This document shows, piece after piece, positions 1 to 64,000 of a DNA stretch of 64,000 bases. A program made the translations under genes and the position numbers. The notes under the pieces are model-generated. The model saw nothing but the letters and a program-made list of their open reading frames with translations. It was not told the DNA's origin and ran no database searches. Origin of the DNA: an uncultured Aliivibrio sp. (GTDB lineage: Bacteria > Pseudomonadota > Gammaproteobacteria > Enterobacterales > Vibrionaceae); NCBI RefSeq assembly GCF_946479765.1, contig NZ_CAMLHO010000018.1, positions 7,877 to 71,876 of the forward strand. Direction: 5' to 3'. Position 1 is the first letter of the stretch. Each line of letters starts with the position of its first letter.

Positions 1-705
1 AGAAGAGTTAGAGTTACCTGATGATTGAAAAACCGTTGCATCGGCAAACGCTTTATTCATCTCTTGCTCTGTTTTCTTCAGAGCTAGACCTGTGCTTGTT
101 TTGTACAGACGTTTACCATTAAAGCGATCAAGGGCGACTTCGATATCCGCAGCAATGATAACTAAATCAGCCTCTGCAATTTCTTGGTCAGTTAACTGAT
201 TTTTTGCACCCACAGAGCCACGAGTTTCTACTTTAATAATGTGGCCTTGGCGTTTGCCTTCTTCTTCTAACGCTTCAGCTGCCATGAAAGTATGTGCGAC
301 GCCTGTTGGACACGCGGTAATTGCAACAATTTTCTTAGGACCGGTTGCCTCAGTCGTTGCTACTGTCTCTGGCACAGTTACTTCAGAAGCAGTTAGTTCT
401 GTTGCCGTGTTTACTGCATTCTCTAACCATGCTTTTGTATCTGTTGTACAATCTGAAATTGATCCTTGATGTACTTTCTTACCGACAAAACGTGAAGTAT
501 CAATCGTGGTATTTGCGGCGATGATAATGGCATCTGCCGCATCAATCGCTTTTTGTGTTAGTACTTCAACAGGCAATACACTCGATTGACATTCAATCGT
601 CGCTGTCCAATTTAATTTCGCAGCGGCTTGTTCTAATAAACCCGCAGCAATAATGCTGTTTGCTACACCACTTGGGCAAGCTGTTACGATAGCTATATTT
701 TTCAT
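1..705 (-). CDS. fruA: PTS fructose-specific EIIB'BC component, N-terminal part (gene runs off the window start)
   Basis: Manual minus-strand translation from ATG at 705 gives MKNIAIVTACPSGVANS... and a second IIB repeat KKIVAITACPTGVAHTFMAAEALEEEG. It lies directly downstream of fruB-fruK in the canonical fruBKA order. Confidence 0.85.
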   Translation of the reverse strand, partial: MKNIAIVTACPSGVANSIIAAGLLEQAAAKLNWTATIECQSSVLPVEVLTQKAIDAADAIIIAANTTIDTSRFVGKKVHQGSISDCTTDTKAWLENAVNTATELTASEVTVPETVATTEATGPKKIVAITACPTGVAHTFMAAEALEEEGKRQGHIIKVETRGSVGAKNQLTDQEIAEADLVIIAADIEVALDRFNGKRLYKTSTGLALKKTEQEMNKAFADATVFQSSGNSNSS

Positions 706-734
706 AATCTGTCCTTAAACTAAGTCTAAACGCA

Positions 735-1718
735 TTACTGCACGTTTGTAGAAATAGGGTTGTGTAGGGTTACTTGTTTTTGTAATTCTTTTACGTCTTC
801 GACATTTGGTACGCCAACGCCAACCTGCGATACAGCTAAAGCAGATAAAGCGGTAGCAAAAGATAAGATTTGTAAACGATCCCAATCTTGCTGCATATGA
901 CCCCAGCAAAGACCCGCAACTAACGTATCACCAGCACCTACTGTACTTACTACATTCATTTTTGGTGGTTGCGAATACATCCATTCTGGTTGTGCTTGTT
1001 CGTTCTTTCCTAGCCACATTACGCCTTTTGAGCCTAATGAAACCACGATATTTTCAATGCCTTTTTGTGCAAGATCTTGAGCTGCTTGTTGGCACGCTTC
1101 TGGTGTATCCAACTCACGTCCCACAAATTCCGATAGCTCTTCATCGTTTGGTTTAATTAACCATGGGTGAGCCTCTAAACCTGCAGCCAATGCTGCACGA
1201 CTGCTATCAAATAGGACTTTTTTACCCATTTGATGCAGCTTTTCAATCCACTCAGCACACAGCTCAGGAGAAATACCTTTTGGTAAACTGCCTGCTAATA
1301 CGAAAAATTCATGTGTTTTAGCTAATTCAAATAAACGAACTTCAAACTCGGCAATCGCTTGTCCAGAGACATCAACACCCGGAAAGTTAATGTCACTCAC
1401 TCGGCCATCTTGCTCTACTAATTTCACATTAATGCGAGTAGCACCATCAACACGGATAAACTCATCGTTAGCGTTCATCTCTTCAAATAATTGACAGAAC
1501 AGCTCTTCATTATCACGACCTAAAAAACCAGTAACCGTAACCTCAGCACCTAAGTCAGATAATACTTTCGCAACATTAACGCCTTTACCTGCTGCATGAA
1601 GTGAGCCTTTACTAACTAAACTCACAGAGCCAACAGATAACGCATCTAAACTGCCCGTTAAATCTAAAGCCGGGTTTAGCGTGATAGTAACCACTTTGCT
1701 TTTTGGATTAATGCTCAT
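735..1718 (-). CDS. fruK: 1-phosphofructokinase (PfkB family)
   Basis: 327-aa ORF with the PfkB signature GAGDTLVAG near the C-terminus. It sits between fruB and fruA, with a 3-nt gap to the fruB stop. Confidence 0.9.
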   Translation of the reverse strand: MSINPKSKVVTITLNPALDLTGSLDALSVGSVSLVSKGSLHAAGKGVNVAKVLSDLGAEVTVTGFLGRDNEELFCQLFEEMNANDEFIRVDGATRINVKLVEQDGRVSDINFPGVDVSGQAIAEFEVRLFELAKTHEFFVLAGSLPKGISPELCAEWIEKLHQMGKKVLFDSSRAALAAGLEAHPWLIKPNDEELSEFVGRELDTPEACQQAAQDLAQKGIENIVVSLGSKGVMWLGKNEQAQPEWMYSQPPKMNVVSTVGAGDTLVAGLCWGHMQQDWDRLQILSFATALSALAVSQVGVGVPNVEDVKELQKQVTLHNPISTNVQ

Positions 1719-1721
1719 AAA

Positions 1722-2858
1722 TTAACCCTCACCTAAACCAGAAGCAATCGCAGCACCAATACCGGCTAGCGCTTCTTTTGCATCTGAACCGTCTGCTGTA
1801 AATTGCAGTTCGTGACCGTGTTTAACGCCCAATGCAATCACTTTCATCAAGCTCTTCGCATTCACTGATTTGCCATCACCATTTACATTTAACACTGTGA
1901 TTTTTGATTCGTATTTCTTCGCTTCTGCTACTAACATTGCACCAGGGCGAGCGTGTAGACCATGTGTATTTTTGATTTTAAAGGTTGCTGTATTATCTGC
2001 ATCAACATTTACTGGCACTTCTTCAGAAGAGCTTGAGAACATTGCTAATAATTGTTCTGACGTAGCAAATAAAATAGAGTCTTGTTGCTGCTCAGCGACA
2101 ACTTTAATAATTGTCGTTAAGAACGATTGGTGAGAGGCATTACAAGAGGCAATCGCTATCAAACCTTTAACAGAAGTACCATTATGCTCACAACCATTGG
2201 CAGTAGTGACAATAGACATACCAGAACGTTTAACGCCTTTGTCAGTACTTACTAACCATAAACCTTTGCCTAAATGCGTTGGCTCTTTCGTCACAATTTC
2301 TGCTACAAATTGGTTTTCTGCATTACCACTGTTTTTTAGTAAACCACTAGCAACCGCGCTCATTTGGATCATATCGCTTGCAGGAAAAAGCAATTGGATC
2401 AATGAGGCATCAAAATCGGCTTCAAACTGCACTTCACCATTAAGCAATGCAATGATGTCCGCTTCTGTTTTCGCTTGTTTTAGCTTCTCTTCTACACCAT
2501 CAGCAGACAGCACTTTAGTCAGTTGCTTTAAAATGCCTAAATGCTCATCTGATTTAGCTGCAATACCGATTGCTACATAAACAACATTGCCATCACCCCA
2601 GTTAACACCTTGAGGAAAATGGTGCACAGCAACGCCTGTGTTATTCACTAAGTCACGGGTATCTATTGTGCCGTGTGGAATTGCAATACCATTACCTAAA
2701 AACGTTGAGTTTTGTTGCTCACGGTTTAGCATTCCTTCTACGTATTTCTCTGCAACTAAACCTTTTTCTGTCAGTTGCTTTGCAATCGCTTTGATTGCTG
2801 TTGTCTTGTCTGTTGCTACTTGTTGCAGCGTAATGTCATTCTTTGTCAATGTCAGCAT
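1722..2858 (-). CDS. fruB: Fused PTS fructose EIIA / FPr (HPr-like) phosphocarrier protein
   Basis: N-terminal EIIA-Fru/Ntr-type domain (GNGIAIPHGT) and C-terminal HPr-like domain (HGLHARPGA). First gene of the fruBKA operon. Confidence 0.9.
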   Translation of the reverse strand: MLTLTKNDITLQQVATDKTTAIKAIAKQLTEKGLVAEKYVEGMLNREQQNSTFLGNGIAIPHGTIDTRDLVNNTGVAVHHFPQGVNWGDGNVVYVAIGIAAKSDEHLGILKQLTKVLSADGVEEKLKQAKTEADIIALLNGEVQFEADFDASLIQLLFPASDMIQMSAVASGLLKNSGNAENQFVAEIVTKEPTHLGKGLWLVSTDKGVKRSGMSIVTTANGCEHNGTSVKGLIAIASCNASHQSFLTTIIKVVAEQQQDSILFATSEQLLAMFSSSSEEVPVNVDADNTATFKIKNTHGLHARPGAMLVAEAKKYESKITVLNVNGDGKSVNAKSLMKVIALGVKHGHELQFTADGSDAKEALAGIGAAIASGLGEG

Positions 2859-2920
2859 GGGTCTTAGCCTCTCGCTCTGTATTTGTGATTTATGCTCTGC
2901 TGAACGATCGTTTAAGTGCA

Positions 2921-2936
2921 GCTTAATCGATTCAGC
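2921..2936. promoter_or_regulatory. Cra/FruR operator-like palindrome GCTTAATCGATTCAGC (a weaker half-site-like copy GCTGAACGATCGTTTA lies at 2899-2914)
   Basis: Near-perfect GCTGAA-N4-TTCAGC type palindrome in the fruB-cra intergenic region, about 65 bp upstream of the fruB start. Confidence 0.6.
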
Positions 2937-3189
2937 AAAACAGTTAAAAAAAGTTCAGCAAATGTTTTCTACTCAGTTATACCAATTCAAGTAAGTAAGT
3001 GGTTAGATAATTGCGCAGAGAAAATTGATTAGAGCAAGGCATAAATTGCAGTAACTAGTGGGCCTAATTACAAAATTTATAACGTAGTTATAATCAATTT
3101 TAACAAGCAAGAATGAACACATACTTATTTGGATTGGTATATCTCTCATAAAAAGTAAAAACAACGCGAATATCACGTTTTTTAAATTT

Positions 3190-3205
3190 GCTGAATCCTT
3201 TCAGC
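3190..3205. promoter_or_regulatory. Cra/FruR operator-like palindrome GCTGAATCCTTTCAGC
   Basis: Perfect outer half-sites GCTGAA/TTCAGC, located upstream of the cra start. Confidence 0.65.
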
Positions 3206-3211
3206 TTTTAT

Positions 3212-3227
3212 ACTGAAACGATTCAGC
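3212..3227. promoter_or_regulatory. Cra/FruR operator-like palindrome ACTGAAACGATTCAGC
   Basis: CTGAAACGATTCAG palindrome 7 bp downstream of the previous site, giving a tandem operator pair. Confidence 0.65.
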
Positions 3228-3300
3228 ATATAATTCAACCCATAAAATGATTGGATCTAAATTTATATGATCCGACCCACAGAATTTAAGGAACTTAACC

Positions 3301-4278
3301 ATGACATTAGATGAAGTTGCCAAACTTGCTGGCGTTTCTAAAACCACTGCAAGCTATGTTATTAATGGTAAAGCTCAAAAATATCGCATCAGTGAAAAAA
3401 CCCAATTAAAAGTCATGGCAGTGGTTGATGAACATAATTATCGTCCTGATCATGCTGCTTCAGCATTACGAGCTGGCAGCAGTCGTTCGTTTGGGTTAAT
3501 CATCCCTGATCTTGAAAACACCAGTTACGCCAAGCTTGCTAAACTTTTAGAATACAACTCTCGTCAAGCGGGCTATCAAATCTTAATTGGTTGTTCAGAC
3601 GATGATCCCGAAACAGAAAAGAATGTCGCGCACACATTAATCAGTCGCCGTATTGATGCCCTATTCGTTGCAAGTTGCTTACCTGATGGCAGTGATTACT
3701 ATTTAACAATTCAAGAAAAAGGGACGCCAATTATCGCGATTGACCGTTCATTAGATGATGAACATTTTGGCTGTGTAATTAGTGAAGATTTTGATGCGGC
3801 TTACGATCTGACTCAATCTGTCATTACAGATAACGTAAAATCGGTTGGTTTAATTGGGGCGTTACCTGATTTAAACATTTCTCGTCAGCGTCATTTAGGC
3901 TTTGAAGCGAAAGCCAAAGAAAAAGGTTTAGCAAGTATCACAGGCTATGGTGAGCACTTTAATAGTGAGTCTGGAAAAGCTATTTTTGAACAGTGGATAA
4001 AAGAAGAGACAGTGCCAGATGCAATTATCACTACTTCTTATATCCTGCTTGAAGGTATTTTAGATGTATTAATTGAAAAGCCAGAGTTGATGGGAACCGT
4101 AAAACTAGGCACCTTTGGTGATAATCGTCTGCTCGATTTTTTACCGATTAAGATTAACTCCCTACCACAACAGTTTGAATTAATTGCAGATAGCGCATTA
4201 GCATTAGGCTTAAATGCTTCAGCAAAACGCTATCAAGCAGGAATTGAGTTAATTCCTAGGAAGATTGTTATTCGCTGA
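3301..4278 (+). CDS. cra: Catabolite repressor/activator, fructose repressor (LacI/GalR family)
   Basis: N-terminal HTH MTLDEVAKLAGVSKTTASYVINGKA... followed by a periplasmic-binding-protein-like fold. It is divergent from fruBKA. Confidence 0.9.
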   Translation: MTLDEVAKLAGVSKTTASYVINGKAQKYRISEKTQLKVMAVVDEHNYRPDHAASALRAGSSRSFGLIIPDLENTSYAKLAKLLEYNSRQAGYQILIGCSDDDPETEKNVAHTLISRRIDALFVASCLPDGSDYYLTIQEKGTPIIAIDRSLDDEHFGCVISEDFDAAYDLTQSVITDNVKSVGLIGALPDLNISRQRHLGFEAKAKEKGLASITGYGEHFNSESGKAIFEQWIKEETVPDAIITTSYILLEGILDVLIEKPELMGTVKLGTFGDNRLLDFLPIKINSLPQQFELIADSALALGLNASAKRYQAGIELIPRKIVIR

Positions 4279-4407
4279 TCAAAAACACACAAGTTAACAT
4301 TTTGAAACATTCTCTTTGAAAATAAACCAAAACCTACCTTAGCTCACACTCTTCTTTTTATCAGTACAGTATAAATAATATATCGATACAAATAGCAAGG
4401 AGAGTAA

Positions 4408-5142
4408 GTGAGCGCCATTAAAGCCATGTTAATTGCCATGCTTGGAAGCTTTCGAGATCTCCTGCCTATTATTCTGGTCATCGCTTTCTTCCAACTCGTT
4501 GTATTACAAGAGCCCCTACCAAACCTTGGTTCTATTCTCTTTGGTTTGCTGCTTGTTGTGTTCGGTTTAACCTTCTTTATCTTCGGTCTAGAAATGGGCT
4601 TATTCCCTATTGGCGAGTCGATGGCACAAGCCTTTGCCAGAAAAGGCAGTGTGGCTTGGTTACTACTGTTCTCTTTTTGTTTGGGTTTTGGAACGACTAT
4701 TGCGGAACCTGCACTCACAGCGGTAGCGGCAGAGGCGGCTGAAGTCGCCGCCGAAGGAGGAATGATCCCACATACAGAAAATGATATGGATGATTATGCC
4801 AACGGGCTACGTTTGACCGTCGCACTCTCTGTTGGTTTTGCCATTGTGATTGGGGTGTTACGTATTTTAAAAGGTTGGCCAATCCATATCATGATCATCA
4901 GTGGTTATATTACCGTAGTCGCACTTACATGGTTCGCACCTGAGAACATCATCGGGATTGCTTATGACTCTGGTGGCGTGACGACATCTACCATTACCGT
5001 TCCCTTAGTTACCGCTCTTGGTGTCGGTCTTGCTTCTACCATTAAAGGGCGAAATCCTATGCTTGATGGTTTTGGTTTAATCGCCTTCGCCTCCCTCCTT
5101 CCGATGATTTTTGTCATGCTCTATGGGATGGTATTAGCATGA
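4408..5142 (+). CDS. DUF1538-family polytopic membrane protein (paralogue 1)
   Basis: GTG start preceded by AAGGAGAG. Hydrophobic multi-TM protein that shares long identical blocks with the next ORF (GESMA, TTIAEP, [28 protein letters not shown], [17 protein letters not shown]). Confidence 0.8.
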
Positions 5143-5933
5143 ACAGTCTAACTCTATTTTTTGAAACCTTCTTATCAACCATTCGTGATGTATTACCGAT
5201 TGTCGTTATTATTTTTGGTTTCCAATTTGCGGTATTAAAAAAACCAATAGCCAATTTACCTAAAGTCATTCTAGGGTTTTTCTACGTAATTTTAGGATTA
5301 TCCCTCTTTTTAATGGGATTAGAACTCGCGCTGTTTCCACTCGGTGAATCGATGGCAACCCAATTAACCGCGCCTGATTTTATCTATGAAGGGAAAGATC
5401 TATTAATCCAAACCTTTGACTGGGTCGATTACTATTGGGTCTATATTTTTGCGGCGGCGATTGGTTTTAGTACCACTATTGCTGAGCCTTCCCTCATTGC
5501 CGTTGCCATCAAAGCCAATGCGGTTTCTGGTGGCAGTATCAGTATTAATGGATTACGAATAGCCGTTGCTTTAGGTGTTGCCTTTGGTATCTCATTAGGA
5601 AGTTATCGTATCGTTGTTGGCGACCCAATCCATTATTACATCATGGTGGGTTATGTGATTGTTGTTATTCAAACCTTTTATGCCCCTAAAATGATCATCC
5701 CATTGGCGTACGATTCTGGCGGTGTAACAACCTCAACCGTCACCGTACCTTTAGTAACCGCACTTGGCTTAGGGCTTGCCTCTACGATCCCCGGCCGAAA
5801 CCCTATGATTGATGGCTTTGGATTGATCGCCTTCGCCAGTTTGTTTCCCATTATTTCAGTGATGGCTTATGCACAAATTAGTGCTTATAGAGCCAAAACA
5901 AAACCTAGATCCCAAGAAGACCGAATTAATTGA
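5139..5933 (+). CDS. DUF1538-family polytopic membrane protein (paralogue 2)
   Basis: ATGA start/stop overlap with the upstream paralogue and the same conserved blocks. Confidence 0.8.
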
Positions 5934-5952
5934 TTAATTTAGGAGAAAGCCA

Positions 5953-6303
5953 ATGCGCTTTAAATTATTACTCGCTTTTGTAGAAGAAGCTAAAACCGAT
6001 GCGGTCCTCGATGCTGCGCGCAATGCCGGAGCAACAGGAGCGACCGTAATTAATCATGCTCGTGGTGAAGGACTGAATAAGAAGAAAACCTTTTTTGGCC
6101 TCACCCTTGAAGTCCAAAAAGATGTTTTATTGTTTGTGGTTGAAGAACATTTAGCTCGTTCTATTTTAGAAACGATTAACGAAATAGGAGAGTTTGATAC
6201 CGAATCAGGCCAAGGAATTGCAATTCAAATCGATATTGAAGACGCCGTCGGTGTTGCACATCAAGTTGAAACATTAACTAAAGTTGTCGAGGATAAATTA
6301 TGA
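5953..6303 (+). CDS. P-II (GlnB-like) family signal-transduction protein
   Basis: 116 aa. The pattern MRFKLLLAFVEE...ATGATVINHARGEGLNKKK(T-loop-like)...VLLFVVEE fits a P-II double beta-alpha-beta fold. Confidence 0.7.
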   Translation: MRFKLLLAFVEEAKTDAVLDAARNAGATGATVINHARGEGLNKKKTFFGLTLEVQKDVLLFVVEEHLARSILETINEIGEFDTESGQGIAIQIDIEDAVGVAHQVETLTKVVEDKL

Positions 6304-6686
6304 ACAAAGTTAAAGTCGAACACGTCATGTCTAATACCTACGTCATGGTTGATGGCTTAATGACCGTTGCCGAAGGCATTCAATTAGCGAAACAGAAACA
6401 AGTAAAAGCACTGATTGTAAAGAAACGCCATGATGATGACGAATACGGCATTGTATTAATGAATGATATTGCTAAAAAAGTGCTCGCTCAAAATCGTCCC
6501 ACAGAGCGTACCAATATCTATGAGATCATGACAAAACCCGCTCTGTCAGTCTCTCCTGATATGAGCGTAAAATACTGTGCACGATTATTTGAACGCTTTG
6601 GGATAAGTCGAGCACCCGTTATCAAGCACGGTGACGTTGTGGGAATGGTCAGTTACAACAATATTGTTTTGAATGGGATGATCTAA
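6300..6686 (+). CDS. CBS-domain pair protein
   Basis: 128 aa of typical tandem CBS length and pattern (ending ...ISRAPVIKHGDVVGMVSYNNIV). ATGA overlap with the P-II gene. Confidence 0.7.
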   Translation: MNKVKVEHVMSNTYVMVDGLMTVAEGIQLAKQKQVKALIVKKRHDDDEYGIVLMNDIAKKVLAQNRPTERTNIYEIMTKPALSVSPDMSVKYCARLFERFGISRAPVIKHGDVVGMVSYNNIVLNGMI

Positions 6687-6771
6687 TTCAACTAAATAGA
6701 CTTTGTGTTGCAATTTCATCAATGTGAACCACACTAATATGCAGGACCATAATAATGATAAAGGCAGCATA

Positions 6772-7251
6772 ATGACATTAGATACTTGGTTAATCTCGAT
6801 TTCTAATTGGTATGAAGCAAAGCAATATGACCAAATAGAAATGCTTGAAACACTCTTATACTCTGCGCCTAATTCTGTGTGGGGGCCAACATTGACTGAT
6901 GATCAAAGTAAAGCAATAGCCTGTTGGTTAGATAGCTGTTTAAGAGTGTTTGAGCACACCAAGTATCATAATACGAATAAAGCATACCAAACATTACAAT
7001 ACGCCAGCGCTAAGTTAGAAGTGGCCGCCTTTAATCCCGCAACGGATATTGATATTAAAGATTGGTGCTTAAAACGATTACAACACCTCACGGTACTCAG
7101 TCTGGAGTTTTGTAATCAGCAACAAGACCAATCCACATGGCATGAGAAAGCCCACTCATTAATTGAAATACACGTTAAATTAATGGCAAGTCTTTCTTGG
7201 AATGAATCGTTAAATAGCAATAATGCACCAAATTTAATGCCCCCCCATTAG
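6772..7251 (+). CDS. Hypothetical protein
   Basis: Long ORF. I prefer the internal ATG at 6772 (MTLDTW...) preceded by AAAGG over the ORF-track start at 6703. No recognisable motif. Confidence 0.45.
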   Translation: MTLDTWLISISNWYEAKQYDQIEMLETLLYSAPNSVWGPTLTDDQSKAIACWLDSCLRVFEHTKYHNTNKAYQTLQYASAKLEVAAFNPATDIDIKDWCLKRLQHLTVLSLEFCNQQQDQSTWHEKAHSLIEIHVKLMASLSWNESLNSNNAPNLMPPH

Positions 7252-7288
7252 ATGTATTACCTTATAAAACGACTGTTATAAAACCATA

Positions 7289-7340
7289 AAAAAAAGCAGT
7301 CGGTGCTAGATCGTAACAATAAGCCCCTACTGCTTTTCGT
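7289..7340. terminator. Probable bidirectional terminator
   Basis: AAAAGCAGT ... ACTGCTTTT stem flanked by A- and T-tracts, between convergent genes. Confidence 0.5.
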
Positions 7341-7371
7341 TTTAGACTAAACTCGCTCAATCTAGATAAAG

Positions 7372-8256
7372 CTATAACGCAAATTCCCATCTCTGTAATG
7401 GCGCTTTGATGTTTATCCCTGCTCTACCCCAACGATCAACCGCATCGACAACCAATACGCGATCCATTGGCAGCAATACTTGCATTTGTTTATTTGGTTT
7501 TTGAGTTGTGATTATCCAAACTGAATCGTCTTCTTTAAGTAATTCTTGTAGTTTTTTTTTGTCATCTTCAGTCCACTCAAGAGCAGGTTTTGTTAAACGG
7601 TCAACCACAAACAATTGATTGCCAGAGGCAAAGTCTTCTAACTGCTCAGACAACAAAATAACCGAGTCGATATCATTCTCTAAAATCACTTTTTGCTGCT
7701 GGTTGATTAATTGACGTACCGACAACATAAACTGCTCTTGGTTTTTTTGGATCTGCTCTGATTTATCAGGCCAAATACGTTGAAAATCATCACTCACAAT
7801 CGCGACCATTCTGATTAAATTTGTTGGGTTTAACCATGCGTATTTTGAGGTCGTTCCATCAGATAAACGTAACGCTGCCACACCTTGTGCGCGAGGAGTG
7901 ATTGCTTGAGAGGCATCGACTTCAACAATCTGAATATTGCTGTATCTTGCGTTCACATACAAAGGATCATCAGCCCATATCGCACCAATCGTAACAACCG
8001 CTTGGGCTGTTTTTGCTGAATCTTGAACGGTTTTCACCCCTTTATTGGCAAACCAATTGGGTAAACGCTCAATCCCATAACGATTTGGTGGTAAATATTC
8101 TGTCGTTAATGACGTCTCTTTTAATAGCTCGCTTGATAGCATATACGTCACAGGGGTTGCCGTTAATACATCTGCAGCCATTACTACTTTCATGTTAAAT
8201 AGAGATGCTGTACATACACTAACAACCGCTATCCATTTCATTAAATTCTGTTTCAT
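7372..8256 (-). CDS. Periplasmic ZnuA/TroA-like binding-protein paralogue lacking the usual metal-ligand histidines
   Basis: Signal peptide (MKQNLMKWIAVVSVCTASLF...AAD). SBP-like length and a YAWLNPTNL segment aligning to the NPH-W-L motif of cluster-A1 SBPs, but with T in place of H. Last gene of the ABC operon. Confidence 0.5.
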   Translation of the reverse strand: MKQNLMKWIAVVSVCTASLFNMKVVMAADVLTATPVTYMLSSELLKETSLTTEYLPPNRYGIERLPNWFANKGVKTVQDSAKTAQAVVTIGAIWADDPLYVNARYSNIQIVEVDASQAITPRAQGVAALRLSDGTTSKYAWLNPTNLIRMVAIVSDDFQRIWPDKSEQIQKNQEQFMLSVRQLINQQQKVILENDIDSVILLSEQLEDFASGNQLFVVDRLTKPALEWTEDDKKKLQELLKEDDSVWIITTQKPNKQMQVLLPMDRVLVVDAVDRWGRAGINIKAPLQRWEFAL

Positions 8257-8308
8257 TTCTTATCCTATCTATACCCATATTCTTCGATTATTATTGAGTT
8301 CTACTCTG

Positions 8309-9184
8309 TTAATTCTTACGAATAATTCGGTAGGTGGTCGCAAGTAAAAAGAAGAAAGCTGAAACAATAATAATTGCTGCCCCAGAAGGCACTGGCAGCT
8401 CTAATTCCATTGGTAATACGGTGCCAATCAAGCACGATATTGTCGCTAATAACGCAGACATCAAGACAAAACTACCCATGTTCTTAGTTAACAATCGAGC
8501 CGTCGCACCAGGTATGAGCAATAGTGCACCAACTAAAACCGCACCGACAATTTTTACCGATGCAATTGTTACAAGGGTAATCATCATGACAAATAAGTAG
8601 TCATAAAAATTGGTTTTGTAGCCACGAACTCTGGCAATATCAGGGCTAATACAAGTTAATAAAATACGATTAAACGTCGGAATTAATACCACCACAATCA
8701 ATAAGCAACTGCCTGCTAGAATCGCAATGTCTTGGTCCGTCACCGTTAAGATAGAACCAAACAATACGTTCTCTAGCATGTGAATATTAATTTTACGTGC
8801 TACGTACATCAGTAATGCTGCACCCACAGCCAATGCCAAGGCAAGGAACACCCCAACTAACGTATCGTAAGGCACATTGGTGCGGTTTCTCACAAAATGC
8901 AGTAACAAAGCAAAGATCATGCAGAAACTAAATAAGCCGATAATTGGATTCTCTGCGGGCTCTCCCAATAACACGCCTAACGCGATACCTGTTAAGGCGG
9001 CGTGACCAACGGCTTCAGAGAAAAAGGCCAAACGCTTTGCAATCACTAACGTCCCCAATCCACCTAACAATGGTCCTAAAAGGATAGCAGCAACAATAGC
9101 ATTAACCATAAATGCATATGAAAAACTGTCACTTAAAAAGCCTTGTTCGACGCCATATAACGCCCACTGACGAAACAGTTCCAT
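8309..9184 (-). CDS. Metal ABC transporter permease (ZnuB/TroCD-like)
   Basis: 291-aa polytopic membrane protein of the ABC-3 type, adjacent to the ATPase with a 1-nt overlap. Confidence 0.8.
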   Translation of the reverse strand: MELFRQWALYGVEQGFLSDSFSYAFMVNAIVAAILLGPLLGGLGTLVIAKRLAFFSEAVGHAALTGIALGVLLGEPAENPIIGLFSFCMIFALLLHFVRNRTNVPYDTLVGVFLALALAVGAALLMYVARKINIHMLENVLFGSILTVTDQDIAILAGSCLLIVVVLIPTFNRILLTCISPDIARVRGYKTNFYDYLFVMMITLVTIASVKIVGAVLVGALLLIPGATARLLTKNMGSFVLMSALLATISCLIGTVLPMELELPVPSGAAIIIVSAFFFLLATTYRIIRKN

Positions 9185-9948
9185 TATGCAGCCTCTCCAT
9201 TATTAGTTTTTGATGCATCGTACTGAGCACTTGCCCCCGTATAATGATTGAATAATCGCTCAATTTTCTCAGGTTTTAATACTTCTAAATAACAACCAGA
9301 ATCAACCAAATTACGATTAATAACATGCACATGTGCTTTAAGGCGACGAACAGCGGTGACATCATGATGAACAGCTAATACGGTTTTACCTTGCGCGATA
9401 AATTCATGCATTAAGGATTCAAGATAGCGAACCCCGTGTTCATCCATTCCTGTGGTTGGTTCATCAAGAACAAGTAGATCAGGATTATCCAATAGCGCTT
9501 GTGCGAATAACACGCGTTGTTGCTCGCCACCAGAAAGTTGACCCATGCGGCGATCGGCACGGTTAGACATTCCAACGCGCTCTAACTGTGCCATTGCAAA
9601 TGCTTCTTGGCTGCTTTTCTTGCGCCATAACGCACTTAAAAATAAAGGCACTCGCGTTTGATTCAATAAAATGAAATCTTTCACCGTTAGTGGCAAGCTA
9701 GATTCAAAAACGGCTTTTTGTGGCACATAACCAATCACCCCTTTCTGCTCTGGCCACTCAATATTAATTTCACCCTGAAACGCGGTTAATCCTAAAATTG
9801 AACGCAATAACGAGGTTTTACCACCGCCATTAGGCCCCATCACCACATGGCATTGACCGGCTTCAAAGCGTTGGTTCACGCCCTCTAGAATGGTATTTTC
9901 CCCATAAGTTAACCCAACATTGATTAACGAAATTGCTGGTCCTGACAT
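9184..9948 (-). CDS. Metal ABC transporter ATP-binding protein (ZnuC-like)
   Basis: Walker A GPNGGGKTS, signature LSGGEQQRV and Walker B LLVLDEPT. Confidence 0.9.
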   Translation of the reverse strand: MSGPAISLINVGLTYGENTILEGVNQRFEAGQCHVVMGPNGGGKTSLLRSILGLTAFQGEINIEWPEQKGVIGYVPQKAVFESSLPLTVKDFILLNQTRVPLFLSALWRKKSSQEAFAMAQLERVGMSNRADRRMGQLSGGEQQRVLFAQALLDNPDLLVLDEPTTGMDEHGVRYLESLMHEFIAQGKTVLAVHHDVTAVRRLKAHVHVINRNLVDSGCYLEVLKPEKIERLFNHYTGASAQYDASKTNNGEAA

Positions 9949-10871
9949 TATTTAGCGTCCTTATCTGCAGCAAATTTCATGGCTTCGATTAAGGTGTCTA
10001 AATTTGATTTCATCTCGATTTCAACTTTATTGTCTTCATAAGGGCCATGCGTCATGTGCGAAAAACGATACAGCTGAACACCAGTCGCCTCTTCGATTGT
10101 GTCGACAAAACGGTTTGGCATGTTCAATTCATAAAATAAAACATCAATGTCAGATTCACGGATCTTTTCAATCGTGCCTTGCAGTTGGCTCGCACTTGGC
10201 TCTACGCCGTGAGCGGGTTCAATGACTGCTGCCACATCCACACCAAACTCTTGAAGAATATAACCATACGCATTGTGCGTTGTTGCTACCTTCATTCCTG
10301 CGGTATCTAATTCACCTAGAGAGAGCATGGCATCACGCTTCATTAATCGGAATTTTTTTGCGTATGTACGTGCATTTTTACGGTAGAACGAGGCATTTTC
10401 AGGATCAATTCGAGATAGTTCATTGGCAATGGTGTAAACCTTTTGAATTGTTGTAGATAGACCAACAAATGTGTGTGGGTTCACAGCCCCTTTACCTACC
10501 GATTGCCCTATTGCTGGCAACAACGGAACGTCTTTATTGGCTTCTAATACCATTAATTCGCTGTTGTTTGCTGCCGAAATTACTTTTAACGCAAAGTCAT
10601 CATGGCCAATGCCATTAACAACAATCACATCCATTTTATTTAAACGTTTTAAATCGTTTGGTTGAGGTAAATAATTGTGCGGATTAAACCCAGCATCAAC
10701 CAAAGGAAGAATTTCTGCTTTGTCACCCACGACCGCTTTCACATAACTGTAATAAGGCTGTAAGGTAATACCAATCACCAAAGGTTTTGTTGCCGACATC
10801 GCCGACGCAGAAAACAAAGAGAGTAAGCTAAGCAGAACAAAAAAACGTACGTATAAAATAGATTTCATCAT
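9948..10871 (-). CDS. Metal ABC transporter periplasmic substrate-binding protein (ZnuA/TroA family)
   Basis: Signal peptide plus histidine motifs NPHNY, NPHTF and THNAYGY typical of cluster A-I metal SBPs. Confidence 0.8.
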   Translation of the reverse strand: MMKSILYVRFFVLLSLLSLFSASAMSATKPLVIGITLQPYYSYVKAVVGDKAEILPLVDAGFNPHNYLPQPNDLKRLNKMDVIVVNGIGHDDFALKVISAANNSELMVLEANKDVPLLPAIGQSVGKGAVNPHTFVGLSTTIQKVYTIANELSRIDPENASFYRKNARTYAKKFRLMKRDAMLSLGELDTAGMKVATTHNAYGYILQEFGVDVAAVIEPAHGVEPSASQLQGTIEKIRESDIDVLFYELNMPNRFVDTIEEATGVQLYRFSHMTHGPYEDNKVEIEMKSNLDTLIEAMKFAADKDAK

Positions 10872-10893
10872 TATTATTTATCTTTTATTGGTA

Positions 10894-11457
10894 TCAATTT
10901 AAATGAGTATCATGAGCAGGAAAGACTATTTGCATCCAGTGCTGTTGAATGAGTTCGCTTTCATTCCAAGAGATTGAATCAGAGGAGATAGAGGTCGACA
11001 TCAATTCAGGGTGCAGCCAAAGCTCAATATCATCGCCTTTCACATTAAAAATGAATGACGCAGCGCCTTCTTTTTTCACTTTTAAACCCAGATAAATTCC
11101 AGAACCTAAATGCTGCCATTGGTGCTTTCCGCGACGCTCCCAGCTTTGGTCTTGCACAAAAGGAGGCAACCATTCATCCGCTAGGTAAGCAATATCTGGC
11201 CATGTGTTTTCTTCTGTTGATTCAGCCTGAATATCGTAAATTTCTTCATAAGCTAAACGTAGCTCAGCAATCATAGCTAAATCGTCTTGCGCTAAATCGG
11301 TGATAAGCACTTGGTGTGATTCAAGCTTTACGCCTTCATCGTTCGATTGATGATATGGCAACCCGACCACCGCAATAAGCAAAATGCACCCAATAATGAG
11401 TGCGATCCATTTGCCTTCTGCGCTTCCATTATCTGGAGTGACAGATTGAATAATCAT
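10894..11457 (-). CDS. Hypothetical single-pass membrane protein
   Basis: One N-terminal TM segment (WIALIIGCILLIAVVGL). ATGA overlap with the upstream small gene, and co-directional in the metal cluster. Confidence 0.55.
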   Translation of the reverse strand: MIIQSVTPDNGSAEGKWIALIIGCILLIAVVGLPYHQSNDEGVKLESHQVLITDLAQDDLAMIAELRLAYEEIYDIQAESTEENTWPDIAYLADEWLPPFVQDQSWERRGKHQWQHLGSGIYLGLKVKKEGAASFIFNVKGDDIELWLHPELMSTSISSDSISWNESELIQQHWMQIVFPAHDTHLN

Positions 11458-11771
11458 TTCTCTGAGATCTCGACAACATCGACTTCAACAGGGCTTTCAT
11501 GTCCAGAATCAAACACCAAATAAAAGTCTGTTTCAGGATTCGTAAATTCCGCAATTGAACGTTTATCTGTGGTGACTTTTGCAATCAGGTTGTCATCGTA
11601 ATCGTACATATTCACATCATAATCAACGGCTTTGCTGCCATCACTGTAGCCTGTTTCGCACAGCACTTGATTCGATTCAAACCAACAGCTCATTAAAGGA
11701 AAATGCGCAAAACTCGCAGAAGAAAAAAGAAGAGAAGATACAAAAAGGGTTTTCAGGTTTACTTTAGTCAT
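11454..11771 (-). CDS. Small secreted hypothetical protein
   Basis: Start moved to MTKVNLKTLFVSSLLFSSASFA (signal peptide). Acidic mature part. Confidence 0.5.
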   Translation of the reverse strand: MTKVNLKTLFVSSLLFSSASFAHFPLMSCWFESNQVLCETGYSDGSKAVDYDVNMYDYDDNLIAKVTTDKRSIAEFTNPETDFYLVFDSGHESPVEVDVVEISEK

Positions 11772-11828
11772 GAATAAATCTCGATAAAAAAGCACCACCC
11801 ACCTTTACGGAAAGTGGTGCTAACTGCA

Positions 11829-12674
11829 TTATTGAAGTAGTGCTTCAAACGTTAAGTGAACATTTACACTTGCTTGTTCTGCAAGTGGGTGGTCTTTCAG
11901 CTCACCTTTGTAATTTGATTTCATCAGGTAACGACCCGCAGTTTCAGGAGTAAAAGTGATTTTTCCCTCTTTATCACTCACTACGTCTATTTGCTCTTGA
12001 TGATTACGGTATAGCGTTCCTTCACGAGTAATATCCGCCGTTACACCTGCTTGAGGTTTACCATTAAAGAAGAACTGAAAAGTAACGGATTCACCTTCAA
12101 GAATGTCTGACGGGTGTGTTAATGGCTTAAGTTCTAACAAGGTATTATCAAGCTTCATCGCTTCTGTTGTTGGCTTACCTACTGTCACGTAACTTTCAGC
12201 ACGAGTGAAACTCACTTGGCTTACCACATCTCGCGCTTTTTCTGGAAGTACTAACGCACGATCTGCCTTGGTTGCTTTAATCCATTTCACCGTATCACGA
12301 CGACCCGCTTTATATTGGGTATAGTAAGTAGGTTCATTATTGATACGAACTTTATGTGTACCTTCTTCTTCAAAATAGAAGTCAAACATTGAACGACGTT
12401 TGCCTTTAACGACAAAGTTTGGACGCTCAGTACGACCATCAGGCATCACTACTTGTGCTTGATCACTGCCTGCCGGTTTATCAAATACAAACGTACCGTG
12501 TGAAGCGGTAACATCAAACGTAAGCCAATCACCGCCTTCTTTAGAAACCGTAAAATGAGAAGGCAATACCCAACGAGGGTGAGCGTTCGCAGTCGTAGCA
12601 ACCAATAAACCTGCTGCCATTACGCCGGTTAATACTGCCGCTTTGAACTTACTGTTCATTAATGTTGTTTTCAT
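11829..12674 (-). CDS. DUF4198-type periplasmic protein (NikM/CbiM-N-like metal-uptake component)
   Basis: Signal peptide ...LLVATTANAHPRW with the mature protein starting at His (characteristic of DUF4198), then beta-rich sequence. Start is uncertain (12674 preferred over 12704). Confidence 0.6.
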   Translation of the reverse strand: MKTTLMNSKFKAAVLTGVMAAGLLVATTANAHPRWVLPSHFTVSKEGGDWLTFDVTASHGTFVFDKPAGSDQAQVVMPDGRTERPNFVVKGKRRSMFDFYFEEEGTHKVRINNEPTYYTQYKAGRRDTVKWIKATKADRALVLPEKARDVVSQVSFTRAESYVTVGKPTTEAMKLDNTLLELKPLTHPSDILEGESVTFQFFFNGKPQAGVTADITREGTLYRNHQEQIDVVSDKEGKITFTPETAGRYLMKSNYKGELKDHPLAEQASVNVHLTFEALLQ

Positions 12675-12709
12675 AATGTGTTTAATTCCCTGATAAATGG
12701 ACATCTAAA

Positions 12710-13234
12710 TTAATTTTTATATTCGATTGTGATTACGCCAGTCTCTTCCGTTGGAGCAAGTTGGTATGACATATCAGTGTCGGTCAATTTCATTTTTTGG
12801 CGTAAATAATTACGACCACCGTGCTCACGAACCACTTCGATATGTAACGTATAGTCACCTTGTGGTAGCGTCTGGCCTGAGTCGTCTTTTCCATCCCAAC
12901 TGAATTTATATTTTCCTGCTGGTCGAGTTGCAGAAGTAACAGCATCAACTAATTCACGATCGTAACGACCGACTTTGCGCCACCAACTTCTTAGATCTTT
13001 TAGCCACTCATCTTTACCTACCCACAGCTCAATCGTTTTTACTGATTTACGTTCGCTGTTTTCAATCCACACCGCCACATAAGGACGCGCGTACATGGTG
13101 GTCGTAATCGTCGGAAGCTCAAAAGCAACATCGACTTTCGCACTCTCAGAAATAGCCGCTGAATTAGCCAAAAGAGGCGTCGTTACTATCATCGCTGCAA
13201 TTGAATGACGTAAATAGGTAGAGAGTGAAGCCAT
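12710..13234 (-). CDS. DUF2271-type periplasmic protein with FMN-attachment-like motif
   Basis: Start moved to MASLSTYLRHSIAAMIVTTPLLANSAA (signal peptide). Contains DAVTSAT (nt 12926-12946), which resembles the D-x-x-S/T-G/S-A-T flavinylation site of NqrC/RnfG-type proteins. Confidence 0.6.
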   Translation of the reverse strand: MASLSTYLRHSIAAMIVTTPLLANSAAISESAKVDVAFELPTITTTMYARPYVAVWIENSERKSVKTIELWVGKDEWLKDLRSWWRKVGRYDRELVDAVTSATRPAGKYKFSWDGKDDSGQTLPQGDYTLHIEVVREHGGRNYLRQKMKLTDTDMSYQLAPTEETGVITIEYKN

Positions 13235-13266
13235 TGTGATGTCCTTATGGATACAAGATAAAAGGG

Positions 13267-13911
13267 TTAAGGTACGGCAATAAAATACAATGCAAGCGTG
13301 ATTGATGAGCCAAATGCCATCCACTTCATTGATGTCATCAGTGTTCTTTTTTTCGGTAAAATTAAGCACACGCCGGTGAGTACAAAAAAGATCATTAATA
13401 GCGCGGTAATATCAATGAATGCCTTCCAGACCTCACCGCTGTTTCGTCCTTTGTGTAAATCATTTAATAAAGCAACAACACCATAATTTGAGCTTTCGAT
13501 GTCTGCTATACCTGTCGTTAAATCAATATAAACAGACGCGTTATAACCGGGGCCTTTATAGTTTAATGACAATTCACCCTCGACTAATTCACCGTCTTCA
13601 ACGTCGGTAAAAATATCGACATTAGAAGGCGTTCCAGAAAGGTCGGTATGTTGATTTAAGTAATCAAGCAAAGCAGCGGTATTTGGTTTATTCCAAAGGA
13701 TGTGTTGTTTTTCATCTTGAGAAAAAAGCACACTGTTAGGAACAGAAAGAGTGGTGTTTTTGATGTCTGGAGAACTACTAACAAACCAATCAGGACGATT
13801 TAGCGTGATCCCGGTGATCGAGAAAAATAAGACAACGAGTAGAAGCGCCATTGATACGTAAACATGTAAGCGACGCGCCCACAATTGTACTTGTTTGTTT
13901 TTAAGCAGCAT
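13267..13911 (-). CDS. PepSY-associated TM-helix protein (putative ferric-reductase-type membrane protein)
   Basis: Start moved to MLLKNKQVQLWARRLHVYVSM... because the ORF-track N-terminus is encoded by the Fur-box sequence. The N- and C-terminal TM helices flanking a periplasmic domain are typical of PepSY_TM proteins. Confidence 0.6.
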   Translation of the reverse strand: MLLKNKQVQLWARRLHVYVSMALLLVVLFFSITGITLNRPDWFVSSSPDIKNTTLSVPNSVLFSQDEKQHILWNKPNTAALLDYLNQHTDLSGTPSNVDIFTDVEDGELVEGELSLNYKGPGYNASVYIDLTTGIADIESSNYGVVALLNDLHKGRNSGEVWKAFIDITALLMIFFVLTGVCLILPKKRTLMTSMKWMAFGSSITLALYFIAVP

Positions 13912-13943
13912 GAATAAGACAGGATCGAGTAAGAATAATAGAC

Positions 13944-13967
13944 GATAATGTAATTGATAATGATTTG
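13944..13967. promoter_or_regulatory. Fur box (array of GATAAT-like hexamers)
   Basis: GATAAT GTAATT GATAAT GATTTG lies immediately upstream of the PepSY gene start at 13911. Confidence 0.65.
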
Positions 13968-14070
13968 CGTTGACATTCAATTTACATTGTTTACGTTTGT
14001 GGATTATTGACTGTCTATTTTATGGGCGATGGAAAAGCCCCCATCATTCGATAAGGGCATTAAATACAAG

Positions 14071-15273
14071 TTACACCGAATTACTGGCTGTCTTTCGTAA
14101 TTGAGATAAATATTTTATCCACCCTTTCGCTTCATTTGAAGGGGTAAAATCATTGGCTCTTTTCGCATAAAGTAAGGCTGAATCTATTTGGTTTAGCTTG
14201 TAATAAGCTCTTACTTTAGCTAATGCAATATCATCTGTCTTTTTGTAATCCTTAACCTTATCTAAGGTCTTCAAGCCTTGTTGATGATGACCCTCTTGGA
14301 TCTGCAATTGGGCCACTTGCCAATAATAACGTGAATCTAGCGTTGCAGCCTTTGACCAAGTAACAGTGGCTTTATCCCACTCTTTTGCTGCTTGCCAATA
14401 ACTTGCTTGCATGGTCAGTAGATCAATATCACTTTGTGCTTCATCTAGCTGACTAAGTACGTAAGCCGCCTTTTCTGGAATACCGCGTTGCGCATAAAGT
14501 TGAGCCAATAATTTCAACTCTGATTGACTCAATTCAATCCCTTGTCGCTCTGCAAGAACAAGGGTATCTAACGCATTTTTAGGTTGATCCAAGCGAAGCT
14601 GAATACTTGATAACTGCTGCCACCATGTCGCTTTATTTGGTTCAAGTACAATTAAACGGTTCAAGGTAGGGATCGCCGATTTCCATTGTTTTAATTGTAG
14701 TTGCGCCCCTAACTTCAGCACTAGCGATTGGCTTCTTTCACTTTTTTTCTTATATATCGCAACACGTTCATGCTTATTTAATGCAGAAAGTACCTTTTCC
14801 CATTGCGCCAACTGGTAATGTGTTTGAGAAATACGGAACCATAAATCGCCTATTTTTTGTTTTTCAGGCACTGAGTTCGCTAATTGATAATAATGCGGTA
14901 ACGCATCACTAAAGCGCTGCTCTGTTAATAATAAATCGGCAAGCATACGTTGCGTTATCCATGCTTGCTCATCGGCTAATTGCTGGCTATTTACCGCTTT
15001 AGTGAGATATTTAACGGCCGATTTACTACTCCCTGCCTGCCAATGAAACACACCCAACATACGTTGAATATAGGCTTTATCATAATCCTGAGAAGGGGTT
15101 AATTCGGCCAACACAGCAATTGCTTCGGGCATTTTTTCTTGCTGTTGTAATTGCAGTGCTCGCTGTACTTTACCCGCATTGTATTGGCTAAGTTGCTGAG
15201 CTTGCACTGCCCCAGCAAAAAATAAAGCAAAGCTAAGAATAAGAACAGAAGAATGTAATTTTAATTTCATCAT
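14071..15273 (-). CDS. ttpD: TPR-repeat protein of the TonB2 cluster
   Basis: Signal peptide MMKLKLHSSVLILSFALFFAGAVQA followed by repetitive TPR-like helices. ATGA overlap with the tonB2 stop and last gene of the TonB2 operon. Confidence 0.7.
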   Translation of the reverse strand: MMKLKLHSSVLILSFALFFAGAVQAQQLSQYNAGKVQRALQLQQQEKMPEAIAVLAELTPSQDYDKAYIQRMLGVFHWQAGSSKSAVKYLTKAVNSQQLADEQAWITQRMLADLLLTEQRFSDALPHYYQLANSVPEKQKIGDLWFRISQTHYQLAQWEKVLSALNKHERVAIYKKKSERSQSLVLKLGAQLQLKQWKSAIPTLNRLIVLEPNKATWWQQLSSIQLRLDQPKNALDTLVLAERQGIELSQSELKLLAQLYAQRGIPEKAAYVLSQLDEAQSDIDLLTMQASYWQAAKEWDKATVTWSKAATLDSRYYWQVAQLQIQEGHHQQGLKTLDKVKDYKKTDDIALAKVRAYYKLNQIDSALLYAKRANDFTPSNEAKGWIKYLSQLRKTASNSV

Positions 15274-15890
15274 TTTGCTAACGTAAACTCCAATTTCACC
15301 GTTTGTCCAACTTGAGCAATGGCTTTCCCACCGACTACTTTTGGTTGATATTTCCATTTTTTCAACGCTTTAACTGCTTCTCTTTCAAACATTCGACGCG
15401 GTTTAGCATCCGTTACTTTTACATTAGTTGGGCGACCTTGTTCATCAATGGTAAATGACATAACAACAAAGCCCTCTGCGCCTCTTTTCATCGCTTTTGA
15501 TGGATAACGAGGCTCAACACGATACAACGGCATCGCTTGTTGGTTACCTGTAAAATCAGCGAAACTCGGTGCATTTATCGCTAACCCCGAAATACCAGAA
15601 TCCAAGCTCATTGGTGGCATTGAACTTTGTGGCGTCGCCATTGAAGTTTGAGTTTGAGACGCCATTGGTTTTGCCTCTGGTGGCGGCTCTGGTGTCTCTG
15701 GTTTTTCAGGCACTCGACGTTGACGGCGCTGAATATCTTGTTCTTGCTCAACCATCACCATGTCAAAGCGGATCGTCTCACTGCTTTCTGGTTTGCCGTT
15801 ATGACCGTTGTCTACCATCCACGCCATAAACGTGAATAACCCTACCGTCATAGAAAGCGCAATAGGCACTGCCAACAATAATCGCCACAT
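15270..15890 (-). CDS. tonB2: Energy transducer TonB (TonB2 type)
   Basis: N-terminal TM anchor, Pro-rich spacer PEKPETPEPPPEAKP and a C-terminal TonB domain (YPSKAMKRGAEGFV). Confidence 0.85.
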   Translation of the reverse strand: MWRLLLAVPIALSMTVGLFTFMAWMVDNGHNGKPESSETIRFDMVMVEQEQDIQRRQRRVPEKPETPEPPPEAKPMASQTQTSMATPQSSMPPMSLDSGISGLAINAPSFADFTGNQQAMPLYRVEPRYPSKAMKRGAEGFVVMSFTIDEQGRPTNVKVTDAKPRRMFEREAVKALKKWKYQPKVVGGKAIAQVGQTVKLEFTLAK

Positions 15891-16294
15891 TAGTTTTTCT
15901 CCGCAGCCAATGCGATGCCTTTAACTCCTGCACCTTTAGCCGCATCCATTACTTTTACAACCGTACCGTTATACGCATGCTCATCTGCTTGAATCACTAA
16001 CGATGCATCAGGTTGTTCTAATAACAAATGCTCTAATGTGGCTTGAACTCGCTCGGCGTCCACCATGCGTTTATCAATGAAAATATCGTTTGAAGCCGTA
16101 ATAGCAACAAAGATACCCGCGTCTTTTTGACTCGATACATTGCTTGCTTGAGGGCGATTCACTTCTACCCCTGATTCACGCACAAATGAGCTAGTCACAA
16201 TAAAAAATATCAGCATGATAAATACGATATCGAGCATTGATGTTAAATCGATCTGTGCTTCTTCTTGATTTGAAGAACGACGGCCAAGTCTCAT
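15890..16294 (-). CDS. exbD2: Biopolymer transport protein ExbD/TolR
   Basis: 134 aa. Motif INLTSMLDIVFIMLIFFIV and the periplasmic domain are typical of ExbD. Confidence 0.85.
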   Translation of the reverse strand: MRLGRRSSNQEEAQIDLTSMLDIVFIMLIFFIVTSSFVRESGVEVNRPQASNVSSQKDAGIFVAITASNDIFIDKRMVDAERVQATLEHLLLEQPDASLVIQADEHAYNGTVVKVMDAAKGAGVKGIALAAEKN

Positions 16295-16800
16295 GACTGA
16301 CTCCTTAATGCTTTTTCTAAATTATGTTCTTTACGACGACACACTTTGGCTAAACGAGCATGAACAAACATTCCTGCTAATGCTGCTACCATTCCTGCCA
16401 TCGTAGGCAATGTTGCCAATGAAATACCAGACGCCATCAGTTTTGGCTGGCTGCTGCCTTGATTTGCCATTACATCAAATACAGAGATCATGCCTGTTAC
16501 TGTGCCTAGCAAACCGAGCATTGGGCAAATTGCCACAAGAACTTTGATAAAATTCAGATATTGATTTAATTGAAGGTGAGCTTCGCTTACCCAACCATCA
16601 CGGATCGTTTTCGCATACCACGAATCGTGATCGTCTCGCTGTTGCCATTTCTCTAACCATACTTTTCGTTGTGCAGGAAAAGTAAATAATAAGAAAAACA
16701 CACGCTCAACCACCAATAACCAACACACGGCAACAACTGCGCTTAACCACCATAAAATGGGGCCGCCTTGTGCCATAAAATGAGAGAGAAAAGCCGTCAT
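16291..16800 (-). CDS. exbB2: MotA/TolQ/ExbB proton-channel protein
   Basis: 169 aa with the conserved GLLGTVTGMI..F motif. Confidence 0.85.
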   Translation of the reverse strand: MTAFLSHFMAQGGPILWWLSAVVAVCWLLVVERVFFLLFTFPAQRKVWLEKWQQRDDHDSWYAKTIRDGWVSEAHLQLNQYLNFIKVLVAICPMLGLLGTVTGMISVFDVMANQGSSQPKLMASGISLATLPTMAGMVAALAGMFVHARLAKVCRRKEHNLEKALRSQS

Positions 16801-18155
16801 TACGCTGCCATTCCTACTGGTGTGTTATTGGTTTCTTTTTCTGCTTGCTCAGCCACCAAACTCAAGCCTTGTTTTTCAAGAATGGTACGAATACTTTCCG
16901 CTTGAGAGCTCAAAATATTGTGAGTTAATAACAGAGGCATCGCCGCAACTAAGCCTAATACCGTAGTCACAAGAGCCATTGAAATACCACCCGCCATCAC
17001 TTTAGGATCGCCATTACCAAATTGCGTGATCACTTGGAACGTTTCGATCATGCCGGTAACTGTACCTAGTAGACCTAACATCGGTGCTAGTGCAGCAAGA
17101 AGTTTAAGCATTGATAGGCCTTTTTCTAAGCCTTGCTGCTCATCAACAATGGTTTCTAATAAGCGAAGTTCTAATGCCTCTACCGAACGAGTTTTCTCTG
17201 CATCATAAACAGATAACACACGGCCTAGAGGGTTATTACCGATTTGCTCAGGATCTTTTAATTGAGTACGAATTTGCTGACGAATCACCAGTAACCTTGC
17301 GCCATTAAATAAAGAAATAAGTAGACCAATAGCCAATAGAACAATAATGATTTGTCCAACCACACCACCCGCTTGAAGACGATCTTTCAGGGTTGGTGAA
17401 TTTGCAAGTTGCTCTAACATGATGCCACGCGATGGATCAACTGCCATCATCATTACTTGCTGCTGTTGCATATCAGATAATGTAGCGACTGATGGCGCAA
17501 GGTCTGGCTGTTGTGAATAATACGTTGCTACGCTCTTTTTATTATCCCAACGTAGGAAGCCTTCATCACCAACAAGCGCCATATTGCCTAAACGGTAAGC
17601 ATTGATTTCAGAGCGGTGCCCTGCCCCATTGATTACCGTCACCGGCATTAACGCCAATTCTGAACTCGCCTGCACTTGTTGAGTCATTGTTTGCCATAAC
17701 CCTGTTAACTGAGTCATTGATGGCAATGATTTAGCCTCTACAATGTCATTAATCACTTGTGCATTATTAGCATCAATTGAACCTGTCACTGAGTTTTTTA
17801 ATTCAGAATTAAGATCTTTTGCCGTTTGTCTTACCACGCCAAACAACTCACCTAAACTGCCTGTTTCTAAATGTAATTGTTGCTCTAGCGTGGCAAGTGA
17901 TTGCTCATTACTACTGAATACAGAACTCAGTTCATCGCTCTCTTTTTGCAGTTTTTTACGCTCAGCAATCAAGGCGTTCTTTTGTGCTTTAAATTCTTTC
18001 TCTGTCAGCATAAAGCCAGCTTCACGTTCGGCATTGTGTTGTTTTTGAACATGGCTTGCTTGCTTTGTATCTTGAACTAATTCGCTACTTGCCGCTAACG
18101 TGTTTAGGGAAAATCCGAATAAAGACATCGCTAAAATAAGTGGTTTGATTGACAT
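16800..18155 (-). CDS. ttpC: MotA/TolQ/ExbB-family protein with large periplasmic N-domain (TtpC)
   Basis: 451 aa. Signal sequence, long coiled N-terminal domain and a C-terminal ExbB-like channel (LGLLGTVTGMIETF). The position is the canonical one in Vibrio TonB2 operons. Confidence 0.8.
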   Translation of the reverse strand: MSIKPLILAMSLFGFSLNTLAASSELVQDTKQASHVQKQHNAEREAGFMLTEKEFKAQKNALIAERKKLQKESDELSSVFSSNEQSLATLEQQLHLETGSLGELFGVVRQTAKDLNSELKNSVTGSIDANNAQVINDIVEAKSLPSMTQLTGLWQTMTQQVQASSELALMPVTVINGAGHRSEINAYRLGNMALVGDEGFLRWDNKKSVATYYSQQPDLAPSVATLSDMQQQQVMMMAVDPSRGIMLEQLANSPTLKDRLQAGGVVGQIIIVLLAIGLLISLFNGARLLVIRQQIRTQLKDPEQIGNNPLGRVLSVYDAEKTRSVEALELRLLETIVDEQQGLEKGLSMLKLLAALAPMLGLLGTVTGMIETFQVITQFGNGDPKVMAGGISMALVTTVLGLVAAMPLLLTHNILSSQAESIRTILEKQGLSLVAEQAEKETNNTPVGMAA

Positions 18156-18156
18156 G

Positions 18157-18924
18157 TTATTTCACCTCTTTCAGTGATAAAGACACGGGTAAAGCCAATA
18201 AACTCGGCGCGACTTGTTTGTAAGCCACTGAGTAAGCTTTAGCTAAGTCGTCATTAAATGATGAATCCAATAATGTCCATTGATTGCGGTAGGTATTCCA
18301 GATCCAGTATTGTGAAGCATCCAAACGACGAGCAAGCAAAGAAACGCGACCTAAATGCAACATATCAGCATCGATTAATTCATCATTTCCAACCGTGATT
18401 TGAGTTTGGTATGTGCCTAGTTTTGAGCCGTAATCCATCTCAATTTGATACGCTTCGAGAATACGACGATATTTTTCTGCATCGCTCACATCGGCTCTTG
18501 TCATCATGTGTTCTAGTTTTTCGATGCGTTGCTGACGTTCTGCAATCTTGATTGGTTTATCTTGTTCAACTAATACCGTAAGGCCAGATAGCATCTTATA
18601 CATCAAGGGTACTACGCCTTGACGAGTGTCTTTAATGGTTTCAATTTGAGAGTTTAAGTTGGTCATTTCTTTTTGTTGACTATCGACTAAACCAGTGAGG
18701 TGATCACGATAAACCGCAAGATTCTTTACTTCTTCTTGTAGTTGCTCTATCTCTGCTTTATATGCCAATGTTGCTTCAGAGCTTTTATCAATTTTTGTTT
18801 GACTCACAGCAGAGGCTGCATTCGATTTATTTTCGATAGATCGTGCTTGATCAAGCGTAGAGGCTTGAGCGGTTGTGATCACGGTAGCTAACGCTATTCC
18901 AATACTGGTTTTAAAAATATTCAT
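18157..18924 (-). CDS. ttpB: Periplasmic coiled-coil protein of the TonB2 system (TtpB, DUF3450-like)
   Basis: Signal peptide and coiled-coil-rich sequence. First gene of the operon, with a 1-nt gap to ttpC. Confidence 0.7.
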   Translation of the reverse strand: MNIFKTSIGIALATVITTAQASTLDQARSIENKSNAASAVSQTKIDKSSEATLAYKAEIEQLQEEVKNLAVYRDHLTGLVDSQQKEMTNLNSQIETIKDTRQGVVPLMYKMLSGLTVLVEQDKPIKIAERQQRIEKLEHMMTRADVSDAEKYRRILEAYQIEMDYGSKLGTYQTQITVGNDELIDADMLHLGRVSLLARRLDASQYWIWNTYRNQWTLLDSSFNDDLAKAYSVAYKQVAPSLLALPVSLSLKEVK

Positions 18925-19034
18925 ATTATCTATTTCTTAACTGTTATTTTTTAAGGTCTATCTCTTAAAAAATTTGCCTTCAAATAAACGCAGTAAAGGG
19001 AGACCTAAGCCTCCCTTATATTTAATGCGCTAAA

Positions 19035-21137
19035 TTAGTATTTAACTTGTAGTGTCGCCATGTAGTTTCGGCCTTCACCAATAACAACATTTTGTGCACC
19101 ATCTGTTTCATAGCCATTCTTACCTGTTGAACCGCCACCTGCTAGGTAATCTGTATCCAACACGTTTTCAACATTAAAGCGAGCTACGAAGGTTAAATCT
19201 TGGTCATACTTAATTGTATGAGATAAACCTAAATCAAAACGAGTGTAGCCATCTTTCTTAAAGGTATTAGCCGCATCACCGTAACGTTCACCTACATAAA
19301 TCGCACCTAGGTTTGCGTCCGTATTATTTGTGAATGCATAGCGAGTCCAGACTGTTGCTGAGTACTCAGGAACATCCGCAGGACGATTCCCTTGGTATTT
19401 TTCATCTTTTGCATATTCAGCATCTAAATAAGTTGCAGAACCACTCATCGATAATTTCTCAGTGATAAAGCCTTGCAGCGCTAATTCTGCACCACGGTGA
19501 ACACGTTCACCTGATTGCATTTTCTCTTTCTGACCATTACCTAAATCAACATCAATCGTTGAATTTTCTTGAGTAATATCAAATACGGCACCAGATACGA
19601 ACAATTGGTTATCCATTAGCTCCCATTTAGTACCTAGTTCGTATAGTTTACCGCGTAATGGATCTAACTTTTGACCATCATTTACATATTCACTACCAGA
19701 AACTTCACCTTGCATTTCAAAGCTTTCTGAATAAGTTGCGTAAATTGAGCCCGTATCTGTTGGGTGATAAATTACCGCAAATTTAGGAGACGTGGCCTCT
19801 TCAGCTAAACCCTCTTCAACTTGTCGATCAAAACGAACACCCACAAGTGCTTGCCATTGATCATTAAACGTAATCATATCTTGAGCATAGAAGCCCCAGT
19901 TATTGTATTCAGAACTTGTATCACGAGGATCTTTACTTGGATTACGTACAGGAGCCTCAGCTGGTTCACCAACCGTTGCTGTTGTACTGTTGAATGAATA
20001 CTCTAGTCGATCGTAACTGTAACCTAACCAGTTACTGCCGAATAACATTTGGTGGCTTACACCCAATGCATCAAATTCCCCGATAAGATCTATACTTGCT
20101 GTTTGGAATACCCATTTATCAGTACGATCACTACCTCCTTGCGTATAAGTACCTGTAGTTGGGTTATACGTTTCTTCTTTAGGGAAGCTTTCTACATCAT
20201 GACGATTAAAATCTTGATAGTTATAACTTGCATTAACGCGCCATGTGTCAGTTAAATTTGCTGCGACATCGATACCGATATTCTCAACATCATTTTCGAT
20301 TTTTGACCACTGAGCATCCCAGATATGGTCATCACCAATAACGGTTTTTCCGTCTTTAATGTAAGCACCTGAATCTACGCTACCATCATCAATCGTACGG
20401 TCATAATGCAACGATACAGTTACATCTTCTGTTACATCGTAATCCAGAAATAATCCGCCAACAAAACGTTCCGTTGAAGGAACCGTTCCATCACTGTATT
20501 CACGCCATGAGTTGTAAGTTTGTTTTGAAACAATGGCACGACCACGTAATGTTTGGGCATCATTTAATGAACCACTTACATCAGCAGTTGTTCGTGAATT
20601 ATTATTAGAACCCAGATCTTGGCTTATATTTACTTGAGTTTCGTACGTTGGCTTCTTAGCCACCATATTGACGAGACCACCAGGAGCTGATTGACCATAC
20701 AATAAACCTGATGGGCCTTTCAAAACTTCCACACGTTCTAATAATTCAATAGGTTGACGATAATGAGACCAATGCTGTTTTCCATCACGTAAGAAACCAG
20801 AACTACTACTTAACCCAAAACCACGTAAAGTAAATTGCTCACGATTACGGGTTGTAGCACCGGCACCAATACTCGCATCATTCTTCAGCACTTCACCTAA
20901 TGTACTCGCACGTTGCTCATCAATGATTTGCTCATCAATAACCGTTACTTGCCCAGGAGTTTCTAGTTGAGTTGCTTCCATACGCATTGATGTTGAGTTT
21001 GTGTCTGCTTTATAACCGTAATCACGACCAGTAACCACCATGTGCTCATCAGTAGTTGATGCGTCTGTTTCAGCGTAAGCAAGCGGGGTAGATAAAACTG
21101 CGCCAATAACAAGAGCCAACTGACTTTTAGAAAACAT
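19035..21137 (-). CDS. TonB-dependent siderophore receptor
   Basis: Signal peptide, TonB box HMVVTG, plug motifs (VEVLKGPSGLLYG) and a C-terminal beta-barrel ending in aromatic ...LQVKY. Confidence 0.9.
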   Translation of the reverse strand: MFSKSQLALVIGAVLSTPLAYAETDASTTDEHMVVTGRDYGYKADTNSTSMRMEATQLETPGQVTVIDEQIIDEQRASTLGEVLKNDASIGAGATTRNREQFTLRGFGLSSSSGFLRDGKQHWSHYRQPIELLERVEVLKGPSGLLYGQSAPGGLVNMVAKKPTYETQVNISQDLGSNNNSRTTADVSGSLNDAQTLRGRAIVSKQTYNSWREYSDGTVPSTERFVGGLFLDYDVTEDVTVSLHYDRTIDDGSVDSGAYIKDGKTVIGDDHIWDAQWSKIENDVENIGIDVAANLTDTWRVNASYNYQDFNRHDVESFPKEETYNPTTGTYTQGGSDRTDKWVFQTASIDLIGEFDALGVSHQMLFGSNWLGYSYDRLEYSFNSTTATVGEPAEAPVRNPSKDPRDTSSEYNNWGFYAQDMITFNDQWQALVGVRFDRQVEEGLAEEATSPKFAVIYHPTDTGSIYATYSESFEMQGEVSGSEYVNDGQKLDPLRGKLYELGTKWELMDNQLFVSGAVFDITQENSTIDVDLGNGQKEKMQSGERVHRGAELALQGFITEKLSMSGSATYLDAEYAKDEKYQGNRPADVPEYSATVWTRYAFTNNTDANLGAIYVGERYGDAANTFKKDGYTRFDLGLSHTIKYDQDLTFVARFNVENVLDTDYLAGGGSTGKNGYETDGAQNVVIGEGRNYMATLQVKY

Positions 21138-21196
21138 ATTCCATTACCTCCAAATCTTTCATTAATAAAACGGGTGATTAAATTCTGAGGTGAAAT

Positions 21197-21215
21197 ATAA
21201 ATGATAATCGTTTCT
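21197..21215. promoter_or_regulatory. Putative Fur box upstream of the TonB-dependent receptor
   Basis: ATAAATGATAATCGTTTCT matches the GATAATGATAATCATTATC consensus at about 12 of 19 positions, including the central TGATAATC core. It lies about 60 bp upstream of the receptor start. Confidence 0.5.
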
Positions 21216-21465
21216 ATTTGTATTAAATTTACATTCTTTGCATTCGTAAAGTTTTATAAATAGAAAGAGATAGGGCGCAACCAATAAAGATTAAGTTAAT
21301 ACCAAGAAACACCATTATATGAAGCTTTATTAATAGAACTCTCGATTTAGGAACAAAGCTAAACTTATTGACATAAATAGCACTTAATTCATAGAAAAGT
21401 AACACAAAAGTGGTAGTATGCGCGATTGACCATACAAAGAATATGGCTATATCAAGGATCATATT

Positions 21466-22557
21466 ATGAAAAAACGTTATATCGCTTTAATCGCAGCCGT
21501 TGGTATTGCCATTGGTTGGTTAACTCTTGGTGGTACGCAAGCCGTGCTCCACGCCACATCAACCACTGAATTCTGTGTCTCATGTCATACGATGGAAAAA
21601 CCATTACATGAATACCAAGGTTCTGTTCACTTTAGTAACCAAAAAGGCATCCGTGCTGAATGTGCTGATTGCCACATTCCAGAAGAACCTATTGATTACT
21701 TAATTACAAAAATTCGAGCGTCTAAAGACATCTATCACGAGTTTGTTACTGGCAAAATTGACACTGACGAAAAGTATGAAGAACACCGCTTAGCGATGGC
21801 TGAAACTGTCTGGGCTCAAATGCGTGAAAATGACTCTGCTACTTGTCGTTCTTGTCACAGCTTTGATGCAATGGAAACTTACGACCAATCAGCAAGTGCA
21901 CAAAAAATGCATGCTTACGGAAGAGAAAACAACCAAACGTGTATTGATTGTCACAAAGGCGTCGCTCACTTTGCACCACAAGCCACATTAGATACGTCTG
22001 CTTTTGACCACCTTTTCGACATGGCTAAAAATACTAAAGCTGATGCAGAAAAAGTTTATCCTATCGAAAGCATCAAAATGGCTGACTTAGCAACAATCAA
22101 TCCAACGATTGAGCTAACTACCGTAAGTCATGATGAAGGTAAACGCACCGTTACCGTTTCTGGTTACCAAATGAAGGGCGCAGAATCAGTTATCTACATG
22201 GGTGAAGGCCAACGTTCTATCATTGCTAGCCTGACTGATACGGGCATCAAAGCACTAACATTAGGTGACGCAAACACTGATGCTTATGGCAACGAATGGC
22301 GCACTGCCGAGCTAACAGGCACAATCGAAGCGCCTGTTCTTGCCTCTAATCAACCATTATGGGATTACGCAGAAGAGCTAGATAATGTCTACTGTGCAAC
22401 CTGTCACGCAAAAATTCCGGCAAATCACTTCACAGTTAACTCTTGGGGTCCTGTTGCAAAAAGCATGGGCGCACGTACTGATATCTCTGAGCTAAACCTT
22501 GAGATCTTAACTAAATTCTTCCAAAACCACGCGAAAGACGTGGCAACTCATCAATAA
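21466..22557 (+). CDS. torC: Pentahaem c-type cytochrome TorC (NapC/NirT family)
   Basis: N-terminal membrane anchor and five CXXCH motifs (CVSCH, CADCH, CRSCH, CIDCH, CATCH). Confidence 0.9.
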
Positions 22558-22567
22558 GGGAGTGACT

Positions 22568-25021
22568 ATGACTACTATTACTCGTCGCGGCTTTTTAAAA
22601 GGCGCAGGTGCATCAGCGGGTGCATTAGCGATCACGTCAATCGCTCCGTTATCTGTGAACGCCTCTACGCTTGGTCGTACAGATTCATTAATTCTAACTG
22701 CGGGTCGTATGGGTCCATTACTTTGTGAAGTCAAAGATGGTCAGCTTATCTCAACCAAAAGTGGATTAGCGCAAACGGTACCAAACAGCCTACAACAAAC
22801 AGGACCATCACAGGTTTACACCAAAGCACGTGTTAAATACCCAATGGTTCGTAAAGGCTATTTAGAAAACCCAAGTAACCCTCAAGGCCTACGTGGCAGT
22901 GATGAATTTATTCAAGTGTCATGGGATGATGCTTACAAGCTAATCCACGAACAACATATGCGCATTCGTGAAAGCTACGGTCCAGAATCGATCTTTGCAG
23001 GCTCTTACGGTTGGCGTTCAAGTGGTGTGTTACATAAAGCTCAAACACTACTTCAACGTTACATGAGCATGTCTGGTGGTTATGCAGGACACTTAGGTGA
23101 TTACTCAACAGGTGCTGCTCAAGTTATCATGCCACACGTGGTTGGCTCTATTGAAGTATACGAACAACAAACGACTTACCCTGTGATCTTAGAAAGCAGT
23201 GAAGTGGTTGTGTTATGGGGATTGAACCCAATTAACACCTTGAAAATCGCATGGTCTTCAACCGATGGTCAAGGTCTTGAGTTTTTCCACCAACTGAAGA
23301 AATCAGGCAAAACGGTTATTATTATTGACCCTATGCGTTCAGAAACGGCTGAATTCTTTGGTGATAACGCTCAATGGATTGCGCCTAACCCGCAATCTGA
23401 TGTCGCTATGATGATGGGTATTGCTTACCAGTTAATCAAAACACAACAACACGACACGGAATTCCTTACTAAATATACCGTAGGCTTTGAGCAGTTTGAA
23501 GCCTACCTAATGGGTAAAGAAGACGGCATCGAGAAAACCCCACAATGGGCAGAAGCGATCTGTGGCGTTCCTGCAAAACAGATGGAACTACTGGCTAAGA
23601 TCTTCAAAGAAAACCGCACCATGCTAATGGCTGGTTGGGGTATGCAACGTCAGCAATACGGTGAGCAACGTCATTGGATGCTTACCGTTCTTGCTTCAAT
23701 GCTTGGTCAAGTTGGTCTACCGGGCGGTGGTTTTGGTTATTCATACCATTACTCAAATGGCGGTAACCCAACACGTGACGCAGGTGTACTACCAGCAATG
23801 TCTCCATCACTAGGTGCAAGTTCAGCAGGCGGTAATGACTGGGCTGTTCAAGGTTCAGTGACCGCTTTCCCTGTCGCTCGCATTGTTGAATGTTTAGAAA
23901 ATCCGGGAACAGAGTATCAACACAATGGTCATACGCTAACCTTCCCTGAACTAAAAATGATCTGGTGGGCGGGTGGTGCAAACTTTACGCATCACCAAGA
24001 CACGAACCGTTTAATCAAAGCGTGGCAAAAACCTGAACTGATCGTTATTTCAGAACCATATTGGACAGCAGCAGCTAAGCATGCGGATATCGTTCTGCCA
24101 ATCACCACCTCATTTGAGCGTAATGATATGACGATGACGGGTGATTATTCTAACCAACACCTTGTTCCGATGAAGCAAGCGGTTGAGCCTCAACATGAAG
24201 CACGCAGTGATTTAGATGTGTTCGCTGATATGGCCGAACACCTAAAACCAGGTGGCCGAAATGTGTATATGGAAAACAAAACGGAGATGGAATGGCTTCG
24301 TGATTTCTATAAAACAGCACAAAAAGGCGGTCGTAACGCGCGCGTACCTATGATGAATTTCTCTAAGTTCTGGGAAGCGAACAAGCTTATTGAAATGAAG
24401 TGGAACGCGAAGAACGCAGAGTTCATTCGCTTTAGTGATTTCCGTCAAGATCCAATCATGAACCCACTCGGTACTCCAAGTGGTAAGATTGAGATCTTCT
24501 CTAAAACCATCGAAAGTTACAAACTGGATGATTGCCCTCCACACCCAATGTGGATAGAGCCAACAGAGTGGATGTTTAACTACACTGATGGCGAACTACA
24601 GTTAATGACATCGCACTCAGCACACCGTTTGCACAGCCAATTTAACTATGCCGATCTTCGTAAAGAATACGCAGTACAAAACCGTGAGCCTATTACGATT
24701 CACCCAGAAGATGCAAAAGCACGTGGTATTAAAGATGGCGATTTAGTTCGTGCTTATAACCAACGTGGGCAGGTTCTGGTTGGTGCTTTTGTTTCTGATG
24801 GCATCAAAAAAGGCAGCGTCTGTATCCATGAAGGTGCATGGCCTGATTTAGATCCTAAGACGGGTATGTGTAAAAATGGTGGGCCAAACGTGCTGACAAT
24901 GGATATTCCAACGTCTCGTTTAGCCAATGGTAACTGTGGTAACTCTGGTGTCGTGAAAATTGAAAAATTCACTGGTGTTGCTCCAACATTAACAGCGTTC
25001 ACGCCACCAATGAATGGCTAA
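22568..25021 (+). CDS. torA: Trimethylamine-N-oxide reductase, molybdopterin catalytic subunit
   Basis: Twin-arginine signal [17 protein letters not shown] and a molybdopterin oxidoreductase of about 815 aa. ATG at 22568 is preferred over the track's GTG at 22562 because of AAGGGAG spacing. Confidence 0.9.
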
Positions 25022-25050
25022 TATGATTTAGTTCATAACATAAACAACAA

Positions 25051-25084
25051 ACCCGAGCATGTAATGTGCTCGGGTTTATTTTTA
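25051..25084 (+). terminator. Rho-independent terminator after torA
   Basis: ACCCGAGCA-N7-TGCTCGGGT stem followed by a T-rich tract. Confidence 0.8.
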
Positions 25085-25148
25085 TCTTCGCTTTAATATT
25101 TCTTATAACCATTGCTGCAATTCTAAATAATACGAATCTAGGTAAGAA

Positions 25149-26537
25149 CTAAACAGGAAACAACAGTGAGATCCTCAGACCGCCCTCTTTTCGATTCTCA
25201 GCCTTCACTTTCCCCTTCATGACTGACATTGCTTCTTTTACAATCGCGAGTCCTAACCCATAGCCCCCTGATTGCTTATCTCTGGCTGACTCTAAGCGAG
25301 CAAATGGCGCAAAAATATCGTTCAGTTGATGCTCAGGAATACCAAATCCATCATCTTCAACAATAACCGCAATATAATGCAGTTCATTCTCTTGATAACG
25401 GGTGATCAATAATCGAATAGTCGCATTATCGCCCGCGTATTTAATCGCATTGCTAATGAGGTTATTAACACAACGAACTAAAAGACGGCAGTCAACCATC
25501 ACAGCATCTGTCCCAAGTGAAAATCGTGTTTCTAAGATTTGATTCGGTTTTAAATCTGAACGTAATTGCGTAATTTGAGCTTCACAATAACCGTCTAATA
25601 TCAATAATTCTAATTTTGTAGAATAACGCGCGTTCTCTAATTGGCTAAACTCTAAAATCTCGCCAACCAAGTTATTCATTTCTGCCGATTCATTTTCTAA
25701 ACGATCAAGCAAATGCACATGCTCGTTATCCGCTCTCTTTCTTAATAAATGCAATGCCAAGTTATGTCTAGCCAGTGGAGTTCGTAATTCATGAGATACA
25801 TCTCGGATCAGACGTTTTTGCTTCTCAGCAAGAGAATGTATTTCACTCGTCATATTATCAAAGTCATGTGCTAACTCACTAAACTCACGCACTGAATAGC
25901 CTATTTCATCAGCTACCTTAATTGTAAAATCCCCCTTAGATAAACGATGACTCACCTCTCTTAATTTATCTAATGGCTTTTGTAAATAACGAGCAATAAC
26001 CCATGAAAACAATCCTAATATAGCACCAGAGATCAGAATTTTTATAATACTAAAATATAACGAGAAATTACGAGCAGGATGATATTGATACGGCATTTGC
26101 ATCACTATCGTTAATCCATTATTTAATGGGACCCCAATAATAGGTTGATTCACTTCATTAGCAAGCTGGGTATTTAATGGGCGTGAATACTTTAACTTAA
26201 ACTCAAAATGAGGATGCATATCTCTATGTGTAATAGGGCGCTTGTTCTTATCTAGTACAAACAAATAGTATTCTTGAGCATTAGCCCAGTCAGCCAATTC
26301 ATCCATATCCCCTTCATCAATGAGAACATTGGCTTGATAAGCAAGATCCAACATCTCTTCTTGGATTGATGATGGAATACGCAACATCGATTTCATCAAC
26401 GCTATCTCGGCTAAGCTTTGCAGTGAGATAATAAGGAACAAACTCACTGCAAATGCGCTAAATAAGCGAAAAGCTAATCCGTTCTTATGTTTACGTATAA
26501 AGGGAGGGCAAGAGCTGAACCAACGAAGCATTTTCAT
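25149..26537 (-). CDS. Sensor histidine kinase (two TM segments, HAMP, HisKA, HATPase_c)
   Basis: H-box VSHELRTPLAR, N-box and G-box GGYGLGLAIV. Confidence 0.85.
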   Translation of the reverse strand: MKMLRWFSSCPPFIRKHKNGLAFRLFSAFAVSLFLIISLQSLAEIALMKSMLRIPSSIQEEMLDLAYQANVLIDEGDMDELADWANAQEYYLFVLDKNKRPITHRDMHPHFEFKLKYSRPLNTQLANEVNQPIIGVPLNNGLTIVMQMPYQYHPARNFSLYFSIIKILISGAILGLFSWVIARYLQKPLDKLREVSHRLSKGDFTIKVADEIGYSVREFSELAHDFDNMTSEIHSLAEKQKRLIRDVSHELRTPLARHNLALHLLRKRADNEHVHLLDRLENESAEMNNLVGEILEFSQLENARYSTKLELLILDGYCEAQITQLRSDLKPNQILETRFSLGTDAVMVDCRLLVRCVNNLISNAIKYAGDNATIRLLITRYQENELHYIAVIVEDDGFGIPEHQLNDIFAPFARLESARDKQSGGYGLGLAIVKEAMSVMKGKVKAENRKEGGLRISLLFPV

Positions 26538-26550
26538 TCAACCTTATCCA

Positions 26551-27225
26551 TCAACTATTAACCGTTTTTATAAAACTATAACCACGCCCACGCACGGTTT
26601 TAATGTGCTGTTTAGATAAACCAGATTGCAATAATTTACGACGAATATTACTGATATGCATATCTAGATTACGATCGAACGGACACAGTTCTTTCTTGAG
26701 TATATTAATTTGTAGATCTGACTTAGAGACCACGACATCGGCATTATTAATCAAATATTGCAGTAATTCAGACTCAGTTTCAGTCAGTGGTAACCGTAAG
26801 AATTGCTCAGCAAGATCTTCAGTTGCTCCTACATAATTTTGGCGCTGACGCTCTAATCCGACACGACGCAAAATTGCAGTAATACGAGCCAATAACTCAG
26901 GAACATTAAACGGTTTTGCGATAAAATGATCCGCCCCTGCTTGTAAACTATCAAGCATAGAAGCCTCATCACCAAGCGCGGTTAACATAAGGATAGGCGT
27001 GGCAAAACGTTGGCAAATACGGCGTGCCACTTGATAGCCATCAAGCTTGGGAAGCATGACATCTAATAAAACAAGATCAACAGAATGACTCTGAATAAAC
27101 TCTAGAGCACTTTCACCACAATGAACACAATCAACATCGTAGCCTTCATCTTGTAAAACTTCTTGCAATAAATTGCACAACTCAATGTCATCATCGACAA
27201 CTAAAATACGCGACACGCTACTCAC
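26551..27225 (-). CDS. OmpR/PhoB-family response regulator
   Basis: Receiver domain (ILVVDDD..., LLDVMLPKLDG) and a winged-helix C-terminus (TVRGRGYSF). Confidence 0.85.
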   Translation of the reverse strand: MSSVSRILVVDDDIELCNLLQEVLQDEGYDVDCVHCGESALEFIQSHSVDLVLLDVMLPKLDGYQVARRICQRFATPILMLTALGDEASMLDSLQAGADHFIAKPFNVPELLARITAILRRVGLERQRQNYVGATEDLAEQFLRLPLTETESELLQYLINNADVVVSKSDLQINILKKELCPFDRNLDMHISNIRRKLLQSGLSKQHIKTVRGRGYSFIKTVNS

Positions 27226-27306
27226 CAGTTAAATGAAAATCGTTCGCATTCTAATCTTGAGTTCAACGTTGTGCAATAGAACTTTTTACAAAACCCTTAA
27301 TAACCT

Positions 27307-28374
27307 TTAATTAATTATGGCTTTTTGCCAATTTATGTCGACGATACGCTCATCCGCAATGTAATAAATTACATCATCGGTAGATAACACCGTCTCTAAG
27401 CTTGGATTAACTTTGCAACTTTCTGCTTTCTTTTGTATCGCTATAATAATAGCTTCATGCTGTTTTTTAAACGAAGAATAAATAGACTCAACCGTAAACT
27501 CATCAAGTTGGTCAGGCACTTTAATCGAATATTGTGTTTGTCCTTTGTGAGCACTCACTAACTCTGAATGAATAAAGCTTGAGCCTTTATCCATCACAGA
27601 TTTAGCCACTAATTCTGTTGATAGAGAAGAAATACACTCAGAATTCGGACAATATTTATGCAGTAAATCTCGTTTGATTGAATCTTCAAAATGGGCCACT
27701 AAATGGGCGTCACTATTTTGCTCTGCGACAAACAGACTGATGGTTAAAGTGGCATCATCCAAATCAGTATCAACAATCACAGCACTGGCTTTAGATAAGT
27801 TAGAACGCTCCATCTCTATTGCATCAGTAAACGAGTTAACACGCACAAAATGCACATCAGAATCAAAAGGAGACTCTTCATACTCACAAGAGACAACCAC
27901 CACTTCTCGTCGACCTTGTTCTTCACGTTTCAACATTTCAAGCAAATGAGGAGTTCGGGCGCTGTTAATACCAATAACAACAATGTGATTTTCTAAGTTC
28001 AAATTTCGTTTCCCTCTTCGATTTGTACGCCAAAAATCAGTAAAAAACACAGCCATTCGACCTACAGATAATGCAAATAACCCCACTCCACATGGAATAA
28101 TAAACAACGCTGAGAATAATCGACCATGGTCAGTGGTTGGACTTAAATCGCCATAACCGACCGTACTACTTGTGGTAACAATATAGTAAAAAAAACTAGC
28201 TAGATTAGCTGTTAGGTGAGGTTCATTGGCAAAAATTAATCCTAACCAACTTAACGTAATATAACTGATCAGAAGAAACATCAGCGTATACATATTAATC
28301 GCCATAAAGTGCTTATTAATTAAGTTAGCAATGACTTTTAATATCGCGTGCATCGTTATTCCTTCCCTGCCCAT
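27307..28374 (-). CDS. Potassium channel protein (2-TM pore plus cytoplasmic RCK/TrkA-like domain)
   Basis: Selectivity filter TTSSTVGYGDL. The exact start is uncertain (alternative MHAILK... at 28353). Confidence 0.8.
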   Translation of the reverse strand: MGREGITMHAILKVIANLINKHFMAINMYTLMFLLISYITLSWLGLIFANEPHLTANLASFFYYIVTTSSTVGYGDLSPTTDHGRLFSALFIIPCGVGLFALSVGRMAVFFTDFWRTNRRGKRNLNLENHIVVIGINSARTPHLLEMLKREEQGRREVVVVSCEYEESPFDSDVHFVRVNSFTDAIEMERSNLSKASAVIVDTDLDDATLTISLFVAEQNSDAHLVAHFEDSIKRDLLHKYCPNSECISSLSTELVAKSVMDKGSSFIHSELVSAHKGQTQYSIKVPDQLDEFTVESIYSSFKKQHEAIIIAIQKKAESCKVNPSLETVLSTDDVIYYIADERIVDINWQKAIIN

Positions 28375-28403
28375 AATTCTGACCAGTGTAGCGTACTACA
28401 AAA

Positions 28404-29330
28404 TTAACGTACACCTTCTAGCTTTAATAATGCTTGCTGGGTCGGAAGTGCGATCATCGCCCCTTTTTGGGTTGTCGCCAAAGCGCCGCAAATATTTCCC
28501 CACATTACCGCTTTTTGAATCACCGCTTGCTCTTTCCATTCAGTATGCAAAGAAAGCTGCGCTAAAAGACCACATACGAACGCATCACCGGCACCAGTTG
28601 TATCTACAACATCAACAGAGATACCTGAGATAACTTGTTGCTTACCATCAAATACAACTAACGCACCTTTAGCCCCTAAAGTGATCGCTACTAATGGGAT
28701 ATTCAGTGATTCAATAAACGTTAAACCTTGCTGTAAATCCGTTGTATCGGTTAAAAACAATAACTCTTCTTCAGAGAATTTAACCACATCTGCTAATGCG
28801 ACTGCTTTCATCACAACATCTTTAATCTCGGATGGATTTTGCCAAACTTCATCACGTAAATTTGGATCAAAGCTGACAAAACCACCTACAACTTTAATCG
28901 CAACCAGAGCGTGTAATGTAGAACTTCGGCTTGGCTCATTCGCTAACGAAATCGAGCAGGTATGCAACCACTCACCCGCTAAGAAAGAAGGCACGTCCGA
29001 TTTTTCAACAAACTGATCAGCACTTGGCTTTACCATAAACGTAAACGTTCGCTCGCCACTTTCATCAAGATCAACTAACACTGTTGATGTTCTTTGTGCT
29101 GCATCCATATGTAAATGAGTAATATCTACGCCTTCTAGAGCCAAAGTCTCTCGCATAAAAGCGCCAAATGGGTCATGACCAACACGTCCAAAGAAGGCAC
29201 AATCACCTTCTAAACGAGCAATACCAACAGCCACATTGGCAGGAGCACCTCCTGGGCATTTCAAATAGGTATTTACTGTTTCTGGGATCAGATCCACCAC
29301 GGCATCACCAGTTAACCAAACTTTATTCAT
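28404..29330 (-). CDS. scrK: Fructokinase (PfkB family)
   Basis: MNKVWLTGDAVVDL... and DTTGAGDAFVCGL motifs. Downstream of scrA in the sucrose cluster. Start moved from 29372 to 29330. Confidence 0.8.
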   Translation of the reverse strand: MNKVWLTGDAVVDLIPETVNTYLKCPGGAPANVAVGIARLEGDCAFFGRVGHDPFGAFMRETLALEGVDITHLHMDAAQRTSTVLVDLDESGERTFTFMVKPSADQFVEKSDVPSFLAGEWLHTCSISLANEPSRSSTLHALVAIKVVGGFVSFDPNLRDEVWQNPSEIKDVVMKAVALADVVKFSEEELLFLTDTTDLQQGLTFIESLNIPLVAITLGAKGALVVFDGKQQVISGISVDVVDTTGAGDAFVCGLLAQLSLHTEWKEQAVIQKAVMWGNICGALATTQKGAMIALPTQQALLKLEGVR

Positions 29331-29413
29331 AATCATCTTCACTCTTACAAAGGACCCCGACGGCAAAACCATCGAGGCAAGTCATAATAGGATTATAAGG
29401 GATTTATAATCTA

Positions 29414-30787
29414 CTATTTTGTTCTTTTAATTGGGTTATACACTCGCGTTAATACAAACGCTGTTGCAAACGCACTCGCAATCACCATTAAGTAACCTAA
29501 CACTGCGGTCAATGAATGGGAGTACAATAAAATACCGGGAATGAACGTAATACCCATACCTGTTGCGCTAATATTTAATACATAAGTGACCAATCCACCG
29601 ACTGCACCACCAACCATCCCGAAGATAAATACTTTGCCATATTGAAGGTTTACACCAAACAGTAGTGGCTCTGTAATACCAAACAGTGTCGACATTGATG
29701 CACCGTACGCATTGCTCTTTTTCTGTTTGTTCTTCAACAGTGTCGCTACCGCAATTGCTGCACCAAATTGACCCGCCATAGACGCAGTGCCTAATGGTTG
29801 TAGTGGGTTCAATCCTGTGTCATTTAATAAACCAATTTCAATCACACCCAACGCATGATGAAGGCCGGTAATCACAATCATTTGTTGGAAAGCACCATAT
29901 AAGATGTAGCCAATGCCTAATGGAAGATCAAGCGCTAGACGTACCAGTGAGGTACAACCATGTTCGATACTTTGCAGTAAAGGACCAAAGCCAAACAAGA
30001 TAACTACAATAGCAATGGTGATGGTCATAAATGGCGTAACAATTAAGTCCATGCTCGTTGGAACAAACTTTCTCAGGTTACGTTCAAGATAAGACGTAAA
30101 CCAACCAGCAAAAATAGCAGGTAACACGGTGCCTTGATAACCAACTAATGGGAAAGAGAGTCCAAGCAAAGTGACCATCATCGGTTCAGCGCCACCACTT
30201 GCTACTGCCCATGCGTTAGGCAACTGCGGTGCAACCATCATTAAACCAACCACAATCGCAATAACTGGGTTACCACCAAATTTTTTCGAGGCAGAAAAAG
30301 CAATCAATACTGGTAAGAACGCAAAAGCGGTGTCGGTTAACATACTGAATAATGCTAATAACTCAGGTGAAAACTCAACACCAGAGTGCAGCAACATGCC
30401 ACGCAGCCCCATTAACAGGCCAGTTGTCACCAATGCAGGGATAAGTGGAACTAAAATATCCGCTAGAGTACGAACCACTTTTTGGCTCATTGTCATATCA
30501 GAGAAGGCATCTTGTTTGAAATCACCCCCTCCAGCTTCTCCGCCCAACTTTTGTTGCAGTGAATTATAAACGTGAGTCACTTTACCTGTACCAATGATGA
30601 ATTGGTGTTGACCTGATTGATAGAAGTAACCGCTAATCTGCTCAATGCCTTTGGCTTCGTCAACGTTCACTTTATCGTTATCTTTTAAAATTAAACGTAA
30701 GCGCGTTGCACAGTGCTCCGCATTTTTTATGTTCTCAATTCCGCCAATACTATCGAGTATCTCATTGGTAATCGCATCATAATTCAT
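29414..30787 (-). CDS. scrA: PTS sucrose-specific EIIBC component
   Basis: EIIB active-site region NAEHCATRLRL followed by a polytopic EIIC. Confidence 0.85.
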   Translation of the reverse strand: MNYDAITNEILDSIGGIENIKNAEHCATRLRLILKDNDKVNVDEAKGIEQISGYFYQSGQHQFIIGTGKVTHVYNSLQQKLGGEAGGGDFKQDAFSDMTMSQKVVRTLADILVPLIPALVTTGLLMGLRGMLLHSGVEFSPELLALFSMLTDTAFAFLPVLIAFSASKKFGGNPVIAIVVGLMMVAPQLPNAWAVASGGAEPMMVTLLGLSFPLVGYQGTVLPAIFAGWFTSYLERNLRKFVPTSMDLIVTPFMTITIAIVVILFGFGPLLQSIEHGCTSLVRLALDLPLGIGYILYGAFQQMIVITGLHHALGVIEIGLLNDTGLNPLQPLGTASMAGQFGAAIAVATLLKNKQKKSNAYGASMSTLFGITEPLLFGVNLQYGKVFIFGMVGGAVGGLVTYVLNISATGMGITFIPGILLYSHSLTAVLGYLMVIASAFATAFVLTRVYNPIKRTK

Positions 30788-30797
30788 CGTATTTCAC

Positions 30798-32270
30798 CTA
30801 AATCTTATTTACATATTGTAGGGTTGCTTCTATTTCAGAAGAGTCATCAAACGTTATTTTTAAGTAGTGATTTCCTTTTGAAGGGAAAAACAGCGACGTA
30901 AACACATTACGTCCTTGGTCTGAAAATATTTCGATAATACTTTGATCACAAAATAGCGTCAGATTTTTACTTTTTTCAGTTAATAAACAAGAACGAATTG
31001 ATCCAAATTCATACTCTTTCTCATTATGATCATAATTTGTTCTATCCAGTATTAGTTGTTTCTTTTCATTATCAACCGTAAATAAAAACTCATTATTAAA
31101 GTCGTCAAAAATAACCACTGATATATTTTCAGTTAGGCTACAATCAATATCTAATAAAAATGATAATGACTCTAGTTTAATTATTTTCTCAGCCTTTATA
31201 TTTTCATTTACTAATACCGAATTCAGTTTAGTCTCATTAATCGGTTCTAATTCTTGGTATAGCTTATTCTCTTTAATCGACAGCTTTCTTGGTACGGTTA
31301 AGCAGTTAACCCAACCGTATTGCTCTGATGGTAAATCACCATCCGTTCCCGCCCATGCAATTAATGTTGGCTCATTTGGGTTGTTGCTCATGGTTTGTGG
31401 AGCGTAAAAATCAAACCCTCGATCAAGTTCATCCCAATGAGTCACAGTAAACGTAAGTGATGTCCAATCAATTTTTCCAATGCAATACACCACGTTATAA
31501 CGGTTCTGGAATCGCTCTTGTTTTGGTGAAATCCCTTGTGGAGAAAAGATAAGCACATCTTGACCATCGACCTCTAGTAAATCAGGGCATTCAAACATAT
31601 AGGCTTCATTAAAATCAGCATCAATATCAATGAATAACTCCCCTTTCAATACCCACTCAAGCAAATTATCAGAGCTATAAACAATAATAGAACCTTTTAA
31701 ATCGGCCTCTCTTTGAGCGCCAAGCAGCATGTAATAAACATCACCGTCTTTAATGATTTTGGGATCTCTTACATGGCCCGTATACCCTTTAGGGAACGAT
31801 TTTATAATTGGGTTTTGCTCTGATTTTTTCACTTGGTTATCTTTATCTAAAATAGCGACACACTGATTTGCATCGCGCTCTTCGCCATTTTTCACATTAC
31901 CCGTATAAAATAAATATGCAGAATCATTCTCAACAAAAGCTGCACCAGAATAAGCGCCATGTGATTCGTAATTTTCTATTGGCGTTATTTTACTTCCGTG
32001 TTCATTCCAAGAATATAAATCGTTCGATGTTAAATGCATCCAATGTTTCATGCCATGAAAAGTACCAAATGGATACCACTGGTAAAATAAATGATACTCA
32101 CCGTTAAAATAACAAAACCCATTTGGATCATTTAATAATCCATGTGGCGGTGTAATATGTAATTGTGGCCGATATACTGTATTGCAACGAATCGCATTAA
32201 ACTTTTCGTTATCTTTCTCCGTTGCAGTATTAATCGTTTTATATTTATCTAAATACACTGTGATACCCAA
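30798..32270 (-). CDS. scrB: Sucrose-6-phosphate hydrolase (GH32)
   Basis: GH32 motifs HITPPHGLLNDPNG, RDP and MFECPDL. The ORF-track start is a TTG with no clear SD, so the start codon is uncertain. Confidence 0.85.
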   Translation of the reverse strand: MGITVYLDKYKTINTATEKDNEKFNAIRCNTVYRPQLHITPPHGLLNDPNGFCYFNGEYHLFYQWYPFGTFHGMKHWMHLTSNDLYSWNEHGSKITPIENYESHGAYSGAAFVENDSAYLFYTGNVKNGEERDANQCVAILDKDNQVKKSEQNPIIKSFPKGYTGHVRDPKIIKDGDVYYMLLGAQREADLKGSIIVYSSDNLLEWVLKGELFIDIDADFNEAYMFECPDLLEVDGQDVLIFSPQGISPKQERFQNRYNVVYCIGKIDWTSLTFTVTHWDELDRGFDFYAPQTMSNNPNEPTLIAWAGTDGDLPSEQYGWVNCLTVPRKLSIKENKLYQELEPINETKLNSVLVNENIKAEKIIKLESLSFLLDIDCSLTENISVVIFDDFNNEFLFTVDNEKKQLILDRTNYDHNEKEYEFGSIRSCLLTEKSKNLTLFCDQSIIEIFSDQGRNVFTSLFFPSKGNHYLKITFDDSSEIEATLQYVNKI

Positions 32271-32382
32271 TCATTAACTTGTTGAATTGATAATAGAGTC
32301 TCGTCTTCATTTTAGAAACCAATAACAAGTAGCAATAGATAAGTTAGTTATCATTTACGTATATTGACTAAAAATATGTGAT

Positions 32383-32403
32383 GTAACACAAAAACTTGTT
32401 ACA
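32383..32403. promoter_or_regulatory. Candidate ScrR operator (TGTAACA-N7-TGTTACA inverted repeat)
   Basis: 7-bp perfect inverted repeat in the scrB-scrR divergent intergenic region. Confidence 0.35.
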
Positions 32404-32456
32404 CAAATAATCGTATGATGAGCGCCACCACCAAATTGCCTTTCAAGAGATAGAAA

Positions 32457-33473
32457 ATGACCATCAGAGACATTGCTAAATATTCAGGCGTTTCTATCGC
32501 TACGGTATCAAGAGTGATCAATAACAATGGCAGGGTATCTGACGCCGCACGGCACTCAGTAGAAGCTACTATTGCTAAATTCAATTACCAAAAACCAGAG
32601 CCTAAGAAAAAGAAAGCAACCAAGCTGTTTGGTGTAATTGTACGTAATATGAGTAATCCGTTTTTCGCTAAATTGATTGATGTATTAGAAGAGGAAGCTT
32701 ATAAGCACGGGCGCAGTATTCTGTTGTTCAATAGTCGTAATAATTTAAAGCTTGAGCAGACTTTTTTAGAGGAGTGTAAACATCATAATGTGGATGGGGT
32801 ATTTCTTATTCCTCGCTCGTTAAAAGATCAACATATTCGTCCTCTTCAGAACGCTTCCTTTCCTATTATTCTATTAACGGTAACTTCACCACTCTGCTTG
32901 AGCATTGGAACGCACCATAAACAGGGGGGTAATTTAGTCGCAGAGCACTTTATTAAGCAAGGTTATCGACGTATTGGGTTTATTGGCTGTACTAACCAGC
33001 AATCTGACCGTTTTATTGGCTTTCAAAATACCTTATTAAGTAAAGGCAGAGATCTTATCGAGGAACGTATTCTCACGCCTTATACAGTAGAGTCTTTGAA
33101 AGAGTTCGTACAAAACCACATACTAAGCTCAGATACACCATTGGAAGCACTCTTCTGCTCTGATGATATTTCAGCGAGCCATGTGTATAACCTGCTTAAT
33201 AACACTAATCTAACTAAACAGGTCGAGATAGTTGGTTTTGATGACACCTTTATTGCACAATCACTCGGTTTTTCTAGTGTTCATCAACCGATGCATCAAA
33301 TTGCCCTTCGTGGCTTTGAATTAATGCTTGATGCCCTTAAAGGGGAACACATAGAACAAAGTCGTATCAATAAACCATTAGAGTACTTATTAGAACCCAC
33401 ATTAGTATTGAGAGCATCTCCCATGATGACGGTACAAGATCGCCCTTATGAGATCCTCAAAGAAGTAAATTAA
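32457..33473 (+). CDS. scrR: LacI-family sucrose operon repressor
   Basis: HTH MTIRDIAKYSGVSIATVSRVINN and a sugar-binding fold. Divergent from scrBAK. Confidence 0.8.
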   Translation: MTIRDIAKYSGVSIATVSRVINNNGRVSDAARHSVEATIAKFNYQKPEPKKKKATKLFGVIVRNMSNPFFAKLIDVLEEEAYKHGRSILLFNSRNNLKLEQTFLEECKHHNVDGVFLIPRSLKDQHIRPLQNASFPIILLTVTSPLCLSIGTHHKQGGNLVAEHFIKQGYRRIGFIGCTNQQSDRFIGFQNTLLSKGRDLIEERILTPYTVESLKEFVQNHILSSDTPLEALFCSDDISASHVYNLLNNTNLTKQVEIVGFDDTFIAQSLGFSSVHQPMHQIALRGFELMLDALKGEHIEQSRINKPLEYLLEPTLVLRASPMMTVQDRPYEILKEVN

Positions 33474-33480
33474 CTTTATA

Positions 33481-33954
33481 TTACGATTTCGCCTCTAACT
33501 CTAATAATGCTTGTTTGATATCAACCCCACCAGCATAGCCCGTTAGGCTGCCATTTTTGCCAATAACACGATGGCAAGGCACGATAATTGAAATCGGATT
33601 TTTACTATTAGCACCACCAACCGCTTGTGATGCTTTAGGATTCCCTACCGCAATTGCGAGATCTTTATAGCACCAGGTTTCGCCATAAGGGATGGTAGTT
33701 AGTGCTTGCCATACTTTATTTTGAAATTCAGTGCCATTTGCAGCTAACGGAATAGAAAAGTCACGACGCTCACCATTAAAGTATTCTTTTAATTGGCTAA
33801 CAGTAAGCTTCAATATAGGATGATCATCGGCTTGTACTCCAAAATCACTAAGTGTTCTTGCGTGACTTTCATACCAAACACCAAGGAGTCCTTCATCATT
33901 GCCATTAACGGTGATCATCCCTATTGAGCTATCAAATTGCGTATATACATTCAT
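33481..33954 (-). CDS. ogt: Methylated-DNA--protein-cysteine methyltransferase
   Basis: Active-site PCHRVIG. Start moved to MNVYTQFDS... at 33954, 1 nt after the arsR-like stop. Confidence 0.85.
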   Translation of the reverse strand: MNVYTQFDSSIGMITVNGNDEGLLGVWYESHARTLSDFGVQADDHPILKLTVSQLKEYFNGERRDFSIPLAANGTEFQNKVWQALTTIPYGETWCYKDLAIAVGNPKASQAVGGANSKNPISIIVPCHRVIGKNGSLTGYAGGVDIKQALLELEAKS

Positions 33955-33955
33955 T

Positions 33956-34264
33956 TTATTGTTCCTCTTCTTCACACGCTTCATCAAAGCAGCATTCATC
34001 TTGTAAGAAACCAATCACAGAGGTTAGTTTTTCATATTCAGCCACACAAAAAAGAGTACGACCTTCACGGCGCTGTGAAATTAGCCCCGCAGACGCTAAA
34101 CCTGACACATGATGAGACAACGTAGAGCCCGGAATAGCCAGTTTATCTTGAAGCCCACCAACGGCAATACCTTGGTATCCTGCTCTCACCACACTTTTAT
34201 AAATAGCCAAACGTGTAGGATGACCTAGCTCTTTCAATGCTTTAGCGACAATCTCGATGTCCAT
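33956..34264 (-). CDS. ArsR/SmtB-family transcriptional regulator with C-terminal Cys cluster
   Basis: MDIEIVAKALKELGHPTRLAIYK... winged HTH with a C-terminal DECCFDEAC. Start at 34264 is preceded by AAAGAGGA. Confidence 0.8.
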   Translation of the reverse strand: MDIEIVAKALKELGHPTRLAIYKSVVRAGYQGIAVGGLQDKLAIPGSTLSHHVSGLASAGLISQRREGRTLFCVAEYEKLTSVIGFLQDECCFDEACEEEEQ

Positions 34265-34284
34265 AGTTTGATCCTCTTTAAATT

Positions 34285-34308
34285 TATATTTCGATAATAC
34301 TAGAAATA
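34285..34308. promoter_or_regulatory. Candidate ArsR operator 1 (TATATTTCGA-N-TAGAAATA)
   Basis: Inverted repeat TATTTC...GAAATA, one of two near-identical copies in the divergent intergenic region. Confidence 0.5.
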
Positions 34309-34333
34309 ACTTGATCATGCTAATACTCAAGAG

Positions 34334-34359
34334 TATATTTCGACTATTCCAGAAATATA
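34334..34359. promoter_or_regulatory. Candidate ArsR operator 2 (TATATTTCGA-N-CAGAAATATA)
   Basis: Second copy of the same inverted repeat, 49 bp from the first and just upstream of the permease start. Confidence 0.5.
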
Positions 34360-34371
34360 AAGATTTAAATT

Positions 34372-35292
34372 ATGTTTACAATTACACAAGACATGGTGAT
34401 AGACACCTTAAACATGTTCGCTTTCTTAGCGGCAGAATTAACCGTACTGTTCCTATTAATTAGCTACCTTGTTGGCGTCTTACAGGAATATATTCCACCT
34501 GCGAAAATCCAAAGCATTCTTAGTGGTAAAAATGGACGAGGTTATATTGTGGCTGGTTTATTAGGGGCGATTACTCCATTCTGCTCATGCTCAACCATTC
34601 CTTTCTTGAAAGGTCTATTACGAGCAAAAGCCGGTTTCGGTACGATGATGGTGTTCTTGTTTGCAAGCCCACTATTAAACCCAATCATTATCGGTTTATT
34701 CGCTGTCACGTTTGGTCTTAACGTCACTGTGTTCTACTTTACGATGGCAATGGGCGTATCAATTATTGCAGGTTACACCTTAGAAAAACTGGGCTTTGAA
34801 AAATACGTAAAAGAAACAGCGTATATCGCACCAGAACCAACATGTTGTGGATCAACCTGTGGCGGCGCGAAAAAAGCACCACAAAGTAAATGGATGAAGA
34901 TTTGGAACAGCACTTGGACTGACTTCAAAAAAGTATTGCCTTACTTAATTGGTGGTATTGCACTTGGCTCAATGATCTACGGCTTTATGCCAACGGAATT
35001 CGTTGCTCGTATTGCAAGTGAAAATAACCCATTTGCAATCCCAGTCGCGGCGGTAATTGGTATTCCACTTTACATTCGTGCTGAAGCAGTCATTCCACTA
35101 AGTGCTGCACTTGCTGCAAAAGGCATGAGTTTAGGTGCGGTAATGGCATTAATCATTGGTAGTGCAGGCGCAAGTTTAACCGAAGTGATTTTACTTAAAT
35201 CTATCTTCAAAAACCAAATGATTATCGCGTTCTTAGTTGTCATTTTAGGCATGGCGATAAGTGCTGGTTACTTATACCAATTTATATTTTAA
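34372..35292 (+). CDS. Permease of the ArsP/PF03773-like family
   Basis: Polytopic membrane protein with TPFCSCSTIPF and a Cys-rich loop EPTCCGSTCGG. Divergent from the ArsR regulator. Confidence 0.65.
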   Translation: MFTITQDMVIDTLNMFAFLAAELTVLFLLISYLVGVLQEYIPPAKIQSILSGKNGRGYIVAGLLGAITPFCSCSTIPFLKGLLRAKAGFGTMMVFLFASPLLNPIIIGLFAVTFGLNVTVFYFTMAMGVSIIAGYTLEKLGFEKYVKETAYIAPEPTCCGSTCGGAKKAPQSKWMKIWNSTWTDFKKVLPYLIGGIALGSMIYGFMPTEFVARIASENNPFAIPVAAVIGIPLYIRAEAVIPLSAALAAKGMSLGAVMALIIGSAGASLTEVILLKSIFKNQMIIAFLVVILGMAISAGYLYQFIF

Positions 35293-35298
35293 AGATTA

Positions 35299-35323
35299 AT
35301 ACCTGATACCTGATACCTGATAC
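35299..35323. repeat. Heptanucleotide tandem repeat (TACCTGA x about 3.5)
   Basis: AATACCTGATACCTGATACCTGATACT lies directly after the permease stop codon. Confidence 0.9.
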
Positions 35324-35328
35324 TAATG

Positions 35329-35362
35329 AAGCCATATCAATCAATTTGATATGGCTTTTTTT
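35329..35362 (+). terminator. Rho-independent terminator
   Basis: AAGCCATATCAA-N5-TTGATATGGCTT followed by a T run. Confidence 0.8.
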
Positions 35363-35486
35363 ATGAACATCATTTATTTATTAGTAAAACTTTGATGAAA
35401 CTAACGGTTACTCTTTCTTAATTCCAATTACATTCCTTTTTGCACTACACTTCCTACTAACTTACTTTCATTGAGAATGATGTAAC

Positions 35487-36011
35487 ATGAAAATTCTAAA
35501 TATAGACAAAAACACCTATCGTAAAAAAACCAACCTAGTCATGGTGGGTTTTGTTGGTTGTCTTGCGGTGTTAGCCCTTGCATTCGGCTCAATTCTTATT
35601 GCCTTATTTGGCTCAGAAGGCATTACAGAATCAGGCTCTACTGGCAATTTCCATCTCAATGTTCTTGGCGTTATCATCGCGGTAATAGCCACTGCTTTTA
35701 TTATGAATAAAGTCAAAAATACGCCATATTTTGATGAGATAATGTATGTTTGGAAGCTAAAACAAATTCATAATCGAATCTATCGAAAGCTGGCTAAAAT
35801 TAAAGGAAAAGCAGACAAAAACGATCATGATTCGCTGCTAATTCTCGCTTTTTATTACACCACTCAAAAACAGGTCTTTAATTTAGATAACAACACACTC
35901 ACCATTACTGAAGTTCAAAAAAGCTTAAATGCTATCAATGAACAAGCAGCAGAGATTCACTTCACTCTTGAACTTGCTGATTTTAATGTTGAGATGCTTG
36001 ATAAATACTAA
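35487..36011 (+). CDS. Hypothetical membrane protein (two TM segments, DUF3087-like)
   Basis: 174-aa ORF with two hydrophobic helices and a charged C-terminal half. Confidence 0.5.
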   Translation: MKILNIDKNTYRKKTNLVMVGFVGCLAVLALAFGSILIALFGSEGITESGSTGNFHLNVLGVIIAVIATAFIMNKVKNTPYFDEIMYVWKLKQIHNRIYRKLAKIKGKADKNDHDSLLILAFYYTTQKQVFNLDNNTLTITEVQKSLNAINEQAAEIHFTLELADFNVEMLDKY

Positions 36012-36133
36012 GATTATTTATGCATGAATTAATTTCATAACGATATTGTAAATAATCTCAATCTTGAACTATGTCAAATTGTTACAAGCTGTGTTTTAAT
36101 CGTTAATAACAACAGCACATAATAAGGAATGAC

Positions 36134-37012
36134 ATGGAAATCACTAACGTTAGCTTCATTGGTTTGGGCGTAATGGGCTACCCAATGGCTCGTCATCTAC
36201 AAAATGCAGGTTTCTCAACAACGGTTTATAACCGTACTAAAGCTAAAGCAAAGCAATGGGCAGCAGAATACCAAGGTCAATCAGCGCCAACTCCTCGTGA
36301 AGCTGCTGAAGGTTCTGATATCGTCTTTGTATGTGTCGGTAACGATGATGATGTTCGCAGTGTAATTTATGGTGAAAATGGCGTTCTTGCAGGGTTAAAG
36401 CCTAACGCGATCTTAGTGGATAACACCACCACATCAGCAACGCTAGCTATTGAATTGGCAAAAGCATGTGAAGCACAAGGCAACCAATTTATTGATGCAC
36501 CGGTCTCTGGTGGTCAAGCCGGTGCTGAAAACGGGGTATTAACCGTGATGTGTGGCGGTAACGAAGAAGCGTTCAATACAGCAAAACCAGTAATTCAAAG
36601 CTTTGCTAAAGCCATTACCCTTCTTGGTGAAAATGGCCAAGGCCAACGCTGTAAAATGGCAAACCAAATCTGTATCGCTGGTGTATTAAAAGGCCTAAGT
36701 GAAGCACTTATTCTTGCTGAGAAAGCCAACCTAGATATTGATCTAGTGATTGATACGCTAAAACATGGCGCGGCGGGTTCATGGCAGATGGAAAACCGAG
36801 CAAGCACCATGGCACAAGATAAATTCGATTTCGGTTTTGCCATTGATTGGATGAGAAAAGATCTTGGCATTTGTCTAGATGAAGCCAAAGCTCATGGGAT
36901 TAAACTGCCACTCACAGAAGAAGTCAACCAAGAATACAAAAACCTGCAAGAACAAGGTTTAGGTCGAATGGATACGTCTGTTTTAATCAAAGCGGTTAAA
37001 GCAAGAACCTAA
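36134..37012 (+). CDS. NAD(P)-dependent oxidoreductase, 3-hydroxyisobutyrate / 6-phosphogluconate dehydrogenase-like family
   Basis: Rossmann motif FIGLGVMGYPMARHL and family-typical DAPVSGG. Confidence 0.8.
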   Translation: MEITNVSFIGLGVMGYPMARHLQNAGFSTTVYNRTKAKAKQWAAEYQGQSAPTPREAAEGSDIVFVCVGNDDDVRSVIYGENGVLAGLKPNAILVDNTTTSATLAIELAKACEAQGNQFIDAPVSGGQAGAENGVLTVMCGGNEEAFNTAKPVIQSFAKAITLLGENGQGQRCKMANQICIAGVLKGLSEALILAEKANLDIDLVIDTLKHGAAGSWQMENRASTMAQDKFDFGFAIDWMRKDLGICLDEAKAHGIKLPLTEEVNQEYKNLQEQGLGRMDTSVLIKAVKART

Positions 37013-37067
37013 GCTAAATCACATTAAATTAATTAAGTAATATTAAGCTTAGTAAATTTAATGCAAT

Positions 37068-37098
37068 AAAAAAAGAGATCAGTTGATCTCCTTTTTTT
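37068..37098. terminator. Bidirectional Rho-independent terminator
   Basis: A-tract, GAGATC-AGTT-GATCTC, then T-tract, between convergent genes. Confidence 0.75.
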
Positions 37099-37150
37099 AT
37101 GTTTTAATTTCTAATCACTTAAAAATCCAACTCACTGTATATGTGTCAAA

Positions 37151-38776
37151 TTACACTTTAAAACGCGATAAAGAAGTTTGCAGTGTCGTTGCTAATTGCG
37201 CTAATTCCACGCTTGATTGTGCGGTTTGCTCTGCACCTAATGCCACTTCACTTGCTGACAAACTCATGCTTTGAATGTTACGGCCAAGCTCTTCTGTTAC
37301 TGAGTCTTGTTGGCTACATGCACTTGCGATTTGAATACTTGTATCCGTTACTTTCATCATGGTTTCTTCAATCATTTGAATTGAATTACCCGTTTGAACA
37401 CTTTGCTCAACACACAGACGGATCTTAGAACAACTTTGATCGGTTGCTGCTTTTGCGTGTGTTGCACTTGCTTGAAGTTTCTCGATAATCTCAACAATTT
37501 CCGTAGTTGATGATTGGGTACGTCCCGCAAGAGATCGAACTTCATCAGCAACCACCGCAAAACCACGACCTTGTTCACCAGCACGTGCCGCTTCAATTGC
37601 TGCGTTCAATGCTAATAAGTTAGTTTGATCTGCAATGCCACGAATAACTTCAACCACAACACTGATGTTGTTTGATTCACGCTCTAATTCTTCAACCAAC
37701 TCACCTGCTTGCTCAATATCACGAGACACAGTTTGAATTTGATCAATATTAGATTGAACATCACGATTGCCTTGTTTTGCTTCTTCTGAGGCTTCTAAAG
37801 CCGACGTAGATGCGGTTTCAGTGTTGTTAGCAACTTCTGCTACCGTTGCTTTCATTTCTTCCATTGCAGCGGCTACCGTTGTAATGTCAGATTGTTGTTG
37901 TTGCATACCACGAGCAGATTGCTCTGAAATTGCACTCATCTCTTCTACCGCAGCAGAAAGCTGAGTTACCGCAGAAATAGTATCTTCAATTAACATACGT
38001 AGCTGATCTTGCATTTCAATATTGGTATCAGCTAACTCACCTAACTCATCATTACCAATTTCATCACGTTGAAGACGGAAGGTTAAATCACCCGCAGCAA
38101 TCGCTTTAGACTGCTCAACCACTAAATTTAAAGGACGACAAATTTGACGCGCTAAGAAGAAGGTAATAAACACCATAAAAGCGATTAATGCGGAGAATGA
38201 TACTTTTGTTGCCATTGTAACATTATCAACACTATTCATAATCTCAGCACGGTTACCCGACATGAAACCGACATTAACGTTAACCAATGCATCCATTGTT
38301 ACACCAAGTTCATTAAATTGACTTAATCCATCTAAAAGTTGAATTTCAGCCTGTTCAAAGTTGCCAGAACTCACGTTAGTTTTAAAGCCTTTTAATTGTG
38401 TTAGATAATTTTCCCAACCCGTTAACACGCTATCAAAAACACGACGTTCTTCACCACTAGATACCGTTGCCTCGTATTGAGATAACTCTGATTTAATCTT
38501 ATTTTCTTGCAAAGATAATTTATCAAGTAACTCAGGGAGTTGGTCTTTTGAGTATGTTAATGCAGCGTACTGATCTCGACGATATGAGTTCATCTTAAAA
38601 TACATATTTTCGACAGATAATACACTAGGAACAGTAGAATCAATGAAGTTGACTACTTCTGTTTCTACTTTATTCAATTCTTGCAATAAGAAAATAGCAA
38701 ACGCTATCATGACTAACCCTATTGCTGAAAATACAGTGGCAATTTTATTACGTACTGCTAAATTTTTGTAACTCAT
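37151..38776 (-). CDS. Methyl-accepting chemotaxis protein
   Basis: TM, periplasmic domain, TM, HAMP and the highly conserved signalling hairpin [40 protein letters not shown] at 38776 is preferred over TTG at 38794. Confidence 0.9.
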
Positions 38777-39060
38777 GTCTTTAACAACCTTCAAATAATT
38801 CTTAATGACTCATTCCATGAGTGTTTCTACATAAAAATAATTCTTATGCCCTACCTTTTATAACGGCAGATCTGCGTAAAAATAAAGTAAAAACATACAA
38901 TTGTCACTTACTTTTACAAACACGAAAAAGTTAATCAAAATGAGGAGTTGTAACTAAAACCAAGAAAATAACCCGTTGCGGATCCAACATGTAAAAAAGG
39001 TAAGTAAATTACTGCAATTAAACGCAACAGTTACCCACCTAAAATAGATTAAATGTTAAT

Positions 39061-39513
39061 TTACTTATCCATTGGCTCAATAGTCAAAATAATACCGTCA
39101 ACAGCCACGACACGGACGAGTGTACCCTTTGGAATATCTTGCAAACTTTTTGCAGACCAAGTGGTATCTCCTAAAACTATTCGGCAAGAACCTGCAATAA
39201 TATCCTCTCCCAAGTGTGAGGTTTGTCCAATTAATTGCTTATCTTTTTGATTCAATGCACGTTTAGCATCCGATATTTCATCTTTTTTATGCTGGTATCT
39301 CCACCACAACCACGTTGCAAAAAGAGAAAAAACAGCAAAACTTACCCACTGTAATTGCCAACTAAGTGGAATAACGGCATACAATACACCAACAGCAACA
39401 GCGGATAGTCCTATCCACAAAAAATACCCCGCTGTTCCTAATAATTCACCAGCAAGCAATAGCAGGCCAAAAGTTAACCAATGCCAATGATTCATTTGTT
39501 CAAAAAACTCCAT
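39061..39513 (-). CDS. NfeD-family membrane protein
   Basis: Three or four N-terminal TM helices and a C-terminal OB-like soluble domain. Directly downstream of the SPFH gene. Confidence 0.75.
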   Translation of the reverse strand: MEFFEQMNHWHWLTFGLLLLAGELLGTAGYFLWIGLSAVAVGVLYAVIPLSWQLQWVSFAVFSLFATWLWWRYQHKKDEISDAKRALNQKDKQLIGQTSHLGEDIIAGSCRIVLGDTTWSAKSLQDIPKGTLVRVVAVDGIILTIEPMDK

Positions 39514-39522
39514 TATGAGCTC

Positions 39523-40446
39523 CTATTTAGAGGTATCTTTATCCACTTTAAACATTTCAGCAATGCCTGCAATTGATCCCATTAAGCCTGATGCTTCTAA
39601 AGGCAGCATAATTATTTTGCTGTTTTCTGCCTGTCCTATTGATTTTAGAGCTTCTGTATAACCTTGCGCAATAAAGTAATTTACGGCTTGCATATCACCT
39701 TGAGAAATCGCCTCTGATACCATCCTTGTTGCATTAGCTTCTGCTTCTGCGGCACGCTCACGAGCTTCGGCTTTTAAAATTGCGGCTTGTTTATCACCTT
39801 CAGCTTTTAAGATCTCACCTTGCTTGTGACCTTCAGCTTTTAAAATCTCAGCTTGACGTTTACCTTCTGCTTCTAACACATCTGCACGCTTATGACGCTC
39901 GGCCTTCATTTGTGCATTCATTGCCGCAGTAAGATCCGCTGGTGGCTGAACATCTTTAATTTCGATACGAGTAATTTTTACGCCCCAAGGGTTTGTTGCA
40001 GCATCAACAATTGCCAATAGCTTCACGTTAATCATATCTCGTTGGCTTAGCATTTCATCTAATTCCATCGAACCAAGAACGGTACGCATATTGGTTAATG
40101 TTAAGTTACGAATTGCGTGTTGAAGATCACTTACTTCATAAGCGGCTTTTGCAGCATCAACCACTTGAACAAAACATACGGCATCAATAGTAACGTTGGC
40201 ATTATCTTTTGAGATCACTTCTTGAGCTGGAATATCAAGAACCTGCTCCATCATATTGATCTTTTGACCAATCTTATCAATAAATGGAATGATCAAATTT
40301 AAACCTGGTTGTAATGTTTGCGTGTATCGACCAAATCGCTCTACCGTCCAGTTGTGACCTTGAGGTACGGTTTTTACACCAAGTGCGATTAATACCAGAA
40401 CTAAAAACACCAGAACCCCAATGGTTATTAACGTATCATATGCCAT
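39523..40446 (-). CDS. qmcA: SPFH/band-7 (stomatin/QmcA-like) protein
   Basis: N-terminal TM, an SPFH core, and a C-terminal repeat-rich coiled coil ([30 protein letters not shown]). Confidence 0.8.
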
Positions 40447-40681
40447 TATTTCTCTTCCTTGTCTAATTGATAATTATCTAACTATATTCGCTCTTTACGA
40501 ATAAACGTTTATTTTTTAATCATACCTAATTTTGTTATAAATATACGGACACGCACGGCAGTATTAACAAAAAATAAGATCCACCTCTTGCAATATAATT
40601 CTTACTATTGATTGCGTACCTCTGCTCAAAATTAAATATCGCTTGCGGTGCTTTCAAGACTGGCCTTATCTCTTAAAAATG

Positions 40682-40721
40682 AAAAATCCTCGTAACAAAT
40701 CATTGCTACGAGGATTTTTTT
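40682..40721 (-). terminator. Rho-independent terminator (for the DHH gene)
   Basis: ATCCTCGTA-N12-TACGAGGAT with flanking A/T tracts. Confidence 0.75.
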
Positions 40722-40746
40722 ACACATAAATGACTATTCTTTTGAA

Positions 40747-41679
40747 TTAACCATCTTGTGTTATTGCTGTAATTAATTGTTGCTGAACTTCATCAGCTTG
40801 AGTTACTGAGATCTGACACGTTCCCGCAGCGACATGACCGCCTCCGCCATTTGCTAACATTAACGCGCCAACATTGGTTTTTGAAGAACGATCAAAAATG
40901 GATTTACCCGTAGCAAACACGATATTTTGTTTTTGGAAGCCCCACATTTTATGTATTGATATATTACATTGAGGGAACAGCGCATAAATAATAAAACGGT
41001 TAGATGCATAAATAGTCTCTTCATTCGTGAGATCTAATAACACCAAATTATCATGCTGCGTTGCGCAACGTAAAATCTGTTCCTTGCTCTTTTCCTCATG
41101 TTCAAAATACAGTTCAATACGCTCTTTTACATCAGGTAGATCTAAGATCTGCTCGATTGAATTGTTTTTACAGCACTCAATCAAATCCATCATTAAATTG
41201 TAGTTAGACACACGGAACTCATGAAAACGACCTAAACCAGTACGAGCATCCATTAAGAAATTAAGTAAATTCCAACCCGATGCATTAAGCACCTCATCTT
41301 GATTGAATTGAGCGGAATCCCCTTTATCAACGGCTTCCATCATATCTTGCCATTCTTTAGGAAAACACTCTAAGCCACCATAATAATCCCACACGACACG
41401 CGCTGCCGAGGGAGCATCTGGATCAATGATATGATTTGGACGATCACCCGTATTACGGATTGTCTCAGATAAATGATGATCGAAAATCAAATGAGCTTTT
41501 TCAACATAAGGAAGGTTCGTTACAATGTCGTTTTCAGTGATTTCAATAATACCATCTTGCATATCCTTCGGATGAACAAACTTAATATCATCTATCAGAT
41601 CCATATCTTTCAATAAAATCGCACATACTAACCCATCAAAATCACTACGGGTGATCAGACGACGTTTTTTCTCAAACAT
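40747..41679 (-). CDS. DHH-superfamily phosphoesterase (NrnB/exopolyphosphatase-like)
   Basis: Motifs SDFDGLVC and LIFDHHLSE (DHH), with a GGGGH-like GGGGHVAAG near the C-terminus. Confidence 0.7.
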   Translation of the reverse strand: MFEKKRRLITRSDFDGLVCAILLKDMDLIDDIKFVHPKDMQDGIIEITENDIVTNLPYVEKAHLIFDHHLSETIRNTGDRPNHIIDPDAPSAARVVWDYYGGLECFPKEWQDMMEAVDKGDSAQFNQDEVLNASGWNLLNFLMDARTGLGRFHEFRVSNYNLMMDLIECCKNNSIEQILDLPDVKERIELYFEHEEKSKEQILRCATQHDNLVLLDLTNEETIYASNRFIIYALFPQCNISIHKMWGFQKQNIVFATGKSIFDRSSKTNVGALMLANGGGGHVAAGTCQISVTQADEVQQQLITAITQDG

Positions 41680-41906
41680 AAAGCATCCTTTGTAAAGGTC
41701 ATTGTTACTTTAACTTAAGTATATCATTCTCTTTATAGATAACTAGCATAACCTTATCTGAAAAATTAATTTAATCAAACCTCTTCACTTGCTGCTTTTA
41801 TAAGCATAAAAAGTGTGATCTTCCTTGCTTTTTTACCCTCTTCTCTTTACTCTGCTTTCCATTAGGCAAATCTTATTTTGCTTCTACTTGTTTATAGGAA
41901 ATCACC

Positions 41907-43295
41907 TTGAGCCAAACCTCTTTCTCATCATTAGATCTGAACCCATCTCTTCTACAAAACCTAGATACTTTAGGCTATACAGAGATGACTCCAATTCAAG
42001 CTCAAAGCTTACCATTCATGCTGAAAGGGAAAGATGTCATTGCCCAAGGGAAAACGGGTTCAGGTAAAACAGCAGCGTTTGGTTTAGGCCTACTAGCGAA
42101 CCTAGATGTAAAACGTTTTCGCGTTCAATCTCTGGTTCTTTGCCCTACGCGTGAACTTGCTGACCAAGTTGCAGTAGAAATCCGTAAGCTTGCTCGCTCT
42201 ATCCATAATATCAAAGTACTGACTTTATGTGGAGGTGTTCCATTTGGCCCACAAATCGGTTCTCTTGAGCACGGTGCACACATCATCGTTGGTACGCCAG
42301 GTCGTGTTGAAGAGCACCTACGTAAAGGCTACCTAAATTTAGATAACCTAAATACGTTTGTTCTTGATGAAGCTGACCGTATGTTAGAAATGGGCTTCCA
42401 AGACGCGATTGACCTTGTATTGGATCACGCACCAACTAAACGTCAAAACCTACTGTTCAGTGCAACGTTCCCACCACAAATTAAATCGATTGCTGATCGC
42501 ATCATGAATGATCCAATCATGACAAAGGCAGAAGACAACGTTGAAAATACGTCTATCGAGCAGCATTTCTACAAAGTAGACGATTTTGAAGACCGTTTAA
42601 AAGCACTTCAAATCCTACTACTTAAGCACCGTCCTGAATCAACAGTGATCTTCTGTAATACAAAACGTGTTACTCAAGAAGTTGCTGATGAGTTGCGCCA
42701 CTTTGAATTCAGCGTAACCGCTCTTCACGGTGATTTAGAGCAACGTGACCGTGATAAAGCATTGGTTCGTTTTGCTAACAAGAGTACGTCTATCTTAGTT
42801 GCAACAGACGTTGCTGCTCGTGGTCTTGATATCGAATCTCTAGATGCAGTAATCAACTTTGAATTATCTCGTGATCCTGAAGTTCACGTTCACCGTATCG
42901 GTCGTACTGGCCGTGCTGGTAAAAAAGGCATCGCATTAAGCTTATTCAATAACAAAGAAACGAATAGCTTTGCTCAAATTGAAGATTACATGAGCATGAC
43001 TATTAATGACGAGCCACTTCCAGGCGAAGAGCACCTAAGCGAACAACCTCATTTCCCTGAGATGATCACGCTTTGGATCGACGGCGGTAAGAAAAACAAA
43101 TTACGTCCTGGTGACATTCTTGGCGCTCTTACTGGTAAAGACGGCGTTGACGGCAAGAAAGTAGGTAAAATCAATGTATTTGATTTCCACGCTTATGTTG
43201 CTGTTCATAGCTCAATTGCCAAAGCAGCACTAGATAAAATCGCAACAGGTAAAATGAAAGGTCGTACATTCCGTGTAAGCCGTATGCGCGGCTAA
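41907..43295 (+). CDS. dbpA: ATP-dependent DEAD-box RNA helicase DbpA
   Basis: Q-motif, GKTGSGKT, DEAD, SAT and [10 protein letters not shown], plus a C-terminal DbpA RNA-binding domain. A TTG start is forced by an in-frame TAG 12 nt upstream and is preceded by AGGAA. Confidence 0.85.
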   Translation: MSQTSFSSLDLNPSLLQNLDTLGYTEMTPIQAQSLPFMLKGKDVIAQGKTGSGKTAAFGLGLLANLDVKRFRVQSLVLCPTRELADQVAVEIRKLARSIHNIKVLTLCGGVPFGPQIGSLEHGAHIIVGTPGRVEEHLRKGYLNLDNLNTFVLDEADRMLEMGFQDAIDLVLDHAPTKRQNLLFSATFPPQIKSIADRIMNDPIMTKAEDNVENTSIEQHFYKVDDFEDRLKALQILLLKHRPESTVIFCNTKRVTQEVADELRHFEFSVTALHGDLEQRDRDKALVRFANKSTSILVATDVAARGLDIESLDAVINFELSRDPEVHVHRIGRTGRAGKKGIALSLFNNKETNSFAQIEDYMSMTINDEPLPGEEHLSEQPHFPEMITLWIDGGKKNKLRPGDILGALTGKDGVDGKKVGKINVFDFHAYVAVHSSIAKAALDKIATGKMKGRTFRVSRMRG

Positions 43296-43312
43296 TACCG
43301 AATACAAAATAA

Positions 43313-43353
43313 GTAACATCAACTAGCGCTATAAATCGCTTAGTTGATGTTAC
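43313..43353 (+). terminator. Long hairpin downstream of dbpA
   Basis: GTAACATCAACTAGCG...CGCTTAGTTGATGTTAC, an approximately 17-bp stem. Confidence 0.5.
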
Positions 43354-43356
43354 ATA

Positions 43357-43396
43357 CAAAAAAGGCCGAGTAGATGATTTCTACTCGGCCTTTTTT
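43357..43396. terminator. Bidirectional Rho-independent terminator
   Basis: AAAAAAGGCCGAGTAG-N7-CTACTCGGCCTTTTTT between convergent dbpA and the MFS gene. Confidence 0.85.
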
Positions 43397-43416
43397 AATT
43401 GCAATAAGTTCTAGCT

Positions 43417-44619
43417 TTACACCGCCAGTGGCATTTCGCTTGATGGCGGAATTGAATGCACTTTACGTAACCCATACACCGCAAGCAGTGACATTAGGAA
43501 CATAATCAATCCAACGGGCATTTGACTGTTCGCTGGGATCATTGACGCGACCATTGTTGCTAAGCCCGCGCCTAGGTTTTGCATACCACCTAATAATGCC
43601 CCCGCTGTGCCTGCATGTTGTGGGAAGGGTGATAATGCCCCCGTTGTAGCTGCCGGGAATAAAATACCTGACCCCAAGAAATACAAGACTGCACCACCAA
43701 TCAATGTTGGTGCTGTTGTTAATCCCATCACACCAGGAACCAACACAATGGTTGCCCCAAGTACAATTGATACTAATCCCACATCCAATGATTTCTTCTC
43801 AGACCAACGTTTTGCAATCACACTTGATAATGCCGCGCCAGCCAAGTAGCCCGGAATAGGTAAAATAAATAGAATACTTACGGTTGTTGCAGGGAGTTTA
43901 AGTTTACCACCCAATAACACACCCGCTGCCGCTTCAAATACAGCAACACCAGCGAACGTGGCCACTAAGCAGATCAAATACCCTTGGAAGCGATGTTCTG
44001 ATAATACATGGCGATAACTTTTCCACACTGGCTCTTTACGGCGCACTTCTAATGGCAACGTTTCTTTCATTGATGTTGTCATAATGATCAATACCGCAAT
44101 ACTGAACAAAGCCAAGAATAAGTAACTTGAACGCCAACCAAAGGCTTCTGTTAAATAACCACCTAACACTGGAGCCAAAAGTGGTGAAAACATCATACAC
44201 ATACTGATAATACTGTTGGTTCTATGTAACTCTTCACCAGAGAAACAATCTCTCGGGATCGTACGACACATGACTCCAGCCGCACCAATACCTAAGCCTT
44301 GTACAAAACAGCCCATTAAAAAGAACGTGTAATCATGAGAAAACAACGCAAATAGTGTGCCTGCAATATATAAAACAAGACCAGACAAAATCACTACACG
44401 ACGACCAATTCGATCAGACAGAGGCCCATAAAAAAATTGTGATAAACCATAAGGAATTAAATACACAGCCATAACTGCTTGTAATGATGCAGGGCTTACT
44501 TTGAATTCACTTGCCATGTAACCAATAGAGGGTACATACATAGTTTGGCTCATTTGACCAACAGCAACTAAAATAACGATCAGGAAACTGAACGTCGCAA
44601 GTGAAAACGACTTTTGCAT
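43417..44619 (-). CDS. MFS transporter, Bcr/CflA drug-resistance subfamily
   Basis: 12-TM protein with MFS motif A GPLSDRIGRR. Confidence 0.8.
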   Translation of the reverse strand: MQKSFSLATFSFLIVILVAVGQMSQTMYVPSIGYMASEFKVSPASLQAVMAVYLIPYGLSQFFYGPLSDRIGRRVVILSGLVLYIAGTLFALFSHDYTFFLMGCFVQGLGIGAAGVMCRTIPRDCFSGEELHRTNSIISMCMMFSPLLAPVLGGYLTEAFGWRSSYLFLALFSIAVLIIMTTSMKETLPLEVRRKEPVWKSYRHVLSEHRFQGYLICLVATFAGVAVFEAAAGVLLGGKLKLPATTVSILFILPIPGYLAGAALSSVIAKRWSEKKSLDVGLVSIVLGATIVLVPGVMGLTTAPTLIGGAVLYFLGSGILFPAATTGALSPFPQHAGTAGALLGGMQNLGAGLATMVASMIPANSQMPVGLIMFLMSLLAVYGLRKVHSIPPSSEMPLAV

Positions 44620-44942
44620 GACTGCTCTCCGAAAAACAGCAAAATATTAATTATATAAGTCAAATTAATGTATTTATCTTATTAATTAATGGTAAATTTG
44701 AATAAGTAGAGACCTAATTATCTCAGCTCTAAGGCGCGAGATAATAAGGCGATTATATAAAACTGGCAATCAAATTTAGCGGTATTTCAGGAGAGATTTT
44801 TTATACAATTTAGATTAGTTTTACTAATGCAAAGCTAAATGATAAAAAACGATGACGTTTACATTTAACTACGGAAAAAAAGATCAGTATTGATACACCA
44901 ATACTACTGCTAAAAAACCGTTTTAAGCCATACGACAGGCAC

Positions 44943-44972
44943 AAAAAAGCCAGCGACAACTGGCTGGCTTTT
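44943..44972 (-). terminator. Rho-independent terminator after rhlE
   Basis: AAGCCAG-N10-CTGGCTT with flanking A and T runs. Confidence 0.65.
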
Positions 44973-45018
44973 AAATCTATTCACTGATTAAGCGTAAGCT
45001 CAATCTAAGTTGATTATC

Positions 45019-46512
45019 TTATTGTTGTGGCTGTGGCTTACGAACAGGGCGTGGACCTTGACGACGCGGTTTTGTCGCATCTGTTTTTGGTTTTCCACTA
45101 CCGAAGTTACTGCCATTACCACGGTTCTCACCATTGCCTTTAGACCTAGGTTTACCACCATCAGTAGGACGTTTCTTAGCATTACCGTCCTCTTTCTTAG
45201 CAGCGCCACCTTCTTTGTTCTCTGTATTACGTCTTGGTGCAGGTTTAGCACCTTGTCTATGGCCACTGCGGTTTTCGCCAGAACGTTGACCATCTTTATG
45301 CTCTACACGTGGTGCGTTTGTTTTCTTTGTTTTTTTTGCTTTAATAGGGCGAGAGTCCAATCTAGACTCAGGCACTTTCATTTCAGGTTCAAAACCCTCA
45401 AGAACATGACGAGGTAAGATTTTTTGAATCAAACGCTCAATCGCGAATAACTCGCTTGCTTCATCTTCACTCACAAAAGAAATCGCTTTACCCGTTGCGC
45501 CAGCACGACCAGTACGGCCGATACGGTGAACGTAATCTTCAGGTACTTTTGGTAAATCAACGTTGATTACTTGAGGAAGTTGCTCAATATCTAGACCACG
45601 AGCAGCAATATCTGTCGCTACTAATACACGAACTTGACCGCTCTTGAAGTTAGCTAATGCTTTCGTACGTGCACCTTGGCTCTTATTGCCGTGGATAGCC
45701 GCAGAGCTAATGCCTTTTTCTTCAAGCGTTTTTGCTAAACGGTTTGCACCGTGTTTAGTTTTACTGAAAACCAATACTTGTTTCCAGTCATGGTCTTTAA
45801 TTAGCTTAGTAAGAACACGTGCTTTTTTAGTCTTATCTACAACATAAACTGATTGCTCAACCGTTTCTGCTGTTGTGTTACGCGTTGCTACTGAAATCTC
45901 AACAGGGTTATTTACAAGCCCTTTCGCTAACTGACGGATCTCATCAGAAAACGTTGCAGAGAAAAGTAAGTTTTGACGATTCTTAGGTAACTTAGCTAAG
46001 ATTTTTTTAATGTCATGAATAAAGCCCATATCTAACATACGGTCAGCTTCATCCAGAACTAGAATTTCTAGTTGGTCGAATTTAATCGCGTTTTGGTTAG
46101 CAAGATCTAATAAACGACCAGGCGTTGCAACCAATACATCTACACCCTTACGAAGACGTTGCATTTGTGGGTTAGCTTTAACGCCACCAAAAACCACATC
46201 AGAAGTAAGAGGAAGGTTTACGCTGTATTTTTCAACACTCTCATGTACTTGCGCAGCAAGCTCACGAGTAGGCGTTAAGATTAATGCACGAACTTGGTTA
46301 AACTTAAGTTTCTGGCCTTTTGATAAACGTTCAAGAAGAGGAAGTGTAAAGCCTGCTGTTTTACCGGTCCCTGTTTGAGCTGCCGCCATAACATCCTTCC
46401 CTTCAATTACCGCTGGAATCGCTTGTAATTGGATAGGTGAAGGTGTGCTGTAACCTTGTGCTTCTACAGCTTTTAAAATAGGGGCAGATAAGCCCAGAGA
46501 GGTAAAACCCAT
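45019..46512 (-). CDS. rhlE: ATP-dependent DEAD-box RNA helicase RhlE with basic low-complexity tail
   Basis: MGFTSLGLS..., [15 protein letters not shown] and [10 protein letters not shown], with a C-terminal K/R/G/N-rich tail of about 120 aa. Start moved from 46548 to 46512. Confidence 0.9.
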
Positions 46513-46687
46513 ACTAAAATTTACTCTATCAATGTTCATTAAGCGCAAAACTGCGAGCGCTGTAGGATACAGTAACTGAGAGATTACTCAACGTTTGATT
46601 ACTACAACCAGTAAAAGTTCAATTATTTCAACCTAATAATAACAATATTATACCAATATAATTAATTAGATATAAACATTACAGCCA

Positions 46688-46716
46688 TAAAAAACCGAGC
46701 AAAATAGCTCGGTTTA
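46688..46716 (-). terminator. Rho-independent terminator after the YebC-family gene
   Basis: AACCGAGC-N6-GCTCGGTT followed (minus strand) by TTTTTT. Confidence 0.8.
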
Positions 46717-46741
46717 TTTGAATCTAATTCAACAACGTCGA

Positions 46742-47464
46742 TTAGTCTTCTAATTCTGCGTTGTGATAAACCTGTTGTACGTCATCACAATCGTCTAGTA
46801 GATCTAAGAATTTTTGGAATTTCTCAGCATCTTCACCCGTGATTTCCATCGGGTTTTGAGGAACAAACGTAATTTCTTCCACATCTACCACTAAATCAGG
46901 GTACTCAGCAGACAAGGCTGTTTTCACTTTAAAGAACTCAGTGTGTGGTGCGAATACCGTGATCACGCCATCTTCAAGTTCAATATCTGTCACATCAACG
47001 TCTTGCATCATTAATGCTTCAAGTACAGCTTCTTCATCTTCGCCTTTAAACTGGAATACAGCTTGGTGGTCAAACATGTGAGAACTTGTACCTGGGCTAC
47101 CAATTTTAGCACCCGTTTTAACGAAACATTGGCGAACGTCTTGGAAAGTACGGTTACCATTATCTGTTAAGCAATCAACGATTACGCTTGCACCGCCTGG
47201 AGCAAAACCTTCGTAACGAGCGTGTTGGTAATCTTCACCACCGCCGCCGTTTGCTTTATCAATTGCTTTATCAATGATGTGTGTAGGCACCTGATCTTTT
47301 TTCGCTTTCGAAATAAGATGCTTTAGAGACAAGTTCATGTCTGGATCAGGACCGCCATTCTTAGCACACATGTAAATTTCTTTACCGTATTTAGAATAAA
47401 CTTTGATTTTTGCGCCTTGTGTTTTAGCCATTGAAGACTTGCGCACTTCAAAACTTCTTCCCAT
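46742..47464 (-). CDS. YebC/PmpR-family DNA-binding transcriptional regulator
   Basis: Family block [23 protein letters not shown] and an overall length of 240 aa. Confidence 0.85.
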
Positions 47465-47557
47465 CGGAATTCTCTCTTTGTTATTTATGGACTTAAAAAT
47501 TATCGGCAGATTCTACCAAATTACTAAGGTGATACGCTAGTAAAGATCAAGGAACCT

Positions 47558-47764
47558 TTACGCTACGCCCATTTTTGACTTGTATTTTTCAATAGATTGC
47601 TGAAAAAACAGACGTTCAGCCTCATCTTCAAGCTTATTTGCCTCTGTTATCCAAAGGTCAGGGCCTGCTTTGGCATTTTTTACCTTCCAAACATAGAACG
47701 CAGCTTGTTTATCGAGTTCAATTTTATTTTTTTCTTGAGGAGGAAGTAACGACAGGTTTTTCAT
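47558..47764 (-). CDS. Hypothetical small protein (68 aa)
   Basis: ORF only, with no recognisable motif. Confidence 0.35.
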   Translation of the reverse strand: MKNLSLLPPQEKNKIELDKQAAFYVWKVKNAKAGPDLWITEANKLEDEAERLFFQQSIEKYKSKMGVA

Positions 47765-47899
47765 AACACGCTCATTTAATTAATTACACGCTATAACTTG
47801 TTATAAAGTGTAATGCTTCATCATTATATTATCTAGATCTAAAACAGCAAACTCCATTTCTTACAGGCAACAAAAATGGGGTCTGTCGCATTTAGATTG

Positions 47900-47937
47900 C
47901 AACTTTTCTAAAAATTAGATCTCGAACCTCGATGTTT
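47900..47937 (+). repeat. Direct repeat copy A (CAACTTTTCTAAAAATTAG + 19 bp)
   Basis: 19-bp identical core plus about 14 of 19 further matches with copy B at 48556-48593. Confidence 0.85.
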
Positions 47938-47972
47938 TTTAAAAGTATCTATATTGCTTAATTTCCTCTTTA

Positions 47973-48000
47973 TGTATTACACTGTATACAATGCAATACA
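47973..48000. promoter_or_regulatory. Candidate TA autoregulatory operator (28-bp imperfect palindrome)
   Basis: TGTATTACACTGTA|TACAATGCAATACA is symmetric at 12 of 14 positions and lies 19 bp upstream of the antitoxin ATG. Confidence 0.5.
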
Positions 48001-48018
48001 TAAAATTGGAGATTTAAC

Positions 48019-48258
48019 ATGCCATCAATGTCAGTGCCAATTCCTGATAGTTTAGAACAACAACTATCTTACCTAGCTGAATCAACAGGTAGAACAAAAT
48101 CATGGTTAGCAAAACAAGCTCTTCAAGATTATTTAGAAAAAGAGTCATGGCATATAGCAGAAATAAATAAGGCACTAAAAGAAGCTGATTTAGGCGACTT
48201 TGCTTCAAATGAAGAAGTGTCATTTATTTTTAATAAATGGGGCGTAAATGAAGATTAA
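48019..48258 (+). CDS. Ribbon-helix-helix (CopG/ParD-like) antitoxin
   Basis: 79 aa. N-terminal RHH pattern (SVPIPDSLEQQLSYLAESTGRTKSWLAKQAL), overlapping the toxin gene by 11 nt. Confidence 0.75.
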   Translation: MPSMSVPIPDSLEQQLSYLAESTGRTKSWLAKQALQDYLEKESWHIAEINKALKEADLGDFASNEEVSFIFNKWGVNED

Positions 48259-48532
48259 ATGGCTAAATACAGCTTTGGTCAATCTTGATTCAACAGCAAC
48301 TTATTTATATGAACGAAATCCGAATTCAGCAGACGTCTTTATTCGAGAAGTAAAAAGTTTAACAGAGCACCTTAAAGAGCAACCATCATTAGGGAGAAAG
48401 GGAAGAGTATTTGGAACTAGAGAGCTTATATTAACTAATTTTCCTTATATAATTCCTTATCGAATAAAAGATGATAATGTTGAAATATTAAGAGTATTTC
48501 CAACAAAAATGAAATTACCAAAGAAGTGGTGA
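48248..48532 (+). CDS. RelE/ParE-family toxin
   Basis: 94 aa. ParE-like features (...GRKGRVFGTRELILTNFPYIIPYRIKDDNVEILRVF) and the canonical antitoxin-toxin order. Confidence 0.75.
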   Translation: MKIKWLNTALVNLDSTATYLYERNPNSADVFIREVKSLTEHLKEQPSLGRKGRVFGTRELILTNFPYIIPYRIKDDNVEILRVFPTKMKLPKKW

Positions 48533-48555
48533 GATCGTTGCCATAATCAGAATTA

Positions 48556-48593
48556 CAACTTTTCTAAAAATTAGCTCTCAAAGCTCAATATTT
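48556..48593 (+). repeat. Direct repeat copy B
   Basis: See copy A. It begins 24 bp after the toxin stop. Confidence 0.85.
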
Positions 48594-48773
48594 ATCATTT
48601 TGTATCCTTAGTTATGAATTTTCGGGTTTCCGTGTTTTTCAATACCCAGTAAAGATGGTTCAGGCATTAGGTTGGAAATCATACACCGGTGCTTTTACGC
48701 GCTCGCTGCATAATAGTTTCTGGCATTTGGCATATTTGTACTGAACCAAAACTTTGCGACAGACAACAAAAAT

Positions 48774-48805
48774 GCGCCATAAATAGACGCATTAATAATA
48801 AAACA
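48774..48805 (-). terminator. Rho-independent terminator of the 48834-49028 gene; its T-tract is the direct-repeat sequence
   Basis: The minus strand reads AATGCG-TCTATTTATGG-CGCATT followed by TTTGTTG. Confidence 0.55.
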
Positions 48806-48833
48806 GTGAAGGTATGAAGGTAGAACTTAAAAA

Positions 48834-49028
48834 TTAATGAATAAGACCTAAGTCTTTGGCTTCTGAAAGCGTAAGGCCACTTTCTCTGATTTCTAGCATT
48901 GCTTCAATACGACGACGTGCTGCTACTCTTTTCTGACACTCTGCAATATTTGTTACTACTTCATCGGCAATTTCATACTTGCCTTTCATATCGGTGATGT
49001 CACTGTGATCAATAGAATTAATAGACAT
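48834..49028 (-). CDS. Small hypothetical protein (64 aa) with an RRRIE...L motif
   Basis: ORF with an adjacent AGGAGG-like SD (AGGAGGTTATT ATG). AARRRIEAMLEIRE resembles a small conserved gammaproteobacterial protein family, recalled from memory only. Confidence 0.5.
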   Translation of the reverse strand: MSINSIDHSDITDMKGKYEIADEVVTNIAECQKRVAARRRIEAMLEIRESGLTLSEAKDLGLIH

Positions 49029-49324
49029 AATAACCTCCTAAATCCATACCCTTCAGATGTATGTTTAGCAAAGCAGATTACACTTGTTAAACCTATTTAT
49101 TCCATAATGTGACCTAAGTTCGATTTGTGGTTTTTTTCCCAAAAAACACTATCTTTAATTATATCAATTGAACTACATTTAAGGTTCTACCCTAAAGAAA
49201 ATAGACTGCGCAACATCACTTTCAACTCCCCTCTTTTTTACCTATTTCTTTTTGCTCTATTTGATTTTATCGTTCGAGATATCTCCTGAACTGAGTTATT
49301 CTAGCTCATATATTTACAAAAATA

Positions 49325-49690
49325 ATGAAATCTATGACCATCAACGCTATCGACATCACCGTTCTTACTGAATCATCCTCTACAGAGTCACTATTAACAA
49401 CAGCATCATCTAATGCCGCATCTGGTATCACTTGTGAGAATTGCCAAGCCTGCTGCTGTAAATTAGAGGTGATGATCATTACCGACACTGGCGTACCAGA
49501 GCAGTACATCGACCGTGATGAATGGGGAAGTGAAGTAATGCTACGCCTAGAAGATGGTTGGTGTGCCGCCGTGGATCGCGACACCCTAATGTGTACTATT
49601 TATGAAAACCGACCGTGGATCTGCCGTGAGTTTGAAATGGCCTCTTACGAATGCGAAGAAGAACGCAAAGAGCAAGGTATCGATAAATAA
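49325..49690 (+). CDS. YkgJ-family cysteine-cluster protein (UPF0153)
   Basis: CENCQACCC...C...C pattern typical of the family. Confidence 0.7.
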   Translation: MKSMTINAIDITVLTESSSTESLLTTASSNAASGITCENCQACCCKLEVMIITDTGVPEQYIDRDEWGSEVMLRLEDGWCAAVDRDTLMCTIYENRPWICREFEMASYECEEERKEQGIDK

Positions 49691-49692
49691 TG

Positions 49693-50184
49693 CTATATCG
49701 TTTCTAAATACGTTAAATACAAACGCGCATCAAACTCTAGCTGGTGGTAATCAGGCTCCATGTGACAACATAACGCATAAAATGCCTTGTTATGAGCTTT
49801 CTCTTTAATATGAGCCAACTCATGCACCACCAGCATACGTAGCAATGGCTCCGGCGCTTTACGAAACACACTCGAAATTCGGATCTCATTTTTAGCTTTT
49901 AGCTTATTACCATGAATACGAGAAATGAACGTGTGCAACCCTAATGCATTATTTACAATATGAATTTTAGGATCGTACACCACCTTACTTAACGGTGACG
50001 ATTTTTTAATGTACTTATTCTTTAACGCTTGAGTATATTCAAACAACGCCTTTTCAGACGTAATATCATGCAGCGTTGGGTACTTATTATTCACCCATTC
50101 AGCCAATTTTCCATTCGTAACCATAAGTTCAATTTGAGCCAATATGTGCTCAGGATAGCCTTTTAAATAACGCAGTGTTGTCAT
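49693..50184 (-). CDS. YgjP-like metal-dependent hydrolase (DUF45/M48 superfamily)
   Basis: HEXXH motif VVHELAHIKEKAHNKAFY near the C-terminus, and a length of 163 aa. Confidence 0.7.
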   Translation of the reverse strand: MTTLRYLKGYPEHILAQIELMVTNGKLAEWVNNKYPTLHDITSEKALFEYTQALKNKYIKKSSPLSKVVYDPKIHIVNNALGLHTFISRIHGNKLKAKNEIRISSVFRKAPEPLLRMLVVHELAHIKEKAHNKAFYALCCHMEPDYHQLEFDARLYLTYLETI

Positions 50185-50534
50185 TCTTCTTTACTCATAT
50201 TCTTATTCTAACGTCTTCATCTATTGTACCCGAGTTTCTTTCTCGCTACTCTTTGCTATTAGTTTTTCTTTTCCTCTTCTATTTACAGGCACTGCATGAG
50301 TTTTTCCATACTTTTAAACGCCTAACTAAACACAGTAAAACACAAACAACAATTAACATAAAGATAACAATTTTAGATGAAAATCTGTTTAAAAAGTGAA
50401 GGCGTGCATATTTATGGGATCACCTAAATGATCAGAACGACAAACTCAGTAACCTTTTATTTACTATGGTAAATTTCCTGTAACAATAGCATTTAAAGTC
50501 AGCCTGAAATTCATCGTTAGAATGGAGCTCAAAA

Positions 50535-51923
50535 ATGCACAAAAATGAACATTTACCCTTACCCACTAATACCAAGGAATGGTTTCTGAATAAAAACAGC
50601 CTTATCATTCTCGCCGACGTTACTCTTTTTGCTCTGCTGTATCATTTCCTACCTTTTGAAAGAGAGGTTGTTCTCGGTTTAAGTATCTTAGCGTTTGTTG
50701 CTATTTTATGGTTAACCGAAGCGCTGCACGTCAGTATTACCGCATTGCTCGTTCCCCTACTCGCCGTTGGCTTTGGGATCTTTGATACCACGAAAGCCCT
50801 CAGTAACTTCGCTAACCCAATCATCTTCTTATTCTTAGGTGGCTTTGCGTTAGCTGCTGCTCTACACCGACAAGAACTTGATAAAGTCATTGCAGATAAA
50901 GTATTGGTGCTCGCTAAAGGTAAGATGAGCACCGCTGTCTTTATGCTGTTTGGTGTCACTGCTGGCCTATCAATGTGGATAAGTAACACCGCCACCACCG
51001 CAATGATGCTGCCGCTGGTTTTGGGTGTTCTAAGTAAAGTAAACTCAAAGACAGGCCATAATACCTATGTCTTTGTACTGCTAGGTATTGCTTACTGTGC
51101 CAGTATTGGAGGAATTTCAACGATTGTAGGTAGCCCGCCGAATGCCATTGCTGCGGCTGAAGTAGGCCTAAGCTTTACTGAATGGATGGCATTTGGGGTC
51201 CCTGTAACCTTAATTCTATTACCTGTTACCGTCGCTCTATTGTATGTCATGCTAAAGCCAAACCTAAATGAAGTATTCGAACTAAACCACGAGCCAGTAA
51301 CATGGGACAAAGGTAAAGTCGTTACTCTCATGATCTTTGGTCTTACCGTTACGCTATGGATCTTCAGTAAACCCATTAATTCAATGCTAGGTGGCTTCTC
51401 AAAATTCGATACCTTAGTTGCATTGATGGCGATTGTGTTACTTGGCTTCTCTCGAGTTGTACATTGGAAAGACGTTGAAAAAACCACAGACTGGGGCGTT
51501 CTACTGTTATTTGGTGGTGGTATTTGTTTAAGTAACATCTTAAAAGCAACAGGGACAAGTAGCTTCTTAGCACACAGCCTAAGTGATATTTTATCGCAAG
51601 CTGGGATCATATTTACCATTTTAACTGTAGCTGCGTTCGTTGTGTTCTTAACCGAATTTGCCAGTAATACCGCAAGTGCTGCATTGCTCATCCCTGTGTT
51701 TGCTAGCGTTGCTGAAGTGCTTGGGATCTCGCCTGTGGTGCTTTCCGCCATGATAGCTATCTCAGCCTCTTGTGCCTTTATGCTACCCGTTGCAACACCG
51801 CCAAACGCAATTGTATTTGGCTCGGGTCACATAAAGCAATCTGAGATGATGCGCGTTGGTATTTATCTCAACCTAGTGTGTATTGTTATTCTTACTGCTT
51901 TCGCTTCAGTCTTCTGGGCGTAA
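50535..51923 (+). CDS. DASS/SLC13-family anion:sodium symporter
   Basis: 462-aa polytopic protein with duplicated SNTA(T/S)(T/A)AM(M/L)LP hairpin motifs ([13 protein letters not shown] and [12 protein letters not shown]). Confidence 0.8.
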
Positions 51924-51942
51924 TCAAACACTCTAAAATGAC

Positions 51943-51977
51943 GATGGCCTCTGCTAAAAACAGAGGCCATCTTTTTT
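51943..51977. terminator. Rho-independent terminator (possibly bidirectional)
   Basis: GATGGCCTCTG-N7-CAGAGGCCATC followed by TTTTTT. Confidence 0.85.
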
Positions 51978-51997
51978 ACAATAACCAATAACAGTAA

Positions 51998-52945
51998 TTA
52001 ACGCCAAAACTCATCATTAGGATCGCTCTCTTCACACCACGCATTATCTCTTCGTGCCGCTAAATACCATTGCAAACCATCAAATAAACCAAACGCCGCT
52101 GGACCACCTAGATGCTCAAATGCATCAAAAAACGCATCTTCTTGCTCAACTAACCTCTCTAGTGAATGACACGAATGCGTTATCGCCCACTCGATGGCCT
52201 CAGGCTGAGCAATCGCCCCATCCATCACTACAGCAACAAGAGGCAAAACCGCACTTGATTGCTCTGCTTCATTTAACTCACGAAGATCGTCTTTATCTTG
52301 CTCTTGGCTTTTTATCTCATCAATAATTGCCCGACGATCTCGGTAAGAGACTTCACGATTTAAGGTTGCAATACGTAATGCATAAGCAAAACGCTCAGAT
52401 CCAACAATTTCCACAATTGTCTCTAATAACACCAAATCCAATGACAAGGCTTTTACGTGGTACTCAATACAGGCTTGAATACTCAAATAGCGTACACCAT
52501 TGAATTCATAACCATAACTTTCATCGTAACCATCTAATGGATCTCCATCGACCGAGATATCCCACCCAATATATTCCACTCGCGCCTTGGCTATTTCATA
52601 CATCGGCCACGCACTTTTACCAAACCCTTCCAAAATGGCACCATCGAACTCAGATTCTTCTAACTCTTCTTTGGTCCACTGCAAACCAATACCCAAATGC
52701 TTAGCGTACTTATTCATTAATGCATGTTTAATTTGATCTCGAAACGACCAGATAGATTCAGACACCCCAGCCGCAGGCAAAGCCAAGCACTCTTTACAGG
52801 CCGGAATTTCAATCGGTTGATGGGTAATTTGACTAGCTTGATGAGACGATTTAGGGAAAGAAAGGAGATCGAACGAAGGCTCACCACAAAACCAACAGGT
52901 GTGTCTGAGGTTAAAAGGAATATCAATAAGAGAATAATGAGCCAT
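51998..52945 (-). CDS. Hypothetical acidic protein with N-terminal zinc-ribbon-like CxxC...CxxC
   Basis: 315-aa ORF with CWFCGEPS...CKEC at the N-terminus. The remainder is acidic and unrecognised. Confidence 0.55.
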   Translation of the reverse strand: MAHYSLIDIPFNLRHTCWFCGEPSFDLLSFPKSSHQASQITHQPIEIPACKECLALPAAGVSESIWSFRDQIKHALMNKYAKHLGIGLQWTKEELEESEFDGAILEGFGKSAWPMYEIAKARVEYIGWDISVDGDPLDGYDESYGYEFNGVRYLSIQACIEYHVKALSLDLVLLETIVEIVGSERFAYALRIATLNREVSYRDRRAIIDEIKSQEQDKDDLRELNEAEQSSAVLPLVAVVMDGAIAQPEAIEWAITHSCHSLERLVEQEDAFFDAFEHLGGPAAFGLFDGLQWYLAARRDNAWCEESDPNDEFWR

Positions 52946-53002
52946 AGGGTTTCCATACTAAAAAAGAAAACCCTAGTTTAACTGATACTGAGTATTAAGA
53001 AA

Positions 53003-53125
53003 TTACTCTTTTCCTCTCAATATACGAAATGTATGTATCGCCATTGGAATAATGATCACTGCCAAGCCAATGATTAAAAATTCCATAAATATCATGAATG
53101 CACTTTGTGATTCACTAAAAAACAT
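53003..53125 (-). CDS. Possible small hydrophobic peptide (40 aa)
   Basis: Manual translation gives MFFSESQSAFMIFMEFLIIGLAVIIIPMAIHTFRILRGKE, a single TM helix with a basic tail. It is below the ORF-track cutoff and no SD was checked. Confidence 0.25.
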   Translation of the reverse strand: MFFSESQSAFMIFMEFLIIGLAVIIIPMAIHTFRILRGKE

Positions 53126-53555
53126 GCCGCCACCCTGAATTAATTAAGCCGTTATCACCTAGCCCAGTGATACTATTTTTGTATCTATACTCTGGGTTGA
53201 TTATTTTAGAGTTTTATCTCTATTATTTTCATTCTACGTATTATGCTGCTTTCCTTTGTAGTTTTATATATTTTATTCACAAAAAACAGAGCTTACATCA
53301 CAATTAACGAACCAAGTTAACTTACTGATATTAAACACAATAAATAACCGACTAAAAATAACGCTTATAGATAAGACGAAACAACACAACACGCTATTTA
53401 CTCAAGCAGCTCGCATTACCAACTATCACAACCTGAGTAAAGGGAGTAACCGAAGAATAAAGCAGTAGGAGTGAGAAAAACCAAAGCTAAACATTATTAA
53501 GGAAAAGAAAAGCTTGGTATGATTTGATAAAGATATTTTATATGGTTAAGTCATC

Positions 53556-54140
53556 ATGGCTGATAGCAATTATTACAATAACAATGCAGATACTTTTTTC
53601 ACAAATACCGTTGATGTAGATGTAAGCTCTCTCTATCAGGAGTTTACACCTTACCTTCCTGCCAATGCTAGCGTCATTGATGCTGGATGCGGTTCAGGCC
53701 GAGACACTCTGTATTTTTTAAAACAAGGTTATGACGTTATTGCGTTTGATGCGAGTAAACAATTAGTTTCACTCGCCACAATGCAGACACTGCATCCTAT
53801 TTCACATACCACCTTCTTAAAATTTACAACGAAAAAAGAAAGCCAAGATGGTATCTGGGCCTGTGCTTCTTTGCTTCATGTACCTATGAATGAATTACGA
53901 CAAACATTCCTTTACCTCAGCCAATTTCTTAAAAAAAATGGCATTTTCTATTGCTCATTCAAATATGGAGATAATGAAGTAGAACGAAATGGACGTCGTT
54001 TTACCAATCTGAATGAGACACGACTAGAAAAATTACTTATTACTCTACCGCTTTCCGTCAAAGCAATATGGATCACAGAAGATGTACGCCCAGATCATGC
54101 AAATGAACAATGGCTAAATGTAATTTTAGTTAAGTTATAA
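53556..54140 (+). CDS. Class I SAM-dependent methyltransferase (small-molecule-MTase-like)
   Basis: Motif I VIDAGCGSGRDT and post-I acidic residue (VIAFDAS). No (D/N)PP(Y/F) or PCQ/ENV DNA-MTase motifs are seen. Confidence 0.75.
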   Translation: MADSNYYNNNADTFFTNTVDVDVSSLYQEFTPYLPANASVIDAGCGSGRDTLYFLKQGYDVIAFDASKQLVSLATMQTLHPISHTTFLKFTTKKESQDGIWACASLLHVPMNELRQTFLYLSQFLKKNGIFYCSFKYGDNEVERNGRRFTNLNETRLEKLLITLPLSVKAIWITEDVRPDHANEQWLNVILVKL

Positions 54141-55262
54141 CCCTTTGAATAAAGTCATTCGGTGATGCTTTAAATATTTCTCATGCTCTCTATTTACATG
54201 GAAAGCCATTCCATCTGTAATACCTAAAATATCAGGTTTTTCTAACTGCCTAGATACCATAACTTTTCCTGAGTTTTCAAAAGAAATAAAACCAAGATCA
54301 AACGCTTTATCTAAATTAGCAAGTAATAATAAACCGTTAAATTTATCCAGACGCTCATCATTATTTGCATCTCGCCAAGGTTTGATATGTGAAGCAACCA
54401 ACATCTGTGTATTTTTATATCCAGTGACCGAACAGCCTTTCCACATTTCAATAAGTTGCTTTCTAAAGGTACCTTGCCCCATTCGAGTATTAACCATTAT
54501 TGATTTTTCAGTTTGAGTCAGTTTTTTATCTTCAAAAATATTTTTAAGATCTGTCTTAACGTCGATTTGAGATAAATCAGAAAGAAAACGTTGATATGAG
54601 TTTAGGGCTGCGCTGTACATACTATTGCCCCTAGCATTAAATTCTTTAAATTTGTCTAAGGAACGAGCACTTTCAGAAAGACGACAAAATTCACGAAAAG
54701 ACTTTATTTCAGTTAATGGTTCATCAAGAAGTCTCTCTTGTATCATCCAATTGGAAATTGACCCTTTAATTGCTTGAGAATAATTTCTAGCCGTCTTTTC
54801 TGATTTGCCAACATCAAGAAGCCACTGAATATATAGATCCGTTAAATCTGACAAATTTTCCACTAAAGAGTCTTTAAAATCATTAACCACTATCGGACTT
54901 TTGAGGTAATCAAACAGCTCTTCATCTAAATAGGCATAATCAACCGCTTTATTTGAGTACCCTTTAATAAGAGAAGCATCGATACCTTCTTGATAAGCTA
55001 AATGCCAAAAGCCTTCATTTTTAAGATGGAAAAAAGGATTTTCAGGAGTATCTCTATCTTGCCCTTGCTTACGCTCATTAAAGAAATGAGTAAACCGATC
55101 TTTTAATGTTGCATCAAGCTTAATCTTATTCTCATAGATATAGCCTGCCTGTATTAAATCCATAACAGAAAGCAACATGCAGACTTTATGAGGACTCTTT
55201 CGTCCTTTGTTATTATTCATGTTCAAGTTACGGAATTTGTCTACATAATAATCGACAGGCAT
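54135..55262 (-). CDS. HNH_2-type endonuclease with N-terminal DNA-recognition-like module (Type IV restriction-like)
   Basis: C-terminal HNH_2 pattern CSVTGYKNTQMLVASHIKPW...NGLLLLANLDKAFDLGFISF. N-terminal KSPHKVCMLLSVMDLIQAG...PFFHLKNEGFWHL resembles the reader domains fused to McrA/SBD-type nucleases (recognised from memory). Confidence 0.7.
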   Translation of the reverse strand: MPVDYYVDKFRNLNMNNNKGRKSPHKVCMLLSVMDLIQAGYIYENKIKLDATLKDRFTHFFNERKQGQDRDTPENPFFHLKNEGFWHLAYQEGIDASLIKGYSNKAVDYAYLDEELFDYLKSPIVVNDFKDSLVENLSDLTDLYIQWLLDVGKSEKTARNYSQAIKGSISNWMIQERLLDEPLTEIKSFREFCRLSESARSLDKFKEFNARGNSMYSAALNSYQRFLSDLSQIDVKTDLKNIFEDKKLTQTEKSIMVNTRMGQGTFRKQLIEMWKGCSVTGYKNTQMLVASHIKPWRDANNDERLDKFNGLLLLANLDKAFDLGFISFENSGKVMVSRQLEKPDILGITDGMAFHVNREHEKYLKHHRMTLFKGL

Positions 55263-55475
55263 ACATCATCCTATAAATAGCTTTAAGTTAGAATAAAATC
55301 ATGAAACTAATAATACTATACATTCTAGAAACTCATTAATATTAGTCAATATTTTATCGTAAAAAAACATAAAAAATATCAATAAATCAAAATGTTAGTT
55401 TATTTAGTTATTAATCACTTTTTTTAATAGAATATTAAACTATAATTCGGACAACATTCTTGTTTCGAGTAGTAC

Positions 55476-57346
55476 ATGGCTGAATTAATACCAACATTAA
55501 ACACCTGCTTATCAAAAATGACATCAGGTGAGAGACGCTTTGCTCAGCGTCTAGAGAGCTTATTAGAAGATGATTATATATGTTGGTATGACATTCCTGT
55601 CGGGCGTCTACGCCGTTACCCTGACTTTATTATTCTACATCCTGCTCGAGGGTTGCTATTTCTTGAAGTAAAAGACTGGAAACTCGATACAATAAAGAGT
55701 ATTGATTCCTGCCGAGTTGAACTACTTACCCCTAAAGGAATTGAAACAACAAGTAATCCAATTGAACAAGTTCGTCAATGCAGTTATCAAGTTATTGATA
55801 AACTCAAACGAGATAAATTGCTCATCAATCAAGAAGGGAAATACACTGGAAACTTATGTCTTCCTTACGGTTATGGTGTTGTACTAACCAATATTACTCG
55901 AACACAGTTAGATAGATCCATTCCCTTAGAAGCACAAGATTCAATACTTCCTCATCACTTAGTGATCTGCAAAGATGAAATGGTAAGTACAATGGATCCA
56001 GAGCAGTTTCAATCTAAGTTATGGCGTATGTTTAATTATCAGTTTGGAGATAAACTAACGTTACCTCAGATTGACCGTATTCGTTGGCATCTGTTCCCTG
56101 AGATTCGGATTTCAACATCAGTTCAACATCAGTTCAACAAACTTTACTTCCTTTAGAAGATAAAACCGAAGCCTTAAATCTACATAATCATATTCCCGAT
56201 ATCATTAAGATAATGGATATTCAACAAGAGCAATTAGCTCGAAGTTTGGGTGATGGGCATCGTGTTATTCATGGTGTCGCAGGATCTGGTAAAACTCTAA
56301 TTTTAGGCTACCGTTGCTTGCATTTAGCAGATCAATTAAAGAAGCCTATTCTTGTTCTCTGCTTTAACATCACATTAGCAGCAAGATTACGCAGCTTTAT
56401 TGATGACAAAGGCATTTCTGGACAAGTTCAGGTCTATCACTTTCACGATTGGTGCGGCCAACAAATTAAAACCTACCACTTAGATGTAATGAAAAGTGAG
56501 GCTCCTTATTGGGAACGACAAGTTGAAACTGTTATAAATGGCGTTGAAAAAGGGGTTATTCCAAAGGGGCAATATGGTGCATTACTTATTGATGAAGGGC
56601 ATGATTTTGAAGCCGAGTGGCTTACTTTAGTTACTCAAATGATAGACCCTGATACCAACTCCCTTTTATTGCTTTATGATGATGCTCAGTCTATCTATAC
56701 AAAGAAAGGAAATTTAGATTTCAGTTTAGCTAGTGTGGGGATTCAAGCCCAAGGTCGAACGACTGTATTGCGTTTAAATTATCGTAACACTAGAGAAATA
56801 CTGACATTTTCTTATCAGTTTGCTAAACAATATTTCGAAAATTCTGATGTAAAAGAGATCCCATTGATTCATCCTGAATCGGCAGGCATTACTGGCTCTC
56901 ACCCTGTTGTTAAGAAGTTTTCAACAATAGAAAAAGAGATTGAATATGCAATAAAATGCTTATTGCACTGGCAAAAACATGGTTATGCATGGAGTGATAT
57001 TGCGATTATCTATCCTTGTAAACACATTGGCACTTTAGTGGCTAATACTTTAAAAAAGAAAAATATTCCTTATATACTACTCGCTAAACCTGAATATAAG
57101 AGAAAATATAATCCTGCTAAAAATGTAGTCAATGTACTGCCAATTCCTAGTAGTAAAGGACTAGAATTTAAAACTGTCGTGATTTTAAACGCCTCACATA
57201 TTCCGAAAAAAAGCAGCGACCGCTCAGAAGATATCCGTCGTCTATATGTTGGAATGACACGTGCAACTCATAATTTACTTACGACTTATCATCAAGAAAA
57301 TGAGTTAAGCGAAAGCCTTGAAGCTGCGGTTACAATAAATGTATAA
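55476..57346 (+). pseudogene. NERD-domain / SF1 (UvrD-like) helicase fusion gene split by an 11-bp tandem duplication
   Basis: ORF1 (55476-56156) has the NERD pattern RRYPDFIILHPARGLLFLEVKDW. ORF2 (56213-57346) has Walker A GVAGSGKT, Walker B LLIDEGHD and C-terminal YVGMTRAT. Deleting one TTCAACATCAG unit joins both frames with no stop, giving 619 codons. Confidence 0.75.
56111..56139 (+). repeat. 11-bp tandem duplication TTCAACATCAG x2 plus partial TTCAACA
   Basis: Read directly: TTCAACATCAG TTCAACATCAG TTCAACA. The premature TAG follows at 56154-56156. Confidence 0.95.
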
Positions 57347-57476
57347 CCCCCAGCCCTTATTGTGACCCGTAGGGCCAAGACACAGCGAAGCGTTTTGTGG
57401 CTTGGTTGAGCCATTGGGGTTTGCGAAGAATGAGCGGCCCCAATTCGCGAGATAAAGCAGGTTGCCCGAAGGGTGC
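57347..57476. other. GC-rich, hairpin-dense ~130-bp element of unknown nature (structured RNA or repeat element candidate)
   Basis: It starts right after the helicase stop and is conspicuously GC-rich against AT-rich flanks. Stems are CCAAGACACA/TGTGGCTTGG (57375-84/57396-405) closing a GCGAAGC loop, GCCCT/AGGGC, and ATTGGGG/CCCCAAT. Confidence 0.4.
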
Positions 57477-57480
57477 TTTA

Positions 57481-57513
57481 ATGACTAAGAAATAAAGCCT
57501 ATCTCTTAGTCAT
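57481..57513. terminator. Perfect 10-bp stem hairpin ATGACTAAGA-N13-TCTTAGTCAT
   Basis: It lies 7 bp beyond the stop of the minus-strand 78-aa ORF. There is no clear U-tract on either strand. Confidence 0.4.
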
Positions 57514-57519
57514 CAATTA

Positions 57520-57756
57520 TTAAGCGATGTTGTTTAGGTTGCGCTGTTGATCCATGTATACCTTTAATCGGTTTACTCTTGATTCAATCTCTTTTTCTCT
57601 TAGCTCCCCACGCTTCATTGCGAAATTAATGGCTTGTTGGTCGTACACACCTTCATTTTGCATTTTCATATAACTAATGCTGTTTTTAAGTACTTCTTGA
57701 CTTCTGTCTCGCTCAATTGATTCGGTTTGAATTTTGCCAATTGCTTCTACTTTCAT
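57520..57756 (-). CDS. Hypothetical small coiled-coil protein (78 aa)
   Basis: ORF only, charged and helical in composition. Confidence 0.35.
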   Translation of the reverse strand: MKVEAIGKIQTESIERDRSQEVLKNSISYMKMQNEGVYDQQAINFAMKRGELREKEIESRVNRLKVYMDQQRNLNNIA

Positions 57757-57873
57757 ATAAACCTCAAACTACGATGTTTTTTATTATTTTATGGAACATT
57801 AGATCCAAGTTCTGTAGCGGTCAAGTAAAACTGGAGGTATTCAGCATGTGAGTATGAAAAATGCCTCTAATTT

Positions 57874-58728
57874 TTACTTCATTATTGGATAGGTGAAAAA
57901 TACAAGGTGAGCAAAATTAGACAAGAAGTGGAATAACACGGCAACCCACAAACGCGAGCTGTAGTGGTAGGCTAACCCATAGCCAACGCCTGCTAATGCT
58001 GCAAAAGCGACCAGTAATAATCCACCGCCAATATGAGCTAAACCAAAGAGTAAGCTTGCTATTGCCACACCCGTTATCCAACCAAATCGCTTACTTAATG
58101 ATTGCTGTATAAACCCACGAAAGAAGGCTTCTTCTGCTACACAGGTAAGTAATAAGTTATTTAATGCAAATAACCACCACCAGTTTGGGATGGTTAACTC
58201 GGGTTGTAATGCGCCTAATCCCCACGCTATTGGCAATAAGCTGAATAAGGGTATGGAGGTGAGTATAATGGCTTTTTTATTGAACGTTGCTTTACTTCCC
58301 AAGATGGTGGGATAAGCCAATAGTAGCCCAAAGAAGATGAATGGTTTATCTAGGTTTAAGTACATGGAAAACGGAATGCTTTGTGGCCCTGTGATAACGG
58401 CATCAAGCACTTTGGCATTAGTAAAACCTGGGATTAAGTGTAGAAAAAGAGCCACACACCAAAGGAAGATAAATAGGTAAGCACCTATCTGCCATTTGCG
58501 TTCTAAATTTGGGGTTTTATAAGCAATAAAAAGGCCGACAGTAAGAAAAACTAAGCCGGTTATATTTAACCTTTCTTCTATTATCCCTCCTACTAAGCTG
58601 ACGCCAAGCAGGGCTAAACTGGGTTTTATCTGATGACAAAAAGCAAATACAATGGCCAAAGCAAGTGGCAGCCAGATCCACATTGAGAGGTCTAAAATCA
58701 TAACAAGTCCTTTAAAAAGTAATAGCAA
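57874..58728 (-). CDS. CPBP-family intramembrane glutamic endopeptidase (CAAX protease/Abi-like)
   Basis: Motifs EEAFFRGF, FGLAH and HFLSN in a polytopic membrane protein. Confidence 0.8.
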   Translation of the reverse strand: MLLLFKGLVMILDLSMWIWLPLALAIVFAFCHQIKPSLALLGVSLVGGIIEERLNITGLVFLTVGLFIAYKTPNLERKWQIGAYLFIFLWCVALFLHLIPGFTNAKVLDAVITGPQSIPFSMYLNLDKPFIFFGLLLAYPTILGSKATFNKKAIILTSIPLFSLLPIAWGLGALQPELTIPNWWWLFALNNLLLTCVAEEAFFRGFIQQSLSKRFGWITGVAIASLLFGLAHIGGGLLLVAFAALAGVGYGLAYHYSSRLWVAVLFHFLSNFAHLVFFTYPIMK

Positions 58729-58881
58729 CGTCTAAGTGCGTCTTAAATGTGATACTAAGCCTACTGATAGGCTGCAACAATGAAAAGATAAATACACTTT
58801 TTTGTCGATGTTTTTAAAGGACTGTCTCTTTATGGTGACTTTATTTTACTTAATCACCTTTCAATGATCTCTAGAGGTTAT

Positions 58882-59232
58882 TTACTCTGTCTGTTGGCTT
58901 AATAGCATTTCATCTAAACCACCACCATTATGTACTTGGGTAAAGCCTTCTTGTTGTAGGTAACTCATGGCTTTACCTGAGCGGTTTCCACTGCGGCAAT
59001 AGACAACGATGGGGGTGTCTTTGTCTATGTTGGCAAAAGCTGTATCTACTGTGTTTAACGGGAGGTTGGCGGCGTCTTTTAAGTGTCCTTGGTTAAATTC
59101 ACCTGGGGTGCGTACGTCGATAAGTAATGCGCCTTGCTCGATAAGATCCCACGCTTTATCACCTCGCTCTGAAGCCCAACTGGTAAAAGAGGCCATAGCA
59201 AGTAGTAGACTCAACCCTACTTTGGTTTTCAT
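58882..59232 (-). CDS. Periplasmic rhodanese-domain sulfurtransferase (PspE-like)
   Basis: Signal peptide and active-site loop CRSGNRS. Confidence 0.8.
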   Translation of the reverse strand: MKTKVGLSLLLAMASFTSWASERGDKAWDLIEQGALLIDVRTPGEFNQGHLKDAANLPLNTVDTAFANIDKDTPIVVYCRSGNRSGKAMSYLQQEGFTQVHNGGGLDEMLLSQQTE

Positions 59233-59407
59233 TTATTATCCTTTTAAATGCCTAATAATGGTTGTCCATACTTTAATCTTGCTTATGGTTTTTATCTAGA
59301 TTATTGATCGTATTTATAAACCTAGATCAAAAAAAACCAGTGTATTCGCTTCAATAGCGGAATAACACTGGCTTTCTGATGCTATCAGCTCTCACTCGGT
59401 GAGTACG

Positions 59408-60874
59408 TTAATTTACACTTTGTTTACGGTGTTTAAAATCAACCAGCATACCTAGGATAAACACACCCACGGTTACAAATAGAATGCTTTGGAATACATG
59501 GTGATATTGCGTTGCTGACACGATTAAATCTAATGTGCCTGCGTTAGCGCTTGTGTCTGTTGAGGTAAATTGAGCGATGTCTGCCGCTAAGTAGTTCGCC
59601 ACTGAGCCTCCTGCAAGCATATAGATGCCGGCTAATGTACCTGTTGCGCCCTGTGGGTTTAATCGTGTAATGGCTGCTAGCGCCACTGGGTCAATAAACA
59701 ACTCGGCCACGCCAATGCACAATAAACCAATCATTAACCATACAAAGGTGGTTTCACCGCTTGCCATCGCTAATTTAGAGGACAAGGTAATTAAGCTGAA
59801 CCCTGCGGTTAACAATAAAAGACCAATATTAAGTTTGGTTAATGTTCTTACTGAGATGCTTTTCGAATCAAGTATTTTCCACAACCAGGCAACACCTACC
59901 CCTCCGACAATTACAGCAACTGGGTTGATGGCTTGGAAGAACGCGGTTGGAATATCAAACCCACCAATGTTGGTGTTGATGTTACGCTCGATAAACAAGC
60001 TGATTGAGCTGCCACCTTGTTGGTCAAACGCCCAAAATACGGTGCCAAATAGCATGAAGTACATGATGGAATTCAACTTTTTGCGATCTTCTGCATCACT
60101 TTTTCTGTACAAGTTAATTATGTAGATCGCGGACATTAAACAAATTACAAATAAGATATAACCTGCCCATAAGTTTTTAAGGACAAACACTAAGCTTACT
60201 GTAGCAACCGCAACGGCAATAATAAGCAAAGACCAATGTGGGATACCTGCGCTTTTTTGCTTCAATGCAGGTATGTTGGGCTGGCTTACATGGCTAAAGT
60301 GCTTACGGCCTGAGATAAACACACACAACCCAATAAACATACCGATACCGGCTAATGAGAAACCAACGTTCCAGCCCCATTTCATCGCAGCAAAACCGCA
60401 TAATATAGGGGCTATCATTGAGCCAATATTGCCACCGATGTACGAGATAGAGAATCCCGCTTCTCGTCCGTGCTCTTGTTCTTTGGTTTGGTACAACTCA
60501 CCTAACAAACAACTGGAATTGGTTTTAAAGAAGCCGTAACCACAGATGATGAGTGACAGCGCTAAATACAGTGTGGTGTTGTCATGGCCAGGAAGGCTCA
60601 GTACAAAATGTCCCCCTACCATTAATAAACCACCAAGAATAACGGACCAATAGTTACCTAAATATTTATCGGCTAAATAACCACCAATGATTGGGGTTAC
60701 ATAAACTAGTGATGTATACGCACCATACAAGGCGTAGGCATGTTGGTCTGACATTAATAGTTTTTCGGTTAAGAAAAGTATCAATAAAGAGCGCATACCG
60801 TAATAGCTGAAGAATTCCCACATTTGAATGGCAATAATGTGGAATAGCCCTTTAGGTTGTTTGATCGTATTCAT
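59408..60874 (-). CDS. POT/PTR2-family di-/tripeptide:proton symporter
   Basis: N-terminal WEFFSYYGMRSLL (ExxERFxYY-type) and GGYLADKYLG motifs, with 14-TM scale. Confidence 0.85.
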   Translation of the reverse strand: MNTIKQPKGLFHIIAIQMWEFFSYYGMRSLLILFLTEKLLMSDQHAYALYGAYTSLVYVTPIIGGYLADKYLGNYWSVILGGLLMVGGHFVLSLPGHDNTTLYLALSLIICGYGFFKTNSSCLLGELYQTKEQEHGREAGFSISYIGGNIGSMIAPILCGFAAMKWGWNVGFSLAGIGMFIGLCVFISGRKHFSHVSQPNIPALKQKSAGIPHWSLLIIAVAVATVSLVFVLKNLWAGYILFVICLMSAIYIINLYRKSDAEDRKKLNSIMYFMLFGTVFWAFDQQGGSSISLFIERNINTNIGGFDIPTAFFQAINPVAVIVGGVGVAWLWKILDSKSISVRTLTKLNIGLLLLTAGFSLITLSSKLAMASGETTFVWLMIGLLCIGVAELFIDPVALAAITRLNPQGATGTLAGIYMLAGGSVANYLAADIAQFTSTDTSANAGTLDLIVSATQYHHVFQSILFVTVGVFILGMLVDFKHRKQSVN

Positions 60875-61216
60875 CTGCTGTCCCGTAATTGTTACGTCGA
60901 GTAAGTATTAATACTGTCTATTGATACTTATTCACTAATATTGGCTAAACATACACAGCAACGATTAAAACACCAAGCAGTTTGCGGTAAATCTCGTGCA
61001 ACATAAGTTTTCAAAAATGAAGAGTAAGGAATGATGATGTTCTCATGATTAAGATTGGTTAATATATGTATTAAATAAAATGAATCAAAGCCATTTTTTG
61101 CTTGTATATATGACCGCTTCTTAACGTAGATTAAGGATCTTCTTATACATTGAGGCTAATATTGCTGACATATTGTCAACGATGACAAAAAATACAAATA
61201 TCGATTTTAAAGAGGA

Positions 61217-62341
61217 TTGCACTTGAGCACTTTGTTTACAGAAACCCAGATTGGCAATATGACACTAAAGAACCGCTTTGTTCGAAGTGCAACGTGGGAA
61301 AATATGGCGACTGAAGAGGGCCATATGACAGACAAACTTTACGATATCTATGAAGAGCTAGCCCAAGGTGAAGTCGGCTTAATAGTGACAGGTTATGCAA
61401 ATATCGTTGAGGAAGAAAAGCCTAACGCAGGCATGATGGGTATGTACAACGATTCTTTTATTGCTGAGTACCAAAAGCTGACTGAGTTAGTGCACAAGTA
61501 TGATTCTAAGATTGCGATGCAACTGGCGTATGGTGGTACAAAAACCACGTATAACGTCGGCGAGCGAGTGATTTTTGCGCCAAGTGAGGTGTGTGAAAGA
61601 GGCACGAAAACCTTGGGCAAAGCGATGACTAAAGATGAGATTGATTACATTGTTGAGGCGTTTGCTCAAGCAAGCCGTCGTGCTCAAGAGTCCGGCTTTG
61701 ATGGTGTTGAGATCCACGCGGCGCACACTTATCTAATCAATCAATTTTTAAGCCCTTATTATAACCGCCGTGAAGATGAATACGGTGGCAGCTTAGATAA
61801 TCGCATGAGATTCTTAATTGAGATTTATGCCAAGATCAGAGATCTAGTCGGTAATGATTTCCCAATTTTAGTGAAGCTAACAGCAACAGAGTTTTTTGAT
61901 GGCGGTTTAACCTTTGATGACACTCGCCTTATCTGTAAAAAACTGGAACAGATTGGTGTCGATGCCATTATCGTTTCAGGCAATATTCACGGCAATGCGA
62001 GCACCATGATTGGCGAGTCATTTGATGGTTATACGTTGCAAGATGAAGGCTATTTCCGAGAATATGGTGCGGTAATCAGTGAAGATATTTCTATCCCTGT
62101 AATTACTGTGGGCGGTCTTAACGATATTTGTGCGATTGAAGCCATTGCTGAGAACACTAATATCCAATATTTTGCTTTATCACGCCCTTTACTTGCTGAG
62201 CCTCAGTTAATCAAACGTTGGAAAGAAGGCAGCAGAGCAGAAGTGGATTGTGAGCGTTGCTCTAAGTGCCGTACTAAGCGTGGTAACTTCTGTGTGGTGT
62301 ATAAAAAAAGAAAACCAAAGAAAGTTGAAGTGCACGCTTAA
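61217..62341 (+). CDS. NADH:flavin oxidoreductase, Old Yellow Enzyme family
   Basis: OYE N-terminus ...LFTETQIGNMTLKNRFV, then HAAHTYLINQFLSPYYNRREDEYGGS. The likely true start is the second TTG at 61223, given AGAGGA spacing. Confidence 0.8.
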   Translation: MHLSTLFTETQIGNMTLKNRFVRSATWENMATEEGHMTDKLYDIYEELAQGEVGLIVTGYANIVEEEKPNAGMMGMYNDSFIAEYQKLTELVHKYDSKIAMQLAYGGTKTTYNVGERVIFAPSEVCERGTKTLGKAMTKDEIDYIVEAFAQASRRAQESGFDGVEIHAAHTYLINQFLSPYYNRREDEYGGSLDNRMRFLIEIYAKIRDLVGNDFPILVKLTATEFFDGGLTFDDTRLICKKLEQIGVDAIIVSGNIHGNASTMIGESFDGYTLQDEGYFREYGAVISEDISIPVITVGGLNDICAIEAIAENTNIQYFALSRPLLAEPQLIKRWKEGSRAEVDCERCSKCRTKRGNFCVVYKKRKPKKVEVHA

Positions 62342-62375
62342 GAGTTAATCTCTTTTTTGCTAATCAATAAATATA

Positions 62376-62406
62376 AAAACGCCGCAGGTATTAACTGCGG
62401 CGTTTT
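62376..62406 (+). terminator. Rho-independent terminator
   Basis: AAACGCCGCAG-N7-CTGCGGCGTTTT. Confidence 0.85.
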
Positions 62407-62437
62407 AGTTTGATTTACCAGAGGGGAATTTTTTCAT

Positions 62438-62457
62438 TATGGAACTTTTCTTCCATA
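62438..62457. promoter_or_regulatory. Inverted repeat TATGGAA-N6-TTCCATA upstream of the nitroreductase gene
   Basis: Perfect 7-bp arms about 120 bp upstream of the start. The binding factor is unknown. Confidence 0.3.
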
Positions 62458-62577
62458 GTTATTGGATAATTACGCTATTTTTATCTTAACGTACATTGTA
62501 TATATTACTTCCATCAACAACGCGTTAGACAGGTGTTCTGCCTTTCGTTTTTGTTCATCTTATTTTAGGAATTAAAC

Positions 62578-63237
62578 ATGACTCACCCAATTATTGCCGA
62601 CCTAAACACTCGTTACACAACAAAAAAATACGATGCAACTAAACGTATTTCAGCAGAAGATATGGATGTGATTAAAGAAGCAATCCGTCTATCTGCTTCT
62701 TCTATTAACTCTCAGCCTTGGAAATTCATTGTTCTTGAAAGTGATGAAGCAAAAGAGCGTTTCCACGGTACGTTTGCAAATATGTTCCAGTTTAACCAAC
62801 CACACGCAAAAGAAGCATCACATACGATTTTGTTTGCACACAACCCTAAATTTGATAAAGATCAATACCGTAAAGTGGTTGATGCTGAAGTAAGTTCAGG
62901 TCACCTTCCTGCTGAGCGTTACAACGACATGCTTGATGGTGCGTATGGCTTTGTTGAATTGAATACTGATGAAAATGGCTTCAATGGCAACTGGACTAAA
63001 GCACAATCTTATATCGCTTTAGGTAACACACTGCATACACTTGCACGTATGGGTATTTCATCTACTTCTATGGAAGGCGTTGATGCAGCATTAATTGGTG
63101 AGACATTCAAAGATGAGCTTGATGGTTACGTATGTGACTTTGCGCTTGCTATGGGTTACCACAAAGAAGTTGAAGATTATAACCACGGTCTTCCAAAAGC
63201 ACATTTACCAATGGAAGATGTGATTACCGTTCTATAA
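62578..63237 (+). CDS. nfsB: Oxygen-insensitive NAD(P)H nitroreductase / flavin reductase (NfsB / FRase I-like)
   Basis: MTHPIIADLNTRYTTKKYD...SASSINSQPWKFIV... closely resembles the NfsB / Aliivibrio fischeri FRase I N-terminus as I recall it. Confidence 0.8.
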   Translation: MTHPIIADLNTRYTTKKYDATKRISAEDMDVIKEAIRLSASSINSQPWKFIVLESDEAKERFHGTFANMFQFNQPHAKEASHTILFAHNPKFDKDQYRKVVDAEVSSGHLPAERYNDMLDGAYGFVELNTDENGFNGNWTKAQSYIALGNTLHTLARMGISSTSMEGVDAALIGETFKDELDGYVCDFALAMGYHKEVEDYNHGLPKAHLPMEDVITVL

Positions 63238-63306
63238 GAACCAAGTTAATCTACACTGCTTATAATTTACGATAACCCTGCTTTTAATAAGTGGGGTTAT
63301 TTTTTA

Positions 63307-64000
63307 TTAAGATTTTGATAACTGATACATGCTGTCAAAATCAGGAATATGTTGCTCCCAACGAGGCGGCTCTCCGATATACTCTTTCACTGCTGCAATA
63401 AACTCTCTCACTAGCGCGGTCTGCTTTCGATGCGGATATAAAGCATAAACTGCAAGCCCCTTGTTACAAATGGCATAGTTTGTTAATAACGGTTTTAGTT
63501 TCATCTCTTCGATTGTACACGCCAAATTGGACGAAGCGATTACGGCATAACCTAACCCATCCTTCACGCCTTCGAGTAGAGTCCTTACGTCATTAACCTT
63601 GTAGTTACCCTTCATCTTGTAGTTTTTAAACTGCTTTGAATCGGGGGTTTCACTAAACCTAACGGTATCCACCGTTAATGTGCCATTGCTGTAAATAACA
63701 GAAGGCAAACTGACAAGTTCTTCTGGTGTGGTTGGCTCGCCATATTGCTCAATAAATTCATGCGAAGCTAAAACAACCGCACGAATATCCGCTATTTTTT
63801 TGGCAATCAAACTTGAATCATCCAAGCGACCTAACCGAAAAGCAACATCAAAGTGATCGGTAATAATGTCTGTACGTTTGTCGTCAATTAGCAGCACAAT
63901 CTCTACATCTGGGTACGATTTCATGAATTTACTGATCACAGGTTGCAGATATTGCTGGCCAATATGCACAGGAGCGGTGATCCGAATCCGACCTTTTGGC
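63307..64000 (-). CDS. LysR-family transcriptional regulator, C-terminal substrate-binding part (gene runs off the window end)
   Basis: The open frame continues upstream of the track's Met (…GRIRITAPVHIGQQYL…), and the sequence is typical of a LysR_substrate domain. Confidence 0.7.
   Translation of the reverse strand, partial: PKGRIRITAPVHIGQQYLQPVISKFMKSYPDVEIVLLIDDKRTDIITDHFDVAFRLGRLDDSSLIAKKIADIRAVVLASHEFIEQYGEPTTPEELVSLPSVIYSNGTLTVDTVRFSETPDSKQFKNYKMKGNYKVNDVRTLLEGVKDGLGYAVIASSNLACTIEEMKLKPLLTNYAICNKGLAVYALYPHRKQTALVREFIAAVKEYIGEPPRWEQHIPDFDSMYQLSKS

Follow-up and report, generated by a model that had tools for sequence, protein, structure and literature searches.

Insertion sequences (IS) of the IS6 family produce 8-bp target duplications, have GG tips and conserved tip motifs (cTGTt / caaa), and form pseudo-compound transposons with IS copies in direct repeat (PMC7986276). 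Cargo-carrying non-autonomous IS derivatives, that is, mobile insertion cassettes (MICs), TIMEs and IS6-derived MITEs, have already been described (PMC4133298, PMC7986276). Toxin-antitoxin (TA) modules also occur within Tn3-family transposons, beside res sites (PMC7157771). Here we analyzed a 64-kb stretch of Aliivibrio DNA (hereafter the window), in which an RHH antitoxin gene and a ParE-family toxin gene lie within an 888-bp insert at 47879-48766. We read this unit as what remains of an IS6/IS26-family mobile structure that brought a plasmid-type parDE pair to chromosome II and then lost its transposase, a history that we consider probable (roughly 75%). It points to no new mobility mechanism, the unit being a decayed relic of a mobile element and not a new kind of cassette.

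The unit is a discrete insertion in the T-tract of the terminator of a 64-aa gene (48834-49028, minus strand) on chromosome II. The terminator-like hairpin of this gene (48771-48793, minus strand; stem 48793-48771, tail TTTGTTGTCT) was undamaged by the insertion and is conserved in relatives both with and without the insert. Its T-tract is the right copy of an 11-bp direct repeat, CAACAAAAATG, found at 47868-47878 and 48764-48774. The preliminary description had reported this landing site, the direct repeat and a perfect 10-bp inverted repeat (GTCTGTCGCA at 47881-47890 versus TGCGACAGAC at 48755-48764), and all are present as given. The empty site that it predicted in relatives was found almost verbatim, as TTACCGGCAACAAAAATGCGCCGTAATAG, in Aliivibrio sp. 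S3MY1 (L049:2754-2764) and sp. EL58 (L058:2754-2764). Both have one copy of the 11-mer and align colinearly to the window minus 47879-48774, which bears out a discrete insertion with terminal repeats and a target duplication. A. sifiae-like relatives were rejected as simple empty sites, having a 121-128-aa gene at the same spot, and relatives with identical flanking proteins were rejected as a source of empty sites, all of them carrying the insert. All contigs read that have identical flanking proteins or an identical toxin and span the site share the same structure, with at most 2% divergence.

The perfect 10-bp inverted repeat by itself is not significant, about four such pairs being expected from dinucleotide shuffles of the 1.8-kb region. 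Only 5 of 2000 shuffles yielded an inverted repeat with an 8-bp direct repeat immediately at its sides, and the 11-mer, expected 0.16 times in the whole window, was observed three times, with the third copy falling within parE. Nested in the 11-bp repeat is an 8-bp target-site duplication of the canonical IS6 length, CAAAAATG, with its left copy at 47871-47878 and its right copy at 48767-48774, the minus strand of which is the terminator T-tract. This 8-mer is present twice here and once in the empty sites of L049 and L058. The 11-bp extent of the direct repeat is atypical for IS6; the repeat lengthens to 16 nt with one mismatch (47863-47878 / 48759-48774), and the substitution 47867 G>A in some strains gives 16-bp identity between the copies.

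Judged from their sequence, the two inverted repeats form the tips of an IS6/IS26-family IS of ~820 bp known from Aliivibrio plasmids. Canonical copies of this IS are 817-822 bp long with the ends GGTTCTGTCGCA...TGCGACAGAACC. The left inverted repeat (IRL), GGGTCTGTCGCA at 47879-47890, fits the tip motifs of the family. A standard IS6 tip runs GG, cTGT and then the conserved tail, which is CATT at IRL and CAAA at the right inverted repeat (IRR). The IRR, TGCGACAGACAA at 48755-48766 (plus strand), matches IRL perfectly over ten nt and has the cTGT core and CAAAG, with the tip TTG in place of GGT/GGG. Its outermost 2-3 nt are CAA, whereas canonical copies have ACC (CCC would be a perfect match to IRL); the tip thus reads ..GACAA and not the usual ..GA(A/C)CC, and the conserved GG is absent. 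The right junction departs from a textbook transposition joint, the direct repeat being 11 bp (16 bp in some strains) and the three outer IRR bases deviating from all canonical copies. To explain it, either two to three substitutions after the insertion or gene conversion over a short tract between the repeat copies would be required.

The unit had been thought to carry only the TA pair and its operator. This does not hold, as about 275 of the 888 bp are homologous to IS6 elements, with 81-93% identity to L020 and L141, and include the start of the transposase gene, with its ATG, and two pieces from its 3' part. Window positions 47879-47941, 48552-48632, 48652-48695 and 48691-48763 match the ~820-bp L020:3001-3822 from A. 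wodanis pAWOD920 at 85-93% identity, and L020:3002-3821 matches genes annotated as 'IS6 family transposase' in many plasmids of the plasmid collection. The left end, designated IS-A (47879-47937, plus strand, IS nt 1-59), consists of IRL and 47 nt of 5' untranslated region and shares 84-86% identity with the left ends of L020:3001-3822 and L141:1919-2739, both of them IS6 copies of ~820 bp. The 5' part of a second, directly oriented partial copy, IS-B, lies at 48552-48651 (plus strand, IS nt 18 to ~110). It is 85-86% identical to L020:3018-3098 and L141:1936-2016, includes the transposase start codon (ATG 48614-48616, MNF...), and has a 1-nt deletion and an 8-nt insertion. Two 3' remnants of the transposase gene follow at 48652-48754 (plus strand), encoding ~KMVQALGWKS and the C-terminal FYALAA. 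They are split from each other and from the 5' part of IS-B by deletions and are 93% identical to L020:3619-3662 and 85% identical to L020:3747-3819. The TA genes are flanked by a 42-nt direct repeat, 86% identical (47896-47937 / 48552-48593), the second copy of which is the start of IS-B. Both this repeat and the transposase-gene remnants, spanning 48614-48766, had been overlooked.

The remnants gave weak peptide matches to the intact A. fischeri IS6 transposase in tblastn, and their identification is mainly by nucleotide homology; a divergent IS6 transposase (L139) as tblastn query gave no signal. The intact A. fischeri transposase matches PF13610 (DDE_Tnp_IS240) at 1e-34, and the same family is matched by intact homologues in L149, L139 and L150. 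No intact IS6 transposase was found in the unit or elsewhere in the 64-kb window. The earlier statement that no transposase lies inside or nearby holds for an intact gene; the remnants are inside. In place of a single full-length DDE transposase, only the start-codon region (48614) and two 3' fragments are left. Because the transposase persists only as remnants, we regard the unit as an IS6 derivative and not as a functional member of the family.

The unit resembles the IS6/IS26 family (IS26, IS257, IS6100; PMC7986276, PMC6807381, PMC4196232) in the GG of IRL, the cTGT, conserved tail and 8-bp duplication, in an ~820-bp parent IS with one PF13610 DDE transposase transcribed from the left end, in cargo between directly oriented, here partial, IS copies, and in a tendency to rearrange and delete adjacent DNA. 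Unlike these elements, it has no intact transposase, and both IS copies are cut short, one to nt 1-59 and the other to the part from nt 18 onwards, which has two deletions of its own. Its IRR tip is CAA and not (A/C)CC, and its direct repeat measures 11-16 bp. A TA pair takes the place of a resistance gene as cargo, and the site is a chromosomal intergenic terminator in Aliivibrio. The layout may be that of a pseudo-compound transposon, with 47879-47937 and 48552-48651 directly oriented around the TA genes, one duplication outside, and both copies truncated.

RHH antitoxins usually autoregulate, and for this reason a 36-nt palindrome upstream of the antitoxin gene (47969-48004, plus strand; two 18-nt arms, 89% complementary), just 5' of the ribosome-binding site GGAG and the antitoxin ATG, is a putative operator. 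The antitoxin gene (48019-48258, plus strand) encodes an RHH (CopG/ParD-like) protein of 79 aa (Pfam RHH_5/RHH_1; PDB 6XRW chain B, E=6e-7). The toxin gene (48248-48532, plus strand), which shares 11 nt with the end of the antitoxin gene, encodes a ParE-family protein of 94 aa (Pfam PF05016, E=2.4e-13; PDB 6XRW_A, 5CW7_B), and its ORF is intact in all same-site contigs read. A small RHH gene is thus followed by a PF05016 gene, with a palindrome 5' of both. The same order, overlap and preceding palindromic operator are found in ParDE-type type II TA systems with an RHH antitoxin (PDB 6XRW, 5CW7). These solved structures are remote matches (E about 1e-5 to 1e-7), and toxicity, its neutralisation, gyrase poisoning and autoregulation are putative here.

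The TA-native segment (47931-48558, plus strand) takes in the promoter/operator, both genes and a further 26 nt after the toxin stop codon, and was recognized by its nucleotide identity to plasmid-type parDE; the parDE-type module of the insert counts 620 bp and has 91-94% identity to alleles on plasmids. The segment is 93-94% identical to L150-L157 over 47931/36-48558 and 91% identical to L129-L148 over 47938/52-48532, and the nucleotide homology of the sister loci to the window is limited to 47931-48558. These sister loci have plasmid-like surroundings with ParAB, resolvase, IS91 or IS6, and toxins 90% identical to that of the window occur in many plasmid-like contexts; an 8-mer peptide scan of species-representative genomes found no relatives of the toxin. 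Sister TA alleles have this IS6 type close by, 163 nt downstream in L150 and ~1 kb upstream in L140-L142. With its closest relatives on plasmid-like DNA that also carries this type of IS6 alongside, the TA pair was probably delivered by an IS6 element. Intact copies of the cognate IS6 are present on Aliivibrio plasmid-like contigs (L150, L140), and a protein search indicated that the IS6 type of the L150 transposase is widespread in Vibrionaceae and Shewanella. The other copies of this IS type (L020, L140, L141, L149, L150) have no target duplications around them, a common finding in IS26-like arrays.

The IS and TA sequences overlap in microhomologies, GATGTTTTTTA at 47931-47941 and ATTACAA at 48552-48558, and the internal joints read ...CTCGATGTTTTTTAAAAGTAT... 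and ...CAGAATTACAACTTTTCTAAAAATTAGC.... At the second deletion within the IS sequence, the microhomology is GCTTT; in all, microhomologies of 5-11 nt mark both joints of IS and TA sequence and one or both of the internal IS deletions. The 19 nt after the toxin stop codon (48533-48551) were considered as a decayed second IRL and rejected, as the closer TA alleles L150-L157 natively carry the same 26 nt.

The following history would account for this structure. An IS6-type element entered the AT-rich T-tract of the terminator and duplicated its target (8 bp canonical, 11 bp observed). The ancestor may have been an IS6-TA-IS6 pseudo-compound transposon; alternatively, a resident IS6 may have gained 'TA-IS6' from a plasmid, as a translocatable unit or through homology-anchored recombination. 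We infer the order of events, in which the composite may have formed before or after arrival. RecA-independent microhomology deletions would then have taken out three stretches: IS-A from nt 60 to its end together with upstream DNA, whatever lay between the TA tail and nt 18 of IS-B, and the greater part of the transposase gene of IS-B. Retention of the TA pair may reflect the lethality of antitoxin loss or a benefit of the module for the cell. We presume that the element is immobile now, since it has no transposase, an altered IRR tip and a single copy at one site in the same-species contigs read. Read in this way, the locus would be a clean, datable case of a plasmid addiction module turned permanent chromosomal resident, in which an IS6/IS26-type carrier had its transposase erased by microhomology deletions and left the TA pair over. 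The lesson for annotation is that, where short terminal repeats bound an 'orphan' chromosomal TA pair, a comparison with IS ends should come first.

The preliminary description took the unit to imply mobilisation in trans. In such a history, the 888-bp composite pre-existed as a cargo-carrying non-autonomous IS6 derivative (a MIC or large MITE) and was inserted by a transposase supplied in trans. Both IS ends and the target duplication bracket exactly 888 bp, which is within the IS6 size range, and IS6-derived MITEs are on record (PMC7986276). Trans-activation of MICs and MITEs is established (PMC4133298), and intact transposases of the same type occur on Aliivibrio plasmid-like DNA with sister TA alleles (L150, L140). 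However, the exact toxin was found at this one site only, and the metagenome collection gave no match to the TA/IS-B junction or to the IS left end. Where a MITE or MIC would be expected in several copies with their own duplications, the data searched contained a single copy. Nor were the IS/TA joints of the window present in the ~30 sister-TA contigs, except in L156, at the same chromosomal site. L156, a candidate intermediate, has the same left junction and plasmid-like genes after the TA pair; it may instead be an assembly chimera, or the product of a plasmid that integrated via TA homology. Moreover, IRR lacks the conserved GG tip, IS6 transposes via cointegrates whose resolution needs a second full IS copy, and two overlapping IS 5' pieces with microhomology joints resemble decay in place and not design. 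We therefore consider mobilisation in trans unlikely. MICs, MITEs and Tn3-derived TIMEs (PMC4133298; IS6 MITEs, PMC7986276) are like the unit in IS-type ends, duplication, lack of a transposase and, in some of them, cargo, but they are defined by trans-mobilisation and are usually multicopy, whereas the unit has one copy at one site, a degenerate tip and transposase debris. Its appearance is that of an autonomous or composite element in decay and not of a dedicated non-autonomous one. A more specific proposal is quite unlikely, namely that the unit is, or at its arrival was, a functional non-autonomous IS6 'mobile insertion cassette' with the addiction module as its sole cargo, moved by a plasmid-borne transposase and later locked in place by the TA pair and the loss of the IRR tip; if true, it would give TA modules a route to colonise chromosomal terminators.

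The fossil of an IS6-TA-IS6 structure has also to be weighed against a single intact IS6 that arrived first. In this history, a double microhomology event or a template switch later placed the TA pair in the left end of the IS, with nt 59 on one side, nt 18 on the other and nt 18-59 now present twice, and the transposase gene then decayed. One pair of ends and one target duplication fit this history, as do the microhomologies at both TA/IS joints and a 42-nt duplicate that is exactly the overlap of the two IS pieces; the six differences in 42 nt are compatible with divergence since the event. The 42-nt copies, only 86% identical, would fit the two-IS model and a single IS with a duplicated segment alike. 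Nevertheless, the single-IS history needs an unusual event to make the 42-nt duplication, and the divergence between the two copies is 14%, against only 6% between the TA pair and plasmid alleles. In the IS6 family, cargo typically lies between IS copies in direct repeat (PMC7986276), and L156, if real, has plasmid DNA after the TA pair at this site, which fits a larger original insert. We judge the single-IS history very improbable.

That the repeats are chance in AT-rich DNA, where 10-bp inverted repeats are common in the region, or belong to an integron attC cassette or a Tn3-derived TIME can practically be dismissed, given that empty sites exist, ~275 bp are homologous to IS6, the duplication contains the 8 bp of IS6 and not the 5 bp of Tn3, the right end has no 38-bp Tn3-type repeat, and no attC-like structure is present. 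Integron gene cassettes have attC at the 3' end and the GTTRRRY core at their boundaries. The 3' flank of the TA pair is IS6, the repeat search revealed no attC-like imperfect palindrome, and an Rfam search of the whole window had no matches. The unusual cassette mechanism suggested earlier is not needed: the tips are of IS6 type, with an 8-bp IS6 duplication inside the 11-bp repeat. Tn3-family ends are ~38-bp repeats starting with GGGG and bring a 5-bp duplication. The left end of the unit, GGGGTCTG..., bears what we take to be a superficial likeness to them; only 10-12 nt are inverted-repeated, and the right end and ~275 bp match IS6, so the Tn3/TIME reading was rejected. Tn3-family TA modules likewise combine a ParE-family TA pair with a transposable element; in the window copy, by contrast, the palindrome and resolvase are lost and the element is IS6. 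The sister alleles L133, L136 and L150 adjoin a res-site-like palindrome and a serine resolvase gene.

The left junction of the 888-bp unit (47879-48766) reads ...TTACAGG-CAACAAAAATG-GG-GTCTGTCGCA, and the right junction reads TGCGACAGAC-AACAAAAATG-CGCC. As stated in the preliminary description, a perfect 10-bp inverted repeat (47881-90 / 48755-64) and a flanking direct repeat of the 11-mer CAACAAAAATG (47868-78 / 48764-74) are present. Read on the minus strand, the right 11-mer is indeed a T-tract, that of a terminator-like hairpin (stem 48793-48771) after the 64-aa ORF 48834-49028. Because shuffles of the region gave about four 10-bp inverted repeats per 1.8 kb, the inverted repeat alone is without meaning here. 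Only 5 of 2000 shuffles produced an inverted repeat with an 8-bp direct repeat immediately flanking it, and the expected count of the 11-mer is 0.16 per window.

In a distant BLASTN search against plasmids, both ends of the unit, but not its middle, matched Aliivibrio, Vibrio and Shewanella plasmids. In pAWOD920 of A. wodanis (L020), the matches fall at either end of an ~820-bp element (3001-3822) bounded by GGTTCTGTCGCA...TGCGACAGAACC, with a frameshifted transposase gene inside. This element matches genes annotated as 'IS6 family transposase' across many plasmids; intact relatives on contigs L149 and L139 match PF13610 (DDE_Tnp_IS240) at 1e-34 to 1e-56, and a protein search found the same IS type to be common throughout Vibrionaceae and Shewanella. 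The IS type fits the published traits of the IS6 family: about 800 bp, GG tips, cTGTt and caaa motifs, 8-bp target duplications, and cargo between directly oriented copies (PMC7986276). pAWOD920 itself has three copies or fragments of this type in direct orientation (1290-1804, 3001-3822 and 5316-), with genes for a phospholipase A1 and an outer-membrane protein lying among them, in a typical IS26-like array.

The TA genes are flanked by a 42-nt direct repeat (47896-47937 / 48552-48593, 86% identical), overlooked in the preliminary description; it is IS nt 18-59, held by both of two partial IS copies. After the left target duplication, CAAAAATG (47871-78), the left terminal repeat IRL (GGGTCTGTCGCA) with IS nt 13-59 (IS-A) occupies 47879-47937, followed by TA-native DNA (47931-48558) and IS-B (48552-48651; IS nt 18-~110), which retains the transposase ATG (48614) and has a deletion of 1 nt and an insertion of 8 nt. 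About 500 bp of the IS are gone between the 5' part of IS-B and 48652, where transposase codons ~180-194 (KMVQALGWKS; 48652-48695) begin. A further ~85 bp are gone, at the microhomology GCTTT, before the transposase 3' end (FYALAA) with the right terminal repeat IRR, TGCGACAGACAA (48691-48766), and the right target duplication, CAAAAATG (48767-74). The 230 bp that separate the toxin gene from the right repeat are thus not anonymous DNA, and the unit is not a TA pair and operator alone, as had been proposed. The reported lack of a nearby transposase holds, with no intact IS6 transposase across the 64-kb window.

Both TA/IS joints are located in microhomologies. At the left joint, the window has GATGTTTTTTA, the IS ...AATGTTTCTTA and TA-native DNA ...GATGATTTTTA; at the right joint, the window has ATTACAA, and the IS and TA-native DNA both have ATTGCAA. 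Joints of this kind are signatures of illegitimate, slippage-type deletion and not of transposase action.

Pfam supports both genes claimed for the module, an RHH antitoxin (48019-48258) and a ParE toxin (48248-48532), which lie downstream of a 36-nt palindrome (47969-48004) and whose products are similar to the ParE/RHH complex 6XRW. About 30 contigs carry toxins 90% identical to that of the window (P0036, P0037, P0117), in diverse surroundings that include ParA/ParB, serine resolvase, IS91, further TA pairs and same-type IS6 elements. In distant alleles (L129-L148), homology to the window reaches only from 47938/47952 to the toxin stop codon. Closer alleles (L150-L157; 93-94% nucleotide identity) match from 47931/36 through 48558, so the 26 nt past the stop codon are TA-native. 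An IS6 of the unit's type follows the sister TA after 163 nt in L150 and precedes it by ~1 kb in L140-L142; on Aliivibrio plasmid-like DNA, this TA and this IS therefore habitually occur side by side. When window 47990-48260 was compared with L001-L019 and L151, chromosomal TA alleles varied where plasmid alleles do, toward the same bases (e.g. 47994, 48022, 48024, 48038, 48072, 48153, 48175 and 48216). Allele comparison suggests that chromosomal and plasmid copies recombine with each other.

The locus is on Aliivibrio chromosome II; it has homologues in chromosome II of A. fischeri ES114 and in the loci VSAL_II0141 and AWOD_II_0230. The predicted empty site, a short intergenic region with one CATTTTTGTTG, exists in Aliivibrio sp. 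S3MY1 (L049) and EL58 (L058), and the window minus 47879-48774 aligns to both, gap-free at the junction; insertion and target duplication are therefore proven. All examined site-spanning contigs with identical flanking proteins or an identical toxin have the same unit structure, with at most 2% divergence. The insertion spot is occupied by a 121-128-aa gene in A. sifiae, A. logei, A. fischeri and sp. 1S175; its product is predicted to be membrane-anchored and has no Pfam match. Across the genus, the content of this 64-aa gene/DUF3283 intergenic spot is variable (L023-L038, L050-L052, L057 and L059 versus L049, L053 and L058), with nothing there in sp. S3MY1, sp. EL58 and A. finisterrensis and an IS6-TA fossil in the window species. 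Both flanking genes are on the minus strand: the DUF3283 protein (47558-47764) is called 'pyridoxamine 5'-phosphate oxidase' by some sources, and the 64-aa protein (48834-49028) belongs to no Pfam family and is conserved across Vibrio and Aliivibrio.

IS6 elements duplicate 8 bp of target, whereas 11 bp are repeated around the unit. The three outermost IRR bases are CAA; they are ACC in every canonical copy and would be CCC if IRL were mirrored. The CAA tip may reflect mutation after an ordinary 8-bp insertion, or a short conversion tract between the repeat copies. The insertion target continues TTG(C/T)CTGT, similar to the IS tip. In roughly half of the same-site contigs (L002, L004-L008 and others), 47867 G>A makes the flanking direct repeat a perfect 16-mer, ACAGACAACAAAAATG, overlapping IRR; this substitution hints at ongoing homogenisation (gene conversion) between the two copies. 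With the conserved GG tip lost at IRR, the right end of the unit should be disabled.

The best-supported reading, with a probability of about 0.75, is IS6-borne delivery of a plasmid parDE into a terminator T-tract, followed by microhomology decay with persistence of the TA. An IS6-borne structure, either IS6-TA-IS6 or a resident IS6 capturing 'TA-IS6' from a plasmid, would have brought the module into the T-tract by ordinary copy-in transposition. Serial microhomology deletions would then have stripped the transposase genes and the DNA between, and the self-contained TA operon would have survived, leaving the fossil in all same-species contigs examined. One 2846-bp contig from 3 samples (L156) is identical to the window in DUF3283, the duplication, IRL, IS nt 1-59 and the TA promoter; past window 48558 it continues into plasmid-like genes of L151/L153 (99.4% identity). 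Window-type and plasmid-type SNPs alternate as a mosaic in its TA allele. The contig may represent an intermediate with fewer deletions or, equally, a plasmid integrated via TA homology or an assembly chimera. Mobilisation of the finished composite in trans as a unit like a mobile insertion cassette (MIC), proposed in the preliminary description, is unlikely: the architecture is suggestive of decay, the tip is degenerate, and a second copy was not found. A single IS that received the TA with duplication of IS nt 18-59 is more doubtful still, and a chance, Tn3 or integron origin of the repeats is refuted.

The unit is derived from an IS6/IS26 pseudo-compound transposon or translocatable unit and resembles one in how it works; lacking a transposase and having one bad tip, it is not a functional IS member, and 'IS6-derived remnant' is the most fitting name for it. 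Non-autonomous IS derivatives with cargo (MICs, TIMEs and IS6 MITEs; PMC4133298, PMC7986276) and TA pairs within transposons (PMC7157771) have already been described, and the unit is therefore a further case of a known kind. Its worth lies in how well it documents, empty site included, a plasmid addiction module turned permanent chromosomal resident.

In the sister alleles L129-L157, a palindrome, TGACATTAAGGnnnACCTTAATGTCA, lies ~10-45 nt upstream of the TA-homologous segment (e.g. L133:~3650-3693, L151:~2655-2685), often beside a serine resolvase gene in divergent orientation (L133, L136, L150), and the DNA to the left of its centre differs among loci. This pattern resembles the res site I exchange reported for TA modules of Tn3-family transposons (PMC7157771). 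The 11-mer CAACAAAAATG, duplicated as the chromosomal target, has a third exact copy inside parE, close to the gene's 3' end (48501-48511; also L139:3600-3610), and in plasmid alleles this copy is a native part of the TA module; it could be a coincidence in A-rich DNA or a microhomology involved in integration. In one A. sifiae-like genome, an IS4-family transposase is inserted between yebC and a DEAD-box helicase gene (L026:4142-5464).

Follow-up and report, generated by a model that had tools for sequence, protein, structure and literature searches.

Within the window, the 64,000-nucleotide stretch of DNA from an uncultured Aliivibrio sp. that we analysed, positions 53556 to 57346 hold a small methyltransferase (MTase) gene, a nuclease gene and a gene for a NERD-UvrD nuclease-helicase that is split into two ORFs. 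ORF scanning, Pfam searches, GC measurements and alignment with intact alleles confirmed the first-pass annotation in the position of all three genes and their domains, of the AT-rich flanks and of the frameshift.

Gene layout and variable flanks

The MTase is encoded by a 194-aa ORF on the plus strand (53556-54140) and the nuclease by a 375-aa ORF on the minus strand (54135-55262). The two stop codons lie in the sequence TTATAA at 54135-54140, a convergent overlap that had been read correctly, and each overlies the last Leu codon of the other gene, so that the convergent ORFs share 6 nt. An AT-rich divergent intergenic region, also recognized earlier (55263-55475; measured length 213 bp, GC 0.202), separates the nuclease gene from the NERD fragment (226-aa ORF, 55476-56156, plus strand), which is followed in a different frame by the helicase fragment (377-aa ORF, 56213-57346, plus strand). 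A sequence resembling a promoter of the nuclease gene, TTGACT-16-TAGAAT, lies in this intergenic region on the minus strand at 55322-55349, a consensus match only (10 of 12 positions).

To the left of the MTase gene, GC content and ORF scanning delimit an AT-rich, gene-free flank (52946-53555) with a GC of 0.318 versus 0.396 for the whole window; no ORF of at least 50 aa starts within 52982-53556. Within this flank, the inner segment 53187-53495 is a slot for variable cassettes; it has no blastn match to Aliivibrio logei L001, which carries a 1.37-kb DUF900 hydrolase gene in the corresponding slot. The same slot is filled in A. fischeri strains by DUF900 or by DUF900 plus a dnd island. A tblastn search of the window with the DndB, DndC and DndD proteins of locus L173 was negative, in line with the earlier statement that dnd genes are absent from it. 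The suspicion that the block varies between close strains was borne out, as both the left slot and the NERD-UvrD cassette differ in A. logei and A. fischeri. The MTase-nuclease pair itself is found at one and the same chromosomal site in three Aliivibrio species. The block is a defence-type variable hotspot of Aliivibrio chromosome II.

The three proteins

The MTase matches only Methyltransf_11, Methyltransf_25 and Methyltransf_23 in Pfam and was modelled by AF2 with a pLDDT of 95.6. The top Foldseek match of this model was PDB 3e23 (uncharacterized RPA2492), followed by small-molecule, protein and tRNA methyltransferases, with no DNA methyltransferase among the top 50 neighbours. We found no DNA-MTase family (N6A, N4C or C5), motif IV or target-recognition domain in the 194 residues. 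On these sequence and model comparisons, the protein is predicted not to be a DNA-type methyltransferase, as had been proposed from its lack of DNA-MTase motifs. It is a class I SAM-dependent enzyme of a large "A-type" nuclease-associated family, which is acidic (median pI 5.4) and all of whose invariant residues it retains; weak similarity to TehB, TPMT, UbiG and BioC was also detected. Membership of a MADS system was considered and rejected: the match of the MTase to the mad2 model is confined to the SAM-binding core (profile positions 289-404 of 492), its match to MAD6 has an E value of 0.009, and no other mad model in PADLOC matched the neighbouring ORFs.

The nuclease has 870 homologues, nearly all of them 374 to 377 aa long, and comprises three domains, all encoded on the minus strand. 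The N-terminal domain (residues 1-138, 54849-55262) matches PDB 8h0l, the sulfur-binding domain (SBD) of Hga, in a profile search (E = 1.3e-39), and Foldseek gave a target-normalized TM-score of 0.76-0.81 at 42-43% identity. The SBDs of SprMcrA and ScoMcrA were also retrieved, and PF26340 (DNA-SBD_ScoMcrA) is precomputed on many orthologues. NCBIfam model NF045808 (PT-DNA_restrict) scored 60.1 bits, below its curated cut-off of 180, its best stretch being the N-terminal SBD part (profile positions 5-90, E = 1.9e-16). The C-terminal domain (residues 233-375, 54138-54566) is of the HNH_2 type found in VcaM4I: Pfam HNH_2 matches residues 277-329 (E = 2.6e-10), the VcaM4I structure 6yex matches residues 228-374 (profile search, E = 1.9e-36), and the PADLOC HNH model PDLC04132 also matches (E = 2.5e-26). 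The AF2 model is poor in this region, with pLDDT below 50 at residues 268-290. Between the two lies a middle domain (residues 139-232, 54567-54848) that is all-helical in the AF2 model and for which Pfam, PDB profile and Foldseek searches returned no PDB or Pfam match; it is shared with shorter HNH_2 proteins that lack an SBD, the loci L044-L068 matching only query residues ~146-373. Both the SBD-type identity of the N-terminal module and the description of the whole protein as an SBD-HNH Type-IV-like enzyme, which had been recognized by eye, therefore stand.

Across 19 aligned nucleases, H292, N309, N316, D318 and D322 of the HNH region are invariant, as are H25, K26 and P76. The last three, together with H79, are identical to residues of the Hga sulfur pocket (four of five). 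At the fifth, position 75, the window nuclease and at least 90% of the 19 sequences have Asn where Hga has Leu and ScoMcrA and SprMcrA have Tyr, and the ligand may consequently not be sulfur. The combination of an SBD with a VcaM4I-like HNH domain suggests, by analogy, that the nuclease is most likely a phosphorothioate-DNA-dependent restriction enzyme.

The NERD fragment matches Pfam NERD (E = 1.5e-11) and positions 1-192 of the 559-position PADLOC profile PDLC01087 (E = 4e-58), and the helicase fragment matches Pfam UvrD_C, UvrD-helicase and AAA_19 and positions 197-555 of the same profile (E = 1.9e-104). An intact 619-aa allele on a 99.8%-identical contig matches the profile end to end (positions 1-555, E = 2.5e-166), which implies that the window holds a disrupted member of this candidate family and agrees with the proposal that the gene is of a single-gene defence type. 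The frameshift proved to be real: alignment with the intact alleles of the near-identical contigs L082 and L083 revealed an 11-bp tandem duplication, TTCAACATCAG, at 56111-56121 on the plus strand. The split allele occurs in five assemblies and the intact allele in four. Blastn homology to A. logei L001 ends at 55279 and restarts at 57352, with 87 bp between these points in L001, so that the plus-strand NERD-UvrD cassette (55280-57351, 2.07 kb) is an insertion or deletion relative to A. logei. Two A. fischeri loci with an identical nuclease differ in the same way: L185 carries the cassette, and L184 has three small ORFs in its place. By sequence comparison, NERD-UvrD is a separately acquired, single-gene nuclease-helicase cassette of a candidate defence family. 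None of the 17 PADLOC matches of the intact allele at E ≤ 1e-5 is named Nhi, although the library may hold no Nhi model. Gabija was rejected as an identity, because only partial GajB-model matches to the helicase fragment, and no GajA model, were obtained with PADLOC among the six ORFs within 52001-57756.

Pairing of the methyltransferase with nucleases

The first-pass annotation had raised the question of whether the three genes form a syntenic triad. They do not: none of ~40 other full-length nuclease loci outside Aliivibrio has all three genes intact, A. logei has the MTase and HNH genes without NERD-helicase, and the A. fischeri locus with three small ORFs lacks it too. Two findings had not been foreseen: the pairing of MTase and nuclease is strongly conserved, and the MTase family serves several nuclease types as a general partner.

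At 33 of the 44 full-length nuclease (species) loci, a ~200-aa MTase of one BLAST-connected family directly adjoins the nuclease gene. It lies upstream and co-directional in 27 (gaps of -10 to +23 nt), is convergent as in the window in 4 and lies downstream and co-directional in 2; the taxa are Aliivibrio, Vibrio, Photobacterium, Thaumasiovibrio, Rheinheimera, Shewanella and Alteromonas. As a reciprocal test, we scanned metagenomes seeded only with MTase peptide patterns and counted nuclease neighbours within 400 nt. By a tally that rests on our own ORF calls and BLAST classes rather than curated annotation, 59 of 67 informative MTase-family loci had a nuclease neighbour (a ~350-aa HNH protein in 39, a PLD-helicase in 18, and SBD-HNH and AIPR in 1 each); 8 had no such neighbour, and a further 13 were uninformative. 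A member of the MTase family also lay beside a nuclease in nearly all isolates and plasmids checked, including V. cholerae, Shewanella, V. vulnificus, V. parahaemolyticus and A. fischeri, Acinetobacter and Pseudoalteromonas replicons, Thalassotalea and Aliiglaciecola. On a Polaromonas plasmid, a single annotated ORF named DEAD/DEAH helicase contains the MTase region, apparently an MTase-nuclease fusion.

The nuclease partners of the MTase family are interchangeable, being SBD-HNH, a ~350-aa Cas9-like-HNH protein, a SauUSI-like PLD-helicase or AbiU/AIPR. Conversely, the nuclease can be carried without the MTase: intact 375- to 377-aa nuclease ORFs are found with no MTase match (L014 and L022) or with only a 48-aa MTase remnant (L025), and a HIT hydrolase takes the MTase position in four loci (L036, L037, L042 and L043). 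We found no earlier description of this pairing in the literature, and the novelty of the locus lies in the MTase-nuclease module family, its MTase being found beside a nuclease in most genomes examined.

Taken together, these results suggest, with fairly good confidence, that a conserved MTase-nuclease module and a separately acquired NERD-UvrD gene, inactivated in this genome by the 11-bp duplication, share one defence hotspot. The three genes do not make up a single conserved unit. On the model of SprMcrA, EcoWI and Hga, the nuclease would use its SBD to dock onto the sulfur of an Rp-phosphorothioate linkage in DNA entering the cell and its HNH domain to cut nearby. Restriction of phosphorothioate DNA from dnd/ssp-positive donors or phages is, on this analogy, somewhat favoured; dndBCDE is present in the same hotspot of some A. 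fischeri strains, so a plausible target exists. The MTase would be a dedicated accessory of nuclease effectors rather than a sequence-specific DNA base methyltransferase. Our tentatively preferred reading of its role is that methylation of a small molecule, a nucleotide or the partner protein serves to limit self-damage or to condition the nuclease.

A modification-dependent enzyme normally needs no methyltransferase, and such tight pairing could mean that the module is of the restriction-modification (R-M) type after all. The MTase would in that case mark host DNA, on the base or possibly the backbone, and the SBD-HNH protein, its SBD-like domain re-purposed for ordinary DNA binding, would cut unmarked DNA. 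LlaJI is a precedent for MTase-paired Type-IV-like nucleases that cut unmodified DNA. The frequently overlapping starts and stops and the three arrangements, among them the convergent layout common in R-M systems, fit this idea, as do the polar Asn at pocket position 75, the annotation of the orthologue in A. fischeri ES114, where the MTase is VF_A0137 and the nuclease VF_A0136, as "Type II restriction-modification system methylation subunit" and an A. fischeri contig in which both genes survive only as fragments (87 and 111 aa). However, four of the five sulfur-pocket residues are kept, and a 194-aa protein of pI ~5.4 that lacks the hallmarks of DNA methyltransferases and has small-molecule, protein and tRNA enzymes as structural neighbours is a poor candidate for the marking enzyme. 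Moreover, MTases 50-60% identical to that of the window accompany three unrelated nuclease architectures, which is hard to square with matched sequence specificity, and the nuclease persists intact without the MTase or with a HIT hydrolase instead. We consider the classical R-M explanation unlikely, and membership of Type II R-M was rejected for want of a DNA methyltransferase and since the nuclease is also kept alone.

It is still less probable that the MTase, nuclease and a NERD-family protein act jointly as a three-component system whose copy in the window has decayed. NERD ORFs are found in 8 of 44 SBD-HNH loci. Of 38 informative SBD-HNH modules, 5 have a NERD gene as immediate neighbour, against none of 59 comparison loci (Fisher p = 0.008), a statistic drawn from phylogenetically non-independent loci in defence-island neighbourhoods that cluster such genes anyway. 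This excess argues against complete independence and leaves room for a loose link. A NERD-only subfamily (~316-355 aa, 38-73% identity over full length) lies beside modules with three different nucleases: MTase plus SBD-HNH (L004 and L012), HIT plus SBD-HNH (L037), MTase plus PLD-helicase (V. cholerae L091) and, at L190, MTase plus HNH, where the three genes seem to form an operon in the order NERD-MTase-HNH (gaps of 21 and 0 nt). Relatives of NERD-UvrD itself flank HNH_2 genes in V. hepatarius and a Bacteroidetes MAG. The window protein, however, belongs to a different NERD family, with no BLAST match to the ~320-aa NERD-only subfamily, and fits a stand-alone single-gene model from end to end. 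It is present or absent beside an identical nuclease, absent from A. logei and frameshifted here while the MTase and nuclease are intact, and ~85% of modules have no NERD neighbour. The NERD adjacencies keep a facultative three-part association in play, through a NERD family other than that in the window.

That the MTase is a housekeeping small-molecule methyltransferase lying by chance beside an island insertion site is very improbable: its generic Pfam matches, its weak similarities to TehB, TPMT, UbiG and BioC and the pair's fixed position in three Aliivibrio species would suit such a view, but the adjacency recurs in unrelated contexts, on plasmids, in other gene orders and in one apparent fusion, and in Shewanella the pair stands alone downstream of smpB.

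Comparison with known systems

The known SBD-HNH phosphorothioate-dependent endonucleases are SprMcrA, EcoWI and their relatives, ScoMcrA having an added SRA domain (PMC7461809, PMC6224610, PMC7470945). Like this group, the window nuclease has an N-terminal SBD followed by a C-terminal HNH domain, conserves the HK and P pocket residues and lies in a host region that lacks dnd genes. Its SBD, however, is only 14-17% identical to those of SprMcrA and ScoMcrA in Foldseek alignments. It differs from the SprMcrA/EcoWI group in its extra helical middle domain of ~95 residues, its HNH_2/VcaM4I-type HNH domain, an Asn rather than Tyr at pocket position 75, a score below the NF045808 cut-off and a nearly constant pairing with a small MTase; the word "methyltransferase" is absent from the text of PMC7461809, including its gene-neighbourhood analysis. 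The closest solved SBD is that of Hga from Hahella ganghwensis (SBD plus PD-(D/E)XK, PDB 8h0l), an enzyme that restricts phosphorothioate DNA largely regardless of sequence (PMC10602919). The two share the H25/K26/P76/H79 pocket but differ in nuclease type (HNH in the window, PD-(D/E)XK in Hga), in two positions (L75 and N72 of Hga are N75 and T72 in the window) and in the DNA contacts of the L1 loop. With VcaM4I of Vibrio campbellii (PDB 6yex), the nuclease shares a homologous HNH_2 catalytic domain and a modular reader-plus-HNH design (PMC7897488), whereas VcaM4I senses modified bases with an EVE domain, which belongs to the PUA superfamily, and not with an SBD.

The intact NERD-UvrD allele resembles the PADLOC candidate "NERD+UvrD" (PDLC01087, C3a187) in joining a nuclease domain and an SF1 helicase in a single polypeptide, from which the window copy departs in being split by the duplication; Nhi and GajB of Gabija are related to it in architecture. 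Among the other partners of the MTase family, proteins of ~970-1007 aa in V. cholerae, V. vulnificus, Shewanella and Pseudoalteromonas match SauUSI-like models (SauUSI being a Type IV enzyme with a PLD nuclease, an SF2 helicase and DUF3427) over their first ~600 residues. Unlike SauUSI, they end in Peptidase_S24 (LexA/UmuD-like) instead of DUF3427 and have the small MTase encoded ahead of them. Ambrosia (bioRxiv 10.1101/2025.09.30.679545) likewise encodes an MTase together with an HNH nuclease of Type IV ancestry, but its MTase is an N6-adenine DNA methyltransferase accompanied by a two-component regulator, whereas the window module pairs its nuclease, with no regulator, with a predicted non-DNA-type Methyltransf_11 enzyme.

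Layout of the locus and the NERD-UvrD cassette

The locus consists of a gene for a 194-aa class I SAM methyltransferase (MTase) on the forward strand (53556-54140), a convergent reverse-strand gene for a 375-aa HNH_2 nuclease (54135-55262), the final 6 nt of which overlap the MTase ORF (TTATAA), and two forward-strand ORFs in different frames, encoding a 226-aa NERD protein (55476-56156) and a 377-aa UvrD-like helicase (56213-57346). All four ORFs had been called at these coordinates in the first-pass annotation, and Pfam matches supported each assignment. The AT-rich surroundings that it had described were also confirmed: relative to a GC content of 0.396 for the window as a whole, that of the left flank (52946-53555), which contains no ORF of at least 50 aa, is 0.318 and that of the divergent intergenic region (55263-55475) is 0.202. 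The genome is that of an Aliivibrio, and the closest reference loci lie on the chromosome of A. logei (nuclease 94% identical) and on chromosome II of A. fischeri ES114, where the orthologues of the nuclease and the MTase are VF_A0136 and VF_A0137, respectively.

No Rfam family scored at or above its gathering threshold in any part of the window, the repeats in 52900-57900 were short two-copy matches with none paired at the cassette ends, and promoter-like sites were not in excess (15 seen, versus 20.0 ± 4.5 expected from shuffled sequence). Neither an integrase nor a tRNA gene was seen in the portion examined, for which ORFs were annotated from ~49.7 to 58.7 kb, and a tblastn search of the 610-bp left flank for remnants of DUF900 found none. 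A low-GC patch ~5 kb upstream of the MTase gene carries a pair of genes for an RHH antitoxin (79 aa) and a ParE toxin (94 aa) (48019-48532; domains called from precomputed Pfam matches on the corresponding genes of L081, a contig near-identical to the window), in keeping with this region being mobile or variable.

The first-pass annotation had interpreted the MTase, nuclease, and NERD-helicase genes as a defense-island-like triad. The NERD-UvrD cassette is, however, absent from A. logei, variable in A. fischeri, and broken in the window. The window is homologous to A. logei up to 55279 and again from 57352, with 87 bp between these points in A. logei. Of two A. fischeri strains in which the nuclease is identical, one has a 620-aa NERD-UvrD gene and the other has three small ORFs instead. 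Among contigs near-identical to the window (L081 to L090), both alleles are common, with an intact 619-aa gene in four independent assemblies and the split form in five; L082, the one contig compared with the window by blastn, was 99.8% identical to it. At the junction, the intact and split forms differ solely by the tandem duplication of 11 bp, TTCAACATCAG, at 56111-56121. L081 and L085, which have the split allele, also have a CPBP (Rce1-like) gene, and L082 and L083, which have the intact allele, are without it, a distribution that fits two lineages better than rapid switching or phase variation. The repeat in the intact allele, one full copy followed by a 7-nt partial copy, is itself slippage prone. 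The CPBP/Rce1-like intramembrane protease gene (57874-58728, reverse strand) is a clean presence/absence difference covering 57862-58810, in place of which L082 has 32 bp, with 99.8% identity on either side.

The intact NERD-UvrD protein gave an end-to-end match to the PADLOC candidate model "NERD+UvrD" (PDLC01087; E = 2.5e-166). NERD-UvrD is a cassette separate from the pair, and an ordinary one: a known candidate gene that is broken in this genome. What survived of the first-pass interpretation was the defense hotspot, the Type IV-like enzyme, and the NERD-helicase as a stand-alone gene; MTase and nuclease as a pair, and not the triad, make up the unit that matters.

The nuclease, its partner gene, and its possible target

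We detected 870 homologues of the nuclease. Nearly all of the full-length ones are 374 to 377 aa, and identity drops with taxonomic distance, from 77-94% in Aliivibrio to ~60% in Vibrio/Photobacterium, ~50% in Rheinheimera/Shewanella, and ~40% in Alteromonas. A plasmid search found no full-length close homologues. In a PDB search with a profile built from 19 sequences, residues 1 to 138 matched the sulfur-binding domain (SBD) of Hga (PDB 8h0l; E = 1.3e-39) and residues 228 to 374 matched VcaM4I, a modification-dependent enzyme, over its HNH domain (PDB 6yex; E = 1.9e-36). A Foldseek search with an AF2 model (mean pLDDT 71, with the SBD good and the HNH region poor in part) agreed and also retrieved the SBDs of SprMcrA and ScoMcrA. 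The sulfur cavity of SBDHga is made up of H25, K26, L75, P76, and H79 (PMC10602919), and the window nuclease has H25, K26, N75, P76, and H79 at these positions; in the family alignment, H25, K26, and P76 do not vary, and each of N75 and H79 occurs in at least 90% of the sequences. Taken together, the profile matches, the Foldseek results, and the cavity residues show that the first-pass annotation, which had called an SBD/McrA-type reader, was right on this point. Residues 139 to 232 form a helical domain that is common to shorter HNH_2 proteins without an SBD and for which we found no known relative. The nuclease scored 60 bits against the NCBIfam SBD-HNH family, below the 180-bit cutoff, and, judged from its sequence, is a new and distinct member of the SBD-HNH class. 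Its Hga-like SBD, with Asn in the pocket, could serve as a new reagent with which to detect DNA backbone modifications.

An MTase of ~200 aa, belonging to a single BLAST-connected family, directly adjoins the full-length nuclease in 33 of 44 species loci. In 27 of the 33, the MTase gene directly precedes the nuclease gene in the same orientation, separated from it by -10 to +23 nt, and these co-directional MTases ("B-type") are ~25% identical to the window MTase ("A-type"). In four others (A. logei, A. fischeri, a gammaproteobacterial MAG, and Alteromonas confluentis) the two genes converge, as they do in the window, and in the remaining two the MTase is downstream of the nuclease on the same strand. 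A-type and B-type MTases can be aligned over their whole length and have a C-terminal R...W motif in common, and in one locus (L011) an A-type MTase, 56% identical to that of the window, occupies the upstream position, implying that the two subtypes are interchangeable. The same upstream operon slot is filled by a HIT-family hydrolase (133 to 162 aa) in four divergent SBD-HNH loci (L036, L037, L042, and L043). In five of the 44 loci, the nuclease gene has no MTase or HIT gene next to it, and a further two are on contigs too short for the neighbors to be judged. Among the five, L014 and L022 encode intact nucleases of 375 to 377 aa without any MTase or HIT match, and in V. hepatarius (L025) only a 48-aa 3' MTase remnant precedes an intact nuclease ORF.

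Between the window and A. logei (53556-54140 versus L001 11123-11707), the MTases share 72% amino acid identity, compared with 94% for the abutting nuclease and 94-97% for the flanking transporters, a disparity which suggests that the MTase gene has evolved faster or that its allele has been replaced. In one A. fischeri assembly (P0253/P0268, 1,435,138-bp contig), both genes are fragments only (nuclease, 87 aa; MTase, 111 aa), which hints that the two decay together.

In some A. fischeri strains (L186/L187, ~7900-20600), the same chromosomal slot, adjoining the 315-aa and DUF900 genes, carries, in order, a gene for a 682-aa protein, a second paralogue of the MTase (54% identity with that of the window), a gene for a 367-aa HNH_4 protein, dndBCDE, and three dnd-associated genes (HATPase_c_3, DNA_S_mod_dnd_assoc_4, and SMC-like); the dnd-positive sequence examined was 20 kb long and ends inside the dnd island. 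The presence of this island implies that phosphorothioate-modified DNA circulates in the genus and, consequently, that the SBD-HNH enzyme has something to restrict. The prediction is that Vibrionaceae would restrict phosphorothioate-marked DNA, which is relevant given that sister strains carry dnd islands in the same hotspot. We also considered a general link between MTase-nuclease pairs and dnd genes and rejected it, since, of the loci searched by tblastn with DndB, DndC, and DndD, only those of A. fischeri gave matches.

One MTase family beside several nucleases

Relatives of the A-type MTase number in the thousands across the gammaproteobacteria, at 50-60% identity. We scanned metagenomes with MTase peptide patterns as the only seed and then classified the genes within 400 nt of each MTase, and found a nuclease-type neighbor in 59 of 67 informative loci: a ~350-aa protein with a Cas9-like HNH domain in 39, a ~800- to 1,000-aa PLD plus SF2 helicase protein in 18, an SBD-HNH protein in 1, and an AIPR/AbiU-like protein in 1. 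Eight loci had no such neighbor, and another 13 had too short a flank to judge. For the ~350-aa HNH partners, a PDB profile search returned Cas9-type HNH domains only; an SBD in their N-terminal domain was considered and rejected, as hhalign of profiles A1 and A4 gave a probability of 0.4% and aligned the HNH region only. The PLD-helicase partner usually ends in a Peptidase_S24 domain, and SauUSI-like Type IV models match it over the first ~600 residues.

The same pairings occur in isolates and plasmids, with the PLD-helicase in V. cholerae, Shewanella avicenniae, V. vulnificus, and Pseudoalteromonas and with the ~350-aa HNH protein in V. parahaemolyticus, A. fischeri (the second paralogue), Thalassotalea, Aliiglaciecola, and an Acinetobacter plasmid, where the pair adjoins CRISPR I-F. 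On Polaromonas plasmid pW11NP2 (L182 4486-6243), the MTase region lies inside a single ORF annotated as a DEAD/DEAH helicase and followed by an ISNCY transposase gene. Long MTase-containing ORFs (307 to 403 aa) were also seen in metagenome loci L141, L146, L155, and L164. The neighborhoods are those of typical defense islands, with HipA toxin-antitoxin, Mks, DISARM-like, SauUSI, BrxR, and DUF4238 genes. Only nine phage records contained MTase homologues, those of cultured phages at 27-31% identity; these distant homologues are near full length in several large Vibrio phages of ~191 to 196 kb and in Escherichia phage phi458 (H48 to H53).

Genes for NERD proteins accompany some of these modules. 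An iterative search of all of the loci gathered found NERD ORFs in 8 of 44 SBD-HNH loci, 3 of 36 short HNH_2 loci, and 1 of 80 metagenome MTase loci; direct adjacency under strict criteria was found in 5 of 38 informative SBD-HNH loci versus 0 of 59 comparison loci (Fisher p = 0.008), small numbers drawn from phylogenetically non-independent loci. A NERD-only subfamily of ~316 to 355 aa, 38-73% identical over its full length and with ~200 C-terminal residues beyond NERD, adjoins MTase/HIT-nuclease modules of three nuclease types (L004, L012, L037, L091, and L190): MTase plus SBD-HNH in V. paucivorans and V. aquaticus, MTase plus PLD-helicase in V. cholerae, HIT plus SBD-HNH in a MAG, and an apparent NERD-MTase-HNH operon in L190. 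The V. cholerae member (L091), the sole one scanned with PADLOC, gave a single weak match, to PglW. The window NERD-UvrD protein belongs to another NERD family, relatives of which flank HNH_2 genes in V. hepatarius and a Bacteroidetes MAG. We read the NERD link as facultative association or island co-residence rather than as an obligate triad.

Nature and possible role of the methyltransferase

On the usual view, a Type IV (modification-dependent) nuclease can do without a methyltransferase, yet here such nucleases are paired with one. The MTase matches generic class I families only, and its similarity to TehB, TPMT, UbiG, and BioC is weak and for the most part goes no further than the SAM-binding or N-terminal portion of the fold. 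The protein is short as well as acidic (family median pI, 5.4) and has no (D/N/S)PP(Y/F) motif, the sequence after strand β4 being ACASLLH. The structure nearest to its AF2 model (pLDDT 95.6) is the uncharacterized structural-genomics protein 3e23, followed by small-molecule, protein N-terminal, and tRNA methyltransferases, with no DNA methyltransferase among the top 50 structural neighbors.

The nuclease is tolerated without the MTase, and MTases more than 50% identical to each other serve three unrelated nuclease architectures, which together make a classical sequence-matched restriction-modification system unlikely. We prefer the inference that the MTase has an accessory role, either limiting self-damage or conditioning the nuclease, and, more speculatively, its replacement by a HIT hydrolase suggests that the substrate of the accessory enzyme is at the nucleotide level.

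A broader proposal, which we advance as doubtful when taken as a whole, is that the small acidic MTase marks an undescribed, widespread class of two-gene defense modules. In such modules, a non-DNA-type MTase, or a HIT hydrolase in its slot, would be coupled to interchangeable nucleases, sometimes with a NERD-320 protein as a third component. In the narrowest form of the proposal, degradation of modified invader DNA would release modified nucleotides, which the accessory enzyme would neutralize, so that they would not be reincorporated into host DNA and the modification-dependent nuclease would not be turned against the cell. To give one speculative example of the chemistry, the MTase might S-methylate nucleoside phosphorothioates and the HIT version might desulfurate them. 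The reaction of the HIT-family enzyme HINT1 on dGMPS releases H2S. Human HINT1 is described as acting on this thiophosphate nucleotide (PMC8775712). Beside the neutralization idea we also set the weak similarity of the MTase to the chalcogen/thiol methyltransferases TehB and TPMT. Explaining the pairing could reveal a new route to control or host safety in restriction-type immunity.

In the literature searched for MTase-HNH, MTase-PLD-helicase, and NERD-UvrD combinations, we found no description of the pairing; a paper on the END nuclease deals with another protein. Nor was the small nuclease-associated MTase family described in the PADLOC/NCBIfam matches or the literature searched. The SBD-HNH protein and the NERD-UvrD gene both belong to known kinds, and the undescribed element is apparently this one small non-DNA-type MTase family, which stands beside SBD-HNH, SauUSI-like PLD-helicase, and Cas9-like HNH proteins in many genera.
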